A stretch of 57,392 nucleotides of DNA from a virus (lineage: Duplodnaviria; Caudoviricetes), in IMG/VR virus record IMGVR_UViG_3300048587_000172, positions 1 to 57,392 of that record, one strand, 5' to 3'. Positions within the stretch are counted from its first letter, which is position 1; the number at the start of each line of letters is the position of its first letter. This document shows, piece by piece, positions 1 to 57,392 of the stretch. The position numbers and the translations under genes were made by a program. The notes beneath the pieces were generated by a model. It was not told the DNA's origin, made no database searches, and was given only the letters and a program-made list of their open reading frames with translations.

Positions 1-1
1 T

Positions 2-265
2 ATTGTTGATTTTTATTATCCTTTTGAAAACTATATGGAATATTATAACAGTTTTTTCGGTGATGAAGAAACTATTAATGAAGAAGATAAATATGATACT
101 TTGAATGATGCACCACGCCGACAGAAGATTTCATATCTTACTTGTCATTCAAGTAGTATTACACCGCGAATTTATGATGATAACTCTTTAGTTAGGAAAG
201 GTTGGAACAAACCACCACGATATCATCGTAGCATTAATCGTGAAACCATCAGACAACAATTTTAA
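2..265 (+). CDS. hypothetical protein, 5'-truncated at window edge
   Basis: The frame of ORF 35..265 stays open upstream to position 2 (IVDFYYPFENYM...). Confidence 0.55.
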   Translation: MVDFYYPFENYMEYYNSFFGDEETINEEDKYDTLNDAPRRQKISYLTCHSSSITPRIYDDNSLVRKGWNKPPRYHRSINRETIRQQF

Positions 266-295
266 CCGCCGGATATCCGGCAAAGGAAGTGAATT

Positions 296-550
296 ATGAA
301 TATGACAGTAAATCAAGTGGAAGATGTAGCAGGACAACAGGTACAAACAAAAGAAGATCAAATGTTTGTATCTGATTTGTTGCGGAGTCTTAGCTATATC
401 CAAAATCCATCGGTGAAAACGATTTACGATATTGCTTATGATTGTGGATACGCTTCACGCCATAATCCATTTGTAAAGGCTATCATTACAATTAGTAAAG
501 AAGCTGATTTTGAATTGAGTGTTGATAAAGCAGTATCAACCATTATCTAA
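296..550 (+). CDS. hypothetical protein
   Basis: 84-aa ORF with AAGGAAG RBS. Confidence 0.7.
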   Translation: MNMTVNQVEDVAGQQVQTKEDQMFVSDLLRSLSYIQNPSVKTIYDIAYDCGYASRHNPFVKAIITISKEADFELSVDKAVSTII

Positions 551-601
551 CGTATAGTTGCAGTAATAATCAGAGATAGTCTACTTTTGAAGGAAGAAAC
601 T

Positions 602-949
602 ATGGGAAAGATAAATACATTATCACGGTATGAATGTCGGGAAATTGAAAACTGGTTAGAAAAGAAATGGGAAGAATTTAAAGGAAAGGGATATACAAAG
701 GAATTTATTGCGGAAATGTATATTAAGGATGTAAATCCTAAGTATAAAGTAACAAAATACAATATTGATGGCGCTGCTAAAGGTATTGGTAAATCGTGGT
801 TGGAGATTAACAATCGCGTTACAAACCTTGCTGTAGATAATGATAAATTAAACATCGTTATTCGTTCTCTTGTTAATATCTACAAGATATACGGTGAAAA
901 TGTACCGGAAGATTTGCAGGATATCTTTATGAAAATTAAAGGTAACTAA
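602..949 (+). CDS. hypothetical protein
   Basis: ORF 587..949; ATG at 602 follows GAAGGAAG. Confidence 0.7.
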   Translation: MGKINTLSRYECREIENWLEKKWEEFKGKGYTKEFIAEMYIKDVNPKYKVTKYNIDGAAKGIGKSWLEINNRVTNLAVDNDKLNIVIRSLVNIYKIYGENVPEDLQDIFMKIKGN

Positions 950-960
950 CAATCAACTTC

Positions 961-994
961 ACCTATCTAGTCGATAACACTACTAGATAGGTTT
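961..994 (+). terminator. intergenic hairpin, possible terminator
   Basis: ACCTATCTAGT (961-971) / ACTAGATAGGT (982-992), short T tail. Confidence 0.45.
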
Positions 995-1036
995 ATGTAA
1001 CAGATGTTGTTACAGTATATAAATGAAAGGAATAAA

Positions 1037-1591
1037 ATGCCGAAAGTAACAAAAATGAAAAAATTTCTGAAACAAATAAAAAAGGAACAACTAAATCAAC
1101 CTGAAATTCGTATTAAATATATAGTAATGCAATTACAAACGACAATGGATGAAAAAGGTATTAGCTTTGGAATACTAATACCTTTTATTGTGGAAGGTAG
1201 TAACAGGTACGACGCAATTAGACAATTGTGCATCCATCCAAAATCACGTGGGTTTTTCGGTAAACAATATACTGAACTATTCGTTATTGATAGTGAGGAT
1301 ATTGAATGTTACGATTTACAGGAAAACATTTATAATTGGGCAGTAACATTAATAGACCCTTATGATACAGAACTGTCTATTTCTTTTGCTAAACATGTAG
1401 TTGAAAATTTTAAAAGAAAATATAAAGATAGAGAGATTACTCAATTGGATTATGTGGATAAAGATAAATTTCATGCTTATTATCTAAAAGAAGAAAAAGA
1501 AAAATCTAACGAAACTGAATTGATAACTCCTGAAAAGAAAGAAAACCCAAATACTATCAAACCCGATCCTAGTAAAAAATTCTATAATTAA
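1037..1591 (+). CDS. hypothetical protein
   Basis: ORF 1004..1591; ATG 1037 after GAAAGGA. Confidence 0.7.
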   Translation: MPKVTKMKKFLKQIKKEQLNQPEIRIKYIVMQLQTTMDEKGISFGILIPFIVEGSNRYDAIRQLCIHPKSRGFFGKQYTELFVIDSEDIECYDLQENIYNWAVTLIDPYDTELSISFAKHVVENFKRKYKDREITQLDYVDKDKFHAYYLKEEKEKSNETELITPEKKENPNTIKPDPSKKFYN

Positions 1592-1618
1592 CGATTAAAT
1601 ATTACAAAGGGACAACAA

Positions 1619-1873
1619 ATGACCGAATCACTAAGATTTAACGAACGTACAGAATCAACCCGTATGGCTGTAGCAAGGCGTCTACAACATGAGAGAATCA
1701 GCCGGGCTATGTCACTTGATGAATTTTCACTTTTCACTGGCATACATCGAATGATGTTGTGGCGTTGGGAAACTGAAAGAAGCATTCCGGATGCGTCGTC
1801 AATTTGTCGTCTTGCTGAACGGTTAAACTGTTCAACCGATTATCTTTTGGGACGTACCGAATCAAAAAATTAA
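1619..1873 (+). CDS. XRE/Cro-C1 family HTH transcriptional regulator
   Basis: RL..ER..R.MS..EFS..TGI....L.RWE.....P......LA..L..S.DYLLG pattern. Confidence 0.9.
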   Translation: MTESLRFNERTESTRMAVARRLQHERISRAMSLDEFSLFTGIHRMMLWRWETERSIPDASSICRLAERLNCSTDYLLGRTESKN

Positions 1874-1892
1874 AATTTTTGATTTAAAACGT

Positions 1893-1920
1893 TTGACATT
1901 GAAAATTCTCATGGTATATT
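1893..1920 (+). promoter_or_regulatory. sigma70-type promoter
   Basis: TTGACA-N16-TATATT with extended -10 TG, upstream of gene at 2005. Confidence 0.75.
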
Positions 1921-2004
1921 TCTCTTAGTTAAATAACGGTGTGAACAGTGAGTCACACCAAAACTACAACAGACGCTATAGCGTCAAAGAAAGGTTAGTG
2001 GATC

Positions 2005-2580
2005 ATGGCAAATGCAGTTTCAAAGGTAGGCGGTTTGAAGGGTGCAACGGCAACGAATGCAGCAAAGGCACCAGCAGGTGCAACGAATGCACCTGCTGAA
2101 AAGCAGAAGAAGCCGCGCGGAATGCAACCAAAGGCACCTTACAATTTTAAGGATGCAAAGATTTATGATACCGATGGTAATTCATCGCCTATCCTGAATG
2201 AACAAGGTAAGTTGCTTGCACTTCCGCGCGAATTTAAGGATTCGGATGGTAAGCTGATTCAAGAAGGTTTCAATTTTAAGAAGCATAAGCCACTTTCAAA
2301 AGAAGAGTTTGCGGATGAGCCGCTGTTCCTTTTGTATAAAGCTGAAAATCTTGAATGGCGTTCGAATCGTGGTTTGAAGCAGGCAGCTAACCTGCGCAAG
2401 AATGCTGAATTGTGGAAGACTCAAGGCGATCCAGTTAAGCGTAAGAAGCTTTCGAAGATTCAGAAGATGCGCGAAGCAATGGCTAAGCTTGAGGCTGAAC
2501 TTGAAGCCGAAGGCGTAGATATGTCAGACTTTAGGTCGAAGGCAGACAGCGCAGAGGCGGAACTGACCGCTGCTGAATAA
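2005..2580 (+). CDS. hypothetical Lys/Ala-rich protein with C-terminal coiled coil
   Basis: 191-aa ORF, GAAAGG RBS, own promoter, downstream hairpins. Confidence 0.8.
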   Translation: MANAVSKVGGLKGATATNAAKAPAGATNAPAEKQKKPRGMQPKAPYNFKDAKIYDTDGNSSPILNEQGKLLALPREFKDSDGKLIQEGFNFKKHKPLSKEEFADEPLFLLYKAENLEWRSNRGLKQAANLRKNAELWKTQGDPVKRKKLSKIQKMREAMAKLEAELEAEGVDMSDFRSKADSAEAELTAAE

Positions 2581-2594
2581 GTATGAAATTTAGC

Positions 2595-2622
2595 TTGACT
2601 TCGCACATTTTCAGGCTAAATT
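2595..2622 (+). promoter_or_regulatory. putative sigma70-type promoter embedded in an inverted repeat
   Basis: TTGACT(2595)-N16-TAAATT(2617) inside hairpin arms 2587-2598/2611-2622. Confidence 0.5.
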
Positions 2623-2627
2623 ACAAC

Positions 2628-2730
2628 AATCAAGTCAGTCTTAACGGGTTGGCTTGATTTTCCTTCCTTTCGACGTACAGGCGGCCCGTTTGACTGTCGG
2701 GCCGCCTGTAGACTGGAAGAATAACAGTCA
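2628..2730 (+). ncRNA. candidate structured RNA or leader (terminator-like hairpin plus GC-rich hairpin/pseudoknot)
   Basis: 14-bp G-U-containing stem 2628-2659 plus pyrimidine tail; perfect 13-bp stem 2676-2688/2698-2710; loop TGACTGT complementary to ACAGTCA 2724-2730. Confidence 0.45.
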
Positions 2731-2763
2731 TTATTGATAGTTTATTGATGGTTTATTGATAGT
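2731..2763. repeat. 3 x 11-bp tandem repeat TTATTGAT(A/G)GT
   Basis: ttattgatagt ttattgatggt ttattgatagt read directly. Confidence 0.85.
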
Positions 2764-2789
2764 ACAGTCTTTTGTGATAGGTCAATTTA

Positions 2790-3116
2790 ATGCAAAAACA
2801 CCCTTATAAACCCACTTTAACACCAGCGCAGCGAGAAGCTGAACTACTCCGAAATATTAAATTCTACGATCATGTTACCGAACATGGCGCGGAAGAATTA
2901 GCTGAATTAGAAAAAAAGCGCGACGAAATTCAAACACGAATTAACGCGGTTCATCAACGTATTAAAGATGCACCAGAAAAACGCGCACGTGCGGTTGAAC
3001 TTTTGCAGGCTGTTCGCAAATCAATTCACCTAAAAGAAGTTGCACCAAAACTAGATAGACTGCAAAAGTTGCAGGCGGAAATGGATAAACTCAAAAACGA
3101 AATTGGGGATGAGTAA
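2790..3116 (+). CDS. hypothetical coiled-coil protein
   Basis: 108-aa ORF with heptad-like E/K/L/R content. Confidence 0.75.
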   Translation: MQKHPYKPTLTPAQREAELLRNIKFYDHVTEHGAEELAELEKKRDEIQTRINAVHQRIKDAPEKRARAVELLQAVRKSIHLKEVAPKLDRLQKLQAEMDKLKNEIGDE

Positions 3117-3453
3117 TGTTGACAACAGAAAACGAATACTATTTGCTTAGTCAGTTAATTAATACTCCTAACAGAAGAGTAGCGAAACAAATTGAATTAC
3201 ATATATTAGTACAGGTTGGATAGCAAATCCTACCATACTAAGTAAATACATTGAATTGTTATTGTCTACCGAAGATGATAATGGTGAGTTTGAAAAACTA
3301 GCCGTTCAATATCAACAAGAATCTAATGTACAATATCGAATTGTTGATAATGAAGTGTTTATCATAAATGGAAAAGATTTTGAAAAGTTTGATGGTGAAG
3401 CGCTAGAAAAGATAGATCAAGCGCATTTAGCTTTAATTAAAGAATTGTTCTAA
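3116..3453 (+). pseudogene. frameshifted paralog of 6654..6998
   Basis: ORF 3116-3223 (MLTTENEYYLL...LHI) plus -1 frame from 3208 (STGWIANPTILSKYIE...) align end to end with MITSLNEFDLL...HIFYDCNIAQPTILARYIE. Confidence 0.7.
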
Positions 3454-3486
3454 TTCGAATTGGGTTTAATAAGTAGGTAACAGTCA

Positions 3487-4413
3487 ATGTCAAACGGATA
3501 CACTTTCGAAAATTTCAACCATACAAATCTACTACGACCAAAAAATTATAATGGTCAAGATGTAGCTTACTATCAGGAAAAGAAAGATGGTATCAGAATC
3601 ACGATTTTTAAGTCTGACAGTGGTATTCGTGCTATTACCCGCAATGGTATTACCGACTACGCTAGTGAATTGTTGGCTATACCTAGACTCAAAAAAGAAA
3701 TCGAAAACTTACCTGATAAAACGATACTTGATTGCGAAGCGTATGTACCCGGTGTGCAAGCTGCTAATATTGTTACTCATTTATTGCAATCGTCGCGCGA
3801 CTTACGATTAGGTGTATTCGCGGCACCTTTTTATGATGGATTTTGCTATATAAATGCTGATATCAGAGATATGGATAATTTCTTCTCTGATACACTTTCT
3901 GAAAATCGAAGTAATAATTGTTTAGTTTCTCCCTTACATTGGGTAGAAGTTTATTCACTATCAGCGGAGTTTGCAGGCAACACTCCGCAAATCTGCGCAG
4001 AATTGTTACTTGAACGTGCGAAACGAAATAAAATTGAAGGTTATGTACTCAAAAATGGGCACTATCATCAATGGTATAAATTGAAACCCACAAAGACAGT
4101 TGATTGTTTTGTGGTTGGTTACAACAAATCAACCAGTGGGACGTTTCTAGGCGGGTTAAAGTCTCTGCAAGTGGCTGTACACGATGATGAGAATTATAAC
4201 GGTAGTCAAGATGGTATTTATTTTCGGAATATTGGATTAGTTCCAAGTGGGTTTGATGCCGACTATCGTATGGAAGTTGATTTAGATTCATTGATAGGTA
4301 AAGTTTGTGAAGTAGAGTTTGATTCGTGGACAGACTATAGAAAACTTAAATTCCCACGTTTCTTACGCTGGCGTGAAGATAAGACGCGCGAAGAATGTAC
4401 ACTTGTCGAATAG
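3487..4413 (+). CDS. lig: ATP-dependent DNA ligase
   Basis: Motif I QEKKDGIR, III LDCEAY, IV EGYVLK, V KLKP, VI KFPRFLRWREDK. Confidence 0.93.
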   Translation: MSNGYTFENFNHTNLLRPKNYNGQDVAYYQEKKDGIRITIFKSDSGIRAITRNGITDYASELLAIPRLKKEIENLPDKTILDCEAYVPGVQAANIVTHLLQSSRDLRLGVFAAPFYDGFCYINADIRDMDNFFSDTLSENRSNNCLVSPLHWVEVYSLSAEFAGNTPQICAELLLERAKRNKIEGYVLKNGHYHQWYKLKPTKTVDCFVVGYNKSTSGTFLGGLKSLQVAVHDDENYNGSQDGIYFRNIGLVPSGFDADYRMEVDLDSLIGKVCEVEFDSWTDYRKLKFPRFLRWREDKTREECTLVE

Positions 4414-4421
4414 GTGATACT

Positions 4422-4622
4422 ATGGCAAAACGGAAACAATCTATACCGTATTTAAAACCATGTTCAATACCGTCTAAATTAGTGGAAGAATCTCTTTTAA
4501 ATTAGTATCTCTGTGACCCGTGGTATAAATCAGATATGAAAACATTACAAACTGGTAGATTCGATCATAGAAAAGAGAATAGATCGAATACACCTAAACA
4601 TTTCGATCTACCAGAAGAATAA
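4422..4622 (+). pseudogene. small ORF with in-frame TAG (4503-4505)
   Basis: AGGTGA RBS, ATG 4422, 27 codons, TAG, then 38 further sense codons to TAA 4622, filling the intergenic gap. Confidence 0.35.
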
Positions 4623-4660
4623 AATGTAGCTGACTTGATTAACCTTAAGAAGGAATAATT

Positions 4661-4903
4661 ATGAAGTTTTTACCAGAAGTAACGTCATTTTTTGTGTTTG
4701 TAATTATGGTTCTAGCCTTTACCATATCTCTAGACAAGTATCTATCAGTAAATAGTGTAGAAGATATGAAAATTAATGCAATTTTCGGGGTGGTTATAGG
4801 TATAGGAATTTTAGTTGTTCGTGTAAAAGTAGATTTGCGTAATCTCCAAAAAGAAGTTAAAGACTTGAGAGATAATACTACTGAAAATAAGAAAGTGGAT
4901 TAA
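4661..4903 (+). CDS. small membrane protein (2 TM)
   Basis: Two hydrophobic segments and a charged tail; AAGGA RBS. Confidence 0.7.
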   Translation: MKFLPEVTSFFVFVIMVLAFTISLDKYLSVNSVEDMKINAIFGVVIGIGILVVRVKVDLRNLQKEVKDLRDNTTENKKVD

Positions 4904-4964
4904 TACAAATCTTATCATATGGTGCGCAAAGAGATTTTGCGACAGGCAAAGATAAGATTTTTAC

Positions 4965-5047
4965 CGGGATATGGCGGAATGGCAGACGCTACGGACTTAA
5001 AATCCGTTGTTAGAAATAACGTAAGGGTTCGAATCCCTTTATCCCGA
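4965..5047 (+). tRNA. trnL: tRNA-Leu(UAA), no encoded CCA
   Basis: Acceptor CGGGATA/TATCCCG, D-arm TGGCGGAATGGCAGACGC, anticodon stem ACGGA/TCCGT with loop CT-TAA-AA, long variable arm, T-loop TTCGAAT. Confidence 0.93.
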
Positions 5048-5156
5048 TTGTGCAAATGATAGTTTGAAGAGTCTCTATCAGGCGCACAATTAGTAACATC
5101 TACCACCGCAAATAGATGTTGCAACTTAGAGTGTTATTACCCTTAACACTCTTCAT

Positions 5157-5184
5157 AGCCAGTAGGTGAAGCTGGTTTATTTTT
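5157..5184 (+). terminator. intrinsic terminator candidate
   Basis: AGCCAGT/GCTGGTT stem followed by TATTTTT. Confidence 0.5.
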
Positions 5185-5213
5185 GATAACATTTTGATAG
5201 AAAGGATAAGATT

Positions 5214-5609
5214 ATGTCAAAGAAAGTTACTAAGGTTATTATTCGGGATAGTAACGGACAAGTTCAAACAACAAAATTTCATTCATATAAAAAACAGAAA
5301 CTAGCTAAGGAGTCTGCAAACAAAATCAAACTTCTTGAAAGACAGTTAGATAAAGAGAAAGATAATCTACGTAATCTGACAAAACCTAGACTAACACCTT
5401 TTCAGATTGGACGATTAGCAGCACATGTAGCTACTACTGTGGAACTTTACCCTGATGATACAACTGATAAGTGGGGACAGCATTTGAAAGATTTGATTAA
5501 TGAAGATAGAAATCTTCCAAATTATTTTCAAACTGAAATAGCCTCTAAATATAACGGGATTGTCGGACCAACAGATTTGATTCAAGAATTTTTCGAATAT
5601 TTCGGTTAA
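5214..5609 (+). CDS. hypothetical protein
   Basis: 131-aa ORF, GAAAGGA RBS. Confidence 0.75.
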   Translation: MSKKVTKVIIRDSNGQVQTTKFHSYKKQKLAKESANKIKLLERQLDKEKDNLRNLTKPRLTPFQIGRLAAHVATTVELYPDDTTDKWGQHLKDLINEDRNLPNYFQTEIASKYNGIVGPTDLIQEFFEYFG

Positions 5610-5665
5610 AGTTTCTTTTGGTACTGGCCGATATAAAGGGTAGGAACTTAACCGAAAGGAAACAA

Positions 5666-6010
5666 ATGTTGAAGTCTTTGCATGTGATTTACTGTGATAT
5701 GTGCCAGAATGAGATTATTCAAATTCTTGGCAATGAACCGCCATCGGTTGATGCAATTAAATTAACCGGTGTTGTAGTTGACGATAAAGGCGCACACTTC
5801 TGTAGGAAGTGTTACGGATACGAAAAAATTATCCGATTTGGTAAGACCTACGGAATGTCAGCTACAAATATTAAAGATAAACTGAATAAAATTGCTGTGG
5901 ATATCGACTATAGCAATATTGAAATGAGGGTGGCCGGTCATTTCATGGAAGAAAATGAAATAGAAGCAATCCGTAATCGTCAACGCGATAACAATTTCAA
6001 AATTAGGTAA
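5666..6010 (+). CDS. Zn-finger protein with family-A DNA polymerase motif B and motif A peptides
   Basis: CDMC...CRKC; KIIRFGKTYGMSA (motif B-like); DYSNIEMRVAGH (motif A-like); GAAAGGA RBS before ATG 5666. Confidence 0.7.
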   Translation: MLKSLHVIYCDMCQNEIIQILGNEPPSVDAIKLTGVVVDDKGAHFCRKCYGYEKIIRFGKTYGMSATNIKDKLNKIAVDIDYSNIEMRVAGHFMEENEIEAIRNRQRDNNFKIR

Positions 6011-6016
6011 TCTAAT

Positions 6017-6397
6017 ATGTCTCAATTACTTAACAACTTTGCAGCAGAAATTCATCGTCGTAACATCGAACAATTGCGCGGCATGGCAATTAACGATCAA
6101 CCTAAAACCGTTGCCTCTGAATTGATTGAAGGGTTAGAGGAATATAGAGATTCATTGAATGGTTTGACAGTTGAAGAAAAGAGAGTTTTAGATAAATTGA
6201 GACTCTATTACGGTGATACTACGGTTAATATCGGTAAAAAAATATGGCATTTTAGTCATAAATTAAACGAGTATGATAGTGAGTACAGAATTACTATATT
6301 TTCTAAGAAAGAAGAAAGTAAATGTGAATCTGTAATAATGAAAACATTAAATGAAGCTTTACGTTGTGTATTTGAAGTAATTCCAAAGGATTTTTAG
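6017..6397 (+). CDS. hypothetical protein
   Basis: 126-aa ORF in tightly packed operon. Confidence 0.7.
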   Translation: MSQLLNNFAAEIHRRNIEQLRGMAINDQPKTVASELIEGLEEYRDSLNGLTVEEKRVLDKLRLYYGDTTVNIGKKIWHFSHKLNEYDSEYRITIFSKKEESKCESVIMKTLNEALRCVFEVIPKDF

Positions 6398-6399
6398 AT

Positions 6400-6657
6400 A
6401 TGGTTAGTGAATACGATGATGGTACAATTCTAATATCTAATAACTATACACAAATTTATTTATTACCAATAAATATTGAAGTAGTTACAATGGAAATAAA
6501 TAGACTTATTACTTTTTATTGTAAAAGTGGAAGTCTTATTATACTAGATTACTATCAGCAATATAATAATACTTCAGAATTGTCATATCAAGATAAGATT
6601 GAAAGAGAAAAATCTTGTAAAAATGATTTTAAACTTTTAACAACAATCATCAAATGA
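6400..6657 (+). CDS. hypothetical protein
   Basis: 85-aa ORF, ATGA overlap with next gene. Confidence 0.65.
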   Translation: MVSEYDDGTILISNNYTQIYLLPINIEVVTMEINRLITFYCKSGSLIILDYYQQYNNTSELSYQDKIEREKSCKNDFKLLTTIIK

Positions 6658-6998
6658 TTACATCACTGAACGAATTTGATTTGCTGACTAAGTTAATGGT
6701 AATGCAGGATCGTCATTTAGCTATGATGATTTGGCAACATATTTTCTACGATTGTAATATTGCGCAACCAACAATATTAGCAAGGTATATAGAATTTATG
6801 TATAAATCTGATACAAAAGATGACGTATCTACTTTTGAAGAATTATCACGAATTTATTTGCAAGAGGAAGGTATTCAATTTTATATTAGTTTGTATGGAT
6901 ACCCTCAAAGAATGAATAATCAACCTAAATCGCCAGATTATAAATTGATAATGAAAGATGAATTAGTAACAGCAGAAGCGCAAGAACCTAAAATTTAA
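6654..6998 (+). CDS. hypothetical protein, intact paralog of 3116..3453
   Basis: 114-aa ORF with internal similarity to the broken gene. Confidence 0.75.
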   Translation: MITSLNEFDLLTKLMVMQDRHLAMMIWQHIFYDCNIAQPTILARYIEFMYKSDTKDDVSTFEELSRIYLQEEGIQFYISLYGYPQRMNNQPKSPDYKLIMKDELVTAEAQEPKI

Positions 6999-7114
6999 TC
7001 TTGACGAACGGACTAGTAGTCAAGTATGTGAAAGTATGTTAGGTGTGACCGCCGAGCCTAACAGAAAATATGCACATGCAAAATCGGCGGCCCCATTTTA
7101 AAAGGGAAGATAAT

Positions 7115-7783
7115 ATGAAACTAATAATTGGTATTACAGATACTATTGTTACACCATCAGAATCTATTGATTTTGACTATAACGATTATTTACATTATGG
7201 AAAGATAGATAACTACAAATATGAATTATCAGAATATGACATTGTATATACTGGATGGCCAATAGAGCAATTAGGGACGTATCAACTATCTCTATATCAG
7301 TTAATGAATCGTCGTCCAAGACAAGTCATTTTTAACCAAACTTATATAGATCAAGATAAGTTATCTGTAATGTTCTCAATTGACACTGCAAATCACTTTC
7401 TGAAAGAAATGAATATTGTACCGGGAAGGGTAGTTTTAGTTAATTCGCCTAAAATTGGTGAACGTACTAGAATGCCATGTATTTATAAACACTGTTCCCG
7501 GCCAGAATCGAATGTACGATTGTATTGGGATGTTAACAACGGATTGTTAGCTGGACATACCCTATCCTCACAACTTAGCCTATTAGACTCATTAAAATCA
7601 GTTCCAGAAGCTATACAGATTCATTCTATTAAAACTTTAGAAATGATAGAAGTAATTGAAATCTTAAGTTTTTGTAATATGTATGATGTACCAGTAATTA
7701 CTACTACTCAAAAAGACTACGACTTAATTACTCATAAGTTCAGATTCGAACCGATTAAACCTAAAAACAAAATTGGATTATGA
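7115..7783 (+). CDS. degenerate endonuclease IV / xylose-isomerase-like TIM-barrel protein
   Basis: VVLVNSPKIG, RLYWDVNNGLLAGHTL, AIQIHS, DVPVITTT follow the order of Nfo motifs ILLENTAGQG, VCLDTCHLFAAGYDL, HLND, IPLILET, but without the metal ligands. Confidence 0.5.
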   Translation: MKLIIGITDTIVTPSESIDFDYNDYLHYGKIDNYKYELSEYDIVYTGWPIEQLGTYQLSLYQLMNRRPRQVIFNQTYIDQDKLSVMFSIDTANHFLKEMNIVPGRVVLVNSPKIGERTRMPCIYKHCSRPESNVRLYWDVNNGLLAGHTLSSQLSLLDSLKSVPEAIQIHSIKTLEMIEVIEILSFCNMYDVPVITTTQKDYDLITHKFRFEPIKPKNKIGL

Positions 7784-8595
7784 AGTACAAACCAGAATAT
7801 AATCTTCACAAAAATAACGTTGCTTGCAAGTTGTTTGTAAGTGATGCAAACGAATTTCTAATTAATCTACGGGAACAGTATTTACATATTGCAATTGAAC
7901 GGCCTAAATTAATCTTTTTCGATCCACCGTTTAATATGAGTAGAAATTACGATAGCTGTTCTGACAATGTTTCACGTGTAGAATATCTATCATCATTAAA
8001 ATCATGGATTGAAAATTCTGCGCTATTATTATGTACTACTGGAAGTCTTTGGATTAACCTACCCGATCAATGGGCGGCGCATGCAGTAGTGTTTGCAGAA
8101 CAATTTGGGATGAAGTTAGAAAATTGGTGTATCTGGCATTATCGTTTTGGAGTTAATCAGCCAAAACGATTTATCAAATCAAAAAATCATGCCTTATGGT
8201 TTTCTTTTGGTAGTCCAGAAATTAATCCAGAAGCTGCAAAAGTTCCTTCCGATCGCGCGACGATTTATAACGATGGTAGAATTTTTGAATCTGAATCAGG
8301 CGGAATGCGCATGGATTTAGACGTTTGGGGATTCGACCAATATTGGGGAAGGGTGCAAGGTAATAATAAAGAACGTCGTCACTTACACGACAATCAGCTT
8401 CCTGAATTGTATTTAAAGCGTATTGTAGAGGTTTGTAGCAATCCCGGTGATTTAGTGGTCGATCCATTCTGTGGAAGCGGTACAACGGCTACAGTGGCCG
8501 TTGAATTGGGTAGGAACGTCTATACAAACGACATTTCATCGGCGTATATTGATTCGGCGTACAATCGTGTGATGAAGGGAATGGTTAGGAAATAA
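7780..8595 (+). CDS. N6-adenine/N4-cytosine DNA methyltransferase (beta class)
   Basis: DPPF catalytic motif before DPFCGSGTT SAM-binding motif; H.NQLPE. Confidence 0.92.
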   Translation: MKYKPEYNLHKNNVACKLFVSDANEFLINLREQYLHIAIERPKLIFFDPPFNMSRNYDSCSDNVSRVEYLSSLKSWIENSALLLCTTGSLWINLPDQWAAHAVVFAEQFGMKLENWCIWHYRFGVNQPKRFIKSKNHALWFSFGSPEINPEAAKVPSDRATIYNDGRIFESESGGMRMDLDVWGFDQYWGRVQGNNKERRHLHDNQLPELYLKRIVEVCSNPGDLVVDPFCGSGTTATVAVELGRNVYTNDISSAYIDSAYNRVMKGMVRK

Positions 8596-8716
8596 ATCTA
8601 CATACTTGTAAACCTTTTATCAGTGTCGATCAATTTAATAGTGATTGTCAGATAACTGAAAATATTATACCTAAATTTCCAATTAAAGATTAGTGACGAG
8701 TTTGGTATATTGGCAT

Positions 8717-8766
8717 TTGAGTTATAACTAATCACATAACAAATGTAAGGATTAGTTATAACTCAA
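8717..8766. repeat. 17-bp perfect inverted repeat
   Basis: TTGAGTTATAACTAATC / GATTAGTTATAACTCAA. Confidence 0.8.
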
Positions 8767-8847
8767 CTAATCATAATTATTTTCTAGAAAAATTATTTTC
8801 CTATGGAATGAAGGTAGATAAACGATTGGAAAATCATTAAAACTTTT

Positions 8848-9762
8848 ATGGATTTGACCATGAATATCGAAGAATTACAAAACTATAATAATTTCATAGC
8901 TAGTCAACTGGAACAACATAAAGTTTATATAGGGAGAAAAGTAAGGTTCTATTTTCAAGATAGATTGGTTGAAGGTATAATTCAAGCTTGTCATTTTAAT
9001 TTTGATTCAGGATACACTTACAGTGTTACATCTGAAAGTATTCCATCTGGATCGACTTCAATCAATACCGCTTTTGTACAATTTATTGTAGAGGGGAGAG
9101 AAATTAGTAAGAAAAATGAAAAGTTAGAATTAAATATCGGAAAAGTAGTGACTTTTATAATAGAAGCTGGACCTAGATATCATACCAAATATTTTAGATT
9201 GTTTGGTACAATTAAAAGTATTGAACATTTGGAAACCTATGGTTCATTTTATAGGATTGAAGTATTGCATGATACAGGGGAAAAACATAACAAATTGATT
9301 CTTTGTAATCGTGTAAATTTTTGCCCTGATTTAATCAATCCTGTAGTTAGTTCTAAATATCTCGATTTTATAAAAAAGATGGGAAATTTTGAACCTAACA
9401 ATAAAAAATTGATAGAAATGTATGATCGTTTAGAAGCAACACAAAATAATAATACTATATCTTCAAAACATAACATTACAAATGAAGATGCAATAACTAA
9501 AGGTTTAATTAATAAGTACAAGCTTGAACATACCGATGGAAGCCCTGTAAATCTTAAAGCTCAATATTTCGTATTGAGAATTGATAACGAAGGTAGAGAT
9601 AAAGAATTTGCAGCGGCATCACGCGCTGGATTAATCAGATTTGCAGAAATGATAAATGCAACTAACAAACAATTAGCAAAAGATTTGTTTGATTTAGTTG
9701 CACATTATCATAATGAAAATTTAGAAGGTAGAGAACCTGTACACGATGAAATACCATGCTAA
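8848..9762 (+). CDS. hypothetical multidomain protein
   Basis: 304 aa; two similar beta-rich segments (IGRKVRF..GII / IGKVVTF..GTI) and a C-terminal YFVLRID segment. Confidence 0.7.
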   Translation: MDLTMNIEELQNYNNFIASQLEQHKVYIGRKVRFYFQDRLVEGIIQACHFNFDSGYTYSVTSESIPSGSTSINTAFVQFIVEGREISKKNEKLELNIGKVVTFIIEAGPRYHTKYFRLFGTIKSIEHLETYGSFYRIEVLHDTGEKHNKLILCNRVNFCPDLINPVVSSKYLDFIKKMGNFEPNNKKLIEMYDRLEATQNNNTISSKHNITNEDAITKGLINKYKLEHTDGSPVNLKAQYFVLRIDNEGRDKEFAAASRAGLIRFAEMINATNKQLAKDLFDLVAHYHNENLEGREPVHDEIPC

Positions 9763-9971
9763 TTATAAACTTTATTTTTTGTGTAAGTATAATGGTATTG
9801 TGGCTTATCTTTACAATCTTTTATGTTTGGATAACCTTATATTTAATTTTTCTTCATAAGAATACAGATATGAAACTATCTAATGAAAGTATCAATAGTA
9901 TATTAGCTTACGGTGTTGGGTTTATAATTGGATGGCTTATAGCAATTACAATTTGCTGTATTTGGTTTTAA
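9756..9971 (+). CDS. small membrane protein (2 TM)
   Basis: Highly hydrophobic 71 aa. Confidence 0.6.
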   Translation: MLIINFIFCVSIMVLWLIFTIFYVWITLYLIFLHKNTDMKLSNESINSILAYGVGFIIGWLIAITICCIWF

Positions 9972-9972
9972 T

Positions 9973-10074
9973 ATGTTTGAAATACTAATACTCACTATCC
10001 CTTTCTTTGTAGGATTTATACTAGGTATGTCTTGCATGGTAGGGTATTTAATCTTTTTTGATAAGGATGTTTGA
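9973..10074 (+). CDS. 33-aa membrane peptide (not in ORF track)
   Basis: MFEILILTIPFFVGFILGMSCMVGYLIFFDKDV fills the gap exactly. Confidence 0.5.
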   Translation: MFEILILTIPFFVGFILGMSCMVGYLIFFDKDV

Positions 10075-10076
10075 TT

Positions 10077-10427
10077 ATGGCACACGTAATGCCGAACAAT
10101 GAACATAAAGAACAGGTTAATCATCCAAGCCATTACGGCGGTGCTGATAACCCTTATGAAGTTATCAAAGTAATTGAGGCATGGGAAAAGTATTTTAAAC
10201 TTAGCTTCAACTTGTTGACTGCAATTAAGTATATCCCACGCGCGGGCCGTAAAGACCCTGCAAAACGGATAGAGGATTTGAAGAAAGCAATATGGTACAT
10301 CAATAGGGAAATCACTAATTTAAGCTGTTTAGAGTATGAACAGCTTAAATTAAATGAAAAGAAAGAAGTAAATAAACAATTTAAAGAATTTGTTGAAGAT
10401 AGAATATCGAAAAATTCAGAAGAATGA
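10077..10427 (+). CDS. DUF3310-like protein (T7 gp1.7/SaV-like, putative nucleotide kinase)
   Basis: VNHPSHY..YEVIKVIE..IKYI.RAG.K..EDLKKA.WY signature. Confidence 0.85.
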   Translation: MAHVMPNNEHKEQVNHPSHYGGADNPYEVIKVIEAWEKYFKLSFNLLTAIKYIPRAGRKDPAKRIEDLKKAIWYINREITNLSCLEYEQLKLNEKKEVNKQFKEFVEDRISKNSEE

Positions 10428-11353
10428 AACTTTTTATAATACAACTTATTCATCTATACTTAAAGAATCATGATATGAATCTCCCAATTAAGAAAATCTC
10501 TGCGCAAATCATTGCCGACAGTATCAATCCAGTAGGCAATCGTATTACATCGTTTATTCTTTGCTATCCTCGATTTATTCATAGCGAATTGATGACACAC
10601 CGCGCTTTTAGTCGCAATGCTGCATCGTCGCGTGCAATACCGATTAAAAAGATGGTCAAAGAAGTGTGGTCTAATCCTGCAATGCCGATTCGGTGGGGAA
10701 AGAATGGAAAAGGAATGCAGGATCATGGATTGTTAACCGGCATCCGATTATGGTTAATTAAACGTATATGGTTGCTTGCTAGTAAAGTAGCCTGCATCTT
10801 TGCTTTGTTGATGTATTGGATCGGTGTACACAAACAAATCGCAAATCGAGTTTTGGAGCCTTTCGCATGGATGGTTACATTAGTGACCGCAACTGAATAT
10901 AAAAATTTCTTTGCTTTACGTTGTCATATAAAAGCGCAGCCAGAATTTCAACACTTAGCCTATTTAATGTTGAAAGAATACTTAAGGGAAGAAAAACTAA
11001 AAGCAATAAATTGGAATGATTGGCATTTACCTTTTGCAGAATTTATGCCGATTGAATGTACGCTAGATCAAAAGCTGCAAATATCATCCGCTAGGTGTGC
11101 GCGGTTATCGTATATGTCGTTCGACGGTAAATTAGATATTGGTAAAGACTACGATATCTATAAAAAGCTAGTAGGTGAAGTGCCCGGCCACTGGTCGCCG
11201 ATTGAACATCCAGCGCAAGCAGTTGACGCGAATTTTGGACCATATAAAGGATGGATAAGTTTTCGTGCAATGCAAGCGAATGAGAATATCACTAATATAA
11301 ATCTGTTTGAACTTGTTACCGAATATGAAAAGACTACAGGAATAGTGAAATGA
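10424..11353 (+). CDS. thyX: FAD-dependent thymidylate synthase
   Basis: HSELMTHRAFSRNAASSRAIP, HKQIANRVLEPF, LR...AQPE, SARCARLSY, HWSPIEH. Confidence 0.92.
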   Translation: MKLFIIQLIHLYLKNHDMNLPIKKISAQIIADSINPVGNRITSFILCYPRFIHSELMTHRAFSRNAASSRAIPIKKMVKEVWSNPAMPIRWGKNGKGMQDHGLLTGIRLWLIKRIWLLASKVACIFALLMYWIGVHKQIANRVLEPFAWMVTLVTATEYKNFFALRCHIKAQPEFQHLAYLMLKEYLREEKLKAINWNDWHLPFAEFMPIECTLDQKLQISSARCARLSYMSFDGKLDIGKDYDIYKKLVGEVPGHWSPIEHPAQAVDANFGPYKGWISFRAMQANENITNINLFELVTEYEKTTGIVK

Positions 11354-11673
11354 GATATACAAACAAACCAAAATTAAATACTCCGATGCAGGAATTAGCT
11401 ACTGCTACGGGATTGATTATAGCTGATAAAGTCAATAATCAGCTAAAGGAAGAAGTTGAACGATTGAAAGATAAACTAGAATGTGAAAGAATCTATAGTC
11501 GTCAAATATCAAACGATTATTATAACTACAGAAAGAAATTTTCAGAAGAAAAATCAGAAACAGAAAATACAACTAAACCGAAAGATAGATCGGAAATTTT
11601 AATGTATACTATAATATTTCAGGCTATCTTAATCGTTGTACTTATATATTTGTGTATAATTGGAGTATTGTAA
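11350..11673 (+). CDS. coiled-coil protein with C-terminal TM
   Basis: 107 aa, hydrophobic C-terminus. Confidence 0.7.
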   Translation: MRYTNKPKLNTPMQELATATGLIIADKVNNQLKEEVERLKDKLECERIYSRQISNDYYNYRKKFSEEKSETENTTKPKDRSEILMYTIIFQAILIVVLIYLCIIGVL

Positions 11674-11945
11674 TGGGTTTGAACGGAACAGAAACACTTA
11701 ATGAATGTACTGTCGAAGAAATCCTAGACTACCTTTGCAATGAAAAACGTACATTGGCTATGGTATATTTTGTGGTCATAGCTGATGATAACGGTGGAAA
11801 TGAAAATATGACCGGCGGTCATGGTAATAGGATAACTCGATTAGGTATGACTAGAATTTTGAATCTTCTGTATGAAAAGAAAAATATGGATATAATCAAA
11901 CCTAGTGAAGGTGATAATCTACCGGACTTGGACGATGATACTTAA
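11673..11945 (+). CDS. hypothetical protein
   Basis: ATG overlaps the upstream TAA; GGAG RBS. Confidence 0.65.
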   Translation: MGLNGTETLNECTVEEILDYLCNEKRTLAMVYFVVIADDNGGNENMTGGHGNRITRLGMTRILNLLYEKKNMDIIKPSEGDNLPDLDDDT

Positions 11946-12030
11946 AACTATTTTGATAATCGGTATGATACTTTGGTACATATTTTGGATTTACAAATTC
12001 TCAACAATCAACAAAAATAAGGCTAAGTAA
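11935..12030 (+). CDS. 31-aa membrane peptide (not in ORF track)
   Basis: MILKTILIIGMILWYIFWIYKFSTINKNKAK; its TAA overlaps the next ATG. Confidence 0.45.
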   Translation: MILKTILIIGMILWYIFWIYKFSTINKNKAK

Positions 12031-12278
12031 TGGAACCCTGTTCTTTTGATGAATCCAATGGAGTGTTAGGTAAACCAGATAATATGACCGATGAGGAATG
12101 TTCGCCTTTATCAGTGTATCGTGATGGTACTTACGTAGTATCCTGTTGGAAGCTACGTAAAGATGAACTAGAACAGATTAACAAAACCGGTCGCGTGTGG
12201 TTGCTTATCAATGGTGTTACAATGCCACCAGCGAGATTACAAATATTCTCACCATTTATCCCTGAAATTGATAGTTAG
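12030..12278 (+). CDS. phage hypothetical protein
   Basis: 82 aa; C..L.V.R..SCW.L..EL..I..TGRVWL..MPP pattern. Confidence 0.75.
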   Translation: MEPCSFDESNGVLGKPDNMTDEECSPLSVYRDGTYVVSCWKLRKDELEQINKTGRVWLLINGVTMPPARLQIFSPFIPEIDS

Positions 12279-12286
12279 GATATGTT

Positions 12287-12879
12287 ATGAGCCTCAAAGA
12301 ATATCAACAGACAATAGATGATATACGATCTTCAATTTCAATCAAAGAAGAATATAGAGAGAGGAGTTAGTAAAGGTTCTAGAAGATAAAAGGAAATTAG
12401 GTTACTATCCAAATCGTCGAAAGCCGGATACACTGCAAATAGATATTGATAACGTTGAATCGTTAAAGTATTTCCATGAATCTTTACATAGAATGCACTC
12501 AGTGTATTGGTTGAAACAGTATAAGATTGTAGAAATTTCTTATACTGAAAGCTTACATTTCAACCGGCACATTTATATAATGCTAATGGAAAATGTAGGA
12601 GACTTGGAAGCTATCGCCTTGCAGTGTGCTCTAGGTAGCGACATTCGGCGCGAAATGATGACGATGGATAATATCAGAGATGGGCAAAATCCACCGCAAT
12701 TTATGTTTGAAAAGTTATCAGAGAAAGAAAAAGTAGTATATCCGTTGCCAGATAGAAATTACAAAGCTGGTAAATTCATAGTACGAATCGAGGATTTTCA
12801 TTATGATGGTGGAACAAAGAAAACCAAACCGGTGGAAGATATCAATCTTGATGTTGATGATGCTGCTATTGATAAGTAA
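12287..12879 (+). pseudogene. hypothetical gene split at an (AG)n run
   Basis: ATG 12287 ORF stops at 12368-12370; the frame of ORF 12493..12879 is open from 12358; deleting one AG joins them (YREELVKV). Confidence 0.55.
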
Positions 12880-13015
12880 TTTCGGCTGTACAGTTAAAAC
12901 TGAATACTGGCGTTATACTGAATCAGGATGGCAAAGTGAGATAGTAGAAGAAACAAGCGCATCTTATTCTGGACGTAAATACTATCATGGCCATCAAACT
13001 CATTTCTGTCGTTAA
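12803..13015 (+). CDS. small putative lipoprotein
   Basis: Hydrophobic stretch ending ISNFGC; start uncertain. Confidence 0.5.
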   Translation: MMVEQRKPNRWKISILMLMMLLLISNFGCTVKTEYWRYTESGWQSEIVEETSASYSGRKYYHGHQTHFCR

Positions 13016-13027
13016 AGGTATTTCGTC

Positions 13028-13381
13028 ATGGATGAAGAATTTCCTACAATTACTAGTAGTAATTTTCGTAAATATATTATTGCTAGTGATTTTATTGAAA
13101 CGTTGGAAAGTCAGGAAGGGTGGATAGCTCTAGATAATGGGGAATGGATTTATCTAGTTTATGTTTGGAGCGATTCTCACAATAGAATTGAGGATATACT
13201 AGATGATAAAAAAGGCGGGATACACTATAATTGGCGCGGTACGTTACGTAATCTAAGACGGATGATAAACGGTAAGTTCGATCCTGATAAGTGTGATTGT
13301 AAAATAGAACCGAAAAATCAAGGGTATAAACAATTGGTCGGTTTGTATAGAGAACTTTTACTTTGGAGTAGAAACAAATGA
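13028..13381 (+). CDS. hypothetical protein
   Basis: 117-aa ORF, AAAGG RBS, ATGA overlap with RNR. Confidence 0.7.
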   Translation: MDEEFPTITSSNFRKYIIASDFIETLESQEGWIALDNGEWIYLVYVWSDSHNRIEDILDDKKGGIHYNWRGTLRNLRRMINGKFDPDKCDCKIEPKNQGYKQLVGLYRELLLWSRNK

Positions 13382-16128
13382 GTGGAATTGTAGTAATCAA
13401 GCGTGATGGATCAATTCAGGATTTTAATAAGAAGAAGATTGCCGATGCAATTCAGAAAGCATTTGAAGCTGTCGGGCAAAAAATTGAGTATGCTCAATTG
13501 GATGTGTTTGCAATTACTGTAGGCGCATCACTTGAACAATCTTATGAGGATAAAGTCAATCCTGAAAACACTACGCAAATTCCTATTGAAGCAATTCAGG
13601 ATGAAGTTGAACAAGTATTAATGGAATCAGAATTTCCGGATGTAGCAAAAGCATATATTTTGTATCGGAATGAACGTCATAAGGAACGTAGTAAAGAATC
13701 TTTACGTCCTGATTCAAGTATGATTAGCGAATATATTCACTTGGCGAAGTACGCGCGGTGGATACCAGAAGAGAATCGTCGTGAAACTTTCGAGGAATCG
13801 GTAGACCGAACTATCAATATGTTTTCGGAGAAACTTACCGAACGTATTACCGATCCATTTACGTTAGAGAAAAACTTAAATATCTTGAAAGAAGCAAAAC
13901 AATTCATCCTGCAAAAGAGAATCCTTCCTTCGATGCGGTGTTTACAGTTTGCAGGTAATCGTATCAAACAACACAATGCAGCTTTGTACAATTGCAGCTT
14001 CTCACTTGCAGACCGTCCGCGTTTTTTTGCAGAAGCTTTATACCTTTTGCTTTGTGGTTGCGGTGTAGGATATTCGGTGCAATCACACCATATCGAAAAG
14101 CTACCGGTTATTAAAGGGTTTGATACGACGCGCGTAACACACCATATCATCGAAGATACTATCATTGGCTGGGCGAATGCTGTCGATAGATTAATTGATG
14201 CCGCTATCAACGGATATTATCCGGAGTTTTCGTTTCATATGTTGCGTCCGGAAGGAAGTTGGTTGCATGTAAGCGGTGGAAAGTCTCCCGGACATTTACC
14301 ATTGAAACGTTTATTGCAAAAATTAGAAACGATACTAAATCATGCAACTGGTCGGCAGTTAAAATCTATTGAAGTGCATGATATGACTTGCCACATTGCA
14401 GAAGCAGTTTTAGCTGGTGGTATTCGTCGTAGCAGTTTGATTGCGCTGTTCTCAATCGACGATGACGATATGACGAATTGCAAAATACCTGAAAACTTCC
14501 GTTATGCTTTCGGTAATGATCCGGGATTGAATCCACAACGTGCGATGGCGAATAACAGCGGAGTCTTGCAACGTAGTAAATGCAGTAAAAATGATTTCGT
14601 TAAGTTGTTTGAATCTGCGCGTCATTATGGCGATCCGGGATTCATCTTTTCAAATGGTGAAGATTACGGATGCAATCCATGTGGTGAAATTGGATTGAAT
14701 CCTAAGATACATCGTTTTGAAAACGAAGATGAGACAATGTACTACGGCGCGTTAGATACAGAGTTTATTACTAGGAATGGATGGAAGCGGGTTAAAGACT
14801 GGTCTAATCATATTACGGAAATGACTGGCTGGTCATTCTGTAATTTATGCGAAGTGAATATTGCGAAGTGCGACGATATCACTAAATTCTTTCGTGCTTG
14901 TGAACTTGCAAGTTTTATCGGCACAATTCAGGCAAGTTTTACCAGCTTTGAATATTTAGGTGAAGTAACGGAAGCTATTTGCAAACGTGAAGCGCTTATT
15001 GGTGTTGGATTAACCGGTATTATGGATAATCCAGAAATTGGAATGAATGCGCAGAACTTAGAAATTGGCGCTCGTTTCGTTGTGGAGTTTAATAAAGCAA
15101 CAGCGAAAGATTTAGGAATCAATCCTGCAGCGCGTTGTACGACGGTAAAACCTTCCGGAACAGCTTCATTATTATTAGGGTGTGTTGGTAGTGGTCGGCA
15201 TCGACACCATGCGCGTAGATATATTCGACGTATTACTGCTAACAAACTTGAAGCAATCGCGCAAGAATTTCGTCGTGTGAATCCGCATATGGTGCAAGAA
15301 AAACCAAATGGCGATTTATCGTTGATGTTCCCGGTATTAGCGCCAATGGGTGCATACGTTGAAAAAGAAGCTACAGCCTTGCAGTCGTTAAATGAAACAA
15401 TCTTTTTATACGAGAATTGGATTCTTCCCGGAACTGCTATCCCTGAATCGTCGCCGGGATTAACTCATAATGTTTCATCTACTGTGAGTGTAAGCGAAAA
15501 TGAATGGGATGGTTTGATTAGCGCGATTTGGGATTCAAAAAATAATCTTGCGTCTTTATCTGTTATGCCGAGAATGGGCGACAAAGGAATCCCATTCATC
15601 CCACGCGAAGAAATTATTGATGGCGATCCTGTTGATGAAGCTATTTGGGAGAAGTTAATTACAAACTACAAACCAGTAGATTATAAACGTGTAAAAGAGT
15701 TTGAAGATTTAACAAATCGAAAAGGCGAAGTTGCTTGTTCTGGTGGAGTTTGTGAAATTGTTGATGCAAATAAAATTAACACTGCTGATGGCACGATTCT
15801 AATTTTTGATGGTGCGGAAGATGGAATCGGTCGCGGTGTGAAATTCCCGTATGACCGTTTCAAAACATTGGAACTTCATAACCGATTTATTTATTATCAT
15901 GGCCAGACAATGCAGGTTTTAAGTGCGGACAGTAATCTACGTTGTATGGTTGTAAAACCGTTACGTGGTAGCAAAAAATCTGACGCGCAACAAAATTTTC
16001 GGTCAATATATTCGATATTAAATAATATTTCCGATCTTTTTGATGATTTGACGGAAAAGAATGTTGATGTACCAATTCGTGAACCATACCCAATTGATTC
16101 AAACCCTAAACTGGACCGATTGACGTAA
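13378..16128 (+). CDS. nrdJ: class II (B12-dependent) ribonucleotide reductase with N-terminal ATP cone
   Basis: VIKRDG ATP cone; LPSMR, YNCSF, GCGVG, GGIRRS, NPCGEI, FCNL.E, TTVKPSGT, ACSGGVCE; no small-subunit gene in window. Confidence 0.9.
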   Translation: MSGIVVIKRDGSIQDFNKKKIADAIQKAFEAVGQKIEYAQLDVFAITVGASLEQSYEDKVNPENTTQIPIEAIQDEVEQVLMESEFPDVAKAYILYRNERHKERSKESLRPDSSMISEYIHLAKYARWIPEENRRETFEESVDRTINMFSEKLTERITDPFTLEKNLNILKEAKQFILQKRILPSMRCLQFAGNRIKQHNAALYNCSFSLADRPRFFAEALYLLLCGCGVGYSVQSHHIEKLPVIKGFDTTRVTHHIIEDTIIGWANAVDRLIDAAINGYYPEFSFHMLRPEGSWLHVSGGKSPGHLPLKRLLQKLETILNHATGRQLKSIEVHDMTCHIAEAVLAGGIRRSSLIALFSIDDDDMTNCKIPENFRYAFGNDPGLNPQRAMANNSGVLQRSKCSKNDFVKLFESARHYGDPGFIFSNGEDYGCNPCGEIGLNPKIHRFENEDETMYYGALDTEFITRNGWKRVKDWSNHITEMTGWSFCNLCEVNIAKCDDITKFFRACELASFIGTIQASFTSFEYLGEVTEAICKREALIGVGLTGIMDNPEIGMNAQNLEIGARFVVEFNKATAKDLGINPAARCTTVKPSGTASLLLGCVGSGRHRHHARRYIRRITANKLEAIAQEFRRVNPHMVQEKPNGDLSLMFPVLAPMGAYVEKEATALQSLNETIFLYENWILPGTAIPESSPGLTHNVSSTVSVSENEWDGLISAIWDSKNNLASLSVMPRMGDKGIPFIPREEIIDGDPVDEAIWEKLITNYKPVDYKRVKEFEDLTNRKGEVACSGGVCEIVDANKINTADGTILIFDGAEDGIGRGVKFPYDRFKTLELHNRFIYYHGQTMQVLSADSNLRCMVVKPLRGSKKSDAQQNFRSIYSILNNISDLFDDLTEKNVDVPIREPYPIDSNPKLDRLT

Positions 16129-16140
16129 TAGGCGGTTAGA

Positions 16141-16214
16141 GGCACCACCACGACGTTTTAGGGCTTAGACGTACCATTACATACCCTAAGCCGGAAAAAC
16201 GTCGTGGTGGTGCC
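16141..16214. repeat. long GC-rich inverted repeat
   Basis: GGCACCACCACGACGTTTT / AAAACGTCGTGGTGGTGCC (19 bp) with inner GGCTTAG/CTAAGCC. Confidence 0.85.
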
Positions 16215-16247
16215 AAACTTTGGACGGTTGAGCGGAAGGAGAGGTTG

Positions 16248-16775
16248 ATGAGACAGGCAATGACGGTAGGGGAAGCGGTGAACCTATTGGAAGGGGATAA
16301 AGGTAAGGATTTAGCGTTTTTTAATGCGCAGTATCGTAAATTAGTTAAAGCATTACATCCCGATGTAAATAAAAATCAAAGTGTTGATGATTACAACAAA
16401 TTCATTCAATTGCCGATTGCAATTGAAATCATTCGTCAAGAATTTAACCTGTATGGTGAGATAAAAAATCAAACAAAATTTTCAGTTGATACACCTTTTC
16501 AACCTTCGAAATCTGATGTTGATTTAATCAAAGAAACACTACGTAAATCTGGATTCAAACCTAATCTTAAACCTAAAATACCGACTAAACCGCCAGAACA
16601 TTTCAATTGTAAAAAGAATAGAAATAGTAATATCTTCCGTGATATTGCTTCATCTTTTGGAATCTCAACAGAACAATTCAATAAATCGCAAGAATCATTG
16701 GATAGATTCAATGAAGTTCTAAAAAGTAAAGCAGACGAGAAGGCAGACGAACATTTTAAAGGATTCAAAAAATGA
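16248..16775 (+). CDS. J-domain (DnaJ-like) protein
   Basis: AV.LL...YRKLVKALHPDVNK...FIQL..A with HPD motif. Confidence 0.8.
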   Translation: MRQAMTVGEAVNLLEGDKGKDLAFFNAQYRKLVKALHPDVNKNQSVDDYNKFIQLPIAIEIIRQEFNLYGEIKNQTKFSVDTPFQPSKSDVDLIKETLRKSGFKPNLKPKIPTKPPEHFNCKKNRNSNIFRDIASSFGISTEQFNKSQESLDRFNEVLKSKADEKADEHFKGFKK

Positions 16776-17164
16776 AACCAGAAACTAAATTTCAGAAGCA
16801 AATCAAAGAATCGTTAGAAGATATAGGAGCGTTAATTTTCAATGTACATGGTGGTGGTGTCTTTCAATCTCCCGGATGGCCAGACTTGCAGGTTTATCAT
16901 AAACAGTTGAATTGTCATATCGAATTGAAAATGAAAGGCGGTAAACTGTCGCCACTGCAAACGAAACGTATTGGTGATTTGGTTTACAGAAATGTTAACG
17001 TATTTCTAATTGAAAAAAATACTGAATTGAATCAGTTATGTATTATCTGTTTCAACACAAATTCTGAAAGATATTTTCGTTGTGCCGGTTCATCGAAGGA
17101 TCATGATTATAATAAACAATTGATGCAAGCATTAATTGAAATGGTGAAAGGTGTCGGCCACTAA
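16772..17164 (+). CDS. VRR-NUC / PD-(D/E)XK nuclease (resolvase-like)
   Basis: E..FQ..I, GWPDL, IELK, GKLSPLQ. Confidence 0.85.
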   Translation: MKPETKFQKQIKESLEDIGALIFNVHGGGVFQSPGWPDLQVYHKQLNCHIELKMKGGKLSPLQTKRIGDLVYRNVNVFLIEKNTELNQLCIICFNTNSERYFRCAGSSKDHDYNKQLMQALIEMVKGVGH

Positions 17165-17168
17165 CTGC

Positions 17169-17434
17169 AAGAATACTTGTTAGTAGTTGTTAACTTTGGT
17201 GTTCATTTCTTCTTTGGATTTTGGAACAAACCTATATGTGAGGCGGTGTTTAGGCTGTTGACCGCTATAGGTTTGGAAGTCTGCAAATTTCTGTAAAACG
17301 CTTGTAAATATAGGAGTTGTATATATTTACGTATATACTTACGTACACTACTACTACTACTACTACTCTACGTACCCTGTTTTAGAAAGAGAAGAAGATA
17401 TAACGAAAGTAGCGGTTGACCGACAGGTATTTTT
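17169..17434 (+). ncRNA. rod-like non-coding element, copy 1 (homolog at 48056-48310)
   Basis: 5' and 3' arms pair through G-U-rich helices; 30-nt block 17373-17402 identical to 48247-48276; internal (CTA)n tract. Confidence 0.6.
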
Positions 17435-17443
17435 AAGTATAAT
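17416..17443 (+). promoter_or_regulatory. sigma70-type promoter
   Basis: TTGACC-N16-TATAAT. Confidence 0.75.
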
Positions 17444-17459
17444 CAGAGATAGGTGATTT

Positions 17460-18002
17460 ATGGAAAATGTTTTTAAAGATGCAAGAGATATTCTTGATGA
17501 TGTTGAAAAATTTGAAAGACTTAAACCTAAATATAAACCAGAAGAATATGAACTAAAAGAAATCAGGAAACAATTTTACGTTACTAAAAGAATGAAACGT
17601 TTATGTGTGTTAACAAAAAGTACATATAAATGTATGCAGTGTTATAAAACAATTGATGAACTAGGTAAATGGGTAATCAAAAAATACAAAGGTAGTGATA
17701 TAGCGGTTTGTCGCACTTGCAGTAAAAGATTGAATGATTACAAATTGAAAGGCGGTAATGGAAAGATGAAACGAATTGAAGGTGTTTTTAAAACTGTAGT
17801 AATTGAGCGCGTACATATCGACGGTTTAACATTAGCTACAGCGCGAATGGAAGCCGGATTCACCAGAGAACAATTTGCAGAACGTTTACAGTGGTCGCGC
17901 GCATATCAACAAAAATTAGAAAATGGATTAGTCAAAACAATTACACCACAAAAAAGAGATTTAATCATTCAAGTATTGAAAGAATGTGGAATCGAAATCT
18001 GA
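17460..18002 (+). CDS. Zn-finger plus XRE HTH regulator
   Basis: CMQC...CRTC; LATARMEAGFTREQFAERLQWSRAYQQKLENG. Confidence 0.8.
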   Translation: MENVFKDARDILDDVEKFERLKPKYKPEEYELKEIRKQFYVTKRMKRLCVLTKSTYKCMQCYKTIDELGKWVIKKYKGSDIAVCRTCSKRLNDYKLKGGNGKMKRIEGVFKTVVIERVHIDGLTLATARMEAGFTREQFAERLQWSRAYQQKLENGLVKTITPQKRDLIIQVLKECGIEI

Positions 18003-18023
18003 TTTATAGCTGATAAAGTGGAT

Positions 18024-18058
18024 AAGAAACCGCCGTAAATTACGGCGGTTTCTTTTTT
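18024..18058 (+). terminator. intrinsic terminator
   Basis: AAGAAACCGCCGT/ACGGCGGTTTCTT followed by TTTT. Confidence 0.85.
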
Positions 18059-18078
18059 CGAAAAATTTTCATTTCATC

Positions 18079-18106
18079 TTGACATTCTTTGTAGACGATG
18101 TAGTAT
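18079..18106 (+). promoter_or_regulatory. early-type promoter 1
   Basis: TTGACA-N16-TAGTAT. Confidence 0.8.
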
Positions 18107-18144
18107 ATGGAAAGTAAGGAATAAAACTTTCAGGAGATAGTCAA

Positions 18145-18471
18145 ATGGCGAAGATTTATGAAATGTTGAGCGGAAAGAAAATCACAAAGGCAACGTTTAA
18201 GTCTTTTGTGAATAAGAATCGTAACAATCTTTTGATTCGTGTCGATTCAAAATTTGATGGTCAACGCGATGGCTGTGAATCTACAGGAGAAAAAGAGTAT
18301 ACACCAATTGTTAAAAGTGTTCGCAACTATCCGGAAAACGATTTGGGAATCGGCGGATTGTGGCTGGTGAATGGTGGCGGAGATTATTTTAAGCTTTTGC
18401 GTGAAGGGAATTATACAATTATCGAAGTGTACAATTGTTGTGGGACCGCACGAATTGCAGTGGCCGAATAA
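18145..18471 (+). CDS. hypothetical protein (putative early)
   Basis: AGGAG RBS; KITKATFKSF...FDG..D...VYNCCG. Confidence 0.8.
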   Translation: MAKIYEMLSGKKITKATFKSFVNKNRNNLLIRVDSKFDGQRDGCESTGEKEYTPIVKSVRNYPENDLGIGGLWLVNGGGDYFKLLREGNYTIIEVYNCCGTARIAVAE

Positions 18472-18523
18472 TTCAATCTTCCATTTATGAAAACAAATGG
18501 AAGATTTTAAAGGAGATACCAAA

Positions 18524-18724
18524 ATGAAAAATGTAAAAGTTGCACCGACAGTGGAAGATATGATAATGGCCGATTTGATCGACAATCTTTCAAGTCTTGA
18601 AAAAACAGAAAAACTTGAAGTGAATCATGAACAGGCAAAACTGATTTTGAAGATGTTGGCCGATGAAGAGTATCGGAAGAAGGTTAATTCTCTTCATGTT
18701 CGAATGTTTTTACTAAATCCATAA
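18524..18724 (+). CDS. hypothetical protein (putative early)
   Basis: AAGGAG RBS before ATG 18524. Confidence 0.7.
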   Translation: MKNVKVAPTVEDMIMADLIDNLSSLEKTEKLEVNHEQAKLILKMLADEEYRKKVNSLHVRMFLLNP

Positions 18725-18738
18725 GTTTTGAGTAATAC

Positions 18739-18766
18739 TTGACATTCTTTATATCCGATGTAGTAT
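18739..18766 (+). promoter_or_regulatory. early-type promoter 2
   Basis: TTGACA-N16-TAGTAT, near-identical to promoter 1. Confidence 0.8.
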
Positions 18767-18809
18767 ATAGATGTTGATCGGATGAAGAAATTTCATAGGA
18801 GACAGTCAA

Positions 18810-19049
18810 ATGATGGCGAAGATTCAATACAAATCGGAAAAGTTTTCACTAGGTGTGACTTTCAATCAATTTTATGAAGAAATTAAGACTGCTGGAAAAA
18901 TTCATTCAAAACTGTTTCAAGATATGTCACATCATTTTATGGCCGATTACGGTTTTAACTGGAAGTTTTCAAAAGAAAAAATTCCTGATGAGATCGTGAT
19001 TGAATATCGAAAAAAATTCTCAAAAATTCCCATATTTTCAGTGTGTTGA
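18810..19049 (+). CDS. hypothetical protein (putative early)
   Basis: AGGAG RBS; leader and first codons shared with gene 18145. Confidence 0.7.
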   Translation: MMAKIQYKSEKFSLGVTFNQFYEEIKTAGKIHSKLFQDMSHHFMADYGFNWKFSKEKIPDEIVIEYRKKFSKIPIFSVC

Positions 19050-19088
19050 ATTATTACGTCGTCATTTACCTAAGCAGAAAGTTTTAAT

Positions 19089-19346
19089 ATGTTGGACAAT
19101 ATTTTTGAATGTAATAGGAAGGAAGCCATTAAAAATGGTGTAGAATTTGATGGTAACACACTTGAAGAGGATCATTTTAAGGTTATTTGGCGTGATTTGG
19201 ACGACGTAAAGCAGTACAAAACAGTATTTCGTATAGTTGATGTTATCGAAGCAGTAAATAATGTACGCCATCGACCACGTTCGATTGTTGATAAAGACGG
19301 AAACTACTACTTCATTTCAAATCTCTACAAAATCGTGAAATATTAA
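19089..19346 (+). CDS. hypothetical protein
   Basis: 85-aa ORF. Confidence 0.6.
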   Translation: MLDNIFECNRKEAIKNGVEFDGNTLEEDHFKVIWRDLDDVKQYKTVFRIVDVIEAVNNVRHRPRSIVDKDGNYYFISNLYKIVKY

Positions 19347-19415
19347 CTTTGCAGTCTTTCATCGGCCGTCGTCAATTCTCCGAAAATATCTTCGGAGAAT
19401 TTCTCTTTCAATCAT

Positions 19416-19442
19416 TTGACATTTTTGTAGATGATGTAGTAT
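19416..19442 (+). promoter_or_regulatory. early-type promoter 3
   Basis: TTGACA-N15-TAGTAT with the same GTAGA.GATG spacer motif. Confidence 0.65.
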
Positions 19443-19478
19443 ACACGCATGGCAATTACGCCGATGAAAGGTTTGAAA

Positions 19479-19733
19479 ATGAACTTAATAGATTTTGTAC
19501 AACAAGCAGAATTAAATAAGGTATATACTGTTAAACTTGGCGCTGTTTTAACACAAGTTATTCGTAATCCAAAAATTATATTTGTGCCTGAATTTGGCGA
19601 AAATATGGTGGCAATTGCTGTACAAAATGCCGTCGATGGGCCGTGGTTTATTCAATACCATCATACAGACACTGTTATATCTGATATACAATTAGGTCGT
19701 GTAAATAATAATTTATTAGAGGGGTGGGAATAA
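19479..19733 (+). CDS. hypothetical protein (putative early)
   Basis: GAAAGG RBS before ATG 19479; a leaderless ATG 19449 is also in frame. Confidence 0.65.
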   Translation: MNLIDFVQQAELNKVYTVKLGAVLTQVIRNPKIIFVPEFGENMVAIAVQNAVDGPWFIQYHHTDTVISDIQLGRVNNNLLEGWE

Positions 19734-19746
19734 TTTTCGATTTTAT

Positions 19747-19774
19747 TTGACAAATGATTTATAGACGCTAGAGT
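19747..19774 (+). promoter_or_regulatory. early-type promoter 4
   Basis: TTGACA-N16-TAGAGT. Confidence 0.7.
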
Positions 19775-19813
19775 ATACATATGGCAAATACGCCGACACG
19801 AAAGGAAGCGATC

Positions 19814-20023
19814 ATGACAAATGTAAAGACAATGGCAGACTTTGCAGTAAAAGCTGAAAAAGATGTTGACTATAAGGTATGTTTTGAATTTGGTGTGTTG
19901 ATTTTAAGAAACCCTGTTAAAATAGAAAAAGGAAATTCGATTATTTGTGAACAGGTTTTTCCCGGAAATAAATGTGTTAATGTGAGTTTCTTTTCGGATA
20001 CGACAATTAATGGTGTTAGATAG
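19814..20023 (+). CDS. hypothetical protein (putative early)
   Basis: GAAAGGA RBS; leaderless ATG 19781 in frame. Confidence 0.65.
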   Translation: MTNVKTMADFAVKAEKDVDYKVCFEFGVLILRNPVKIEKGNSIICEQVFPGNKCVNVSFFSDTTINGVR

Positions 20024-20068
20024 AAGGTGTCAACAATTAAAATTAAGACTTTAAAAGAGGGAAATCAA

Positions 20069-20311
20069 ATGAAACTTATTGGATCAGTTTGCCATAATGA
20101 TGATAATTTCAATAATCCCAAACATCGTCGTGTTCGTTTATGGTGGGATAAAAAAGAGAAGAATATACGAATGACTAATGGAACAGTTATTGAAGGTTTT
20201 CAATATATTGAAACTTTTGAACAAGCTGTTAAAATTACGGCAAGCTTATATGGTAGTTTTATTTGGGATTTGAAGATGGTGGCAGAAGCGGAAATAATGG
20301 CTAAGGTTTAA
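20069..20311 (+). CDS. hypothetical protein
   Basis: GAGGG RBS before ATG 20069. Confidence 0.65.
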   Translation: MKLIGSVCHNDDNFNNPKHRRVRLWWDKKEKNIRMTNGTVIEGFQYIETFEQAVKITASLYGSFIWDLKMVAEAEIMAKV

Positions 20312-20375
20312 TCAGTAGTACAATTCCGATATCATTACGATGGTATCGGTATAGTCTCACTAATAAGGAAGTGAA

Positions 20376-20573
20376 ATGTTTAAAATTGGAGATAAAGTTG
20401 TAGAAAAATATGGTACTCGCAAAGGAGAAATTACTAAAATTACACGTGCTGAAAGCCGTTCGTTTGTTGGTTTCGGAATTAGTAATGTATATACGTTAAT
20501 TGTTGAAGGGGAAAATTTTCCTTTTGTTCTTACAACAGGTGTATTAAAATCTCTTTGGAGGAAAATGAAATGA
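20376..20573 (+). CDS. small SH3/KOW-like protein
   Basis: MFKIGDKV.....G.I..I pattern; AAGGAAG RBS. Confidence 0.65.
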   Translation: MFKIGDKVVEKYGTRKGEITKITRAESRSFVGFGISNVYTLIVEGENFPFVLTTGVLKSLWRKMK

Positions 20574-20791
20574 AGAATAAAGTAAAGCTATTTGAAACGT
20601 GGGTATTCAATAATGTAAGATTCTTCGCTACCAGATCGAAAGAATTGTATAATCATTACGTAATCATTGATGAAGATGGTAATTACTACGGTCACTCATT
20701 CGACATTGAATACTTTAAGAGTTTGCAGAAATATTCGAAGTTAGAAGTTAAGGCGATAGTTGATAAGATAGAAATTAAACTTCAACAATAA
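20570..20791 (+). CDS. hypothetical protein
   Basis: GGAGG RBS, ATGA overlap. Confidence 0.65.
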   Translation: MKNKVKLFETWVFNNVRFFATRSKELYNHYVIIDEDGNYYGHSFDIEYFKSLQKYSKLEVKAIVDKIEIKLQQ

Positions 20792-20934
20792 CTCATTACG
20801 TCGTCTATAAACGATTTTTCTCACCGCGCTGGGTAACACCACCAGCGCGGTATTTTCGTTTGACAAATCAACGCCATTGCGTCTATAAGACTGTTTTACA
20901 TCGTCAACAGGTGATTTAAATGTGACAGGCAGAT

Positions 20935-21792
20935 ATGGCCACTGTAAATGATGAAACATACGGCCCTAACCCTTACAAGTGGGTTTTAGACCCCAACGTT
21001 AAACGTAGCGGCGCTAAAAAAGGAATGGTCAATGCACCAGACGGCTATTTACGCCGATGCCGTGAAAAGTCTATAACTGACAAAACAATACAATGCAGAT
21101 ACCTTGCTAAAAAAGGGTTCTACTATTGTAGATATCACTTAGCTAAGTCAAGCAAAACAATAGCTAATCCACACCGCACTAAATATAGGCTAATAGATAT
21201 GCCGCGCAACAAATATACTAAACATATGTCAGAATCTTTGAAGAATATGATTGAAGATATTCGCAAAGATATTGACCCCTTAGTAATGCTTGACATATCA
21301 CAAGAGATTGAATTGCTTGAAGTTAATCATATTGAAGCCATTAAAATTTGGGATAAGGCGCGTACATCGGTTAGAAAAGATGGTACGTTAATTGCATCCG
21401 TTGAACAAATAGCAATGGCTAAGGATTTAATGGATCAAGCTAATGAGGCTGTACGTAAGGCTCGTTTACAGCAAGCTGAGATCAATGCGAAAATGTCGGA
21501 GAAGTTACCATTAGCTTTAATCCCGCATATCATTGAAAACGTTACTAACATTCTTAGAGAAGAAGTAGCACAATTCTTTTCAGATAAAGAAGAAGTCGAT
21601 CCTTTTGTGGCCAAAGTTTGCAGTCGTATAGAATCTATGCGATTACCTAAATCCGAATTGGCTAAGAATGTATCTACTGCTGAAATGGATGCCGAAAAGA
21701 TTAGACAATTCATGTTGTCAAGTCAGTTAAAGGAAATTGAAGAATCTAACATTCCAAGTATTGATATCTCTAGTGCTGGTAGAGAATCATAA
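20935..21792 (+). CDS. terS: putative terminase small subunit
   Basis: Directly upstream of TerL; N-terminal C..C..C..H motif, then helical region. Confidence 0.6.
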   Translation: MATVNDETYGPNPYKWVLDPNVKRSGAKKGMVNAPDGYLRRCREKSITDKTIQCRYLAKKGFYYCRYHLAKSSKTIANPHRTKYRLIDMPRNKYTKHMSESLKNMIEDIRKDIDPLVMLDISQEIELLEVNHIEAIKIWDKARTSVRKDGTLIASVEQIAMAKDLMDQANEAVRKARLQQAEINAKMSEKLPLALIPHIIENVTNILREEVAQFFSDKEEVDPFVAKVCSRIESMRLPKSELAKNVSTAEMDAEKIRQFMLSSQLKEIEESNIPSIDISSAGRES

Positions 21793-23219
21793 TGGATAGT
21801 AGTTTAAACGATCAATTTAACGATCTAGAAGCCGGTATCTTTGTACCAAAGAAGAAGCCGGATAAAATCATTCTTCCTAGTGGTGTTGTATTACCGCAAC
21901 ACTATTCGGAAATGAAAACACTTCATCCGAAACAGTATAAATTCTATACTAGCAAAGCTAGGTTTCGAACGGTTCATGGTGCACGACGTACAGCCAAGAC
22001 AAAACTTAGTTTACGCCATGTTATTAACTGCGCATTGACGCAAACCTATTACGACGATGCACGCTATCTCTGCGGCGCTCCGACACATGCGCAAACTTAT
22101 ACGATTCAATTCAAACCGTTAGTGTCGATGATACCCTCATGTTTCATTCGTGATATCAACAAAACGCGAATGACAATTGATTTAATTAATGGTAGTCAAA
22201 TCTTTTGTCATGGAATGGATGCAGCGGAACGAATCGAAGGCGGTCCCGTATTAGGTGTATTCCTGGATGAATATGGAAATATGAAACCTAGTGTACTATC
22301 AGAGCACATATTTCCAATGTTTGCAGACCGCGGCGCATGGGCTATTTTTAGTGGTGTGCCGGAAGGTAGAAATCATTATTATGATTTGTGTATGCGATCC
22401 TTAGCATCTAATACAAAAGACGCTAAAGGTATTCCTTTGTGGGAAGATTTTCACTGGACGACAGCGGAAATATTACCTATTTATTTAGGAAAGGAACAAG
22501 CTGAAATTGAAATAGCGAATGCGTTATCAATGATGGATTTGCAGACTTTTCGTCAAGAATATGAAGCTACGTGGGAGATATTTGGCGGTTCTGCTTATTA
22601 TCAATTTGATTATGATACACATTGTACAAAAGCTGATTTGAACTATGATATAGACGATCGTTTAGTATTTTGCTTTGACTTTAACGTTGCGCCGGGAGTA
22701 GCGGTAATAATTCAAGATGATAGGCGAATGACGCGAATATTAGATGAAGTATATATACCAAAAGATTCTACTACACCGGCAATATGTAAGAAGTTAATTC
22801 AAAAATATGGTGGCCATCGTGGTACTGTTCATGGTTATGGTGATTCAACAGGCGGTAATGGTGGTACTGCAAAAATAGCTGGTAGTGACTGGGATTTAAT
22901 AGACCAACATATGAAAGCTGCTTTCGGTGCGCGTTGGGTAAACAGAGTTAAGAAATCAAATCCACCAGAACGTACTAGAGTTAATGCGGTTAACAGTAGG
23001 TTAAAATCTGCTGATGGTACTGTACATGTAAAAATCTATACTCCAAAATGTCTCAACACTATTAAAGACTTTCAAGCTGTAAGAATATTAGAAGGTAGCG
23101 CAGGAGAAATAGATAAAAAGTTTGATAAAAAAGCTACTCACCTAACCGATGCTATTGGTTATTTCTTAGCGCAAGAACATTCTATTGTTCATAATGAAAT
23201 TGTAGTGCACCAATATTGA
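21792..23219 (+). CDS. terL: terminase large subunit
   Basis: LHPKQ, Walker A-like GARRTAKT, Walker B VFLDE, GVPEGRN, FRQEYEA, nuclease FDFN...H.TDA.GY. Confidence 0.93.
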   Translation: MDSSLNDQFNDLEAGIFVPKKKPDKIILPSGVVLPQHYSEMKTLHPKQYKFYTSKARFRTVHGARRTAKTKLSLRHVINCALTQTYYDDARYLCGAPTHAQTYTIQFKPLVSMIPSCFIRDINKTRMTIDLINGSQIFCHGMDAAERIEGGPVLGVFLDEYGNMKPSVLSEHIFPMFADRGAWAIFSGVPEGRNHYYDLCMRSLASNTKDAKGIPLWEDFHWTTAEILPIYLGKEQAEIEIANALSMMDLQTFRQEYEATWEIFGGSAYYQFDYDTHCTKADLNYDIDDRLVFCFDFNVAPGVAVIIQDDRRMTRILDEVYIPKDSTTPAICKKLIQKYGGHRGTVHGYGDSTGGNGGTAKIAGSDWDLIDQHMKAAFGARWVNRVKKSNPPERTRVNAVNSRLKSADGTVHVKIYTPKCLNTIKDFQAVRILEGSAGEIDKKFDKKATHLTDAIGYFLAQEHSIVHNEIVVHQY

Positions 23220-23220
23220 T

Positions 23221-23547
23221 TTGACTATACATATCTATTCTTCTATTATGCTTCCAATGTCGGAAGTCATAAATGTACACGAAATTACTATCCACCATGT
23301 TAATGGTGGTACTGTAACTGTATTTGTCGATTCAAAAGTGCTAGCTTCTGAATTGCACATTTATAAAGAGATAGGTACACCACATAGCACACCTATTATT
23401 GTTATAAAAGGATTCGCTAAAGATACCCAAATTGAATTAGGTATGAATTTTGTTAAGTGGTTTGACCGATTAGTAATTATTCGTACTAATGATATTTCAT
23501 CAATGGTAATTGATAATAAACCACAATTGATAATTGAAATGGAGTAA
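23221..23547 (+). CDS. hypothetical protein
   Basis: 108-aa ORF, start uncertain. Confidence 0.6.
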   Translation: MTIHIYSSIMLPMSEVINVHEITIHHVNGGTVTVFVDSKVLASELHIYKEIGTPHSTPIIVIKGFAKDTQIELGMNFVKWFDRLVIIRTNDISSMVIDNKPQLIIEME

Positions 23548-23548
23548 C

Positions 23549-23776
23549 ATGAAATACTTAATAATGATGTTATTAGTAATGGCTTCTGGTTGTGTTAGGT
23601 ATGTTGAAAAAGGTGATTTTAAATACGTGAATTTCGGATTCAATACATCTATTGATAATGCAGAAGTAAGTATTGATCCAAACGGCCATATCGCCAATAT
23701 CAAAATTGGTAAAGTCAATTCAGAGGCTAAAGCTTTGCAGGATATGGCCGAAGCAGTTAAAGCTTTAGCTAAATAA
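23549..23776 (+). CDS. small lipoprotein (possible spanin-like role)
   Basis: MKYLIMMLLVMASG-C lipobox; GGAG RBS. Confidence 0.7.
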   Translation: MKYLIMMLLVMASGCVRYVEKGDFKYVNFGFNTSIDNAEVSIDPNGHIANIKIGKVNSEAKALQDMAEAVKALAK

Positions 23777-23801
23777 TCCCTTTCATTCCACCGGTGATAA
23801 A

Positions 23802-24572
23802 ATGAAACCTATTGACACCGCAATTCTTTTTATCACTGGTTTTACTCAACCTGATTATCGTACGGAAGGTAATGGGTTATGGGATTGGCGAGACGAATTT
23901 TGCGAATACTTCTATGACCGTAGGCAAACGTGGGTAGGCATCCGTACATGGAATGCCAAAATGGAAGAAGAAGCGAAAGAGATAATTCGTACCGGCGCTA
24001 AACGAATTGTGGTGATTGCTTATTCGTGGGGATGTGGTCGGGCGCTTATTGATTTTGCGAAATATCTGCAAAATGGGTGGAATAAAAAAATTGATTTGGT
24101 TTGTTTAATTGATCCTGTTATCTATGGTGGTATCTTAATTGGTAAGGCTGTTAATGCGTTATTATCTAGTAACGCAAAATTCAAATTACCAGAAAATGTT
24201 ATCAACTTTGCAGCATGGCGAACACTTAATAAACCTAGCATTACATCACCGTGGGGTAGATCAGTAAAATATGATGAAGCAACACAAAACTGCATTAACT
24301 CTTTTGTAATCGGTGCTGCAAAATCATTTGAACGTAATGAATTACCGGAAGGTATATATATCTATGACCCTAATATTACACATGTTAATATTGATAATGA
24401 TATAAGGGTTAAGAAAGAAGTGTTTAAAATTGTATGTACTTTCCTAGAACAGAAAGCTTCACCTGCTTTAGCTAATGCAGCAGCTAGAATTGTACCTAAT
24501 ACTTCTACTCCTACACCTGTAATAACTGATAATCCAAAAGTTGATGATATACCACCACTAGCCACTAAATAA
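23802..24572 (+). CDS. alpha/beta-hydrolase (esterase/lipase-like)
   Basis: ILFITGF, nucleophile elbow VVIAYSWG, LIDPV, C-terminal THVNID. Confidence 0.8.
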   Translation: MKPIDTAILFITGFTQPDYRTEGNGLWDWRDEFCEYFYDRRQTWVGIRTWNAKMEEEAKEIIRTGAKRIVVIAYSWGCGRALIDFAKYLQNGWNKKIDLVCLIDPVIYGGILIGKAVNALLSSNAKFKLPENVINFAAWRTLNKPSITSPWGRSVKYDEATQNCINSFVIGAAKSFERNELPEGIYIYDPNITHVNIDNDIRVKKEVFKIVCTFLEQKASPALANAAARIVPNTSTPTPVITDNPKVDDIPPLATK

Positions 24573-24589
24573 TCGTAGGAGATATCGTT

Positions 24590-25237
24590 ATGAATTTGCT
24601 TGCGATTACTTTAGACTTGAATCAGAATGCAATCATTACTACTGGTACAGTAATTTCTATGGCTGTTGGAGTATATGCACTATATAAGTCAAAACTTAAT
24701 AAGTATACCAGAGCGATTGAAGCTAGGGAAATTGAGTCTAGAACAAATATTAGTAATGGCTGGAAAGAACTATACGAGATAACTGTAAAGAAGTTGGAGA
24801 ATATTACTACTACATGCCATGAAGAAATTAATTTGCTACGTCAAAAGCAGATAGCATTAGAACAAGAGAATAAATCTTTGTTTAGTAGTAATCAAGATTT
24901 ACAAGCTTTGAATAACAAATGGCAATTAGTTAAAGATAGAGTAGATAAGTTAGAAGATGAGAATAGAAAGTTAGATGAAGACAACAGAGAATGGAAAGAA
25001 CTATATAAAAAAGTCTCAAAAGATTATCGTCGGCAGAAACATAGAATAAACAATCTCCGCCAAATGTTGTTTACATTAAAAGAAGAATTAGGTATGAAAG
25101 GTATAAACCTAGATTCTTTAAATGATATGATTAAACAACAGACCGACGAAGATGAAAAAGAAATCAAAGAAGATGCAGAGTATCAAATTAAACAGAGACT
25201 ACAGAAAGGTAGCTATCCATATGAATCAGACGTTTAA
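24590..25237 (+). CDS. single-TM coiled-coil protein (holin-like position)
   Basis: N-terminal hydrophobic helix followed by a long coiled coil. Confidence 0.6.
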   Translation: MNLLAITLDLNQNAIITTGTVISMAVGVYALYKSKLNKYTRAIEAREIESRTNISNGWKELYEITVKKLENITTTCHEEINLLRQKQIALEQENKSLFSSNQDLQALNNKWQLVKDRVDKLEDENRKLDEDNREWKELYKKVSKDYRRQKHRINNLRQMLFTLKEELGMKGINLDSLNDMIKQQTDEDEKEIKEDAEYQIKQRLQKGSYPYESDV

Positions 25238-26612
25238 ACTTTTATCGTTTATCTTACTGTGTGGAATTTCTGCGCTGGTTACAGCTAGTTTTGCAGGTGA
25301 TTATATCATTACTTTAAAGGAAGGTGATAGAGTAATTATCACTGCTGAAAAAAGTAATGATGAAAACAATAATGAGGGTGAGGGTAATACTACTCAACCT
25401 GTACCACCAGACGATTTTTCACTAACCGAAATTGAATCTTCTCAATTTGTAGTGAAGTTAAACCGACCAGCTACTACTTTAGTGAAAGTAGTTATTTCTA
25501 CTAAAGCTGGTGAAGTAGGTTCACCTTTTATTGAAATTGGTCAAGATTCGTTTACTTTGCAAGGTACGCCTAATTGGGAGTATTTTGTAACTGTATTTGA
25601 TATTCAACGTGTTATTCATCTTTCGCCAGTAATTAATCCTATCCCCCCTACTTGGACACTAAATTTACCAGAGTGGACTAAATTACCGGCTGTTAATGCA
25701 ACATATGTAGTTACGGATAATGTAAACACTGCACAAAAAGAAATTAATGCTGGTCGTGGTGTTGTATTACAAAATGCTATTGTCAACAATCAAATGTTGA
25801 CACTTAACAAAGCTAAAAACGTTTGGATTCAAAACTGTACATTTACTACTCCTACCGGTGGTTGGGGTACAGGACATTCAATTCGATTAATCGGTCGTAA
25901 CGAAAATATCAATATCATCAATAATACTTTTCTTGGCCCTAATGGTGATGCAGCTATTGCCGCTGGTAATTGGAAAAGCGCTGATGATTTTAAAGAAGTT
26001 AGAATCACACATAATGATTTTCTTAATAGTAGTGAAGGTATCCACTTCTTTTCAAGAATTGGTGGAGATTCTCAAATATTTGTATATCGCAACTATTTCC
26101 GTGGTATCCGTAGAATTGGTATAGAATTACAGGAAGGCGGTAAAGATTGTTATGTACTGCAAAATTACTACCATAAACCGTGGGTTAAGTCTAATGGTAT
26201 GGTAGTTGGCCCTACTGTATTTGGGTTATCTATTGCAACTGTTGAGACTGATAATGTAGTTGTTAAACAGAATATTGTAATTGGTGATTCACCAAACAAT
26301 ATCAACGTCGATGCCGACCGTTTAGGAATGGCAATTGAAGTTGCAGGTAGAACCTTAGTAGCTACTGAAAATGAAATTTATGGTAACTTCATTTGTGGAT
26401 TGTCTGTTTTAAGTGGCCATAGTGATTCTGTTAAAACAAAAGCAAACTTGACTAAAAATACAATTAAAGGTATCTTGCCAAAAATGGGTGGTTGGGGAGC
26501 GCCTATCTTTAACGACGGCGGTAGCGTTATCACTCAAAGCGATAATACTATCGAATCATCAGTAGATTTTACTAAATCTCCTGTACGCGATCCTTTAATC
26601 GGCAGACAATAA
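25221..26612 (+). CDS. secreted right-handed beta-helix protein (pectate-lyase-like depolymerase)
   Basis: Signal peptide MNQTFKLLSFILLCGISALVTASFA; repeats NVWIQNCTF, NINIINNTF, VRITHNDF, IFVYRNYF. Confidence 0.75.
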   Translation: MNQTFKLLSFILLCGISALVTASFAGDYIITLKEGDRVIITAEKSNDENNNEGEGNTTQPVPPDDFSLTEIESSQFVVKLNRPATTLVKVVISTKAGEVGSPFIEIGQDSFTLQGTPNWEYFVTVFDIQRVIHLSPVINPIPPTWTLNLPEWTKLPAVNATYVVTDNVNTAQKEINAGRGVVLQNAIVNNQMLTLNKAKNVWIQNCTFTTPTGGWGTGHSIRLIGRNENINIINNTFLGPNGDAAIAAGNWKSADDFKEVRITHNDFLNSSEGIHFFSRIGGDSQIFVYRNYFRGIRRIGIELQEGGKDCYVLQNYYHKPWVKSNGMVVGPTVFGLSIATVETDNVVVKQNIVIGDSPNNINVDADRLGMAIEVAGRTLVATENEIYGNFICGLSVLSGHSDSVKTKANLTKNTIKGILPKMGGWGAPIFNDGGSVITQSDNTIESSVDFTKSPVRDPLIGRQ

Positions 26613-28720
26613 TGAAGCATAGTCAGCAGATTGTAAGCCGTATTCAAGAATTATTAGATGTTGAGACTCCGCCGGTTAATGGCGGAGTTTTAACATGGAA
26701 TAGTTCAGAATCGAAATACAAGCATAGTCTGCTATCTGACTATCTTCTGAAATCTGATAATCTGGCTGGATTATCAAATAAAGCAACATCACGTTCAAAT
26801 TTAGATGTTTTAAGTTCGTCGCAAGTAAATACTTTAGTTAATAATCTTAGTAGTTCATTAGGTTCAATGGCTTATGAATCTACTGGTAATTACTATACTG
26901 GTTCAAGTGTTGATGGATTATTAAATAGTTTATCTACTTATGCAACGAATAGGTCAAATCATACCGGTACTCAAAGTACAGATACTTTAATTAATGGAAT
27001 AACAAGTAAAGTATTTACAACATTAGAAAGAGATAAACTTGCAGGCATTACTCCCGGTGCTACTGCTAATGAAGATGATGATTTTTTATTGGATCGTTCA
27101 AATCATACTGGTACTCAATCTGCTGACACTCTAATTGATGGAACAACTAATAAAGTATTTTTAGCAACAGAAAGAACAAAACTTAATGGTATTGAAGTTG
27201 GTGCTAGCGCTAATTCTTCCGATTCTTATCTTTTGGATCGAATAAATCATACTGGTACACAAACTTTATCAACAATCTCTAATGCCGGATCAATAGCTTC
27301 TCAAAATTCAAATAATGTAAATATTACAGGTGGTAGTTTAGTTTCTTTAGATCAAATTTCTATAGGGACAAATTTAACATCAGAGAAGCTACACATTGTT
27401 GATGCTATGAGAGTAGGAAATTCTGCAAACACCACTTATTCACGAGTGCATGAAGGTGGTATTCAGCTTTTCCAAAACTCACTATTGAGAGCTGGTTTGG
27501 AATATCGTTCAGGTACAAACACCGCTGAATTTATCGGTTACTCGATTGGATTTGGATTTTATACATCAGGTGTTAAATATGTCGGTAATACTCCAAACAA
27601 TCAATTAAGTCATCATTCAGCGGAACTTTCGGTTTACAATATTGAGAATAGTAGAAGCAGTTTTGCAGTAAAAACAGCTAATTCTAGTGGAGCAAATTTA
27701 CTTGAATTAAAAGCAGATGGGACATTAAATAATTCGGCCTCAATTTTAACAAGTGACGGAACTGTTTCGCTTCCATCTTTTGCTTTTATATCAGATACAA
27801 ATACAGGTCTTTATCGAGTGTCGGCAGACTATCTTGCACTAGTAACAGGTGGTACTGCACGTATACATGTTGATAATTCTGGCAATATTGGTATTGGTAC
27901 AACACCAACTGGAAGTAGATTGATTGTTTCCGGCATCAGCCATTTCCTATCAAATATCTATGCCCCTACATTAACCGCACAGGCAGATAATACTGCTCTT
28001 GGTTTGCAACATCGAAGTTTTACAGCAGCAAACACCGCAATCAATGCTTTAAATGGTACAATTTCGCATACATCCGGAACATTTAATGGATTGAGTTTAA
28101 CACCAACGTATAATTCTGCTGCAAATTCAAATGATATCTTCGTTAATAGAACCGAAAGCGGAACGTTAACAGGTAATCATTATTTCTTACGCTTGCAACA
28201 ATCCGGCGTAGATCGTTTTACGGTACTAAATAACGGCAACGCAACTTGTAGAGATATAACCGCTTCGAACGCGGTTATAGGCAGTTTCTTTTTTAGTGGA
28301 AATATCTCTAATACTGGACATAATGGTACGATAAGATTAAACTATGATAGACATCAAACAACTAATACAACTTTAATGACCATCGGCGACGCTGGTAATT
28401 CAACATCAGGATTCTCTTCTCAAACAAGTGGAACTAATGTTGTTTTAAGAATCAATCGTAGATACAAGCAATTAAGCGGTAACGCAACAAATATTGATTT
28501 CGTTATCAACCGAATCGAAGATGCTATCGGTTCTGGCGATCAATTTTTTATGAAAGGTCAGATTAGTGGTGTTGATAAATTTACAGTAAATACTAATGGC
28601 GTTATAATGGTGGGTAATCTTTCATCTGCACCCGGTGGTACATTAGGACAAATTTACTATAATACATCAGATAATCATTTCTATGGTTATAATGGATCAT
28701 GGAAACAACTTGACAATTAA
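26612..28720 (+). CDS. tail fiber / receptor-binding-like protein
   Basis: S/T/G/N-rich; three R(S/I)NHTGTQ repeats; PSFAF.SDTNTG, GNIGIGT, GQIYYNT..FYGYNG.W. Confidence 0.75.
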   Translation: MKHSQQIVSRIQELLDVETPPVNGGVLTWNSSESKYKHSLLSDYLLKSDNLAGLSNKATSRSNLDVLSSSQVNTLVNNLSSSLGSMAYESTGNYYTGSSVDGLLNSLSTYATNRSNHTGTQSTDTLINGITSKVFTTLERDKLAGITPGATANEDDDFLLDRSNHTGTQSADTLIDGTTNKVFLATERTKLNGIEVGASANSSDSYLLDRINHTGTQTLSTISNAGSIASQNSNNVNITGGSLVSLDQISIGTNLTSEKLHIVDAMRVGNSANTTYSRVHEGGIQLFQNSLLRAGLEYRSGTNTAEFIGYSIGFGFYTSGVKYVGNTPNNQLSHHSAELSVYNIENSRSSFAVKTANSSGANLLELKADGTLNNSASILTSDGTVSLPSFAFISDTNTGLYRVSADYLALVTGGTARIHVDNSGNIGIGTTPTGSRLIVSGISHFLSNIYAPTLTAQADNTALGLQHRSFTAANTAINALNGTISHTSGTFNGLSLTPTYNSAANSNDIFVNRTESGTLTGNHYFLRLQQSGVDRFTVLNNGNATCRDITASNAVIGSFFFSGNISNTGHNGTIRLNYDRHQTTNTTLMTIGDAGNSTSGFSSQTSGTNVVLRINRRYKQLSGNATNIDFVINRIEDAIGSGDQFFMKGQISGVDKFTVNTNGVIMVGNLSSAPGGTLGQIYYNTSDNHFYGYNGSWKQLDN

Positions 28721-28729
28721 GGAGTTAAA

Positions 28730-29050
28730 ATGTCAGAAAATACTCAAAATATAATTATAACTGATAACCCTATTATTATTACTCAAAAAGAATATAAAGA
28801 AATCAAAGTTAAAAATTTCAGTGTAGTTAAAGAAAATCCTAATGATAGTACACCTATAGCGGTTAATATCAATTTAGGGTTAGTAGCAAGGGATGAAAAT
28901 GGTAATTGTGAATGGTTGCAAGGTCATAACGTAAATTGGTCAATTGATAATTTAGTAGAAGAATTTAATAATGATCCTATTATAAGTGGATACTTAAAAG
29001 AAATGACTTCATTAATTATCAACTTAGCTAAACAAAAAGGTATTATTTAA
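28730..29050 (+). CDS. hypothetical protein (possible fiber chaperone)
   Basis: AGGAG RBS, follows fiber gene. Confidence 0.65.
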   Translation: MSENTQNIIITDNPIIITQKEYKEIKVKNFSVVKENPNDSTPIAVNINLGLVARDENGNCEWLQGHNVNWSIDNLVEEFNNDPIISGYLKEMTSLIINLAKQKGII

Positions 29051-29065
29051 TTAAGGAAATGTATA

Positions 29066-29302
29066 ATGTCTAAGAAAGAATCAACAAAACGTACCGATAT
29101 TGAAAAAGAAATTGGAAATACATCACACTTTATTATTCAAATTGCTAGAAAACAAAATGAATTAAAAAACAATATACAACTTTTAGAAGAAGAAAAAATC
29201 AACAGTGAAAAACACTTACTAAAATTAGAGCAAAAATATCAACAGCTTTTACAAGAAGAAAAAGCTGAAAAAGAAAAGTTAGATACAATTAATAAGGAAT
29301 AA
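29066..29302 (+). CDS. small coiled-coil protein
   Basis: 78 aa, E/K/Q/L-rich. Confidence 0.65.
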   Translation: MSKKESTKRTDIEKEIGNTSHFIIQIARKQNELKNNIQLLEEEKINSEKHLLKLEQKYQQLLQEEKAEKEKLDTINKE

Positions 29303-29304
29303 CA

Positions 29305-30003
29305 ATGGCTAGACCATTTTCAGCCGGATTAATTTCACCTACAAATGGAACTCTTACTATAAAAGCTTATAATAATGCTTTTGAAATAGTAGGTGAATCC
29401 GAAGGTATAATCGTTGATGAAGATGGTCTACTTTATGCAGCGATTGTTAATGAAATAAATCCAGAAGATAGTGGTTATTATAATTGGTTCATTGACGATG
29501 TACCAGTTGCAGGATTGAACGGGCAATTTGATTCTACTTTAGTCGATGTTGATTTATCAGCTATAACTACTATAATCAATTCCATACCAGCAGCAGTATG
29601 GAATTTTAGACCTAGAACGTTAACCGACGGCATTATCTACACAATGCCCACTATGCAGTACGGTCGTAGGACGGTTATTGCAGGTGATACATATTCGTCT
29701 ACTTTACGTAAATTTCCTGTTACTGTAGATAAAGGTGGAGAATTTCCTTTAGATTTATCACTGTATGTATGGACATATACATTTAAGAAGAAAGAAGAAA
29801 ATCTAGATGAAGAATCTCCTGATGTTATAAATGGTACTGCAACCATTATTATAGCGACAGGTGAAGGGAGAGGAATTTACTTAAATGTTGATGGTGATGA
29901 TACAATTGATGCTGATGGCATTTATGATTATGAAGTAATCGGCACAAAAATTGATGATGAAACTGAGTGGACTGTTGAACGTGGTGAAGTTACTTTTGAG
30001 TAA
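29305..30003 (+). CDS. hypothetical acidic beta-rich protein, possibly structural
   Basis: 232 aa; C-terminal DLS...G.YDYEV...G.V segment. Confidence 0.65.
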   Translation: MARPFSAGLISPTNGTLTIKAYNNAFEIVGESEGIIVDEDGLLYAAIVNEINPEDSGYYNWFIDDVPVAGLNGQFDSTLVDVDLSAITTIINSIPAAVWNFRPRTLTDGIIYTMPTMQYGRRTVIAGDTYSSTLRKFPVTVDKGGEFPLDLSLYVWTYTFKKKEENLDEESPDVINGTATIIIATGEGRGIYLNVDGDDTIDADGIYDYEVIGTKIDDETEWTVERGEVTFE

Positions 30004-30008
30004 TACAA

Positions 30009-31496
30009 ATGAGTAAAGAAAAAGATCATAATAAAGTAAATGATACTACTTCAACATATGATGATATGGCCTTTGAATGGGAATTGCCTATAGCATTAAT
30101 GGGCGGAACCATTGCTATGCGCAATAAAGGCCGAGAATACTTACCACAAGAACCTAAAGAATTAGATGTGTCATATAGTAATCGAGTGGCAAGATCATTT
30201 TTATATAATGGATATGCCGATACTGTTGATAAATTAAGTTCAAAACCTTTCACTCAACCTATCACACTTACTAATAGTCAAAAATTAGATAAACGTTTAC
30301 AGTTAATCGAAAAGAATTGCGATAAACTTGGAACAAATATTACAGGATTTTTTAAATCCTCTTTATATAACGCTATTGATAGAGGGTTAACTTACGTTAT
30401 CTGTGATTTTCCTTCTATTTCTGAAACTGCTACCCTTGCTGATGAAAATTCTATCGGCGCTCGCCCTTACTTCATTTATCTTGATCCTGTTCAATTAATT
30501 GGATGGCGTACTACAACTAATCCAGATGGATCAGTAAAAGTTACGCAAGTAAGATATTTTGAAAATACCATTGTTGATAGTGGTAGATATGGAGAAAAAC
30601 TGGTTAAAATTGTTAAAGTTTGGAATATAGATAGTTGGGAAATTTGGGAGCCTTCCGAAAAGAATGAGTCTGTATATGTTCAGACAAAGAAAGGTAAACA
30701 TAGCTATCCAGACGGTATACCTATTAAAGCTTTCTATACTAATAAAACTGGATTCATGACTGGACGGCCTGCTTTAATAGAGTTAGCTTGGACTAATTTG
30801 TGCCACTGGCAGAGTAGTAGCGATCAGCGTAGTATACTTCGATTTGCGCGTTGCGGTACTATATTTGTAAAAGGTATGTCCAATGAGGAATTTACAAGTC
30901 AGAATTTTTCTATTGGACCTAGCCAAGTTTTATTAGCGTCTAATGAACAAGCTGGAATGGATATTGTCGAATATAGCGGCAGCGCCATTAAAGCCGGTGC
31001 GGAAGATTTAGAAGCATTAGAAAAGAAAATGGAAATGCTAGGGATGCAACCGTTAGTTGAACGGTCGCAAAATTCTACCGCTACTGGTAAAGCAATTGAT
31101 GAAGGTAGATCAGTAACACGTATTCAGACTTGGATTATTGATTTGCAGATTTTCATACATGAATTATATGGGATGGCTGCAAAATGGTTGAATGTCGAAT
31201 TACCAGATGATTTCAAAGTTGAAGTATTTGCAGATTTTATCGCTGAACTTAATAACGCAACAGAAATATCTGCAATTGAAACCGCTAGACAAGCTGGTGA
31301 TTTAACCCAAAAAACTTACCTATTAGAACTAAAGAGACGAGGGGTTTTATCTTCTAATATTGATATTGATGAAGAATTAGCAGCTATTAAATTGGAAGGT
31401 CCGTCTTTAGGATCATTAGGATTAGACGATAATGACGATCCTATTAATAAACATACTAATGACCCTACTAATGACCCTACTAAAATTGAAGAGTAA
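30009..31496 (+). CDS. portal protein (DUF4055-type)
   Basis: LMGGT.AMR..G.EYLP..P.E..Y..R..R, PAL..LA..N..H.Q..SD, TAT. Confidence 0.9.
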   Translation: MSKEKDHNKVNDTTSTYDDMAFEWELPIALMGGTIAMRNKGREYLPQEPKELDVSYSNRVARSFLYNGYADTVDKLSSKPFTQPITLTNSQKLDKRLQLIEKNCDKLGTNITGFFKSSLYNAIDRGLTYVICDFPSISETATLADENSIGARPYFIYLDPVQLIGWRTTTNPDGSVKVTQVRYFENTIVDSGRYGEKLVKIVKVWNIDSWEIWEPSEKNESVYVQTKKGKHSYPDGIPIKAFYTNKTGFMTGRPALIELAWTNLCHWQSSSDQRSILRFARCGTIFVKGMSNEEFTSQNFSIGPSQVLLASNEQAGMDIVEYSGSAIKAGAEDLEALEKKMEMLGMQPLVERSQNSTATGKAIDEGRSVTRIQTWIIDLQIFIHELYGMAAKWLNVELPDDFKVEVFADFIAELNNATEISAIETARQAGDLTQKTYLLELKRRGVLSSNIDIDEELAAIKLEGPSLGSLGLDDNDDPINKHTNDPTNDPTKIEE

Positions 31497-32614
31497 TGGC
31501 AGAAGAATTTATTGATAATCAAAAAGAAGAAAAAAATTCTACTACCTTATTTGCATGGTTAGCAATAAGGTATATGATTCTATTGGAATTATATAAAAAT
31601 AAATTAGTTCAAGAATCAGTAAAGAATTTTAATGTTCTGGTGTTAAATTCCTATGTTAAAAAATGGGAAGAAATATTACAAAAAATTGAACGAAGTGGAA
31701 GTAAAACACGTCTTGAGGCTAACAAAAGTATTTCAGGTTCAATATCTGAAACGAAGAAAACACTTAAAAATGGTATTAAAAAAGTTTCGAAAAAAATCAC
31801 AAAAGAATTAGAAGATTTAATTAATATAGAAACCGATTGGCAGGTATCTACACTTAGTAGAATTATTCCTATTGAAATTGGAAAAGGTATTGCACCTTCA
31901 CCACAATTTCTCAATACGATAATAACTTCAAAACCTATGCAAGGTAAGTTATTATCAAAATGGTTTAGTGGTTTAACTGCTGAAATTCAATCGAAAGTTC
32001 AAGCTACTTTAAATATTGGTTTAGCAAAAGGGGAGACGATTCCTGAATTAACACGTAGGTTAATAGGAACACGAAAAAATCAGTATAAGGATAGCGTATT
32101 AAATATTCCTAGACGAAATGTTGAAGCTATTGTAAGAACTGCTGCATCACATGTAACAAATCAAGCTAGAGTAGAAACTTATAAAGCTAACAAAGAATTG
32201 TTCAAAGGTTGGCAATTCGTCGCTACTTTAGACGATAGAACAACATTGATTTGTATTTCGGAAGATGGTAATGTATATAATATCGGTGAAGGTCCGATAC
32301 CACCACTGCATTGGAATTGCCGATCAACTACCATTCCTGTTATGAAATCTCTACAGGAAATGGGATTTACTAAAGATGAAGATTATAAACTTCCGGTAGG
32401 TACTCGTGCTTCCTTTAATGGTCAAGTAGCTGCAAATATCAAATATAAAGATTGGTTAAAATCGCAATCGAATCAATTTCAAGATAGAGTATTAGGAAAA
32501 GAAAGAGCAGAGTTATTCCGATCAGGAAAAATAGCTGCTGATAAATTTGTAAATGATAAGGGAAAAACGTTGACCCTTTCACAATTACGTGTCTTATTGA
32601 GAAAGCAGGATTAG
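31496..32614 (+). CDS. minor head morphogenesis protein (SPP1 gp7 / Mu F-like)
   Basis: IVRTA, ATLDDRTT.IC...DG, PPLHWNCRS. Confidence 0.92.
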   Translation: MAEEFIDNQKEEKNSTTLFAWLAIRYMILLELYKNKLVQESVKNFNVLVLNSYVKKWEEILQKIERSGSKTRLEANKSISGSISETKKTLKNGIKKVSKKITKELEDLINIETDWQVSTLSRIIPIEIGKGIAPSPQFLNTIITSKPMQGKLLSKWFSGLTAEIQSKVQATLNIGLAKGETIPELTRRLIGTRKNQYKDSVLNIPRRNVEAIVRTAASHVTNQARVETYKANKELFKGWQFVATLDDRTTLICISEDGNVYNIGEGPIPPLHWNCRSTTIPVMKSLQEMGFTKDEDYKLPVGTRASFNGQVAANIKYKDWLKSQSNQFQDRVLGKERAELFRSGKIAADKFVNDKGKTLTLSQLRVLLRKQD

Positions 32615-32618
32615 GTTT

Positions 32619-33395
32619 ATGTCGTTACCAGCAATTGTAGATAGTTTGGATGGATTGTCCGAAGATATTGCAAAAGAATATAAGGATAACGGTAAGGGTA
32701 AATTTATCCTTGACGTTACTCCTGTCGGTACTGTCGCATTAGAAGATGTTGGCGGATTGAAATCTTCTTTGATGAAAGAACGTAAAGAAAGAGAAATCGC
32801 TGTTAACGCACTTAAAAAGTTTGAAGGTATTGAAGACCCCGAAGCAGCTAAAGAAGCTTTAACAAAATTAGATGAGGTTAAAAACTGGAAGCCAGACGAA
32901 AAAGTCGAACAAATGATGAAGGCTAGAACTGCTGATTTAGTAACCAAACATAAAAAAGAATTAGATGCAAAAGATACCGAATTTAATTCGGTAGAAAAGC
33001 AATTGCAGAAGCATTTAATTGATGATGCAATCACTAAAGCTGTTATTGCTGAAAAAGGTAAAGTAAATATTCTTAGTCCGCATCTTCGCGCACATGTTAA
33101 GATGAAAAACGTAAATGGTATACGTGTACCATCCGTGGTGGATGAAGCTGGAAATGAACGAGTAAATAATTCCGGTAATTTAATGACTATTCAGGAATTA
33201 GTTTCTGAATATAAAGCAAATGAAGAATTTGCAGTTGCTTTCGAAGCAACAGGGACTACTGGCTCTGGCGGTGGTGGTCCAAATCAAAGAAAAACCACTG
33301 CTACTAATTCTACGTCGAAAGTATCTAAGGATGATGCAAACGCTATTGAAAATAATCTAGAGGGGATTGCATCAGGTAAAGTAAACGTAGTCTAA
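32619..33395 (+). CDS. head scaffolding protein
   Basis: Between minor head and capsid; coiled coil; GSG motif near C-terminus. Confidence 0.8.
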   Translation: MSLPAIVDSLDGLSEDIAKEYKDNGKGKFILDVTPVGTVALEDVGGLKSSLMKERKEREIAVNALKKFEGIEDPEAAKEALTKLDEVKNWKPDEKVEQMMKARTADLVTKHKKELDAKDTEFNSVEKQLQKHLIDDAITKAVIAEKGKVNILSPHLRAHVKMKNVNGIRVPSVVDEAGNERVNNSGNLMTIQELVSEYKANEEFAVAFEATGTTGSGGGGPNQRKTTATNSTSKVSKDDANAIENNLEGIASGKVNVV

Positions 33396-33404
33396 TTAAA
33401 ACTC

Positions 33405-33446
33405 AACATACCTGCAATTGACTTTGCAGGTATGTTTTCATATAGT
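33405..33446 (+). promoter_or_regulatory. capsid-gene promoter whose -35 is the spacer of a 13-bp inverted repeat
   Basis: AACATACCTGCAA-TTGACT-TTGCAGGTATGTT; TTGACT-N17-TATAGT. Confidence 0.65.
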
Positions 33447-33546
33447 TCAGTCTTACAACATATCTTTTCGGTGGGATACCGGACGCGCTGGGATGGCGTG
33501 GGAATATGTGGAAATTCCTAACACTTTTCTCATTGGAGCAGCGCAA

Positions 33547-34797
33547 ATGGCAAATGACTTATCCGCAATCATGCCGAAGATTATCGCACGTGGCTTAATG
33601 CTTCTTCGCCCTAAGTTTGTTGTACCACGTACAATCAATTCGGATTACAGCAAAGAAGCTACGAAAAAAGGTACAGTAATTAATATCCCTATTGCGGCTA
33701 ATGTTGGTGTGCGGGATGTTACTCCCGGCCCTGTAAAGCCGAATAACGTAGATTTAACTTTATCACAAGCTGAAATTCGTTTGGATCAGTGGAAACAGAA
33801 TGATCCAATTCACTTGACTGATAAAGAACTCGCCGAAATTGATAGCAAAGAACATTTCTTGCCGATGCAAATGCAGTCGGCATTAAATGGATTAGCTGCT
33901 GCTGTTAATACTCAAATCGTGAGTAATTATAAAGGTCCAACAAACGGTATCTTTAATGTGTGGGGTACTCCGGGTACTACACCATTTGCTGATACTAATA
34001 CTTCTAATCCTAATTACGGTGTGAAACCTGCTACGAATGCAATGCGCATTCTTAACAGTGAAAATTCGCCTGATGAAAACCGTAGCGCAATTCTTAATTA
34101 TACAGCGGAAGCCGCTGCAATGGAATTGGCAACTTTCCATGAAGCTGATAAAACTGGTACACGTGAAAATCGTTTGCAAGGTGATATCGGTCGTGTTATG
34201 GGAATTGATTGGTATGGTACTGCTGGTGTATTAACCCATACCGCTGGTACTGTAATTAATAACTCCAGTGCACGCGAATTAGCAGTTAATAACAGCGGTG
34301 GTTATGCTGCTGGTACTTCTGCTTTAAACGTAGATAAGGGTGCTGCATCTACTGCTACTGGCACTCTTGTTTTAGGTGATATCATTAAGTTTGCAGGTCA
34401 TTCGCAAACTTATACTGTTATCGCAAATCCAGCAAGCGGTAATTATTCCAACGGTGCATATACGCTTGGATCAAATGCTGTTTCAGGTTTGATGATTTAT
34501 CCACCGCTTCGCGCGCCAGTAATTGATGATGAAGTCATTACAATCATGGCTTCACACGTGGTTAATATGGCGTATCATCGTGATGCGTTTGGTTTTGCAA
34601 TGCGTTCGTTGCAAAGCGAAAATGCGTTACTGAATAGTATCGGTGGTTCTATTATTCAATCCTATCAAGACCCTATGACGGGTATTGTACTGCGCTTGGA
34701 AGTTTCAAGGCAGCACAAACAAGTTACGTGGGAATTTGATATTTTATGGGGAAGTTCATTAGTTCGGCCAGAATTGGCTGTTCGATTAATTGGCTAA
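33547..34797 (+). CDS. major capsid protein (P22 coat-like)
   Basis: GGAG RBS before ATG 33547; DYS.E..KKG.VINIP, N.AYHRDAF..A.R.L, FDILWG...VRPE. Confidence 0.9.
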   Translation: MANDLSAIMPKIIARGLMLLRPKFVVPRTINSDYSKEATKKGTVINIPIAANVGVRDVTPGPVKPNNVDLTLSQAEIRLDQWKQNDPIHLTDKELAEIDSKEHFLPMQMQSALNGLAAAVNTQIVSNYKGPTNGIFNVWGTPGTTPFADTNTSNPNYGVKPATNAMRILNSENSPDENRSAILNYTAEAAAMELATFHEADKTGTRENRLQGDIGRVMGIDWYGTAGVLTHTAGTVINNSSARELAVNNSGGYAAGTSALNVDKGAASTATGTLVLGDIIKFAGHSQTYTVIANPASGNYSNGAYTLGSNAVSGLMIYPPLRAPVIDDEVITIMASHVVNMAYHRDAFGFAMRSLQSENALLNSIGGSIIQSYQDPMTGIVLRLEVSRQHKQVTWEFDILWGSSLVRPELAVRLIG

Positions 34798-34810
34798 ACC
34801 CTAAGACTTT

Positions 34811-34848
34811 AATCTTCATATTCTTAATCGAGTATGAAGATTTTTCTT
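34811..34848 (+). terminator. intrinsic terminator after capsid gene
   Basis: AATCTTCATATTC/GAGTATGAAGATT followed by T-rich tail. Confidence 0.75.
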
Positions 34849-34870
34849 TCCTTTTACTTAGGAGTTAGCA

Positions 34871-35374
34871 ATGTCAGAAGTTACTTTAGAAGAAACCGTA
34901 ACGATGCGTGGTCCCGGTGGTTTAGTAGTTGTAGCGAAGAAAGATGTTAAGCGCTACAAAAATCCGCCTTTCGAATATGAAGTAGTAGAAGATGTTACTA
35001 CCGGTCAACCAAAACCTTCCGAAGATTCACCAAATCCTAATAATTTCACTGCAACAGGAACTATTGATAAGAGTAAGTTAGATCGTTCCATGAATGCAGA
35101 TATGATTAATGCAAATGCACATGCAAACGATCAATCTGTTCGTTTGCATGGACAAAGCGCTGCAGAATTGCAAACTGGAACGTCTACGCAACCTGTTGTA
35201 GATACTACAACAGACGGTAAGCCATTGGATCAGGAAGTTGAAAAAGCTAAAAATAATCAGGAAGATTATTATAGCATGACTGTTGCACAATTAAAGGAAT
35301 TGGCAGCACAACGTAATATTGATATTGTTTCTGGTGCAAAGAAACAAGATATCATTGATGCTCTTACTGCTTAA
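34871..35374 (+). CDS. protein with C-terminal HeH/Rho-N-like domain
   Basis: MTVAQLKELA..RNI....AKKQDII..L. Confidence 0.75.
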   Translation: MSEVTLEETVTMRGPGGLVVVAKKDVKRYKNPPFEYEVVEDVTTGQPKPSEDSPNPNNFTATGTIDKSKLDRSMNADMINANAHANDQSVRLHGQSAAELQTGTSTQPVVDTTTDGKPLDQEVEKAKNNQEDYYSMTVAQLKELAAQRNIDIVSGAKKQDIIDALTA

Positions 35375-35379
35375 TCATA

Positions 35380-35901
35380 ATGGCATTAATTGTCGAAGAT
35401 GGATCAGGTATATCATCGGCTGAAAGCTATGCAACGGTAGCTTTCGCCGATGATTACCATTCCAAATATGGCAATTCATTATGGTCAACTCTATCTTTAA
35501 ATCAGAAAGAATTGGACTTAAGAAAAGGTACACGTTTTATAGATTTAGTTTGGGGGTCTAGGTTTAGCGGTATTGTAATGTCAAATGAACAGGGTTTGGC
35601 ATGGCCAAGAATACAAGCTTTTGATTATAACGGTTATCAATTTGATTCAAATATCGTTCCAATTGATTTACAACGTGCAACAGCAGAAGCGGCTTTAATT
35701 GCACAAACACAAGATTTAATGCCTAATTTAGATTTTACTGGTATAATCAAAAGTGAACGCGATAAAGTAGGACCGTTAGAAAGTGAAATTGTTTATATTG
35801 GTGGAAAAAGTCAGTATGCTAAATTCACTACTGTAGAGTATTATTTAAATCGTTTATTAGGTGTTAGTACAAATAATGGATATTCATTAGAGAGAAGCTA
35901 A
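35380..35901 (+). CDS. head-tail adaptor (DnaT-like family)
   Basis: MALIVEDGSG...AESY..V..AD.YH, Q.LAWPR, KVGPLE..Y. Confidence 0.85.
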   Translation: MALIVEDGSGISSAESYATVAFADDYHSKYGNSLWSTLSLNQKELDLRKGTRFIDLVWGSRFSGIVMSNEQGLAWPRIQAFDYNGYQFDSNIVPIDLQRATAEAALIAQTQDLMPNLDFTGIIKSERDKVGPLESEIVYIGGKSQYAKFTTVEYYLNRLLGVSTNNGYSLERS

Positions 35902-36314
35902 TGCCTACTAAAATGGATTTAAGAATACGAGAAATGGTTTCTCGTTTAATGTCTAAATTCGGAGTGAATGGTGAAATTATACCGCCAACACTTGATAGAT
36001 ATGTTCCTGATGAAGGCAGGAATAGAGAAATTAAAAGGGTAGAATCATTTGCTTGCAGAATGTCGCCAATAATCGACAAAGAAGCAAAACAAATGACTTC
36101 CCCATTTGATGGAATTTTGCAGGGTTTGCGGTTAGATGGTATTGATAATATACCTAGATCAAAATTTATGTGTTATGTAAAAGCGGATAATATACCAGAG
36201 ATTACTTTAGATATGCGATTGAAATATCAAAATAAAATCTATACTATCACAAAAGTAGGTACTATTTCCTCTGGTGAATGGATTCCTGTTTATCAATTAT
36301 TCTTAAACGACTAA
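35901..36314 (+). CDS. putative head-closure protein
   Basis: Position and size after the adaptor. Confidence 0.6.
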   Translation: MPTKMDLRIREMVSRLMSKFGVNGEIIPPTLDRYVPDEGRNREIKRVESFACRMSPIIDKEAKQMTSPFDGILQGLRLDGIDNIPRSKFMCYVKADNIPEITLDMRLKYQNKIYTITKVGTISSGEWIPVYQLFLND

Positions 36315-36790
36315 TGGATGAGGATGTTACTAATATCAATGAGTTTACTGCAAACTTGAAAATAGAAGCAGCAGATATAAATCAACGTACTGTAAACTAT
36401 GTAAAATATATAGCTTTTGAAACGTTGAGAAGATTGGTATTAAAAACACCTGTTGATACAGGTAGGGCTAGAAGTAGTTGGCAAATTGGAATAAGTGATG
36501 TAACTACTGATATTTGGTTAGACGATCCTTTAATAGAAGGAATGAAGAAACTGCAAGAGATTAAGGAATTTGATATAATTTACATTTACAATAATGTTTT
36601 TTATACTTATTACTTAGAACATGGTCATAGTAAACAAGCGCCGAATGGTATGGTGGCAATCACAGTAGAAGAAATAAACCAAATGCCAGTACCAGAAAAC
36701 ATTATGCCGGTAGTATTTTCTTTTACTATGTACGAAGTGCCTAAAGATCAGCGTGAAACGTATGGAAAAGGAATGCAATCTAATCCGTAA
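36314..36790 (+). CDS. HK97 gp10-like neck protein
   Basis: TPVDTGRARSSW, NNV.Y...LEHGHS.QAP.GMV. Confidence 0.88.
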   Translation: MDEDVTNINEFTANLKIEAADINQRTVNYVKYIAFETLRRLVLKTPVDTGRARSSWQIGISDVTTDIWLDDPLIEGMKKLQEIKEFDIIYIYNNVFYTYYLEHGHSKQAPNGMVAITVEEINQMPVPENIMPVVFSFTMYEVPKDQRETYGKGMQSNP

Positions 36791-37151
36791 AAGATTTGAG
36801 ACTTTAGTTGCTGTTCCTAATAAATTACCATCGTTTTATGATAATCAAAAATTTGATAAACCAAACAATACTTATTACGCAAAAATAAGTATTCTAACAG
36901 GTGCATCAGCACAAGTTGAATTAGGAGACGGCAACAAATTTCGCAATCCGGGTGTGATGGTAGTTCAATTATTTGGACCTACCGGAAAAGGTGATGCAAG
37001 ACATTTACAGTTGATAGATAAGATCAAAGAAAATTTTCGTGGTGTGTCGATTGCAAATATAGTTTTTACTTCACCTTCACAATTCCGTGTGGGAACGTTT
37101 GAAGGTGAATATCAAATGAATGTGAATTGCCCGTTTTACTTTGATGAATAA
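36753..37151 (+). CDS. tail terminator-like protein
   Basis: Position before tail tube; G.MVVQLF.P.G.G motif. Confidence 0.7.
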   Translation: MKRMEKECNLIRKRFETLVAVPNKLPSFYDNQKFDKPNNTYYAKISILTGASAQVELGDGNKFRNPGVMVVQLFGPTGKGDARHLQLIDKIKENFRGVSIANIVFTSPSQFRVGTFEGEYQMNVNCPFYFDE

Positions 37152-37162
37152 GGAATAATACT

Positions 37163-38329
37163 ATGTCATGTGGAACAGCAGGATCAGCGGCAAATCGCGT
37201 TCGTTTAGCGTATGCCGAAGAAAGTGTATTTGACGTTTCACCTGCATCGCCGACGATGCAGAATCTTCGCTATACAAGCGAAAGTTTGAAACAGACTACA
37301 CAAACCCAAACTTCAAATGAAATTCGTGATGATAGGCAGATTGCCGGTATCATTCGAAATGGAATTAATACAGACGGTTCAATTAATATTGAAATGTCTT
37401 ATGGTTCGTTTGATGGATTATTAAAGGGTGTAATGTATTCTGCCGGTTGGAGTAGCCCTGTTTCTGTAACCGCTGCTACTACAGTTAGCTTTGTAGCAAG
37501 TGATAATTCTATCAACGATTCGGGTAACGGATTTGGTAGTTTTGTGGCAAATCAATGGGTTCGCGTAACTGGTTCTACAAATAACAATGGATTCTATAAG
37601 ATTCTTACTAAGGCTAATGGTAAACTAACTGTATCAGGTAAGATTATTGTAGATGAAAGCGCTGGCGCTTCTATCTCTGTAATTATGGGTGGTCAATTAG
37701 TAAACGGGTTGAATTGCACTTCATACGTAATTGAAAAGACTTTTCAAGATTTAGTTGATACTTATGCTGTTTATAATGGTCAAATAGCTAATCAACTTAA
37801 TTTAAACGTAGCTGTTAATTCAATTATGACTGGAAGTTTTGGTTTTGTAGGTACAAGGGAATCATCTACAACTGCTGCATTAGGTGGATCATATACATCA
37901 GCTTCTACTACTGATGTAATTAGTTCAACTGATGGTATTGCTGGGTTTATTGAAAACGGCGCTTTGTTTCCAGTAAGGGAATTTTCTTTTAGTGCAAGCA
38001 ATAACGCGCGTCAGCAAATGAATCTAGGAAGTTTACAGGCTATTGGCGTAGGGGATGGTACGATTTCTATCACAGGCAGTTTACGTGCCTTTTTTAGAAC
38101 CGCTGCATTGTATAATAAGTATCTTTCTTTCTCTGATACTTCATTAGCTATTGCAATGTGGGATTCTTCACGTAATGGCTACGTGGTTGAATTTCCATCA
38201 GTAAAACTTACTGATGGAAGTAGGTTAAGTAGTGGTATCAATACAGATATTATTGCAGACTTATCTTTCACTGCAAAACGACACGCAACGGAAGGTGTTA
38301 CCATTCGAATTGCTAGGTTTCCTGCTTAA
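37163..38329 (+). CDS. major tail tube protein
   Basis: LRYTSESL...SNEIRDDRQ, SY.IEK.F.D, ITGSL.AFF. Confidence 0.85.
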   Translation: MSCGTAGSAANRVRLAYAEESVFDVSPASPTMQNLRYTSESLKQTTQTQTSNEIRDDRQIAGIIRNGINTDGSINIEMSYGSFDGLLKGVMYSAGWSSPVSVTAATTVSFVASDNSINDSGNGFGSFVANQWVRVTGSTNNNGFYKILTKANGKLTVSGKIIVDESAGASISVIMGGQLVNGLNCTSYVIEKTFQDLVDTYAVYNGQIANQLNLNVAVNSIMTGSFGFVGTRESSTTAALGGSYTSASTTDVISSTDGIAGFIENGALFPVREFSFSASNNARQQMNLGSLQAIGVGDGTISITGSLRAFFRTAALYNKYLSFSDTSLAIAMWDSSRNGYVVEFPSVKLTDGSRLSSGINTDIIADLSFTAKRHATEGVTIRIARFPA

Positions 38330-38379
38330 TTAATAATTTGTAGTTATTGTTAGTTTCTATTTATTATATTGGAGATAGA

Positions 38380-38784
38380 ATGAAGTTATCTAAGTTCAAA
38401 GAACAAACTTCTGAAATTGAAGGTGTTTGGGTTGATGTTGGCGAAGGTGTACAATTAAAACTTGCACGCGCTGATAACTCTAGTTACCAAAAAGAAGTAT
38501 CTAAAATTCTTTTAGCTTCTTCTAGTGAATTACGTATCCTTCAAGATAGTAATCCTCGAAGGATGGAAATTATTCGTGAAGCAAGAATTAAAGCAATTTC
38601 ACGAACGATTCTTTTAGATTGGCGTAATCTGCAAGATGAAAACGGGAAGGAATTAAAATACTCGCCTGAGTTAGCTGAAAAGATTCTTGTTGAGTATAAA
38701 GAATTACTTGAATTAGTAGATGCTTTTTCTACTAATCGAGAAATGTATAAGGCTAAGCTTGACGAGGATTCCCGAAAAAACTAA
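38380..38784 (+). CDS. tail assembly chaperone (gpG-like)
   Basis: EGVWV, LARA.N, LLDW..L.DENG..L.YS; ends in slippery A-AAA-AAC. Confidence 0.85.
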   Translation: MKLSKFKEQTSEIEGVWVDVGEGVQLKLARADNSSYQKEVSKILLASSSELRILQDSNPRRMEIIREARIKAISRTILLDWRNLQDENGKELKYSPELAEKILVEYKELLELVDAFSTNREMYKAKLDEDSRKN

Positions 38785-39125
38785 GTGAGGTTTTACTTTG
38801 GTCATTAAAGTATGGACCTAATGTAGAATTTCTAAAAAGTGTAGATAGTGTGGACGGTGGTGGCATTCCTGATGTATTGCTAAACCGTCCACTTCTATAT
38901 CTTGATTTAGAAATTTACTGGGATGCTTTTATTGAACTTAGTAGAACCCGATCAATAGGTTTTGTAGCTAATCCAATTAATATAACCGATATCAGTAACT
39001 ACTTAGATTTTTTAGAAATTTATGTAATGTCTGAAAGACGAGAGTATGTTAAGTGGATTTGGTATCTTGATTCTATTTATATGAAATATCTTCAAGATAC
39101 AGAAAACAGTAAAAGGAAAAACTAA
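38781..39125 (+). CDS. tail assembly chaperone extension (gpT-like, -1 frameshift product)
   Basis: -1 frame open from the slippery site through ORF 38850..39125 (W.AF.EL.RTR..G...PI). Confidence 0.8.
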   Translation, partial: LSEVLLWSLKYGPNVEFLKSVDSVDGGGIPDVLLNRPLLYLDLEIYWDAFIELSRTRSIGFVANPINITDISNYLDFLEIYVMSERREYVKWIWYLDSIYMKYLQDTENSKRKN

Positions 39126-39126
39126 A

Positions 39127-41835
39127 ATGGCTGTTCTTTCTGTAGCTATCGACGCAATGAAAGCCAAGATTGGCGCAGCTATTTTTCAACAAGCAACTAC
39201 TACGGTTCAGCAGAGTGCAAATCAAGCTTCAAAAGCTGTAAACAATACTTCTAATGAAATACGTAAATTAGAAACCACTACTAAAAATCTTTCCACAACT
39301 GTAAAAACCTTAATTACTTCTTTAGGACTTTCAATTACTGTTGCAGGTATCCTAAAGATTCTAAGAGATTTTGAAACAGGTGTTGTAAACGTAGATAAAA
39401 TCGCTAAGTTTACATCTACTGATTTAGAGTATTTTGAAAAGAGAATTATTTCTCTTTCTACTGCAATTCCTTCTACTACAAATGAGTTATTAAAAATCTC
39501 ACAGGAAGCTGCGAGATTAGGTATTGAAGGTGTAAATAATATTGAATTATTTACTGAAACAATTGCTAAGCTAGATAAATCCTCTACAAGTCTAAAAGGT
39601 GCTGATGCTGCAACAAGTTTAGCTAGAATTTTGAATGTTACAAATGAGGATATAAGTGGAGTTAGAACGCTTGCCGGTGTTATTTTACGATTAGGTGATA
39701 CTACAACAGTCAATGAAGCAAAAATTGCTTCAATGGCTAAAGAAGTTGCACGCGCTGGTGCAATCTTTAAAGTATCTTCAACGGATATTGCAGGTATTAG
39801 CGCTGCTTTTGCTGATGCTGGTACAGAGGCTTCTGTAGCCGCTACCACTTTCGGTAAAGTGATGCGTACAATTGAATCAGCAGTTATCAAAGGCGGTAAG
39901 GAATTAGACTTACTTGCTAAGGTAGCTGGTATTTCATCTAAAGAATTAAAAGAACTTTGGAATAGTAATACCGCTGATGCTTTCGGACAATTGTTAAAAG
40001 GGTTATCAGATATTAAAAATTCCGGCGGTAGTGTATCTCAAATCTTAGAAGCTATTGGTATTAAAGATGAACGTATTTTAAGAACAATTCAACCACTTAT
40101 TTATAACTACAAATTATATGCAGAAGCTATTAAAACTGCGCGTGATGAACAAGCAAGAGGTACTTATTTAAATGAACTTCACGAAAAACAGTTACAAACC
40201 TTAGATAGTCAAATAACTATCCTGAGAACTTCTCTTGAAGCTGTTGTTCTTAATTTAAGAGATAGTACGGGAGATATAGCTAATTTTGTAAAGTATATTT
40301 CAGAACTTGTTCGATATGCTGGCGGAGTTAGCGAATTTGCAGACAATTCTAAAGAAGCTTCCATAGATGTAAAAATATTAGGTGAAGCGTTAAAATATGC
40401 TTCATTAATGGCAGCTTTATTAATAGCTAGTAAGATTGCTGGTTATATTGCGTCTATTGGAATCAATGCAAAAGGTGCATCACTTGCATTAACTTCTCAT
40501 GCAAAAGCTGTAGGGGTAGTAGCAGCGGCATACGCTGGTTGGGAATTGGGTAAATGGGCGCATGATAATTTCGGTGCTGTTAGAGAGAATGCTTTAGATA
40601 CTATTTTTGCTTTAGATATTGCTAAAGATGGTATATTAGATTTTTTTGATAGTAGTAAAGGTGGTGAATTAACAAAAGGTAGACAAGGTGGAAATAACGC
40701 TTTTGAAAATAGCCGTGAATACGCAATGGGTAGAAAGTGGCAGGAATGGGATAAAGAAAGAAGTAAAATCAACGATGTTGCAGATTCATTAAATAAAGGT
40801 GCGGATGCTGCTACTGAAATGAAAAACAGAATGGATGAATTACGAAATTCTGGTTTCAGTAATAATGAGGCAATGGATATTGCATTAGGTAATACTGATG
40901 CAACTGGTGTATTTTTACAACGTATAAAATCAAAGTTAGAAGACGTTAAGAAAGATACGGCAGCAGCTTATTTAAATCCGTTGCAAAAAGAACAGCTTGA
41001 AATGGCAAAGGAATTAGAAGAGTTATCCGGCGGTGAGTTGTCTAATACGAAAGAATATCTTGAATTACAAAGAGAAATCAATACGGAATTAGCCAAACAA
41101 CAAGCAATAGCTTTAGACGTTCAATTAAGAAATTCAAACGCAAACCTGATTCTTGATAATGATTTAAAACGTAGGTATTTTGGTAATGAATTAGCAATAC
41201 AACAGGAAATTTCTAATCAACGTCGTCAATATGGTGAATTAGGTATTGAACCTGATGCACAATCTATTGCAGCGTATGAAACTTTATTAAGGGAACAGCA
41301 AAAGGTTATTGAACGTTCGAATCAAATTAATAATATAGCGGAAGGGATTGGAGATTCCTTTGCAGACTCTTTTGATGATGCTATATTAGGTGCTAAATCA
41401 TTTGGAGAGGCTGTAGCTTCTTTAGCTTCTGATATTCAACGTTTATTATTACGTCAATTAGTTTCTCAACCTATTGCAAATGTATTAACAAGTGCTGTAG
41501 GTGGAATGTTTGGCGGAATTATTCCCTCTGCAAATGGTAACATCTTTCAAAATGGGGATGTAGTACCTTTTGCAAATGGTGGTATAGTAAACTCGCCATT
41601 TATGTTCAATCTTAACAACGGGAAACGTGGTTTAATGGGTGAAAATGGTCCGGAAGGAATTTTACCCTTAGAGCGCGGTAGTGACGGGAAATTAGGAGTA
41701 CGTTCTAATGGTTCTGGTGGTGGTAATACTATAGTTCATAATCATACTTGGAACATTAACACACCTAATGCCGATTCTTTCCGTAGAAGCAGTGTACAAA
41801 TCAGAAATGAAGCGCAACGCGCAGTGAGTGGTTAA
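39127..41835 (+). CDS. tape measure protein
   Basis: 902 aa, Ala-rich helical; C-terminal FANGGIV...GLMGE.GPE.I.PL. Confidence 0.93.
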   Translation: MAVLSVAIDAMKAKIGAAIFQQATTTVQQSANQASKAVNNTSNEIRKLETTTKNLSTTVKTLITSLGLSITVAGILKILRDFETGVVNVDKIAKFTSTDLEYFEKRIISLSTAIPSTTNELLKISQEAARLGIEGVNNIELFTETIAKLDKSSTSLKGADAATSLARILNVTNEDISGVRTLAGVILRLGDTTTVNEAKIASMAKEVARAGAIFKVSSTDIAGISAAFADAGTEASVAATTFGKVMRTIESAVIKGGKELDLLAKVAGISSKELKELWNSNTADAFGQLLKGLSDIKNSGGSVSQILEAIGIKDERILRTIQPLIYNYKLYAEAIKTARDEQARGTYLNELHEKQLQTLDSQITILRTSLEAVVLNLRDSTGDIANFVKYISELVRYAGGVSEFADNSKEASIDVKILGEALKYASLMAALLIASKIAGYIASIGINAKGASLALTSHAKAVGVVAAAYAGWELGKWAHDNFGAVRENALDTIFALDIAKDGILDFFDSSKGGELTKGRQGGNNAFENSREYAMGRKWQEWDKERSKINDVADSLNKGADAATEMKNRMDELRNSGFSNNEAMDIALGNTDATGVFLQRIKSKLEDVKKDTAAAYLNPLQKEQLEMAKELEELSGGELSNTKEYLELQREINTELAKQQAIALDVQLRNSNANLILDNDLKRRYFGNELAIQQEISNQRRQYGELGIEPDAQSIAAYETLLREQQKVIERSNQINNIAEGIGDSFADSFDDAILGAKSFGEAVASLASDIQRLLLRQLVSQPIANVLTSAVGGMFGGIIPSANGNIFQNGDVVPFANGGIVNSPFMFNLNNGKRGLMGENGPEGILPLERGSDGKLGVRSNGSGGGNTIVHNHTWNINTPNADSFRRSSVQIRNEAQRAVSG

Positions 41836-41836
41836 A

Positions 41837-42541
41837 ATGCCAGCAGAATTTCATGAAGTCAGAATAAAAGATAATTATAGTTTTGGTTCAAAAACTGGAC
41901 CGGGATTTTCTACGCGCGTTTTTCAACGTGATAGTGGATTCAATTCAAGACTTGCACGTTGGGAATATTCTCAACGTAAGTTTTCTATTAGCTATTCAAT
42001 TAGAAGTTTAGATGATATAGCGTATCTTCAACGTTTCTACCTTTGCAGAGGTGGTCCGTTATTTGGTTTTAGATTGAAGCATTTAGATGATTACACAACA
42101 GCACAAAATGGAAGAAATGCTCCTACGGCGTTAGATCAGCAAATCAGACCAATTGGAATGAGCGGTCAATATTATCAAATTGAAAAAGCTTATTTAGACG
42201 ATCAGGGATTTATTCGTTACCGTCCAATTACTAAACCAGTAGGTGGAACAGTATTAGTTGCTTTTGATGGTATTGTTCAAGTAAGTGGTTTTACAGTTGA
42301 TACTACGCAAGGTTTAATTAATTTCTCTTCTCCGGTTGATCCAGAAATAATAGTAACTTGTGGATGTGTATTTGATGTACCGGTTAGATTTGCAGAAAAT
42401 TTTACTATGTCAGCTTCAATTGATTCATTTGAAAGTGGTAGCGTAAATGTAGAGTTAGTTGAATTGATAGCTGAAAATTTGAATAAAAACTATGTTACAC
42501 CATTCCCTAATACCAATGATGAAACAGGTGGTATAGTATAA
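41837..42541 (+). CDS. distal tail protein, DUF2460-like, copy 1
   Basis: FHEVR, GP.FST, G...GFRLK...DY, RPITKPV.GTV, FDVPVRF. Confidence 0.85.
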   Translation: MPAEFHEVRIKDNYSFGSKTGPGFSTRVFQRDSGFNSRLARWEYSQRKFSISYSIRSLDDIAYLQRFYLCRGGPLFGFRLKHLDDYTTAQNGRNAPTALDQQIRPIGMSGQYYQIEKAYLDDQGFIRYRPITKPVGGTVLVAFDGIVQVSGFTVDTTQGLINFSSPVDPEIIVTCGCVFDVPVRFAENFTMSASIDSFESGSVNVELVELIAENLNKNYVTPFPNTNDETGGIV

Positions 42542-43935
42542 TGCAATTTCATGAAGTTTTATTTCCTCAACGATTAAGTTATGGTACTAGAGGCGGTCCG
42601 CGCTTTGATACTAACGTGATTATGACACGTAGAGGGAATGAAATTCGTGAAGCTAGAACTAGAAACCCGATTCGAGAATATGACGTAAGATGTACAACTT
42701 TTAATCGTGATGAATTAATTGAATTGTACAACTTTTTTATGGCTAGGAAAGGTTCTGTTTTTGGATTTAGGTTTCGTGATTACTTAGATTATTCTACAAA
42801 AATTAATGGTAGAGATATTCCCGGTAAAGATCATCCGTTATATATATATCCAGATGGAACTTTACAATTACAGAAATTGTATGAAGATGGTGGGTATTAT
42901 CATCGACGTTTAATATTTAAACCTATTGAAGGGTCTGTAGTAATTTACAGTGGTGATACTGTTTTAGTTGAAGGTGTTGATTACACTGTTAATTATGAAA
43001 ATGGAGTTGTTACACCTATTAATTCTTTATCTGGTGTAATGACTGGATGTTTATTTGATGTACCTGTTAATTTCGCGCCTGATACAGATAAGTTTTTCCA
43101 AATTGTTTTAGAAGATTATGATATCGGAAATGTTCAATCACTAAAATTGATTGAAATTAAACAGTTGATTCAAACATTACCTTCAATTGATGGTCCGGGT
43201 ACTGAAAATTATCCGGGACCGGGACCGGGTATAGCAGGTGGCGGTGGAAGCGATCCAGACCCCCTTCCCGGCTGTGTAACGTGTGGGGGTGGCTCTGACC
43301 CTTCCCCTGACTACGGAAGCACTCCACCGCCACAGGAACCGCCACCAGTGCCTATCCTGCCCGGTTGGTATGGGGTGTTTAACTGTGAGACAGGCGAGCA
43401 GGTGGCCAGCCGGATTTTTTCAAGTGATATTTCTGGATCATTACCGTGGTATTTTCGCGATGGGGAATCTGGCGATTGTTTTTATGTCACTGAAACAAGT
43501 GATGTATCACAAACCGAACCAGATGAAGGTGATAAAATTGTTTATGCAGTAAGTGTTGAAGATTGCGACGATGAAGGTTGTGATTGTTTACGTTGTCAAG
43601 CATGTTCAAATGAATTATGTCGTGAAACAGTCACATTGAAATATACTAATAACGATTCAAATAAAAACTTCGAGATACCTTTAGAATTAACCCCTAGTAA
43701 ATTGCAATGGGTAGGGAGTGATATTTCAGGCGGTCAAACACGAAATGTTACTTTATCGTGTACACATACCGGATTCGGTGTAATTATTGTTGGCTCAATC
43801 GTAGGTGGTGATTATTGGTCAATGGCAACCGGTGCATTTTGTCCAATCGGAACTTTTGATACGCACATTGGTTCACCCGGTTCGGGATCATTAGGAATTG
43901 CATCAAGTAATGGTGGTAATTTGCGTCTCGTTTAA
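42541..43935 (+). CDS. DUF2460-like copy 2 with Pro/Gly linker and Cys-rich C-terminal extension
   Basis: FHEVLFP, GGPRFDT, FF.ARKG...GFRFRD..DY, FDVPVNF, then ~240 extra aa. Confidence 0.85.
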   Translation: MQFHEVLFPQRLSYGTRGGPRFDTNVIMTRRGNEIREARTRNPIREYDVRCTTFNRDELIELYNFFMARKGSVFGFRFRDYLDYSTKINGRDIPGKDHPLYIYPDGTLQLQKLYEDGGYYHRRLIFKPIEGSVVIYSGDTVLVEGVDYTVNYENGVVTPINSLSGVMTGCLFDVPVNFAPDTDKFFQIVLEDYDIGNVQSLKLIEIKQLIQTLPSIDGPGTENYPGPGPGIAGGGGSDPDPLPGCVTCGGGSDPSPDYGSTPPPQEPPPVPILPGWYGVFNCETGEQVASRIFSSDISGSLPWYFRDGESGDCFYVTETSDVSQTEPDEGDKIVYAVSVEDCDDEGCDCLRCQACSNELCRETVTLKYTNNDSNKNFEIPLELTPSKLQWVGSDISGGQTRNVTLSCTHTGFGVIIVGSIVGGDYWSMATGAFCPIGTFDTHIGSPGSGSLGIASSNGGNLRLV

Positions 43936-44285
43936 TGCCATACGTACGTACACAACGTGATGATGAATTAGCCGCATTGCGATTAGCAATTCGTCGCGGT
44001 GAAATTAGTAGACCTAAACCGAAATTATCAAGTTTCGCGAAAGCTGCATTATTCGGAAAATATACTTCTCTTGAAATTGTGAACGAACGTATAGAGATTT
44101 GTAGAGAATGTGATAATTTCAAACCTTTTGACGAAACGAAAATAGAGGGTGCGTGTATTCGATGCGGATGTAAAGTTTCGAAAGAAGAAAAGTCTATTCG
44201 AAACTTAGCAGCATACGAAGAAAATTTGCCTGAATGGGGATGTAAACACAAACAACGTTCTTTAGGTAAAGGATGGAAAAGATAA
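43935..44285 (+). CDS. small Cys-rich protein
   Basis: R..IC..C, C..CGC, C...W. Confidence 0.7.
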   Translation: MPYVRTQRDDELAALRLAIRRGEISRPKPKLSSFAKAALFGKYTSLEIVNERIEICRECDNFKPFDETKIEGACIRCGCKVSKEEKSIRNLAAYEENLPEWGCKHKQRSLGKGWKR

Positions 44286-45160
44286 TGGCAATTCCACTTA
44301 CTACAATTCAACAAGAATATTTAGATGAAAGTAATGCTTTAACTTTCTGTAAGTTAATTAAAATTATCTGTAAAGATGGTACTGTTATTAGAATGACCGA
44401 TCATGATTCTGAATTAACCTTTAATGAAGAATTATATTTACCATTAGGTTCTGCAAATGCTTCCGCTGTACAAAGACCGTTAGGGTTAAGAGAGAGAAAT
44501 ATTGAATTTGTTGGAGTGTTAGAATCAGACGCGATTACACATGAAGATTTAAGAGCGGGTAAATATAGAGACGCAATCGTAAATATTTTCATTGTTAATT
44601 GGAAAACAATGACAATGGGTGCATTCAGAAATGATGTATTCTGGATTAATGATACTACATTTTCTGGTGATGAGTGGCAAGCTAAATTAGGTAGCCTTAG
44701 TTCATTTCTATCAAAACCAGTAGGTAGAATATACACTAGAACATGTAGGCATGTTTTAGGCGATTCAGGATGTAAAGTAGATTTAGAACCTTATACATTT
44801 ACTGGTGAAGTTATTGCTAGTGACCCTAAGCGTTCAACGTTTACCAGTGATTTAGATACTCAAGAGGATCATTATTTTTCACATGGCTATGTAATTTGGT
44901 TGACTGGCAATAATGCAGGCTATAAAACAGAGATATTTTCATATTTACAAGATGATGGCCACTTCATTTTGAAATTAGATACTAATAAAGATATCTTACC
45001 CGGCGACACTTTCAGCGCTATTGCAGGGTGTGATAGAGCAATTTTAACATGTAATGAGAAATTCGGTAATCAAACAAACTATGGTGGTTTTCCTTTTATA
45101 CCGGGAACTGATAAAATGTTAGAATCTCCGACACCCGGCGCACCGGTGATTGAATCATAG
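44285..45160 (+). CDS. DUF2163/BR0599-like tail tip hub protein
   Basis: TDHD..L, DL.AG.Y, C...LGD..C, GCD.....C..KF.N..N.GGFP.IPG.D. Confidence 0.9.
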   Translation: MAIPLTTIQQEYLDESNALTFCKLIKIICKDGTVIRMTDHDSELTFNEELYLPLGSANASAVQRPLGLRERNIEFVGVLESDAITHEDLRAGKYRDAIVNIFIVNWKTMTMGAFRNDVFWINDTTFSGDEWQAKLGSLSSFLSKPVGRIYTRTCRHVLGDSGCKVDLEPYTFTGEVIASDPKRSTFTSDLDTQEDHYFSHGYVIWLTGNNAGYKTEIFSYLQDDGHFILKLDTNKDILPGDTFSAIAGCDRAILTCNEKFGNQTNYGGFPFIPGTDKMLESPTPGAPVIES

Positions 45161-45167
45161 GTGAAAT

Positions 45168-45617
45168 ATGACAAAATCTGAAATTGTAGAAGAAGCGAAA
45201 ACTTGGATAGACACACCTTTTCATCATCAAGGTAGGCTTAAAAATTACATCAACGAGAAAGGTGAATTAAAAAAAGGTGGAGTAGACTGCGCAGGTATTA
45301 TTGTTGGAGTCTTAAACCACTTCAACATTAAACATAAAGACTATACAGGTTATACACGTGAAGAATCTTCACATATGATGTTGGACTCTTTGCAGTCGTC
45401 ATGTGAGAAAATAGAAGAATTAGAACCCGGTGCAATCGTTTTATTCTGGCAACGTAGATTTGAAAATACTAATCATATCGGCATTATGAGTGGATTTAAC
45501 ACTCTTATTCATGCCGATCAAAGACCGGGAATTAATAGAGTAACACTAATTCGAATCAACAATAAAATTCGTTCACAAATTCATTCAATTTACAGACTAC
45601 CGGGAGCGGTGGATTAA
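45168..45617 (+). CDS. NlpC/P60 tail-associated peptidase
   Basis: A..W..TPFHHQGR, GVDCAG, HIGI, IHA. Confidence 0.9.
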   Translation: MTKSEIVEEAKTWIDTPFHHQGRLKNYINEKGELKKGGVDCAGIIVGVLNHFNIKHKDYTGYTREESSHMMLDSLQSSCEKIEELEPGAIVLFWQRRFENTNHIGIMSGFNTLIHADQRPGINRVTLIRINNKIRSQIHSIYRLPGAVD

Positions 45618-48059
45618 ATGGCTACTCTTGCATTATTTGCAGCAGGTTCATTAGTTGGTTCAACTTTTGGAACATTCTCGTTTTTAGGTGCGACAATTAC
45701 AGGCGCTGCAATCGGCGGCGCTTTAGGTGGTGCCGTTGGCGGTATTGTTGATAGTATGTTTGTATATCCTGCTATATTCAAACAAAAGCAAGCAGATATT
45801 CAAGGTCCGAGATTAGATGATATTAGATTACAAACCGCTTCGGAAGGCTCACCTACTAATATTTGCTTTGGTCCGCAAAATCGAGTTGCAGGTACTTTAA
45901 TTTGGCGTAGTCAAATTTTTGAAGGTACAGACGAACAGAAAGTTTCTAGTGGTAGTGGGAAGAAAGGTCAATCATCTACTGTTACAACATCAGTTTTTTC
46001 TATTCATTGTGCTATCGCAATTTGCGAAGGTGATATTAACAACGTAATGAAGATATGGGCTGATAGTAAAGTTATTTATGATATAACCGGTGATACACCA
46101 ATTAAAGATTCAGAAGCGTTTGAATCTATGACTATTTATATGGGTACTGATACTCAAGAACCTGACCCTTTAATCCAATCATTTGAAACAGAAGAATCTA
46201 CACCAGCTTTTCGTGGTACTGCCTACGTAGTATTTGAATATCTGCAAATGGGTGTATTTGGAAATAGAATCCCACAATTTACTTTTCTAGTTCGTGGACA
46301 TAGTTCTTTAACAGTTGGTAGTTGTATTACTCGTCTTTTATATCGCGCGGGTATTTCTGGTGACAGGATTATTACATCTGCTTTAACTGCAAAAGAGGTT
46401 AAAGGGTACGCGCTTAGTGGACCACAAGAAACAAATCGTGCAATAGAATCTCTTCTTTTAACCTACGATATTCTTGCAAAAGAACGTAACGGTAAACTTC
46501 ATTTTTTTGAACGTGATGATAGTAGCTACGTAGAAGTATTAGAAGATGATTTAGCAGCGCATGAACCTAGCCAAGAAACACCTAAAGATATAACAGTAAC
46601 AGAAGTTGCAGATAGGCAACTTCCTAGCAGAGTTGTTTTTTCTTTTATTGATGAAGAAGCTGATTATGGTAGGGGTAGTATTAATGAACCTATCATCAAT
46701 TCTAATTTACCAATTATTGAATCGTATGATGTTCCGTTGGTAATGAATGCAGAAGATGCTAGGGCAATTGCACATAGGATGTTGTGGTCAAAGTATGCTG
46801 AACGTGGACAAATAGAAATTACATTACCACCAAAGTATATCAATATAGAAGAAGGGGATTTACTTTTAATTCAAAGTAAAGATGAAGTTTATTCTTCACG
46901 TATTAATGAACTGCAAATTGGTGATAATTACTTGATTCAAGTTCGCGCTACTTTGGAACAAATACAAACTTTAAGAAAACCTAACCTTCCATATCAACCA
47001 CCAAAACGTCCACCTAATACTGAACCTTATGAAGCGCCTGATTTACATGTTGAATTATTTACAATAGCTGCATTATCGGCTGAACACTATCAGAAGTTTG
47101 GAATTTATTACGCTATTGCTACAAAAAATAGTGATGGTGAAATAGATGGTAATGTAGCTTATCGTGGTGGAAAATTATATTCTTCTCCCGGCGGTTCTGA
47201 CTATGTTGAAATCGGAACTTTGCCGTCACGCGCACATATGGGAAAAGTTATTGATCCTATAGGATTAGAGTCTGTTGATATTTATGATGAATGGGATGAT
47301 ATTTCAGAATTAGTTGTGTACATGTATAGCGGCAAATTAGAAAGCCATCCTAAAGCTAGTGTTTATGCGTCTAATACTTTGAACAGAATGTTAGTTAATT
47401 TTGAAATGATCGCATTTGCGAATGCAGAATTAATTGACGAGAAAACTTATAAGCTTACAGGATTGTTGCGAGGGTTAAGAGGTACTGATTTCACTTTAGC
47501 AAATCACTCCGCTGATGAAAGAGTTATTCTTTTAACTAATTCTACTATAGGTTTTATTGAACTTACAAATAGTGAATATAATTATCCACCATATATCCGT
47601 GCGGTGCCGTATGGATCATTTGTAGGGGATGAAACAGATATATCACTATCTGGTTATGAAATTTGGCAGACTGCCGCGCCTTTACCAGTTGTGGATATTC
47701 AGCGCGATCCAAGTGAGGAACCTTTAACAAATGATTTATTTATTAAGTGGACTCGTCAAAGCCGCGCAATAATGCGAAGATTTGAAACTAAAAACGGCCC
47801 TAGACTTGATCCATTTGAAAAATATCGTGTACGATTTTATTCAGGTTCGTCGACGGAAGGTCCGTTTAGACAGGAAGTCATTGTAACTGTTAATATAAAC
47901 GATAATGATGATTACCCTCATTATTTATGGACTGCTGATGAACAGAGTGGGCACGGTCATACACCGGGTGATACTTGCACTGTAACAATAACTCCAATAT
48001 CTCCGTATGACATTCCAACTAGGCCGATTGCAATTCCAGCCGTTGAAGTATTCAATTAA
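45618..48059 (+). CDS. GTA-like central tail tip / host-specificity protein
   Basis: GPRL.D, RVAG.LIW, IWAD.K, PAFRG.AYVVF, GNRIP, L.GLLRG.RGT. Confidence 0.88.
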   Translation: MATLALFAAGSLVGSTFGTFSFLGATITGAAIGGALGGAVGGIVDSMFVYPAIFKQKQADIQGPRLDDIRLQTASEGSPTNICFGPQNRVAGTLIWRSQIFEGTDEQKVSSGSGKKGQSSTVTTSVFSIHCAIAICEGDINNVMKIWADSKVIYDITGDTPIKDSEAFESMTIYMGTDTQEPDPLIQSFETEESTPAFRGTAYVVFEYLQMGVFGNRIPQFTFLVRGHSSLTVGSCITRLLYRAGISGDRIITSALTAKEVKGYALSGPQETNRAIESLLLTYDILAKERNGKLHFFERDDSSYVEVLEDDLAAHEPSQETPKDITVTEVADRQLPSRVVFSFIDEEADYGRGSINEPIINSNLPIIESYDVPLVMNAEDARAIAHRMLWSKYAERGQIEITLPPKYINIEEGDLLLIQSKDEVYSSRINELQIGDNYLIQVRATLEQIQTLRKPNLPYQPPKRPPNTEPYEAPDLHVELFTIAALSAEHYQKFGIYYAIATKNSDGEIDGNVAYRGGKLYSSPGGSDYVEIGTLPSRAHMGKVIDPIGLESVDIYDEWDDISELVVYMYSGKLESHPKASVYASNTLNRMLVNFEMIAFANAELIDEKTYKLTGLLRGLRGTDFTLANHSADERVILLTNSTIGFIELTNSEYNYPPYIRAVPYGSFVGDETDISLSGYEIWQTAAPLPVVDIQRDPSEEPLTNDLFIKWTRQSRAIMRRFETKNGPRLDPFEKYRVRFYSGSSTEGPFRQEVIVTVNINDNDDYPHYLWTADEQSGHGHTPGDTCTVTITPISPYDIPTRPIAIPAVEVFN

Positions 48060-48310
48060 AAATACCTAGTAGTAATCAGGTACTTTTGTTGATGTTTTGT
48101 CTTTGGATTCTGAAAACACCTTATAGACTGGGTAAGTTTCACGGTAGATTTCCAGTGATTGTAAGTGCTGTAAATTTACCGTGAATTTCCTTAAGTTCTT
48201 ATGGAATATATACTTATATATACAATACAAATACAATACTCCTATATACCCTGTTTTAGAAAGAGAAGAAGATATAGCGAAAGTTCCGGCAGACCATCAG
48301 GTATTTTTAA
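48056..48310 (+). ncRNA. rod-like non-coding element, copy 2
   Basis: 12-bp terminal IR TTAAAAATACCT/AGGTATTTTTAA; 3' arm near-identical to 17373-17436; internal hairpin 48138-48186. Confidence 0.6.
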
Positions 48311-48408
48311 CATGCGAAACCTTAAACGTTAAAAACAATCAAAAGACGATACAGAGATAGAGTAGCCGACACCTATCGGTTACTTACAGATAAAACCGGA
48401 AAATTTTC

Positions 48409-48437
48409 TTGACAACGGGTTAATAAACAAGTAAAGT
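48409..48437 (+). promoter_or_regulatory. sigma70-type promoter of replication operon
   Basis: TTGACA-N17-TAAAGT. Confidence 0.75.
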
Positions 48438-48487
48438 GAACTATTCAATGATAGTTGTGATACAGTCAAATTTTGATAGGTAATTTT

Positions 48488-50677
48488 ATGTCGATTTCAA
48501 TCACTGAATTAATAAAAGATTCAACACACACAAATCATATGGTTTTAGAACCATTATGCACCGCAACAAAAACACTTTTTGAATTTCCAGAATTAGCAGA
48601 TAACATTGTCTGTAATATTGAACTGGATGAATCAGGTGAAGATTTTATAGTCGAACCTTTTGAATTATTTGCAGTTGATGAAAATGATGATGGCAAATTA
48701 TGCCGTTGCGGATATCCAAAAGATACGTGGATGCACAATCCATTAAGCGCAAACAATCATTCATTTTACGAAGCGCACAAAATTCAACTTGGCGATAAGT
48801 GGTATTATCCTAAGAATAATTTATTACCTTATAACGCGAAGAATTGGGTAAGAAAAGTACCCGAAAGAGAAGTTTTAAAAAACAATAATAATGGCTGGAA
48901 ATTAGCAGGTACAGATTTTTCGGCATTAATTATTCAACACGCTTGGAAACCGTTTCAACTTCATTTCAGTGACGACGCAAAATTATTGTACGATTTTCTT
49001 TTGTTACGGTTATACAAACAAACCAAATTTGCAGCGAACGTAGCGCGATTTAAGGTTGAAGGTGTATTACCTTCACTTCCTGATGAATTTATAGACCATC
49101 CAGAATTACCATTAGCGCCGTATCAAAAAGCAGCAGTTGGATTGTTATTAAAAGTTGATGGTTCTGGTTTGTGGATGGAACCGGGAACAGGTAAGACTGC
49201 AACATCAATTGCGCGGATGATGACAGAAGCGCGAATGAAACAAAAAGGATTATTAGGTAATTCTAAAGTAATGTATCGCGCATTAATCGTCTGTCCAAAT
49301 CAGGTTCGATATAACTGGCAATCTGAATTTAATCGTTTTGCGACACTACCCGGTAAATGTGCAGTTGTCCGCGGAGATTCATTACGTCGTCAAAAAACAA
49401 TCTACGACTCAATTCGGCAAGAAACAGATTGTAGTTGGAGCGCTACAATCATTGGAATGGATACACTAGGTAGAGAAGAAGTTTTGCAGTCTATTCCGTG
49501 GGATATTGTAGTTGTAGATGAAGCGCATAATTTTAAGCAACCGTCTACAAAACGTTGGAAAGCGCTTAGGGAGTATGTGGAACTACCGAATGTTAAATCA
49601 CGTATTGAATTAACTGGTACACCAATTCCAAATAGTTTACTTGATTTGTGGACGCAACTTGAATTTATGGGGAAAGGGTTATCTGGATTTAAAAAATACG
49701 ATAATTTTCGAAACTTCTATGGGGTATTTGAAGAATCTTATGATACTGCCGGTCGGGAACATCTAGTTTCATATCAAAATGTTCCTTTACTGCAAGAGAG
49801 ATTAACCCGGCTTTGTTACATGGTAACAAAGCAAGAGGCTAATCTACAATTGCCTGATAAATTAGAAGATGTTATTGAAATTGAAATGTCGTCAAAACAG
49901 TCGAAAGCATATCAAACTTTGTTAAAGACTGTTATGTTAGAGATTGAACAAGATTTATCTTTGATTCAATCTGGTAAAAAAACAATGACCGCTGAACATG
50001 TATTAACTAAGTTAATGCGGTTGGCGCAGATAACCAGCGGATTTTATACTCTTGATCCTATTTACAATCAAGATACTATGGATTTGATTTCTGCTAAAGA
50101 AGTAATTCAAATAGATGAAGTTAATCCAAAGGTGAAAGTGATAATTGATAGTATCAAAGAAGATTTGTATAATGATAAACTAGGTAAAAAAGTTATATGG
50201 GCATGTTTTGTTGAAGATATACGAATACTTAGCCAAGAGTTGAAAAAAGCAGGAATTAATCATGTAGGCTATCATCGTATGTGTGATATTGATTTTAGAG
50301 TACCTACAGCAAGGGATGCAGAACAAAAATTAAATTGTGATGAAAATTGTGATGTATTTATCGGTAATGCGCAAAGTAGTGGTGAAGGAGTTAATTTTCT
50401 AGGTTATGATAGAGAAAACCCTGATTCACATAATCGTTATGTAGATCATATGTTTTTTATGTCGTCCAATTGGCGAGCGGTTTTACGGCAACAAGCAAAA
50501 GATCGCGCGCATAGACGAGGTTCTCGTTGCCCGTCATTGCGAATTACAGATATTATCGTACCCGGTACAGTTGATGAAGAAATTCGTAACAAGCTGCTTA
50601 AAAAGCAAGCGGATGCAGCTACTATTCAAGATGTAAGACAGATTTTAAATGCGTTAGTAGGATTTCAAAATGGATAA
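48488..50677 (+). CDS. SNF2-family helicase
   Basis: MEPGTGKT, VVDEAH, LTGTP, GEGVN, QAKDRAHR.G. Confidence 0.92.
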   Translation: MSISITELIKDSTHTNHMVLEPLCTATKTLFEFPELADNIVCNIELDESGEDFIVEPFELFAVDENDDGKLCRCGYPKDTWMHNPLSANNHSFYEAHKIQLGDKWYYPKNNLLPYNAKNWVRKVPEREVLKNNNNGWKLAGTDFSALIIQHAWKPFQLHFSDDAKLLYDFLLLRLYKQTKFAANVARFKVEGVLPSLPDEFIDHPELPLAPYQKAAVGLLLKVDGSGLWMEPGTGKTATSIARMMTEARMKQKGLLGNSKVMYRALIVCPNQVRYNWQSEFNRFATLPGKCAVVRGDSLRRQKTIYDSIRQETDCSWSATIIGMDTLGREEVLQSIPWDIVVVDEAHNFKQPSTKRWKALREYVELPNVKSRIELTGTPIPNSLLDLWTQLEFMGKGLSGFKKYDNFRNFYGVFEESYDTAGREHLVSYQNVPLLQERLTRLCYMVTKQEANLQLPDKLEDVIEIEMSSKQSKAYQTLLKTVMLEIEQDLSLIQSGKKTMTAEHVLTKLMRLAQITSGFYTLDPIYNQDTMDLISAKEVIQIDEVNPKVKVIIDSIKEDLYNDKLGKKVIWACFVEDIRILSQELKKAGINHVGYHRMCDIDFRVPTARDAEQKLNCDENCDVFIGNAQSSGEGVNFLGYDRENPDSHNRYVDHMFFMSSNWRAVLRQQAKDRAHRRGSRCPSLRITDIIVPGTVDEEIRNKLLKKQADAATIQDVRQILNALVGFQNG

Positions 50678-51053
50678 AAGTTTAGAATCAAGAGTATTTA
50701 TTCCTGAACCATTACCTTTAAAGTCAAATGGACGAGAAATCAATTTTAACTTAATCGAAAATGAAGTTAAAAATTTTGGAGAGTTAAAAATTTTATGTCC
50801 TGTTATGCTAAGTCCGTTTGATCCTAATACATCAATGTCATTGATTGCGGAGAAATTAGAGCATTATAATTATGATGCTGATACTGATTATGTTTTGATG
50901 TATGGTAGAGTATTAGTTTTAGCTTATATGTTGACTGTAGTATTTCATTCAACATCCTCAAATATCAAAATGATTCTTCATAGTAGGAGAAATGAAGAAA
51001 CATCTTATACAGTTAAAGAAATCGACGGTTCGTTTACTGAAATTCTTAAATAA
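50670..51053 (+). CDS. hypothetical protein
   Basis: 127-aa ORF overlapping the helicase stop. Confidence 0.7.
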   Translation: MDKSLESRVFIPEPLPLKSNGREINFNLIENEVKNFGELKILCPVMLSPFDPNTSMSLIAEKLEHYNYDADTDYVLMYGRVLVLAYMLTVVFHSTSSNIKMILHSRRNEETSYTVKEIDGSFTEILK

Positions 51054-51076
51054 AGTTAGAGAAAGTAAGGTAGAAT

Positions 51077-51649
51077 ATGGCTGATATTAAACCCGTTGCG
51101 TCGCGTCCCTGTACTTCTGAAATTGGTAGAGAAGTACAAGCTTTATTTACTAAGTTTGAACAGTCTCGTTTGAACTTCATAGAAATCAGAAGTAAAGTAT
51201 CTTCTTTTATTAAGAAGAATGAAACCGACTTATCTGATTTAGTAGATATCGGTTTTCTTTATCGTGAATTAAGCGTTCGCGCTGATGAAATGAGAAAAGA
51301 TTGTAATGCAATGTTAGAATTATTGGCAAAGATACTTTGTCATAATGTTGCAAAGCGTAGTATAGAATTGGGTAATGTTTTAGTAGAACCAAAAGGTGTA
51401 TTAGCAACTGCAAATTGTGAGATTCAAGAAGTTGCACAATGCCCCTTAAACGGTACACCAGAATATACTATGGTGTTGACACATTTAGGGGTGAAAGATC
51501 AATTGCTGTTAGATACTGGAATGTTGAAAATTGATTGGAATAAATTCCAAGAATATATTCAACTTTGTAATGAATCTGGTAAACCACTTCCACCGGGTAT
51601 TACTAAGAAATGGGAAGTAGCTAAGGTAACGTACAGACGAAAACATTAA
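51077..51649 (+). CDS. hypothetical replication-module protein
   Basis: 190-aa ORF, AAGG RBS. Confidence 0.7.
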   Translation: MADIKPVASRPCTSEIGREVQALFTKFEQSRLNFIEIRSKVSSFIKKNETDLSDLVDIGFLYRELSVRADEMRKDCNAMLELLAKILCHNVAKRSIELGNVLVEPKGVLATANCEIQEVAQCPLNGTPEYTMVLTHLGVKDQLLLDTGMLKIDWNKFQEYIQLCNESGKPLPPGITKKWEVAKVTYRRKH

Positions 51650-51725
51650 CTGAGTTTAAGTACGAATTGAAATAGCGCGTCGTTTCGTACTATTAAAAAT
51701 GTGCGCTAAAAAAGAGGATAGTGTT

Positions 51726-52634
51726 ATGGCAAAGATGAAAGCAGATCGTACAGAAGAATCAACGGATATTACACGTGTAAATCCATCATTTCTTGCAGAG
51801 TATGCAGAACAGGATGATTCATTAGCTTTGATGGGTGGGTATCGAATTATCCCACGTATTAAGGTAATTCAAGGTCAAACTTCACAAGATTTGAAGAAGC
51901 AGTTTGGTGAAGGATCAGCAATTTTGCGTCCGGGTGATTCATTGGTTGCAAAACAGGATCAATCATTCCTGTTCAATCCTTATGTATTTATTCCGGAGTT
52001 TTGCAAGTGGGCAGACCGAAAAGACCCTGAACAACGTGTTATCATTGACCGTTCTTATGATCCTACTTCAGCGCTGGCGAAACGCGCCACAAGTAAAAAT
52101 CCTGATGATAGGATTGAATTGTATCCGGGAGATGAGAAGTTAAACGAAAAGGATAAGAAGTATTTCAAGTGGGTTGAGCATTTGAATTTTATCGGTGCAA
52201 TTTATGGTGAACATGAATTGGCCGGACAAATCATTGCGATTTCGTTTTCACGCGGTGAATACATGCAGGGAAAGGCTTTCATCAATGCCTGTATGCGCCG
52301 GACGATTGTAACTGAATTGTCGAATGGGCAGCGTAAAAAGGTTCAAGCGCCTCTTTGGTCGCAAATCTGGCAGATTACACCAGCGCAGGGACAATCCCGA
52401 ATTAAATCCAAAGGTTCATGGTTTGGTTTGGATTATAAAGCGCCAGAAGGTGATATCAATCCTTTTGTTACTTCCGAAGAAGCAAAAGTATTGCGTGAAA
52501 CTTACAATGAACTTAAACGCGATCAGCAAGAGAACCGGTTGCGTGTGGATCATGACAGCGCTGGTGAAGATCAGGGTAGTAGTGAATCCGACGCCGATGT
52601 AGAGGCGGTGGAACAAGCTAACGGAAAATACTAA
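51726..52634 (+). CDS. putative single-stranded DNA-binding protein
   Basis: Between helicase and primase; IPRIKVIQ N-terminus, GSWF, acidic tail ending in an aromatic residue. Confidence 0.55.
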   Translation: MAKMKADRTEESTDITRVNPSFLAEYAEQDDSLALMGGYRIIPRIKVIQGQTSQDLKKQFGEGSAILRPGDSLVAKQDQSFLFNPYVFIPEFCKWADRKDPEQRVIIDRSYDPTSALAKRATSKNPDDRIELYPGDEKLNEKDKKYFKWVEHLNFIGAIYGEHELAGQIIAISFSRGEYMQGKAFINACMRRTIVTELSNGQRKKVQAPLWSQIWQITPAQGQSRIKSKGSWFGLDYKAPEGDINPFVTSEEAKVLRETYNELKRDQQENRLRVDHDSAGEDQGSSESDADVEAVEQANGKY

Positions 52635-52688
52635 TACATTTTCCGTTAGGGTTAGTTAGATAGATAGACAGAAGTTAGTTGTAAGTAG

Positions 52689-52737
52689 AAGCTAGATAGG
52701 TAATAATAGATGTTGTTACCTATCTAGCTTTGTTTTT
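52689..52737 (+). terminator. intrinsic terminator
   Basis: 19-bp stem 52689-52707/52712-52730 followed by TGTTTTT. Confidence 0.75.
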
Positions 52738-52748
52738 AGGAATGTGCA

Positions 52749-55616
52749 ATGGCGAAGAATAACCGTAGTCGCATTGAAAATGTAGATGCGATAAAGGAAT
52801 TGGATCGGTTAAATGTAAAGTATGAAAATGCAGGAGAAAATGAAGTTAGATTACTATGTCCGGTACATGGTGATAAATCGCCTAGCTGCTGTTTAAACAC
52901 AGAAAAAAATGTTTGGCGTTGCCCTGTTTGTAAAGAACATGGTGATATTGCTACATTGATTGCGTATCTAGAGAAAAAAGATAAAAATAGTGTATTAGCT
53001 GATTTAGCAACACGATATGATATTGCTGGTGCAAATCTAATAAGTCTGGAACTAATTGAAAAATACCATAACAATATATGGGATTCAGGTAATCTATTAA
53101 ACGAATTATATAAACGTGGTATTAGCGATCAAATGATCCGCCATGCACGGTTAGGGGTATCTGGTGATAGGATAACCATTCCTATCTATGATCGTCATAA
53201 CAACTGTTTAAACGTTCGTAAGTATCTTCCCGGTGCGGCAGGTAGATTGAAGATGCGTAACGCTTCTTCCCACGGTAAGGCAGCTTTATACAGACCAGCA
53301 GATACAGGATATGAACAGGTTTGGATATGTGGTGGTGAATTAAAAGCGTTGGTAGTAGGGGAAATGTTAAAATCGGAAGGAATTGGCGCTGTAGCAGGTA
53401 GTGCGGGTGAAGGGGCATGGAATGATGAGTGGACGGAACTATTAGCTGATAAATATCTGTACGTATGTCTCGATATTGACAATGCAGGCAAAGCAGCGGC
53501 AATGAGTTTGGCCGGTAGGTTCTGGTCTAAAGCCAAAAAGGTATATATTATCAATATACCTTTAGATGAGAAGAAATACCCTAAAGGTGATATTAACAAC
53601 TTCATTGCAGAAGGCGCAGGAAAGAAAGAACTTTTGCAGTTGATGAAAGCAGCAGAACCTTATTCACCGCCACAACTAGATAGTGATATTGATGATAGCG
53701 AACAAATACCTAAGATGGTTCGATTAGTAGATGCGCCAGTTAGTGAAAATATAGGAATGAGGATAGGAGTTAAAGCGGTTATTTCAGTGATGGATGAAAA
53801 CCCTTATCTCATTCCTGAAAAAGTAGGATGCTCTTGTGATAGAGCGCAACCAAATTGTTTTCAATGTCCAGTGTACACTAAAAAACCGGATGATAAAGGT
53901 ATAGTACAGATTACAATTCGTTCTACATCTTCTGGTATCCTGCAAATTGCAGAAGCGCCGGAAAGTATACAACAAAAAGCAATTCAAAAAGCATTGCGTA
54001 TACCGCCCTGCAAAGCGGTTACTTTTGCGATTTACAGCCACTATAATCTTTATGATTGTAGGTTGATACCGCAATTAGCTATCAGTGGGGATAACTCCGA
54101 TCATGTGGTTATGCCTGCTATGATTATTGGTAGAGGATTAAAAACTAACACCCCTTATTGTTTTAGCGGTAGGGTATATGCGTCCCCTACAGATCAAAAA
54201 GCTACGCTACTGTTAGATAAGATGGAACATACGGAAGATTCTCTATCTACTTTCAAACCAGAAGATGATGCGATCAAAGATTTAGAGATATTCCAAGCTA
54301 AGGATGATTCTTACGAAGCGATTGAAGAAAAATTAAACCATATCTACGACGATCTAGAAAGTAATGTTACTCAAATTTTTTGTCGAAGGGATATCCATAA
54401 AGCTATTGATTTTACATACCATTCCTCTTTGAATTTTATATTTGATGGTCATATTCAAAAAGGTTGGGTAAATACTTTAGTCATTGGCGATTCTTCGCAA
54501 GGTAAGACAGAACTATCAACTCGTCTTTTACGTCATTATGTAGTAGGAGAATTAATACCTTGTAAAGTAGTGTCTAAGGTAGGTTTAATCGGTGGTGTAG
54601 ATAGTGGACCAAACCAACGAAAATATATTTCGTGGGGTGCTATTCCTATTCATGATAAAAGGCTTCTATTCTTAGAAGAGTTTAAGGGAGTATCAACTGA
54701 TATCATATCTAAGATGACCGACATGCGGTCTAGCGGAGTAGCTGAAATTACTATGATTGAAAAGAGAAAGGCGCATGCGCGCACTCGATTAGTATTTTTA
54801 ACAAATGCTAGATCGGAACGTGCAATATCTTCTTTTTCATTTGGTATTGAGGCTATTAAGGAATTAATGGGAGCCTTAGAAGATATTAGACGAATTGACT
54901 TGGCAGTTATCTTATCAGCACAACAAGTAGATTCAAAAATTATTAATACAATAGCTAAGGATCGTAAGGAAGTAGAACATATCTACGAATCTGATTTATG
55001 TAGATTGCTTGTATTATGGGCTTGGACTAGAAATGAAAATCAAATTGTTTTTGAACCGGATGCAATAGATGAGTGTCTGATTCAAGCTAATAGATTGTGT
55101 GGAAAGTTCCATGAAAGCTTACCTTTGATTGATAGAGGGACAACGAAATTCAAAATAGCACGTTTAGCGGTAGGATTAGCGGCTAGATTATTCTCTACGA
55201 CTAAAGACTTACAATCTATACGAGTTTGTAAGTCTCATATAACGTATATTGCAGATTATATTGACCGTATATACTCCGATCAGACTTTTGGTTATGCAGA
55301 CTACTCAAAAGCTCAAGAGTATCGCAATAAAATTCTAGACCCTAAAATCGTAGAGAAGAATCTACTAGATTTGCAGTTTGCAAAAGATATGGTAGAACAT
55401 CTACTACATGCAGACGAAATTCAACCTAACGATCTATGTGATTGGGGAGATTTAGATAGAGATAGTGGACAAAAACTACTGTCTTTATTGGTTCGGAAAC
55501 ATGCGATTTATCGTAATCGAAAGTCATATTCGAAAAGTAGTGAATTTATTGGAATGTTAAAACGTTTACAAAAAGATGCGCTGAATCAAGATGAATCAGA
55601 TGATTCTAAATACTAA
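52749..55616 (+). CDS. CHC2 Zn-finger/TOPRIM primase fused to MCM-like AAA+ helicase
   Basis: CPVH.D..PS..C..C; RITIPI; LDIDNAG DxD; KGD; C.C..C..C; IGDSSQGKT, FLEEF, RTRLVFLTN, RRID. Confidence 0.85.
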   Translation: MAKNNRSRIENVDAIKELDRLNVKYENAGENEVRLLCPVHGDKSPSCCLNTEKNVWRCPVCKEHGDIATLIAYLEKKDKNSVLADLATRYDIAGANLISLELIEKYHNNIWDSGNLLNELYKRGISDQMIRHARLGVSGDRITIPIYDRHNNCLNVRKYLPGAAGRLKMRNASSHGKAALYRPADTGYEQVWICGGELKALVVGEMLKSEGIGAVAGSAGEGAWNDEWTELLADKYLYVCLDIDNAGKAAAMSLAGRFWSKAKKVYIINIPLDEKKYPKGDINNFIAEGAGKKELLQLMKAAEPYSPPQLDSDIDDSEQIPKMVRLVDAPVSENIGMRIGVKAVISVMDENPYLIPEKVGCSCDRAQPNCFQCPVYTKKPDDKGIVQITIRSTSSGILQIAEAPESIQQKAIQKALRIPPCKAVTFAIYSHYNLYDCRLIPQLAISGDNSDHVVMPAMIIGRGLKTNTPYCFSGRVYASPTDQKATLLLDKMEHTEDSLSTFKPEDDAIKDLEIFQAKDDSYEAIEEKLNHIYDDLESNVTQIFCRRDIHKAIDFTYHSSLNFIFDGHIQKGWVNTLVIGDSSQGKTELSTRLLRHYVVGELIPCKVVSKVGLIGGVDSGPNQRKYISWGAIPIHDKRLLFLEEFKGVSTDIISKMTDMRSSGVAEITMIEKRKAHARTRLVFLTNARSERAISSFSFGIEAIKELMGALEDIRRIDLAVILSAQQVDSKIINTIAKDRKEVEHIYESDLCRLLVLWAWTRNENQIVFEPDAIDECLIQANRLCGKFHESLPLIDRGTTKFKIARLAVGLAARLFSTTKDLQSIRVCKSHITYIADYIDRIYSDQTFGYADYSKAQEYRNKILDPKIVEKNLLDLQFAKDMVEHLLHADEIQPNDLCDWGDLDRDSGQKLLSLLVRKHAIYRNRKSYSKSSEFIGMLKRLQKDALNQDESDDSKY

Positions 55617-55625
55617 AGGTGAAAT

Positions 55626-56123
55626 ATGGAATTAATTAGTCGACAAGATATGGTTAATAGATTTATGGAAAAGTATGGTATTAAAGGAAAGACTGATTTA
55701 AAAATTGTAGATAATTATGATAAGTCAAGACTTGTGAATATTCGAATAGACTTATTATTTTTAGCTACATACTTTAAAAGTAAAGCGGCAAATTTTACTA
55801 ATCCTCATACTACTATACAATGGAGACTTCATCTACTATTTAATGAATTAGAAGAATTATTAGATGCGATTTTAAATAAACCAGAACATGAAGTCTCACA
55901 CGAATTAGCAGATTTAGCTTATGTAATCGAAGGTTTTGCAGTTAATATGGATATCCCTTTTGATAGAATTTTTCTAGAAATACATAATTCTAATATGACG
56001 AAAGACTTGACACTTAGTGATATCAATTGTGCAACACGTGGAAAAACAGGATCATTTTGTAAGCCAGATATCGAACCGATAATTAAACTTCATCGTCAAT
56101 TAAATAATCAAGAAAAGGAATAA
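55626..56123 (+). CDS. MazG-like nucleoside triphosphate pyrophosphohydrolase
   Basis: ELEEL, ELADLAYV..G, EIH.SNMTK, KPDI. Confidence 0.85.
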   Translation: MELISRQDMVNRFMEKYGIKGKTDLKIVDNYDKSRLVNIRIDLLFLATYFKSKAANFTNPHTTIQWRLHLLFNELEELLDAILNKPEHEVSHELADLAYVIEGFAVNMDIPFDRIFLEIHNSNMTKDLTLSDINCATRGKTGSFCKPDIEPIIKLHRQLNNQEKE

Positions 56124-56128
56124 CTGTT

Positions 56129-56974
56129 ATGAACTACTTTGATAGCTTCGATGAGTTATGGTTATATGCTGCAAATCAGTTGATTGAAGATGGAGAAATT
56201 TACGCTGGTGAATATGGTAATGTCAAAGAATTTTTAGGGTTTGGTGCTAGAGTAAATCTAGCCACTAAATCATTTCTTTATAACCCTGTAAGAATGATTG
56301 ATCCATCCTTAGCGGCTGGTAGCGTTCTATGCAATCTTGATTCTAGCTTATTTAATGTATTTGGATTATATGATGATAAATTTATATTCATGATTCATGG
56401 ATTAGAACAGAAATACTTAAAGGAAGTCTCTGAAAATATTCGAACATCCAATAGAATTGATGTAGAATTGAGACAAAATGCTAGTTCAATCCACATTCTT
56501 TTAATGCGTAAAAATGATATCTTGAATATGATATTGACAATAAATAAGACAGATATTTGGTATCATCTTCCATATATAGTTTTTATACTTGGATCGGTTC
56601 AAAGATTAATCGCATCATTTGCGGGTGTCGAAGTAGGATGGATGCAAATAGCAGTATCAAATTTGGTTATTTCTGAAAGTATGATAGAAAGATTAAAAGA
56701 AGCTGCAAATCCACCGTCTTTTAATGTGGCAGAATTAGAATCAAGTGATATGGGGAACGTATTCTATATTATTCCGAAAGCTTTAGGGTTTGAAAGTTAT
56801 GCAAGAGAAACAGGAAACATGCCTTTTAATTACATAACAAATCTACGGTATAATTTACTTGGACATTTAGCGATTATGGCTGGTATGAAATGGTCTGAAA
56901 GAAAAGATTTAGTAGCTGATAAAGTTGAAGATAAGTATATGTCTCAATATTTAAGACTTTTCTATCAGGTGTAA
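56129..56974 (+). CDS. thymidylate-synthase-fold protein lacking catalytic residues
   Basis: G..KE.LG, NP.R, LNMIL.INKTDIW.HLPY.VF, QRLIA...GVEVG; no PC, RS or HxY motif. Confidence 0.7.
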   Translation: MNYFDSFDELWLYAANQLIEDGEIYAGEYGNVKEFLGFGARVNLATKSFLYNPVRMIDPSLAAGSVLCNLDSSLFNVFGLYDDKFIFMIHGLEQKYLKEVSENIRTSNRIDVELRQNASSIHILLMRKNDILNMILTINKTDIWYHLPYIVFILGSVQRLIASFAGVEVGWMQIAVSNLVISESMIERLKEAANPPSFNVAELESSDMGNVFYIIPKALGFESYARETGNMPFNYITNLRYNLLGHLAIMAGMKWSERKDLVADKVEDKYMSQYLRLFYQV

Positions 56975-56975
56975 T

Positions 56976-57392
56976 ATGTATACATACAATGATGTTCATA
57001 GTCTATTTCAAAAATTGTTATTAAATATTGAAAATACTGAAAAGCTTACAGAATCTAATTTAAAAGGTACTAGTGCAATATGTAAACGTCGTGTGACTAT
57101 ATCAAGTTACATTGATCCTATTTGGGTTGATAACTATTTTAAAAACAAAAAGAAATCAATTGATTTATCAAAGAGATTATTTTTTAATGGTCCTAATATA
57201 GGTCATACATGTACAAACGAACCGGGTAAGTGTGGTTGCGCTCATTCAGAACCTAGATTAATTCAACATCTTTATAAGCAAAGATTACCATTACCAAAAA
57301 ATCTTATTCTCATTTCCACTTATGGATCATGTCCAAATTGCGCAAACATTCTTGCAGATTCGGAATTGTTCTGTGGAGCGGTATATAAAACA
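56976..57392 (+). CDS. dCMP deaminase-like Zn deaminase, 3'-truncated (not in ORF track)
   Basis: Translated by hand from ATG 56976: CKRRV, NGP, CGCAHSE, SCPNC; runs off the window. Confidence 0.85.
   Translation, partial: MYTYNDVHSLFQKLLLNIENTEKLTESNLKGTSAICKRRVTISSYIDPIWVDNYFKNKKKSIDLSKRLFFNGPNIGHTCTNEPGKCGCAHSEPRLIQHLYKQRLPLPKNLILISTYGSCPNCANILADSELFCGAVYKT

What the first reader, a model, noticed from the sequence alone, without database searches (positions are those of the whole stretch)
5666..6010. Mini-protein: Zn finger plus DNA Pol I motif B then motif A, in reversed order
In 114 aa: CxxC...CxxC, then KIIRFGKTYGMSA (E. coli Pol I motif B reads KAINFGLIYGMSA), then DYSNIEMRVAGH (motif A reads DYSQIELRIMAH), then a weaker B-like RNRQRDNNF. 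In family-A polymerases A precedes B and motif C is required, so this cannot be a polymerase or a simple truncation. It has a strong RBS, and no full polymerase is in the window. Inference: a polymerase mimic/decoy (for example against defences that sense phage polymerases), a dNTP-binding regulator, or a Pol I inhibitor.
Basis: partly seen in the sequence, partly recalled or inferred. Interest (0 to 1): 0.78.

Follow-up and report, generated by a model that had tools for sequence, protein, structure and literature searches.

The report
Tiny phage gene with scrambled polymerase scraps
A 114-residue phage gene joins a likely zinc-binding head to two short pieces of a family-A DNA polymerase in swapped order; it has no relatives anywhere searched and is most likely a recombination scar, not a polymerase mimic.

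Summary
ORF 5666-6010 (+) has an AAAGGAAA ribosome-binding site and encodes 114 aa. Its only four Cys form C10xxC13 and C46xxC49.

Residues 54-74 align to E. coli Pol I 758-778 (O-helix, motif B). Residues 76-93 align to Pol I 700-717 (motif A). The order is reversed, with one residue between the pieces.

- **Piece A is strongly non-random:** Pfam E 1.8e-4, hhalign P 7.9e-7, and 0 of 20,000 shuffles reach its score.
- **Piece B is only moderately supported:** hhalign P 3.8e-4, and 32-46 of 20,000 shuffles reach its score.
It is the collinear continuation of piece A.

- **The missing polymerase is probably a truncation effect.** The record is a linear fragment, 86% complete, that stops inside the replication module. 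In 17 of 19 relatives' loci a full PolA lies 2.4-8.6 kb past the primase-helicase, beyond this record's end.
- **The protein is a singleton.** It has no homologue among 1.84 billion representatives, 5.8 billion clusters, IMG/VR or GenBank phages, and is absent from 5 near-complete relatives.
- **The fold is not predictable** (pLDDT 41).

Best reading: a chimeric orphan gene carrying a permuted PolA-derived scrap. A mimic, decoy or dNTP-binding role is untested and unlikely.

The parts
5655..5662 (+). Shine-Dalgarno-like AAAGGAAA, 3 nt upstream of the ATG at 5666 (its AGGA core, 5657-5660, 5 nt upstream)
   Evidence: Read directly. Neighbouring genes at 5214 and 6400 carry similar AAAGGA sites. 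The database gene call starts instead at M12 (5699), has no such site, and would lose the first Cys.
5666..6010 (+). ORF of 114 aa (P0001), stop codon TAA at 6008-6010
   Evidence: The annotated frame has the best codon-usage score, 0.157 bits per codon against -0.16 to -1.39 for the other five frames. Neighbouring small genes score 0.15-0.26.
5666..5824 (+). N-terminal half, residues 1-53. Putative zinc ribbon with C10xxC13 (5693-5704) and C46xxC49 (5801-5812).
   Evidence: The protein's only four Cys form two CxxC pairs, P = 9e-4 by chance. No Pfam family matches at E below 0.02. AF2 places short strands around both knuckles but at pLDDT below 50. Zinc binding is inferred, not shown.
5825..5887 (+). 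Piece B, residues 54-74 (KIIRFGKTYGMSATNIKDKLN). It resembles the PolA O-helix (motif B), E. coli Pol I 758-778.
   Evidence: BLASTP gives 11 of 21 identical, pairwise E 0.001. hhalign alternative alignment P 3.8e-4. 32-46 of 20,000 shuffles reach its score. Alone it gets no Pfam hit. K54, F58 and Y62 are read off the alignment; Y50 sits where the R four residues before the K would be, which the alignment does not reach (motif-residue roles recalled).
5891..5998 (+). Piece A, residues 76-111 (IAVDIDYSNIEMRVAGHFMEENEIEAIRNRQRDNNF). It resembles PolA motif A and the following helix, E. coli Pol I from about 700.
   Evidence: Pfam PF00476 E 1.8e-4. hhalign P 7.9e-7. 0 of 20,000 shuffles reach its score. 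BLASTP to Pol I 700-717. A 36-aa collinear match to the PolA of relative L052/G048.
56976..57392 (+). Context: dCMP-deaminase-like ORF cut off by the end of the record. The phage's own PolA is expected just beyond it.
   Evidence: In G047 the homologue at 31713-31940 is followed by PolA at 32002-34059.

Best explanation
This is a lineage-specific chimeric orphan gene in the early region of a siphovirus-like phage. A likely zinc-ribbon N-terminus (residues 1-53) is fused in frame to a scrap of about 55 residues derived from a family-A DNA polymerase gene. The scrap is the O-helix segment (PolA about 758-778) joined directly to the motif-A strand and helix (PolA about 700-735).

The reversed order needs only one novel junction, PolA 778 joined to 700. 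A tandem duplication or a circular permutation of the 240-nt motif A-to-B segment would create exactly that junction. Loss of the rest, and fusion to another ORF, would then follow. This origin is inferred.

The protein cannot polymerise: it lacks motif C, the thumb and most of the palm and fingers. It is probably translated as a small early protein, but the PolA-like residues are most likely inherited passengers, not a working active-site mimic.

The phage's real PolA most likely lies in the roughly 14% of the genome missing just past the record's 3' end.
For: **Shown**
- Two PolA-like pieces in reversed order, one residue apart. Piece A is highly significant and piece B moderately so.
- PolA-like sequence is confined to this ORF. 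It is the only one of 60 ORF pieces in 4400-7800 with an hhalign hit (P 5e-6; next best 0.011). It is also the only PF00476 place in the six-frame record.
- It is a singleton. The only hit is itself among 1.84 billion representatives and among proteins of 62-200 aa. There is nothing among longer proteins: 62 candidates, none at E <= 10. There is nothing in IMG/VR or GenBank phages.
- It is absent from 5 relatives at 93-100% completeness. The sole hit there is G048's own PolA.
- Codon usage and ribosome-binding site look like those of neighbouring genes.
- Piece A's best match among the 57 PolAs in hand is the PolA of a relative of this phage (L052, score 66 against 57 or less). This hints at origin within the lineage.
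- The missing PolA is explained by synteny.

**Context from papers**
- Polymerase genes are often swapped in Caudoviricetes (PMC11348598: abstract and passages read).
Against: - No donor sequence was found. The phage's own PolA is not in the record.
- No IMG/VR contig carries the B variant: 0 matches.
- The exact DYSNIEMRV 9-mer occurs in jumbo-phage PolAs that show no match to this phage's primase-helicase or terminase (5 of the 10 records tested, all 15-35% complete).
- The key active-site residues are all retained (K54, F58, Y62, D81, E86 equivalents). This fits a recent copy but equally fits selection on them.
- The ORF has phage-like codon usage in both halves, so it is not obviously a fresh scar.
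- The only independent contig, from run X1, starts exactly at 5885, which is the B|A junction. It therefore does not bridge that junction.
Confidence: 0.6

Rival explanations
1. Only piece A is polymerase-derived. The B-like stretch would then be a chance resemblance sitting on the last strand of the zinc ribbon, so there is no real 'reversed order', only a zinc-ribbon protein with a 36-aa motif-A scrap as its tail.
For: - Piece B alone gets no PF00476 hit.
- It scores only 3.7-4.1 bits in my HMMs. 32-46 of 20,000 shuffles reach it, and 1 of 451 window ORFs reaches it in one version.
- With the jumbo-phage HMM, 277 of 20,000 shuffles reach it.
- hhalign probability is 36.
- The conserved R four residues before the motif-B Lys is missing.
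- AF2, at low confidence, draws residues 56-61 as a strand rather than a helix.
Against: - A P of about 0.002 for a second piece of the same family, one residue from a strongly supported first piece, is hard to put down to chance.
- The match to E. coli Pol I runs 21 residues, 11 identical, past the core motif to ...LN.
- K, F, Y and G of the O-helix are all in register.
Confidence: 0.2
2. One reading: a functional mini-protein that presents the PolA active-site elements. It might bind dNTP-Mg, inhibit or regulate a polymerase, or act as a decoy for defences triggered by phage polymerases.
For: - The residues that contact dNTP and metal in PolA are all kept: K54, F58, Y62, D81, E86 (their roles recalled from the PolA literature).
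- The ORF looks expressed: good ribosome-binding site, native codon usage, tight packing among early genes.
- Mutations in phage polymerase genes let phages escape the Borvo, AbiQ and DarTG defence systems (PMC11348598, discussion passages read).
Against: - No homologue exists anywhere, so there is no sign of selection.
- No confident fold.
- Motifs A and B are buried active-site elements that need the palm and fingers scaffold and motif C to bind dNTP-Mg (established knowledge, recalled).
- A decoy for an abortive-infection sensor would be expected to trigger it, not block it (inference).
- No match in PADLOC or PHROGs.
Confidence: 0.1
3. Chance ORF or chance resemblance: the frame is not a gene and the motifs are coincidence.
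For: - It is a singleton with no predicted fold.
- The Pfam score is below the gathering threshold.
Against: - Piece A: 0 of 20,000 shuffles reach it, hhalign P 7.9e-7, Pfam E 1.8e-4.
- The codon-usage frame signal and the ribosome-binding site.
- The paired CxxC motifs, P 9e-4.
Confidence: 0.05
4. Assembly chimera: the B|A junction was made by the assembler.
For: The one independent contig, in run X1, begins exactly at 5885, which is the junction. Nothing from that run covers 5432-5884.
Against: - The pieces are about 63 and 108 nt, shorter than reads.
- The reading frame and codon usage run straight across the junction.
- X1 has contigs on both sides at similar depth (3-4.7) and similar likeness.
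Confidence: 0.03

Closest known systems
Family A DNA polymerases (Pfam PF00476; E. coli Pol I, Taq, Bst)
   Same: Residues 76-111 match motif A and the helix after it. Residues 54-74 match the O-helix (motif B). The equivalents of K758, F762, Y766, D705 and E710 are present.
   Different: Only about 55 of some 400 domain residues are present. The order is B then A. There is no motif C, no thumb and no exonuclease domain. The score is below the Pfam and NCBIfam cut-offs. It is not a member.
Split or truncated PolAs: the exo/pol split in S-SBP1-like T7-like phages and the truncated CCPols of staphylococcal mobile elements (PMC10201439, passages read)
   Same: Both are family-A polymerase genes broken into non-canonical ORFs in phages or mobile elements.
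   Different: Those keep whole domains in normal order and stay catalytic. In my term search that paper has 0 occurrences of 'permut' and of 'zinc'. Here there is a permuted scrap of two motifs.
Small zinc-ribbon proteins of phage early regions
   Same: Size, CxxC...CxxC spacing, and position among small early ORFs.
   Different: No sequence family matches. The zinc-ribbon ORF beside the ligase gene of relative MW202621 (P0005) has a different Cys spacing and no obvious likeness by eye; it was not aligned. A polymerase-derived tail on such a protein turned up in none.
Permuted palm motifs (C-A-B) in RNA-dependent RNA polymerases of birnaviruses and permutotetraviruses (recalled, not read here)
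   Same: Conserved polymerase motifs occur in a non-canonical order.
   Different: Those are complete, active enzymes with all motifs, and the family is unrelated. This is a fragment.

Membership tests
Family A DNA polymerase (PF00476) | Profile score above the curated cut-off | tested here: not met
   Pfam 21 bits against 34.3. TIGR00593 14 bits against 600 and NF004397 12.7 bits against 720.
Family A DNA polymerase (PF00476) | Motif A (DYSQIELR-type, with the catalytic Asp) | tested here: met
   D81YSNIEMR88 aligns to Pol I 705-712. hhalign P 7.9e-7.
Family A DNA polymerase (PF00476) | Motif B (RxxxKxxxFxxxYG O-helix) | tested here: inconclusive
   K54, F58, Y62 and G63 are in register, but the R four residues before the K is Y50. 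hhalign P 3.8e-4 and 32-46 of 20,000 shuffles. The motif formula is recalled.
Family A DNA polymerase (PF00476) | Motif C (HDE, the second catalytic Asp) | tested here: not met
   The protein contains no 'HD'. His occurs only at positions 6, 44 and 92.
Family A DNA polymerase (PF00476) | Collinear order A, B, C within a palm-fingers-thumb domain of about 400 aa | tested here: not met
   The order is B (54-74) then A (76-111), and the whole protein is 114 aa.
Zinc ribbon | Two CxxC knuckles on beta-hairpins that bind one zinc ion | tested here: inconclusive
   C10xxC13 and C46xxC49 are the only Cys, P 9e-4. The AF2 model puts strands there but pLDDT is below 50. No family hit. Metal binding cannot be tested with these tools.
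Anti-defence or defence-associated protein | Match to a known family, or conserved linkage to one | tested here: not met
   PADLOC: no families. PHROGs: no families. No homologues whose context could be compared.

The most novel reading that the evidence does not exclude
A phage has reused two active-site elements of its own family-A polymerase, the O-helix and the motif-A strand, on a zinc-ribbon scaffold. The result would be a miniature nucleotide- or metal-binding module, or a polymerase-pattern decoy, that acts early in infection, for example against defences that respond to phage polymerases.
Probability: 0.08. Interest if true: 0.8.

Novelty: new variant of a known kind. Interest (0 to 1): 0.3.

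Why it matters
If it is only a scar, it is a neat small example of how phage orphan genes arise. An essential replication gene leaves a permuted 55-residue scrap that gets fused to another ORF and keeps being read.

It is also a caution for motif-based annotation. Near-perfect catalytic motifs do not imply function.

If the minority reading were true, it would be the first polymerase active-site mimic, and it would bear on how defences sense phage replication. With one sequence, no relatives and no fold, that cannot be argued from the data.

Tried and rejected
- **Homologue searches, all empty apart from the protein itself:**
  - The search for homologous proteins, near and longer lengths;
  - phmmer over 1.84 billion representatives;
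  - IMG/VR peptide patterns: 11 stretches matched, none confirmed;
  - tblastn against GenBank phages: 6 records, all at E >= 2, none a polymerase.
- **Neighbouring ORFs** 5214-5609 and 6017-6397 have no relatives in IMG/VR. A single-sequence search with the primase-helicase also found none. The search with a two-sequence alignment worked.
- **Solved structures by sequence:** 15 sequences at E <= 10, best E 0.61 (an unrelated antibody chain), best Pol I E 1.3.
- **Structure:** AF2 on the single sequence gave pLDDT 41. I therefore ran no fold search, because matches would be meaningless.
- **ESM Atlas:**
  - By features, the three hits shown (best of 30) are short clusters that carry PF00476 in 10%, 70% and 68% of members, scoring 0.90-0.92. 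The tool says shuffled proteins reach that level 4-10 times in 100. I treat this as weak.
  - By structure, all rows had TM below 0.5.
- **Donor search:**
  - The DYSNIEMRV pattern found 10 IMG/VR contigs, all jumbo-phage PolAs.
  - 5 of those 10 records were tested; none has this phage's primase-helicase or terminase, but all are only 15-35% complete.
  - The one bacterial hit sits in a 13-aa open frame.
  - The two B-variant patterns found nothing.
- **Extending the record:** two 30-mers from its ends found nothing in metagenome contigs.
- **In-situ decay of a whole polA gene:** rejected, because there is no other PolA-like scrap in 4400-7800.
- **A collinear reading of residues 54-108 as PolA motif B plus what follows it** (31% over 55 aa): rejected, given the statistics for piece A.
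- **Sequencing runs:**
  - No RNA holder is listed.
  - In run X1 nothing covers 5432-5884.
  - Runs X2 and X3 hold only tRNA-like matches at 4972-5032.
- **Other scans:** Rfam found only the tRNA. Repeats and promoter/terminator scans showed nothing that bears on the ORF.
- **Literature:** three searches turned up no description of a B-then-A PolA mini-protein. Supplements were not seen.

Full report
**What is there.** The window is a whole IMG/VR virus record: 57,392 bases, linear, CheckV completeness 86%. ORF 5666-6010 on the + strand encodes 114 aa (P0001).
- AAAGGAAA lies at 5655-5662, 3 nt before the ATG; its AGGA core is 5 nt before it.
- The ORF is packed among small same-strand early ORFs: 5214-5609, 6017-6397, 6400-6657 and 6654-6998.
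- Its frame has the best codon-usage score of the six, 0.157 bits per codon against -0.16 to -1.39. That is within the range of its small neighbours (0.15-0.26), and it holds for both halves.
- The database gene call starts at M12 (103 aa, P0002). That start has no ribosome-binding site and would remove the first Cys.

**The motifs.** The protein has four Cys only, arranged as C10xxC13 and C46xxC49. By chance that arrangement has P = 9e-4.

I fetched E. coli polA and compared it with the protein.
- Mini 54-74 aligns to Pol I 758-778, 11 of 21 identical, pairwise E 0.001.
- Mini 76-93 aligns to Pol I 700-717, 8 of 18 identical, pairwise E 0.003.
- The order is therefore reversed and a single residue (K75) lies between the pieces.
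- phmmer against solved structures shows the same two pieces against Bst and Taq Pol I, but nothing there is significant (best Pol I E 1.3).

**How far beyond chance.** I built segment HMMs from 28 PolAs: 26 bacterial ones of one phylum, plus the PolAs of two related phages. None was chosen for likeness to the query.

| Test | Piece A | Piece B |
|---|---|---|
| Pfam PF00476 | E 1.8e-4, 21 bits, cut-off 34.3; residues 76-104 on profile 153-182 of 381. Alone: E 0.003 | no hit alone |
| NCBIfam Pol I models | E 0.012 and 0.032 | none |
| Segment HMM score | 12.9 bits | 3.7 bits |
| Shuffles reaching that score | 0 of 20,000 | 46 of 20,000 |
| Window six-frame ORFs reaching it | 0 of 451 | 1 of 451 |
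| hhalign | P 7.9e-7, probability 91.7, mini 78-108 | P 3.8e-4, probability 36 |

Two further HMMs were tried for piece B.
- With all 35 PolAs it scores 4.1 bits; 32 of 20,000 shuffles and 0 of 451 ORFs reach that.
- With only 7 jumbo-phage PolAs it scores 1.0 bit; 277 of 20,000 shuffles and 8 of 451 ORFs reach that.

Piece A is solid. Piece B is probable but not proven.

It continues piece A collinearly to the Asp and Phe that follow motif A in PolAs.

**Not a polymerase, and nothing else polymerase-like nearby.**
- There is no motif C: the protein contains no 'HD'.
- Only about 55 residues resemble PolA.
- The six-frame PF00476 search of the record finds only this spot.
- Of 60 ORF pieces on both strands of 4400-7800, only this one has an hhalign hit to a full PolA alignment (P 5e-6; next best 0.011). 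It is therefore not the last visible part of a whole polA gene decaying in place.

**It stands alone.**
- The only hit is itself among 1.84 billion representatives and among 62-200-aa proteins of the 5.8-billion-cluster set.
- None of 62 longer candidates reaches E <= 10.
- There is nothing in IMG/VR or GenBank phages.
- There are no PHROG or PADLOC families.
- Five relatives' records at 93-100% completeness have no such ORF. The one hit there is G048's own PolA, matching mini 76-111 at E 0.0038.
- AF2 on the single sequence gives pLDDT 41, and the Atlas model 0.47.
- Conservation, dN/dS and fold therefore cannot be assessed.

**The 'missing polymerase'.** The end of the window is a replication module:
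- SNF2 helicase, 48473-50677;
- three ORFs;
- primase-helicase, 52749-55616;
- MazG-like, 55626-56123;
- a 281-aa protein, 56129-56974;
- a dCMP-deaminase-like ORF cut by the record's end, 56976-57392.

The same order occurs in relatives.
- GenBank phage MW202657 has it, with primase-helicase 44% identical over 98% of its length. A 639-aa PolA follows about 2 kb after the deaminase.
- In the closest complete relative, G047 (56,775 b, terminal repeats, primase-helicase 46% identical), the deaminase homologue at 31713-31940 is followed at once by PolA at 32002-34059.
- Of 38 loci with a full-length primase-helicase match, 19 have a full 10-kb downstream flank. 17 of those 19 carry a PolA on the same strand, 2.4-8.6 kb downstream. 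The 2 misses are L069 and L080.
- None of the 19 loci with shorter flanks shows a PolA.
- The window has only 1,776 bases after its primase-helicase.

The phage almost certainly has an ordinary PolA in the missing 14%. Attempts to extend the record failed.

**Where the scrap came from.**
- The exact DYSNIEMRV occurs in 10 IMG/VR contigs, all PolAs of large phages (open frames of 568-1,412 aa).
- 5 of those 10 records were tested, and none has this phage's primase-helicase or terminase. They are only 15-35% complete.
- The mini's B variant occurs nowhere else in IMG/VR.
- Among the 57 PolAs in hand, piece A's best local alignment is to the PolA of a relative: L052, score 66 over 36 aa, against 57 or less for all others.
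- Piece B is closest to jumbo-phage and E. coli-type O-helices: 53 and 51, against 40 for the best relative.
- There is no clear donor. The phage's own PolA is the obvious missing comparison.

**Independent sequence.** One wastewater run (X1; one study) holds short low-depth contigs of a related strain.
- A 528-nt contig covers 5885-6412 with 16 differences, so piece A and the next gene exist in a second sample.
- That contig begins exactly at the B|A junction, and nothing from the run covers 5432-5884.
- The junction itself is therefore not independently confirmed.

**Reading.** The simplest account is a chimeric orphan gene: a zinc-ribbon head fused to a permuted PolA scrap.
- The reversed order needs one novel junction, PolA 778 joined to 700. 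A tandem duplication or a circular permutation of the motif A-to-B segment would create it. This is inferred.
- Polymerase genes are frequently exchanged in tailed phages (PMC11348598: abstract and passages).
- The 2023 survey of PolA diversity reports split and truncated forms. In my term search it has no occurrence of 'permut' or 'zinc' (PMC10201439, passages).
- The mimic, decoy or regulator idea is not excluded, but nothing supports it. The retained residues are what a copy of a polymerase would carry anyway.
- Motifs A and B work only within the full palm and fingers together with motif C (recalled knowledge).

Noticed in passing
window 55626-57392 with 10424-11353 and 13378-16128: A nucleotide-metabolism set: MazG-like pyrophosphohydrolase, a 281-aa protein whose homologues in relatives are annotated 'pyrimidine hmase' (29-32% identity), a dCMP-deaminase-like ORF, a ThyX-like protein, and an ATP-cone ribonucleotide reductase. 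Together they suggest this phage group may make a modified pyrimidine in its DNA.
   Followed up: partly
window 4965-5047 (+): A tRNA-Leu (anticodon UAA) between the ligase gene and the small early ORFs, followed by a terminator-like hairpin at 5157-5177. Many unrelated contigs of runs X1-X3 match only this tRNA core (4972-5032).
   Followed up: partly
window 4404-4881: The related strain in run X1 differs here by two joints: one skips 135 bases, and one skips 279 bases and has 29 other letters in their place. It also has a 21-base insertion behind 4946. This is a variable spot between the ligase and the tRNA.
   Followed up: no
window 5885: The only independent contig over the ORF starts at exactly the codon where the motif-B-like piece ends and the motif-A-like piece begins. 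This may be coincidence at depth 3.4, or a graph branch point in that strain.
   Followed up: no
L004-L013 (IMG/VR): A group of long family-A polymerases (open frames up to 1,412 aa) on contigs of large phages shares the unusual motif A DYSNIEMRVAAN and motif B AKI[IL]NFALLYGGT.
   Followed up: partly
window 7780-8595 (+): An N6/N4 DNA methyltransferase (PF01555, E 3.4e-40) overlaps the end of an unknown 237-aa ORF (7070-7783) by 4 bases. In MW202657 the methyltransferases sit directly after PolA.
   Followed up: no
window 1-57392: Every ORF of 250 aa or more lies on the + strand. The record starts and ends inside the early/replication region, so the break falls within about 400 bases of where relatives place the PolA gene.
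   Followed up: partly

Follow-up and report, generated by a model that had tools for sequence, protein, structure and literature searches.

Two predicted long, imperfect RNA hairpins, each placed where a long block of same-strand genes ends, are by sequence comparison true paralogues, and on the evidence of predicted folding and gene order they most likely mark the ends of transcripts rather than sites at which the phage genome is split. The elements, referred to here as rods, are found in the window, meaning the whole 57,392-nucleotide stretch of phage DNA analysed (IMG/VR record IMGVR_UViG_3300048587_000172), and their coordinates and those of neighbouring features are given in Table 1. More specifically, a function as cis-acting 3′-end, processing or insulator elements is put forward tentatively, with a probability somewhat short of even.

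Table 1. Rod-like elements and neighbouring features in the 57,392-nt window
Feature	Position	Strand	Basis or remarks
Rod-like element copy 1, whole	17166..17436	+	RNA MFE -71.3 kcal/mol; nhmmer E 1.9e-77
ACT tandem repeat, copy 1	17347..17371	+	8.7 copies; same place as the ATACA repeat of copy 2
Conserved 3′ core, copy 1	17368..17436	+	Comparison with copy 2
Sigma-70-like promoter over the 3′ arm of copy 1	17416..17443	+	TTGACC-16-TATAAT, 11/12
Helix-turn-helix (Xre-like) regulator, first gene 3′ of copy 1	17460..18002	+	HTH_31 E 3.4e-07; HTH_3 E 5.2e-05
Intrinsic-terminator-like hairpin after the HTH gene	18032-18049		
Last tail gene	45618-48059		phrog_4271 tail protein, E 4.4e-127
Rod-like element copy 2, whole	48056..48310	+	RNA fold; helices; nhmmer with the two-copy profile, E 4.3e-68
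Closing helix 5′ half, copy 2	48056..48067	+	Overlaps the TAA stop codon of the tail gene (48057-48059)
Apical hairpin, copy 2	48138..48185	+	Fold, 14 + 5 bp; T-rich stretch 3′ of the hairpin
ATACA tandem repeat, copy 2	48220..48239	+	3.8 copies
Conserved 3′ core (purine-rich 3′ arm), copy 2	48242..48310	+	87% identical to 17368-17436
Segment directly 3′ of copy 2	48320..48386	+	Swapped for 68 other letters in the related strain
Sigma-70-like promoter match 5′ of the helicase gene	48409..48437	+	TTGACA-17-TAAAGT, 10/12; consensus match alone
SNF2 helicase gene, replication block	48473-50677		

Structure and homology of the two copies

Copy 2 is predicted to fold as RNA into a long imperfect hairpin (minimum free energy, MFE, -68.6 kcal/mol) with helices of up to 14 bp, and the pairings listed in the original prediction were all recovered. 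The closing helix (48056-48067 with 48299-48310), checked on the sequence, is a perfect 12 bp, and the second helix consists of 10 pairs between 48082-48091 and 48275-48284, U·G pairs among them. The GGA bulge (48105-48107) is flanked by pairing of 48100-48104 with 48262-48266 and of 48108-48115 with 48254-48261; it had been described as common to both copies, and the RNAalifold consensus places it in copy 1 at 17216-17218. The internal hairpin comprises 14 bp (48138-48151 with 48172-48185) and 5 bp (48153-48157 with 48166-48170), and the short repeat reported for this copy is the ATACA tandem of Table 1. The AT-rich basal stem beside the U run encloses about 230 nt and would be a poor intrinsic terminator.

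The two copies are homologous along their whole length (17166-17436 versus 48056-48310). Whether a profile covers the 5′ arm, the 3′ core or the full element, it matches these two places only within the window, at E values of 5e-14 or lower, and the two-copy nhmmer profile finds no third element there; this comparison is of two sequences by nhmmer. Divergence is very uneven, the 3′ core being 87% identical over 69 nt and the remainder much less so. As had been claimed, the cores are in direct orientation and 30,874 bp apart, measured start to start. They contain a 30-nt exact identity and a 15-nt purine run, and a 19-nt part of the core occurs at two sites with at most three mismatches, versus 0.04 expected. 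Pairing alone does not account for the 30-nt identity of the 3′ arm. The closing pairs of copy 1 are Watson-Crick in 10 of 12 cases and G·T in the other two, its hairpin at 17227-17275 is unrelated in sequence to the apical hairpin of copy 2, and the apical parts of the copies have no common structure. At one mismatch, a 9-nt end motif gives 31 matches versus 18.4 expected and shows no pattern.

A related strain, represented by contigs from wastewater DNA run X1 that were aligned to 38000-57392, carries both copies. All three substitutions seen in it preserve pairing: 48277 G>A turns a U·G pair into U-A, and in copy 1, as read from a loose contig end, the pair is kept at both 17414 (G>A) and 17424 (C>T). 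One DNA run contains 0.22 of the sampled words of this sequence, and no RNA run was listed. Directly 3′ of copy 2, the joint from 48319 to 48387 in the related strain is seen in runs X1 and X3.

Significance of the fold and strand preference

The RNA fold of copy 2 is well below that of shuffled sequences (-68.6 versus a mean of -49.1 kcal/mol; z -4.03; 0 of 200 shuffles as good). Copy 1 is weaker by the same measure (-71.3 versus -61.6; z -2.16; 4 of 200 as good), and its z remains modest across tests, from -2.2 to -2.7. The MFE structures of both copies have an ensemble frequency of 0.0001. Perfect 12-bp inverted repeats within 300 nt are not rare in the window (36 k-mer matches, versus 2.4 on average across 100 first-order Markov simulations), so it is the combination of extended pairing and a homologous second copy that carries the case.

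This extended pairing takes the form of an outer stem of 44 pairs common to both copies, in which 85 of 88 cells are paired, versus 47.7-62.5% when the partners are slid by 1-3 columns. Changes between the copies in this stem include eight that are one-sided, giving wobble pairs, and three that are two-sided with pairing kept. Shuffling is a weak control with two sequences: the observed percentage of pairing was reached by 67 of 500 shuffles and the covariation score by 160 of 500. Since no relative with the element was found, there is no wider covariation to draw on.

When the 5′ arm is compared with the reverse complement of the 3′ arm, transition mismatches are of the G·U type in 19 cases and of the A·C type in 4, a count that a strand-biased mutation rate could inflate. 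Copy 1 has an MFE of -71.3 kcal/mol on the plus strand and -49.7 kcal/mol on the minus strand; folded as DNA, its z is -1.21 and the closing helix is lost, and the z of copy 2 falls to -2.81 under the same treatment. Copy 2 is structured about equally on both strands (z -5.20 on the minus and -5.22 on the plus strand), so that the case for one strand depends chiefly on copy 1 and the mismatch count. The pairing bias and the loss of the copy 1 closing helix on folding as DNA favour a plus-strand RNA.

Genomic context

All genes in the window are on one strand. The block before copy 1, which extends to 17164, holds replication and nucleotide metabolism genes, and the block before copy 2, extending to 48059, holds structural genes along with a regulator and small genes. 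In both copies the start lies at most 6 nt from the stop codon that closes such a block (for copy 1, 2 nt past the stop of the ORF 16772-17164), and the end lies at or before a sigma-70-like promoter. The placement originally given for copy 2, between the last tail gene and a promoter-like site heading the replication block, stands, with that site 98 nt beyond the end of the element. In copy 1 the -35 hexamer lies inside the core and the -10 hexamer outside the repeat; in the alignment copy 2 has no counterpart of this promoter, as both hexamers differ.

No canonical terminator-like hairpin was called in either gap, and terminator-like hairpins do occur elsewhere in the phage (18032-18049, 34811-34842 and 52688-52731). 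No promoter-like site of at least 10/12 is located just upstream of either rod, so transcription of the rods rests on assumed read-through. A search of the window for T7-type RNA_pol gave no match, as was also the case for the control genomes, and no RNase III domain is encoded in the window.

Distribution of the element

Searches with Rfam returned a tRNA at 4965-5047 as the sole match in the whole window at gathering thresholds, and in E-value mode every match to the two rod regions was at least 21.9 bits under the gathering score. Among GenBank phages there was no similar DNA for 47000-49500 or for the element itself. An exact 21-mer of the core gave one chance match in IMG/VR and a 22-mer gave two matches in species-representative genomes, all with unrelated flanks, and a degenerate 33-nt core pattern gave none in IMG/VR. 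Within the window there is no further match to the 19-nt core part on either strand with up to three mismatches, and the lack of any other target site rules against a trans-acting antisense role of the core.

Related loci were drawn by way of the helicase: of 477 pattern matches, 399 code for a relative, and the final set comprised 80 loci. The helicase homologues are distant, none exceeding 47% identity (46-47% for the best), and the HTH and tail proteins have no close relative in IMG/VR. The element was not found in the 80 loci (best blastn E 0.18, nhmmer none) or, by nhmmer, in four related full records. In three of the 80 loci (L012, L018 and L019) a 2.4-kb ORF is followed by a gap of 519-524 nt and then the helicase, and these gaps contain other structures and not the rod. 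In G003, the closest of the full relatives, two gaps share another repeat, of 141 nt, which looks like a repeated AT-rich regulatory region rather than a rod.

Alternative explanations

The rods could be a non-autonomous mobile element resembling a miniature inverted-repeat transposable element (MITE) of the Correia kind, inserted twice, in which case the rod would be the folded terminal inverted repeats and the promoter of copy 1 a by-product. This is unlikely, yet several features agree with it. Size (255-275 bp), intergenic position, non-coding nature and the perfect 12-bp terminal repeat of copy 2 fit the definition given in PMC11602168, which also reports MITEs, rarely, from phage genomes; terminal repeats in the range of at least 10-15 bp are present in copy 2 and, with 10 of 12 pairs Watson-Crick, in copy 1. 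According to PMC2649163, Correia elements can give rise to promoters at their termini, and RNase III binds or cuts them. Against this, the flanks differ between the copies and, as read, contain no direct duplication of the 2-10 bp expected at a target site; copy 2 has a palindromic TTAA at either end, which might be repeat or duplication, and the left end of copy 1 has no TTAA. Multiple dispersed copies, as expected of such elements, were not found: there are two in the window, no real one in IMG/VR or the species-representative genomes by exact patterns, and none in the 80 related loci and four full relatives. Both copies are present in the related strain. Divergence is uneven, with a 3′ core at 87% and a much lower remainder, and the excess of G·U-type mismatches is not what inverted repeats decaying neutrally would be expected to show.

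A DNA-level protein site is quite unlikely. Here the 3′ core would serve as an operator for the HTH regulator, or as one of two replication origins in which AT-rich repeats adjoin a 15-nt purine run possibly holding an RNA-DNA hybrid. Phages with two related origins are known, such as SPP1 with oriL and oriR. The 30-nt exact identity points to sequence-specific recognition, the gene following copy 1 encodes an Xre-type HTH protein and has its promoter-like -35 inside the core, copy 2 precedes replication genes, and AT-rich simple repeats adjoin the purine run in both copies. However, the core lacks the palindromic form of typical HTH operators, and its distance to the promoter differs greatly, with overlap in copy 1 versus about 100 nt upstream in copy 2. 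GC skew has no switch at either copy, a better-looking iteron region exists at 2731-2762 (three 10-nt repeats with 11-nt spacing), and the wobble-kept pairing of the diverged 5′ arm is left unexplained.

Recombination between the direct cores, giving a 30.9-kb circle and the remainder during the life cycle, had been suggested originally as a means of separating the early/structural half of the genome from the replication/metabolism half. This genome splitting is unsupported and is regarded as very improbable. The cores are direct, with 30 nt exact and 69 nt at 87% identity, and intergenic repeat cassettes of T4-type phages yield small circles (PMC2839356). The record is called linear and, by CheckV, 86% complete, which implies a genome of about 66.7 kb instead of the 60-62 kb earlier supposed; the cores would be only roughly antipodal, with arcs of about 30.9 and 35.8 kb. 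However, neither Phage_integrase (PF00589) nor Resolvase (PF00239) has a match in the window, the record being 86% complete. Contigs of the related strain from run X1, which cannot show rare junctions or RNA ends, have parental arrangements only, the loose contig ends at 48247 and 48284 being copy-1 flanks, and GC skew is positive in 56 of 56 windows. Relatives carry no copy (80 loci and four full records). Homology spans the whole element instead of being limited to the core, and either product would probably be without essential genes. An att-like site was rejected on similar grounds, as a cognate recombinase is absent from the window and identity is not core-limited, and a diversity-generating retroelement (TR/VR) was rejected because there is no RVT_1 match, the repeat follows the stop codon and the differences are not adenine-specific.

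Equally far-fetched is a small protein gene in which the core frame codes for a short basic peptide and the fold belongs to the mRNA of a type-I-toxin-like gene: beyond the exact core on its 3′ side, four of the seven nucleotide differences leave the amino acid unchanged in that frame (Ser/Ser via two changes, Gly/Gly, Pro/Pro) and copy 2 has an ATG-started frame of 43 codons (48201-48329), but no ribosome-binding motif precedes that ATG, the 43-aa product has no homologue, the frames across the copy 1 core begin with none of ATG, GTG and TTG and one is interrupted by an in-frame TGA, the N-terminal halves consist of simple repeats and bear no relation to each other, and the same nucleotide changes have counterparts on the 5′ side of the stem (pairs 27-249, 28-248 and 17-260).

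Comparison with known systems

Phage T7 possesses RNase III hairpins that are intercistronic, imperfect and embedded in long same-strand transcripts, with several related copies per genome, and after cleavage a protective 3′ hairpin remains. The rods exceed the T7 sites several-fold in length; the latter number about 10 and are located inside transcription units. The rods are candidates for cleavage, in a window that encodes no RNase III domain. No Rfam family shows any likeness to the rods.

The promoter-early stem-loop (PeSL) cassettes of T4-type phages likewise combine a repeated intergenic stem-loop with a sigma-70-like promoter. In PMC2839356 the stem-loop is described as a terminator preventing spill-over between modules, thought to halt upstream transcription before the next unit, and direct copies can recombine into mini-circles that span 1-4 ORFs; these cassettes are also covered in PMC4122927. 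PeSL stem-loops are short, whereas the rods are about 255-275 nt; numerous PeSLs border individual small ORFs in hyperplastic regions, and the two rods have 30.9 kb between them. The promoter is part of the PeSL repeat; here copy 1 alone overlaps one, its -10 falling beyond the repeat, and in copy 2 both hexamers are missing at that place. PeSLs and rods are dissimilar in sequence and come from different phage lineages.

Correia elements and other MITEs resemble the rods in being intergenic and non-coding and in having terminal inverted repeats that give a hairpin when transcribed, and in that a promoter can form at an end and RNase III binds or cuts the hairpin (PMC2649163; MITE definition from PMC11602168). 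The rods are unlike them in that no target duplication is seen, only two copies exist, none was found outside this genome in the searches made, conservation is uneven and the wobble bias is on one strand.

Rods as proposed transcript boundary elements

The sequence itself bears out the two homologous copies, where they lie, the pairing common to both, the strand bias of their wobble pairs and the absence of a coding signal; transcription, cleavage or protection and any influence on gene expression belong to the proposal. Under the preferred reading, the rods would be structured plus-strand RNAs of about 255-275 nt, paralogous to one another, and each would form the untranslated end of the transcript from a long block of same-strand genes. 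Each transcript tail would fold into an interrupted double-stranded rod right before the promoter of the next block, and there act in cis as a transcript boundary element. The rod may be a substrate of host RNase III, which is specific for double strands, or a 3′-terminal structure that blocks exonucleases and damps read-through, or both, and the mRNAs of neighbouring modules would thereby be kept apart. The near-invariant, purine-rich 3′ arm would be the sequence-specific part, and the 5′ arm would need complementarity only.

A bolder version, improbable as it stands, is that the rods are an undescribed phage cis-acting RNA, a double-stranded ‘punctuation mark’ of about 260 nt at both module boundaries of a one-strand genome, with an invariant purine-rich arm recognised by some factor of host or phage that separates or times expression of the two halves, and whose apical repeats would let the structure vary.

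Only one uncultivated phage lineage is known to carry the element, whose general importance is accordingly limited. If the rods define transcript ends or are cleaved there, a phage with all genes on one strand would separate its temporal gene classes without canonical terminators at its two main boundaries, and the rods would add a large, sequence-unrelated case to the few boundary cassettes known from phages, among them the T7 RNase III sites and the PeSLs of T4-type phages.

Genome layout and position of the rods

The window is a whole IMG/VR virus record of 57,392 bp, classed as linear and 86% complete (CheckV); that sequence is missing is borne out by a contig of a related strain that extends 201 nt past the window end. 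Simple greedy ORF calling places 73 of the 76 genes in the window on the + strand, the GC content is 35%, and GC skew is positive in 56 of 56 sliding windows. Gene assignments in the table derive from PHROG and Pfam matches. The closest GenBank phages are uncultured Caudoviricetes with about 40% protein identity, and no DNA-level relative was found in the phage collection. A tandem duplication of ~168 nt (26954-27265, 72% identity) is located within ORF 26612-28720.

Coordinates of the rod-like elements, the phage gene blocks and a repeated element of a related phage
Feature	Position	Detail
Copy 1 (core)	17166-17436 (17368-17436)	+ strand
Copy 2 (core)	48056-48310 (48242-48310)	+ strand
Closing helix, copy 2	48056-48067 / 48299-48310	perfect 12 bp
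Second helix, copy 2	48082-48091 / 48275-48284	
Helices flanking GGA bulge, copy 2	48100-48104 / 48262-48266 and 48108-48115 / 48254-48261	
Apical hairpin, copy 2	48138-48185	14+5 bp
ATACA x3.8 repeat, copy 2	48220-48239	
DNA ligase, tRNA, methyltransferase, thymidylate synthase, ribonucleotide reductase, endonuclease-like ORF	1-17164	
Helix-turn-helix regulator and small ORFs	17460-20900	preceded by sigma-70-like promoter matches
Large terminase to tail protein	~20935-48059	
SNF2 helicase, primase/helicase	48473-window end	
GC-rich element, related phage G001	6653-6716, 13899-13954, 28323-28391, 41698-41760, 66199-66274	

At its 5′ end copy 2 overlaps the stop codon that closes the tail gene (45618-48059), and 98 nt separate its 3′ end from a promoter-like site (48409-48437) at the head of the helicase gene. 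Copy 1 begins 2 nt past the stop of ORF 16772-17164 and occupies the gap until the next gene. A TTGACC-16-TATAAT match (11/12) overlaps the 3′ arm of copy 1, with its -10 just beyond the repeat; no such promoter occurs at the equivalent place in copy 2. Promoter-like matches are not enriched as a class (70 vs 82, 61 vs 85 and 61 vs 72 in shuffles) and are treated as leads only. Neither rod-bearing gap contains a canonical terminator-like hairpin, a feature that is present elsewhere in the phage. Among other intergenic features, two 54-nt copies (18058-18111 and 18718-18771, 76% identical) form a sigma-70-like promoter region (TTGACA-16-TAGTAT) before small ORFs, with a third, similar match at 19747-19774; between ORFs 51699-52634 and 52749-55616 lies a 20-bp hairpin whose tail is T-rich (52688-52731); and a long inverted repeat (16141-16214) directly follows the ribonucleotide reductase gene.

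Structure of the paralogous pair

Every structural detail of the original prediction (helices, GGA bulge, apical hairpin and repeat) is present in the sequence, as is the direct spacing of 30,874 bp between the two cores, the purine-rich 69-nt 3′ parts of the copies, which share 87% identity. Profiles of the 5′ arm, the 3′ core and the full element each match copy 1 and copy 2 only within the window, and homology between the copies extends beyond the core. The predicted RNA fold of copy 2 reaches -68.6 kcal/mol, where shuffles give -49.1 (z -4.03; equalled by 0 of 200), and that of copy 1 is weaker (-71.3 vs -61.6; z -2.16; 4 of 200). An isolated inverted repeat of 12 bp within a 300-nt span would not be significant; the case for the rod is the extended pairing together with the paralogue.

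Two further gaps in the window are structured. The 209-nt gap at 2581-2789 (RNA z about -5.4 to -6.0) contains three separate 12-14-bp hairpins and, after them, three direct repeats of 10 nt at a spacing of 11 nt (2731-2762). The repeat motif, with 0.65 occurrences expected, is present 5 times in the window, and the gap resembles an iteron-type origin or operator region. The gap at 8596-8847 (z about -3.4 to -3.8) carries a near-perfect palindrome with arms of ~17-21 bp around 8717-8766.

RNA, DNA or coding sequence

The RNAalifold consensus of the two copies comprises 57 pairs. Its outer stem, lengthened by one further helix that follows the copy-1 register, has 44 pairs, and 85 of its 88 cells are paired; sliding the 3′ partners by 1-3 columns lowers the paired share to 47.7-62.5%. 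Thirty of these pairs are invariant, eight show one-sided changes between Watson-Crick and wobble, three show two-sided changes and are still paired, and three are unpaired in copy 2. The structure is scored on the same two sequences that yielded it, and two sequences make for a weak shuffle control (67/500 and 160/500). Less circular is an arm test in which each 5′ arm was aligned to the reverse complement of its own 3′ arm with all mismatches scored alike: transition mismatches were 19 of the G.U type and 4 of the A.C type, whereas a DNA palindrome decaying neutrally should yield equal counts. In line with this excess, the + strand of copy 1 reaches -71.3 kcal/mol and the - strand -49.7, and with DNA parameters this copy loses the closing helix (z -1.21). 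Copy 2 is structured equally on both strands (z -5.20 on -, -5.22 on +), which counts against a clean strand call, and the comparison as a whole rests on two sequences and a few strain variants.

These variants come from one wastewater DNA run, in which contigs of a related strain, mostly at least 90% alike, carry both copies. The changes at 17414 (G>A) and 17424 (C>T) in copy 1 and 48277 (G>A) in copy 2 keep three of three pairs in the predicted helices (U.G to U-A, G-C to G.U and U.G to U-A), an outcome that random transitions within helices would give in an estimated ~30% of cases; the substitutions are thus consistent with an RNA element rather than proof of one. Directly 3′ of copy 2, 67 nt (48320-48386) are swapped in the strain for 68 unrelated letters, with both flanks alike.

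A coding role for the core would draw on two frames that are open across it, in one of which several differences between the copies are silent; changes in the 5′ arm match those same differences. In copy 1 both core-spanning frames lack a start codon (ATG, GTG or TTG) and one is interrupted by an in-frame TGA, the upstream portions of both frames are simple repeats, and no homologue was found for the 43-aa ORF of copy 2. Recombination between the copies, as proposed originally, finds no support: the window, in a record 14% short, contains no integrase, resolvase or reverse transcriptase domain, the related-strain contigs, which hide rare forms, show the core with parental flanks only and no junction, and there is no GC-skew switch.

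Occurrence and precedents

The rods match no Rfam family and were found neither in 80 loci around related helicase genes nor in four full related records, and core-pattern searches of IMG/VR and species-representative genomes returned chance matches only. Where relatives share the tail-gap-helicase order, the gap is taken up by other structures. Two of these loci (L012, 3230-3330; L018, 3205-3300) contain, in the tail-to-helicase gap after an intrinsic-terminator-like hairpin, a structured, GC-rich stretch that may be a separate non-coding RNA; the motifs in the two stretches look alike. The complete 75.9-kb record of L012 (G001) has a GC-rich element of ~50-70 nt in at least five intergenic places and in both orientations, its sequence unrelated to the rods. 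In the closest full relative (G003), gaps 12882-13005 and 25216-25351 share an AT-rich 141-nt segment (69.5% identical), and one of them sits one small gene upstream of the helicase.

The RNase III sites of T7 are among the closest precedents. Correia-type MITEs combine inverted repeats with promoters at the ends and with RNase III binding; the rods differ in that no other copies were found in the genomes searched, and no target duplication is evident. The closest precedents also include the T4-type PeSL cassettes (PMC2839356), from which the rods differ in lacking a promoter as an integral component of the repeat and in numbering only two copies, 30.9 kb apart.

A possible boundary function

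The favoured reading, at somewhat less than even likelihood, is that the rods are cis-acting RNA boundary elements. Transcripts that read past the last gene of a block would fold into the rod there, and the rod would serve as a substrate for a double-strand RNase and/or as a 3′ structure that gives protection and damps read-through before the next promoter, with the invariant purine-rich arm as the part that would be recognised.
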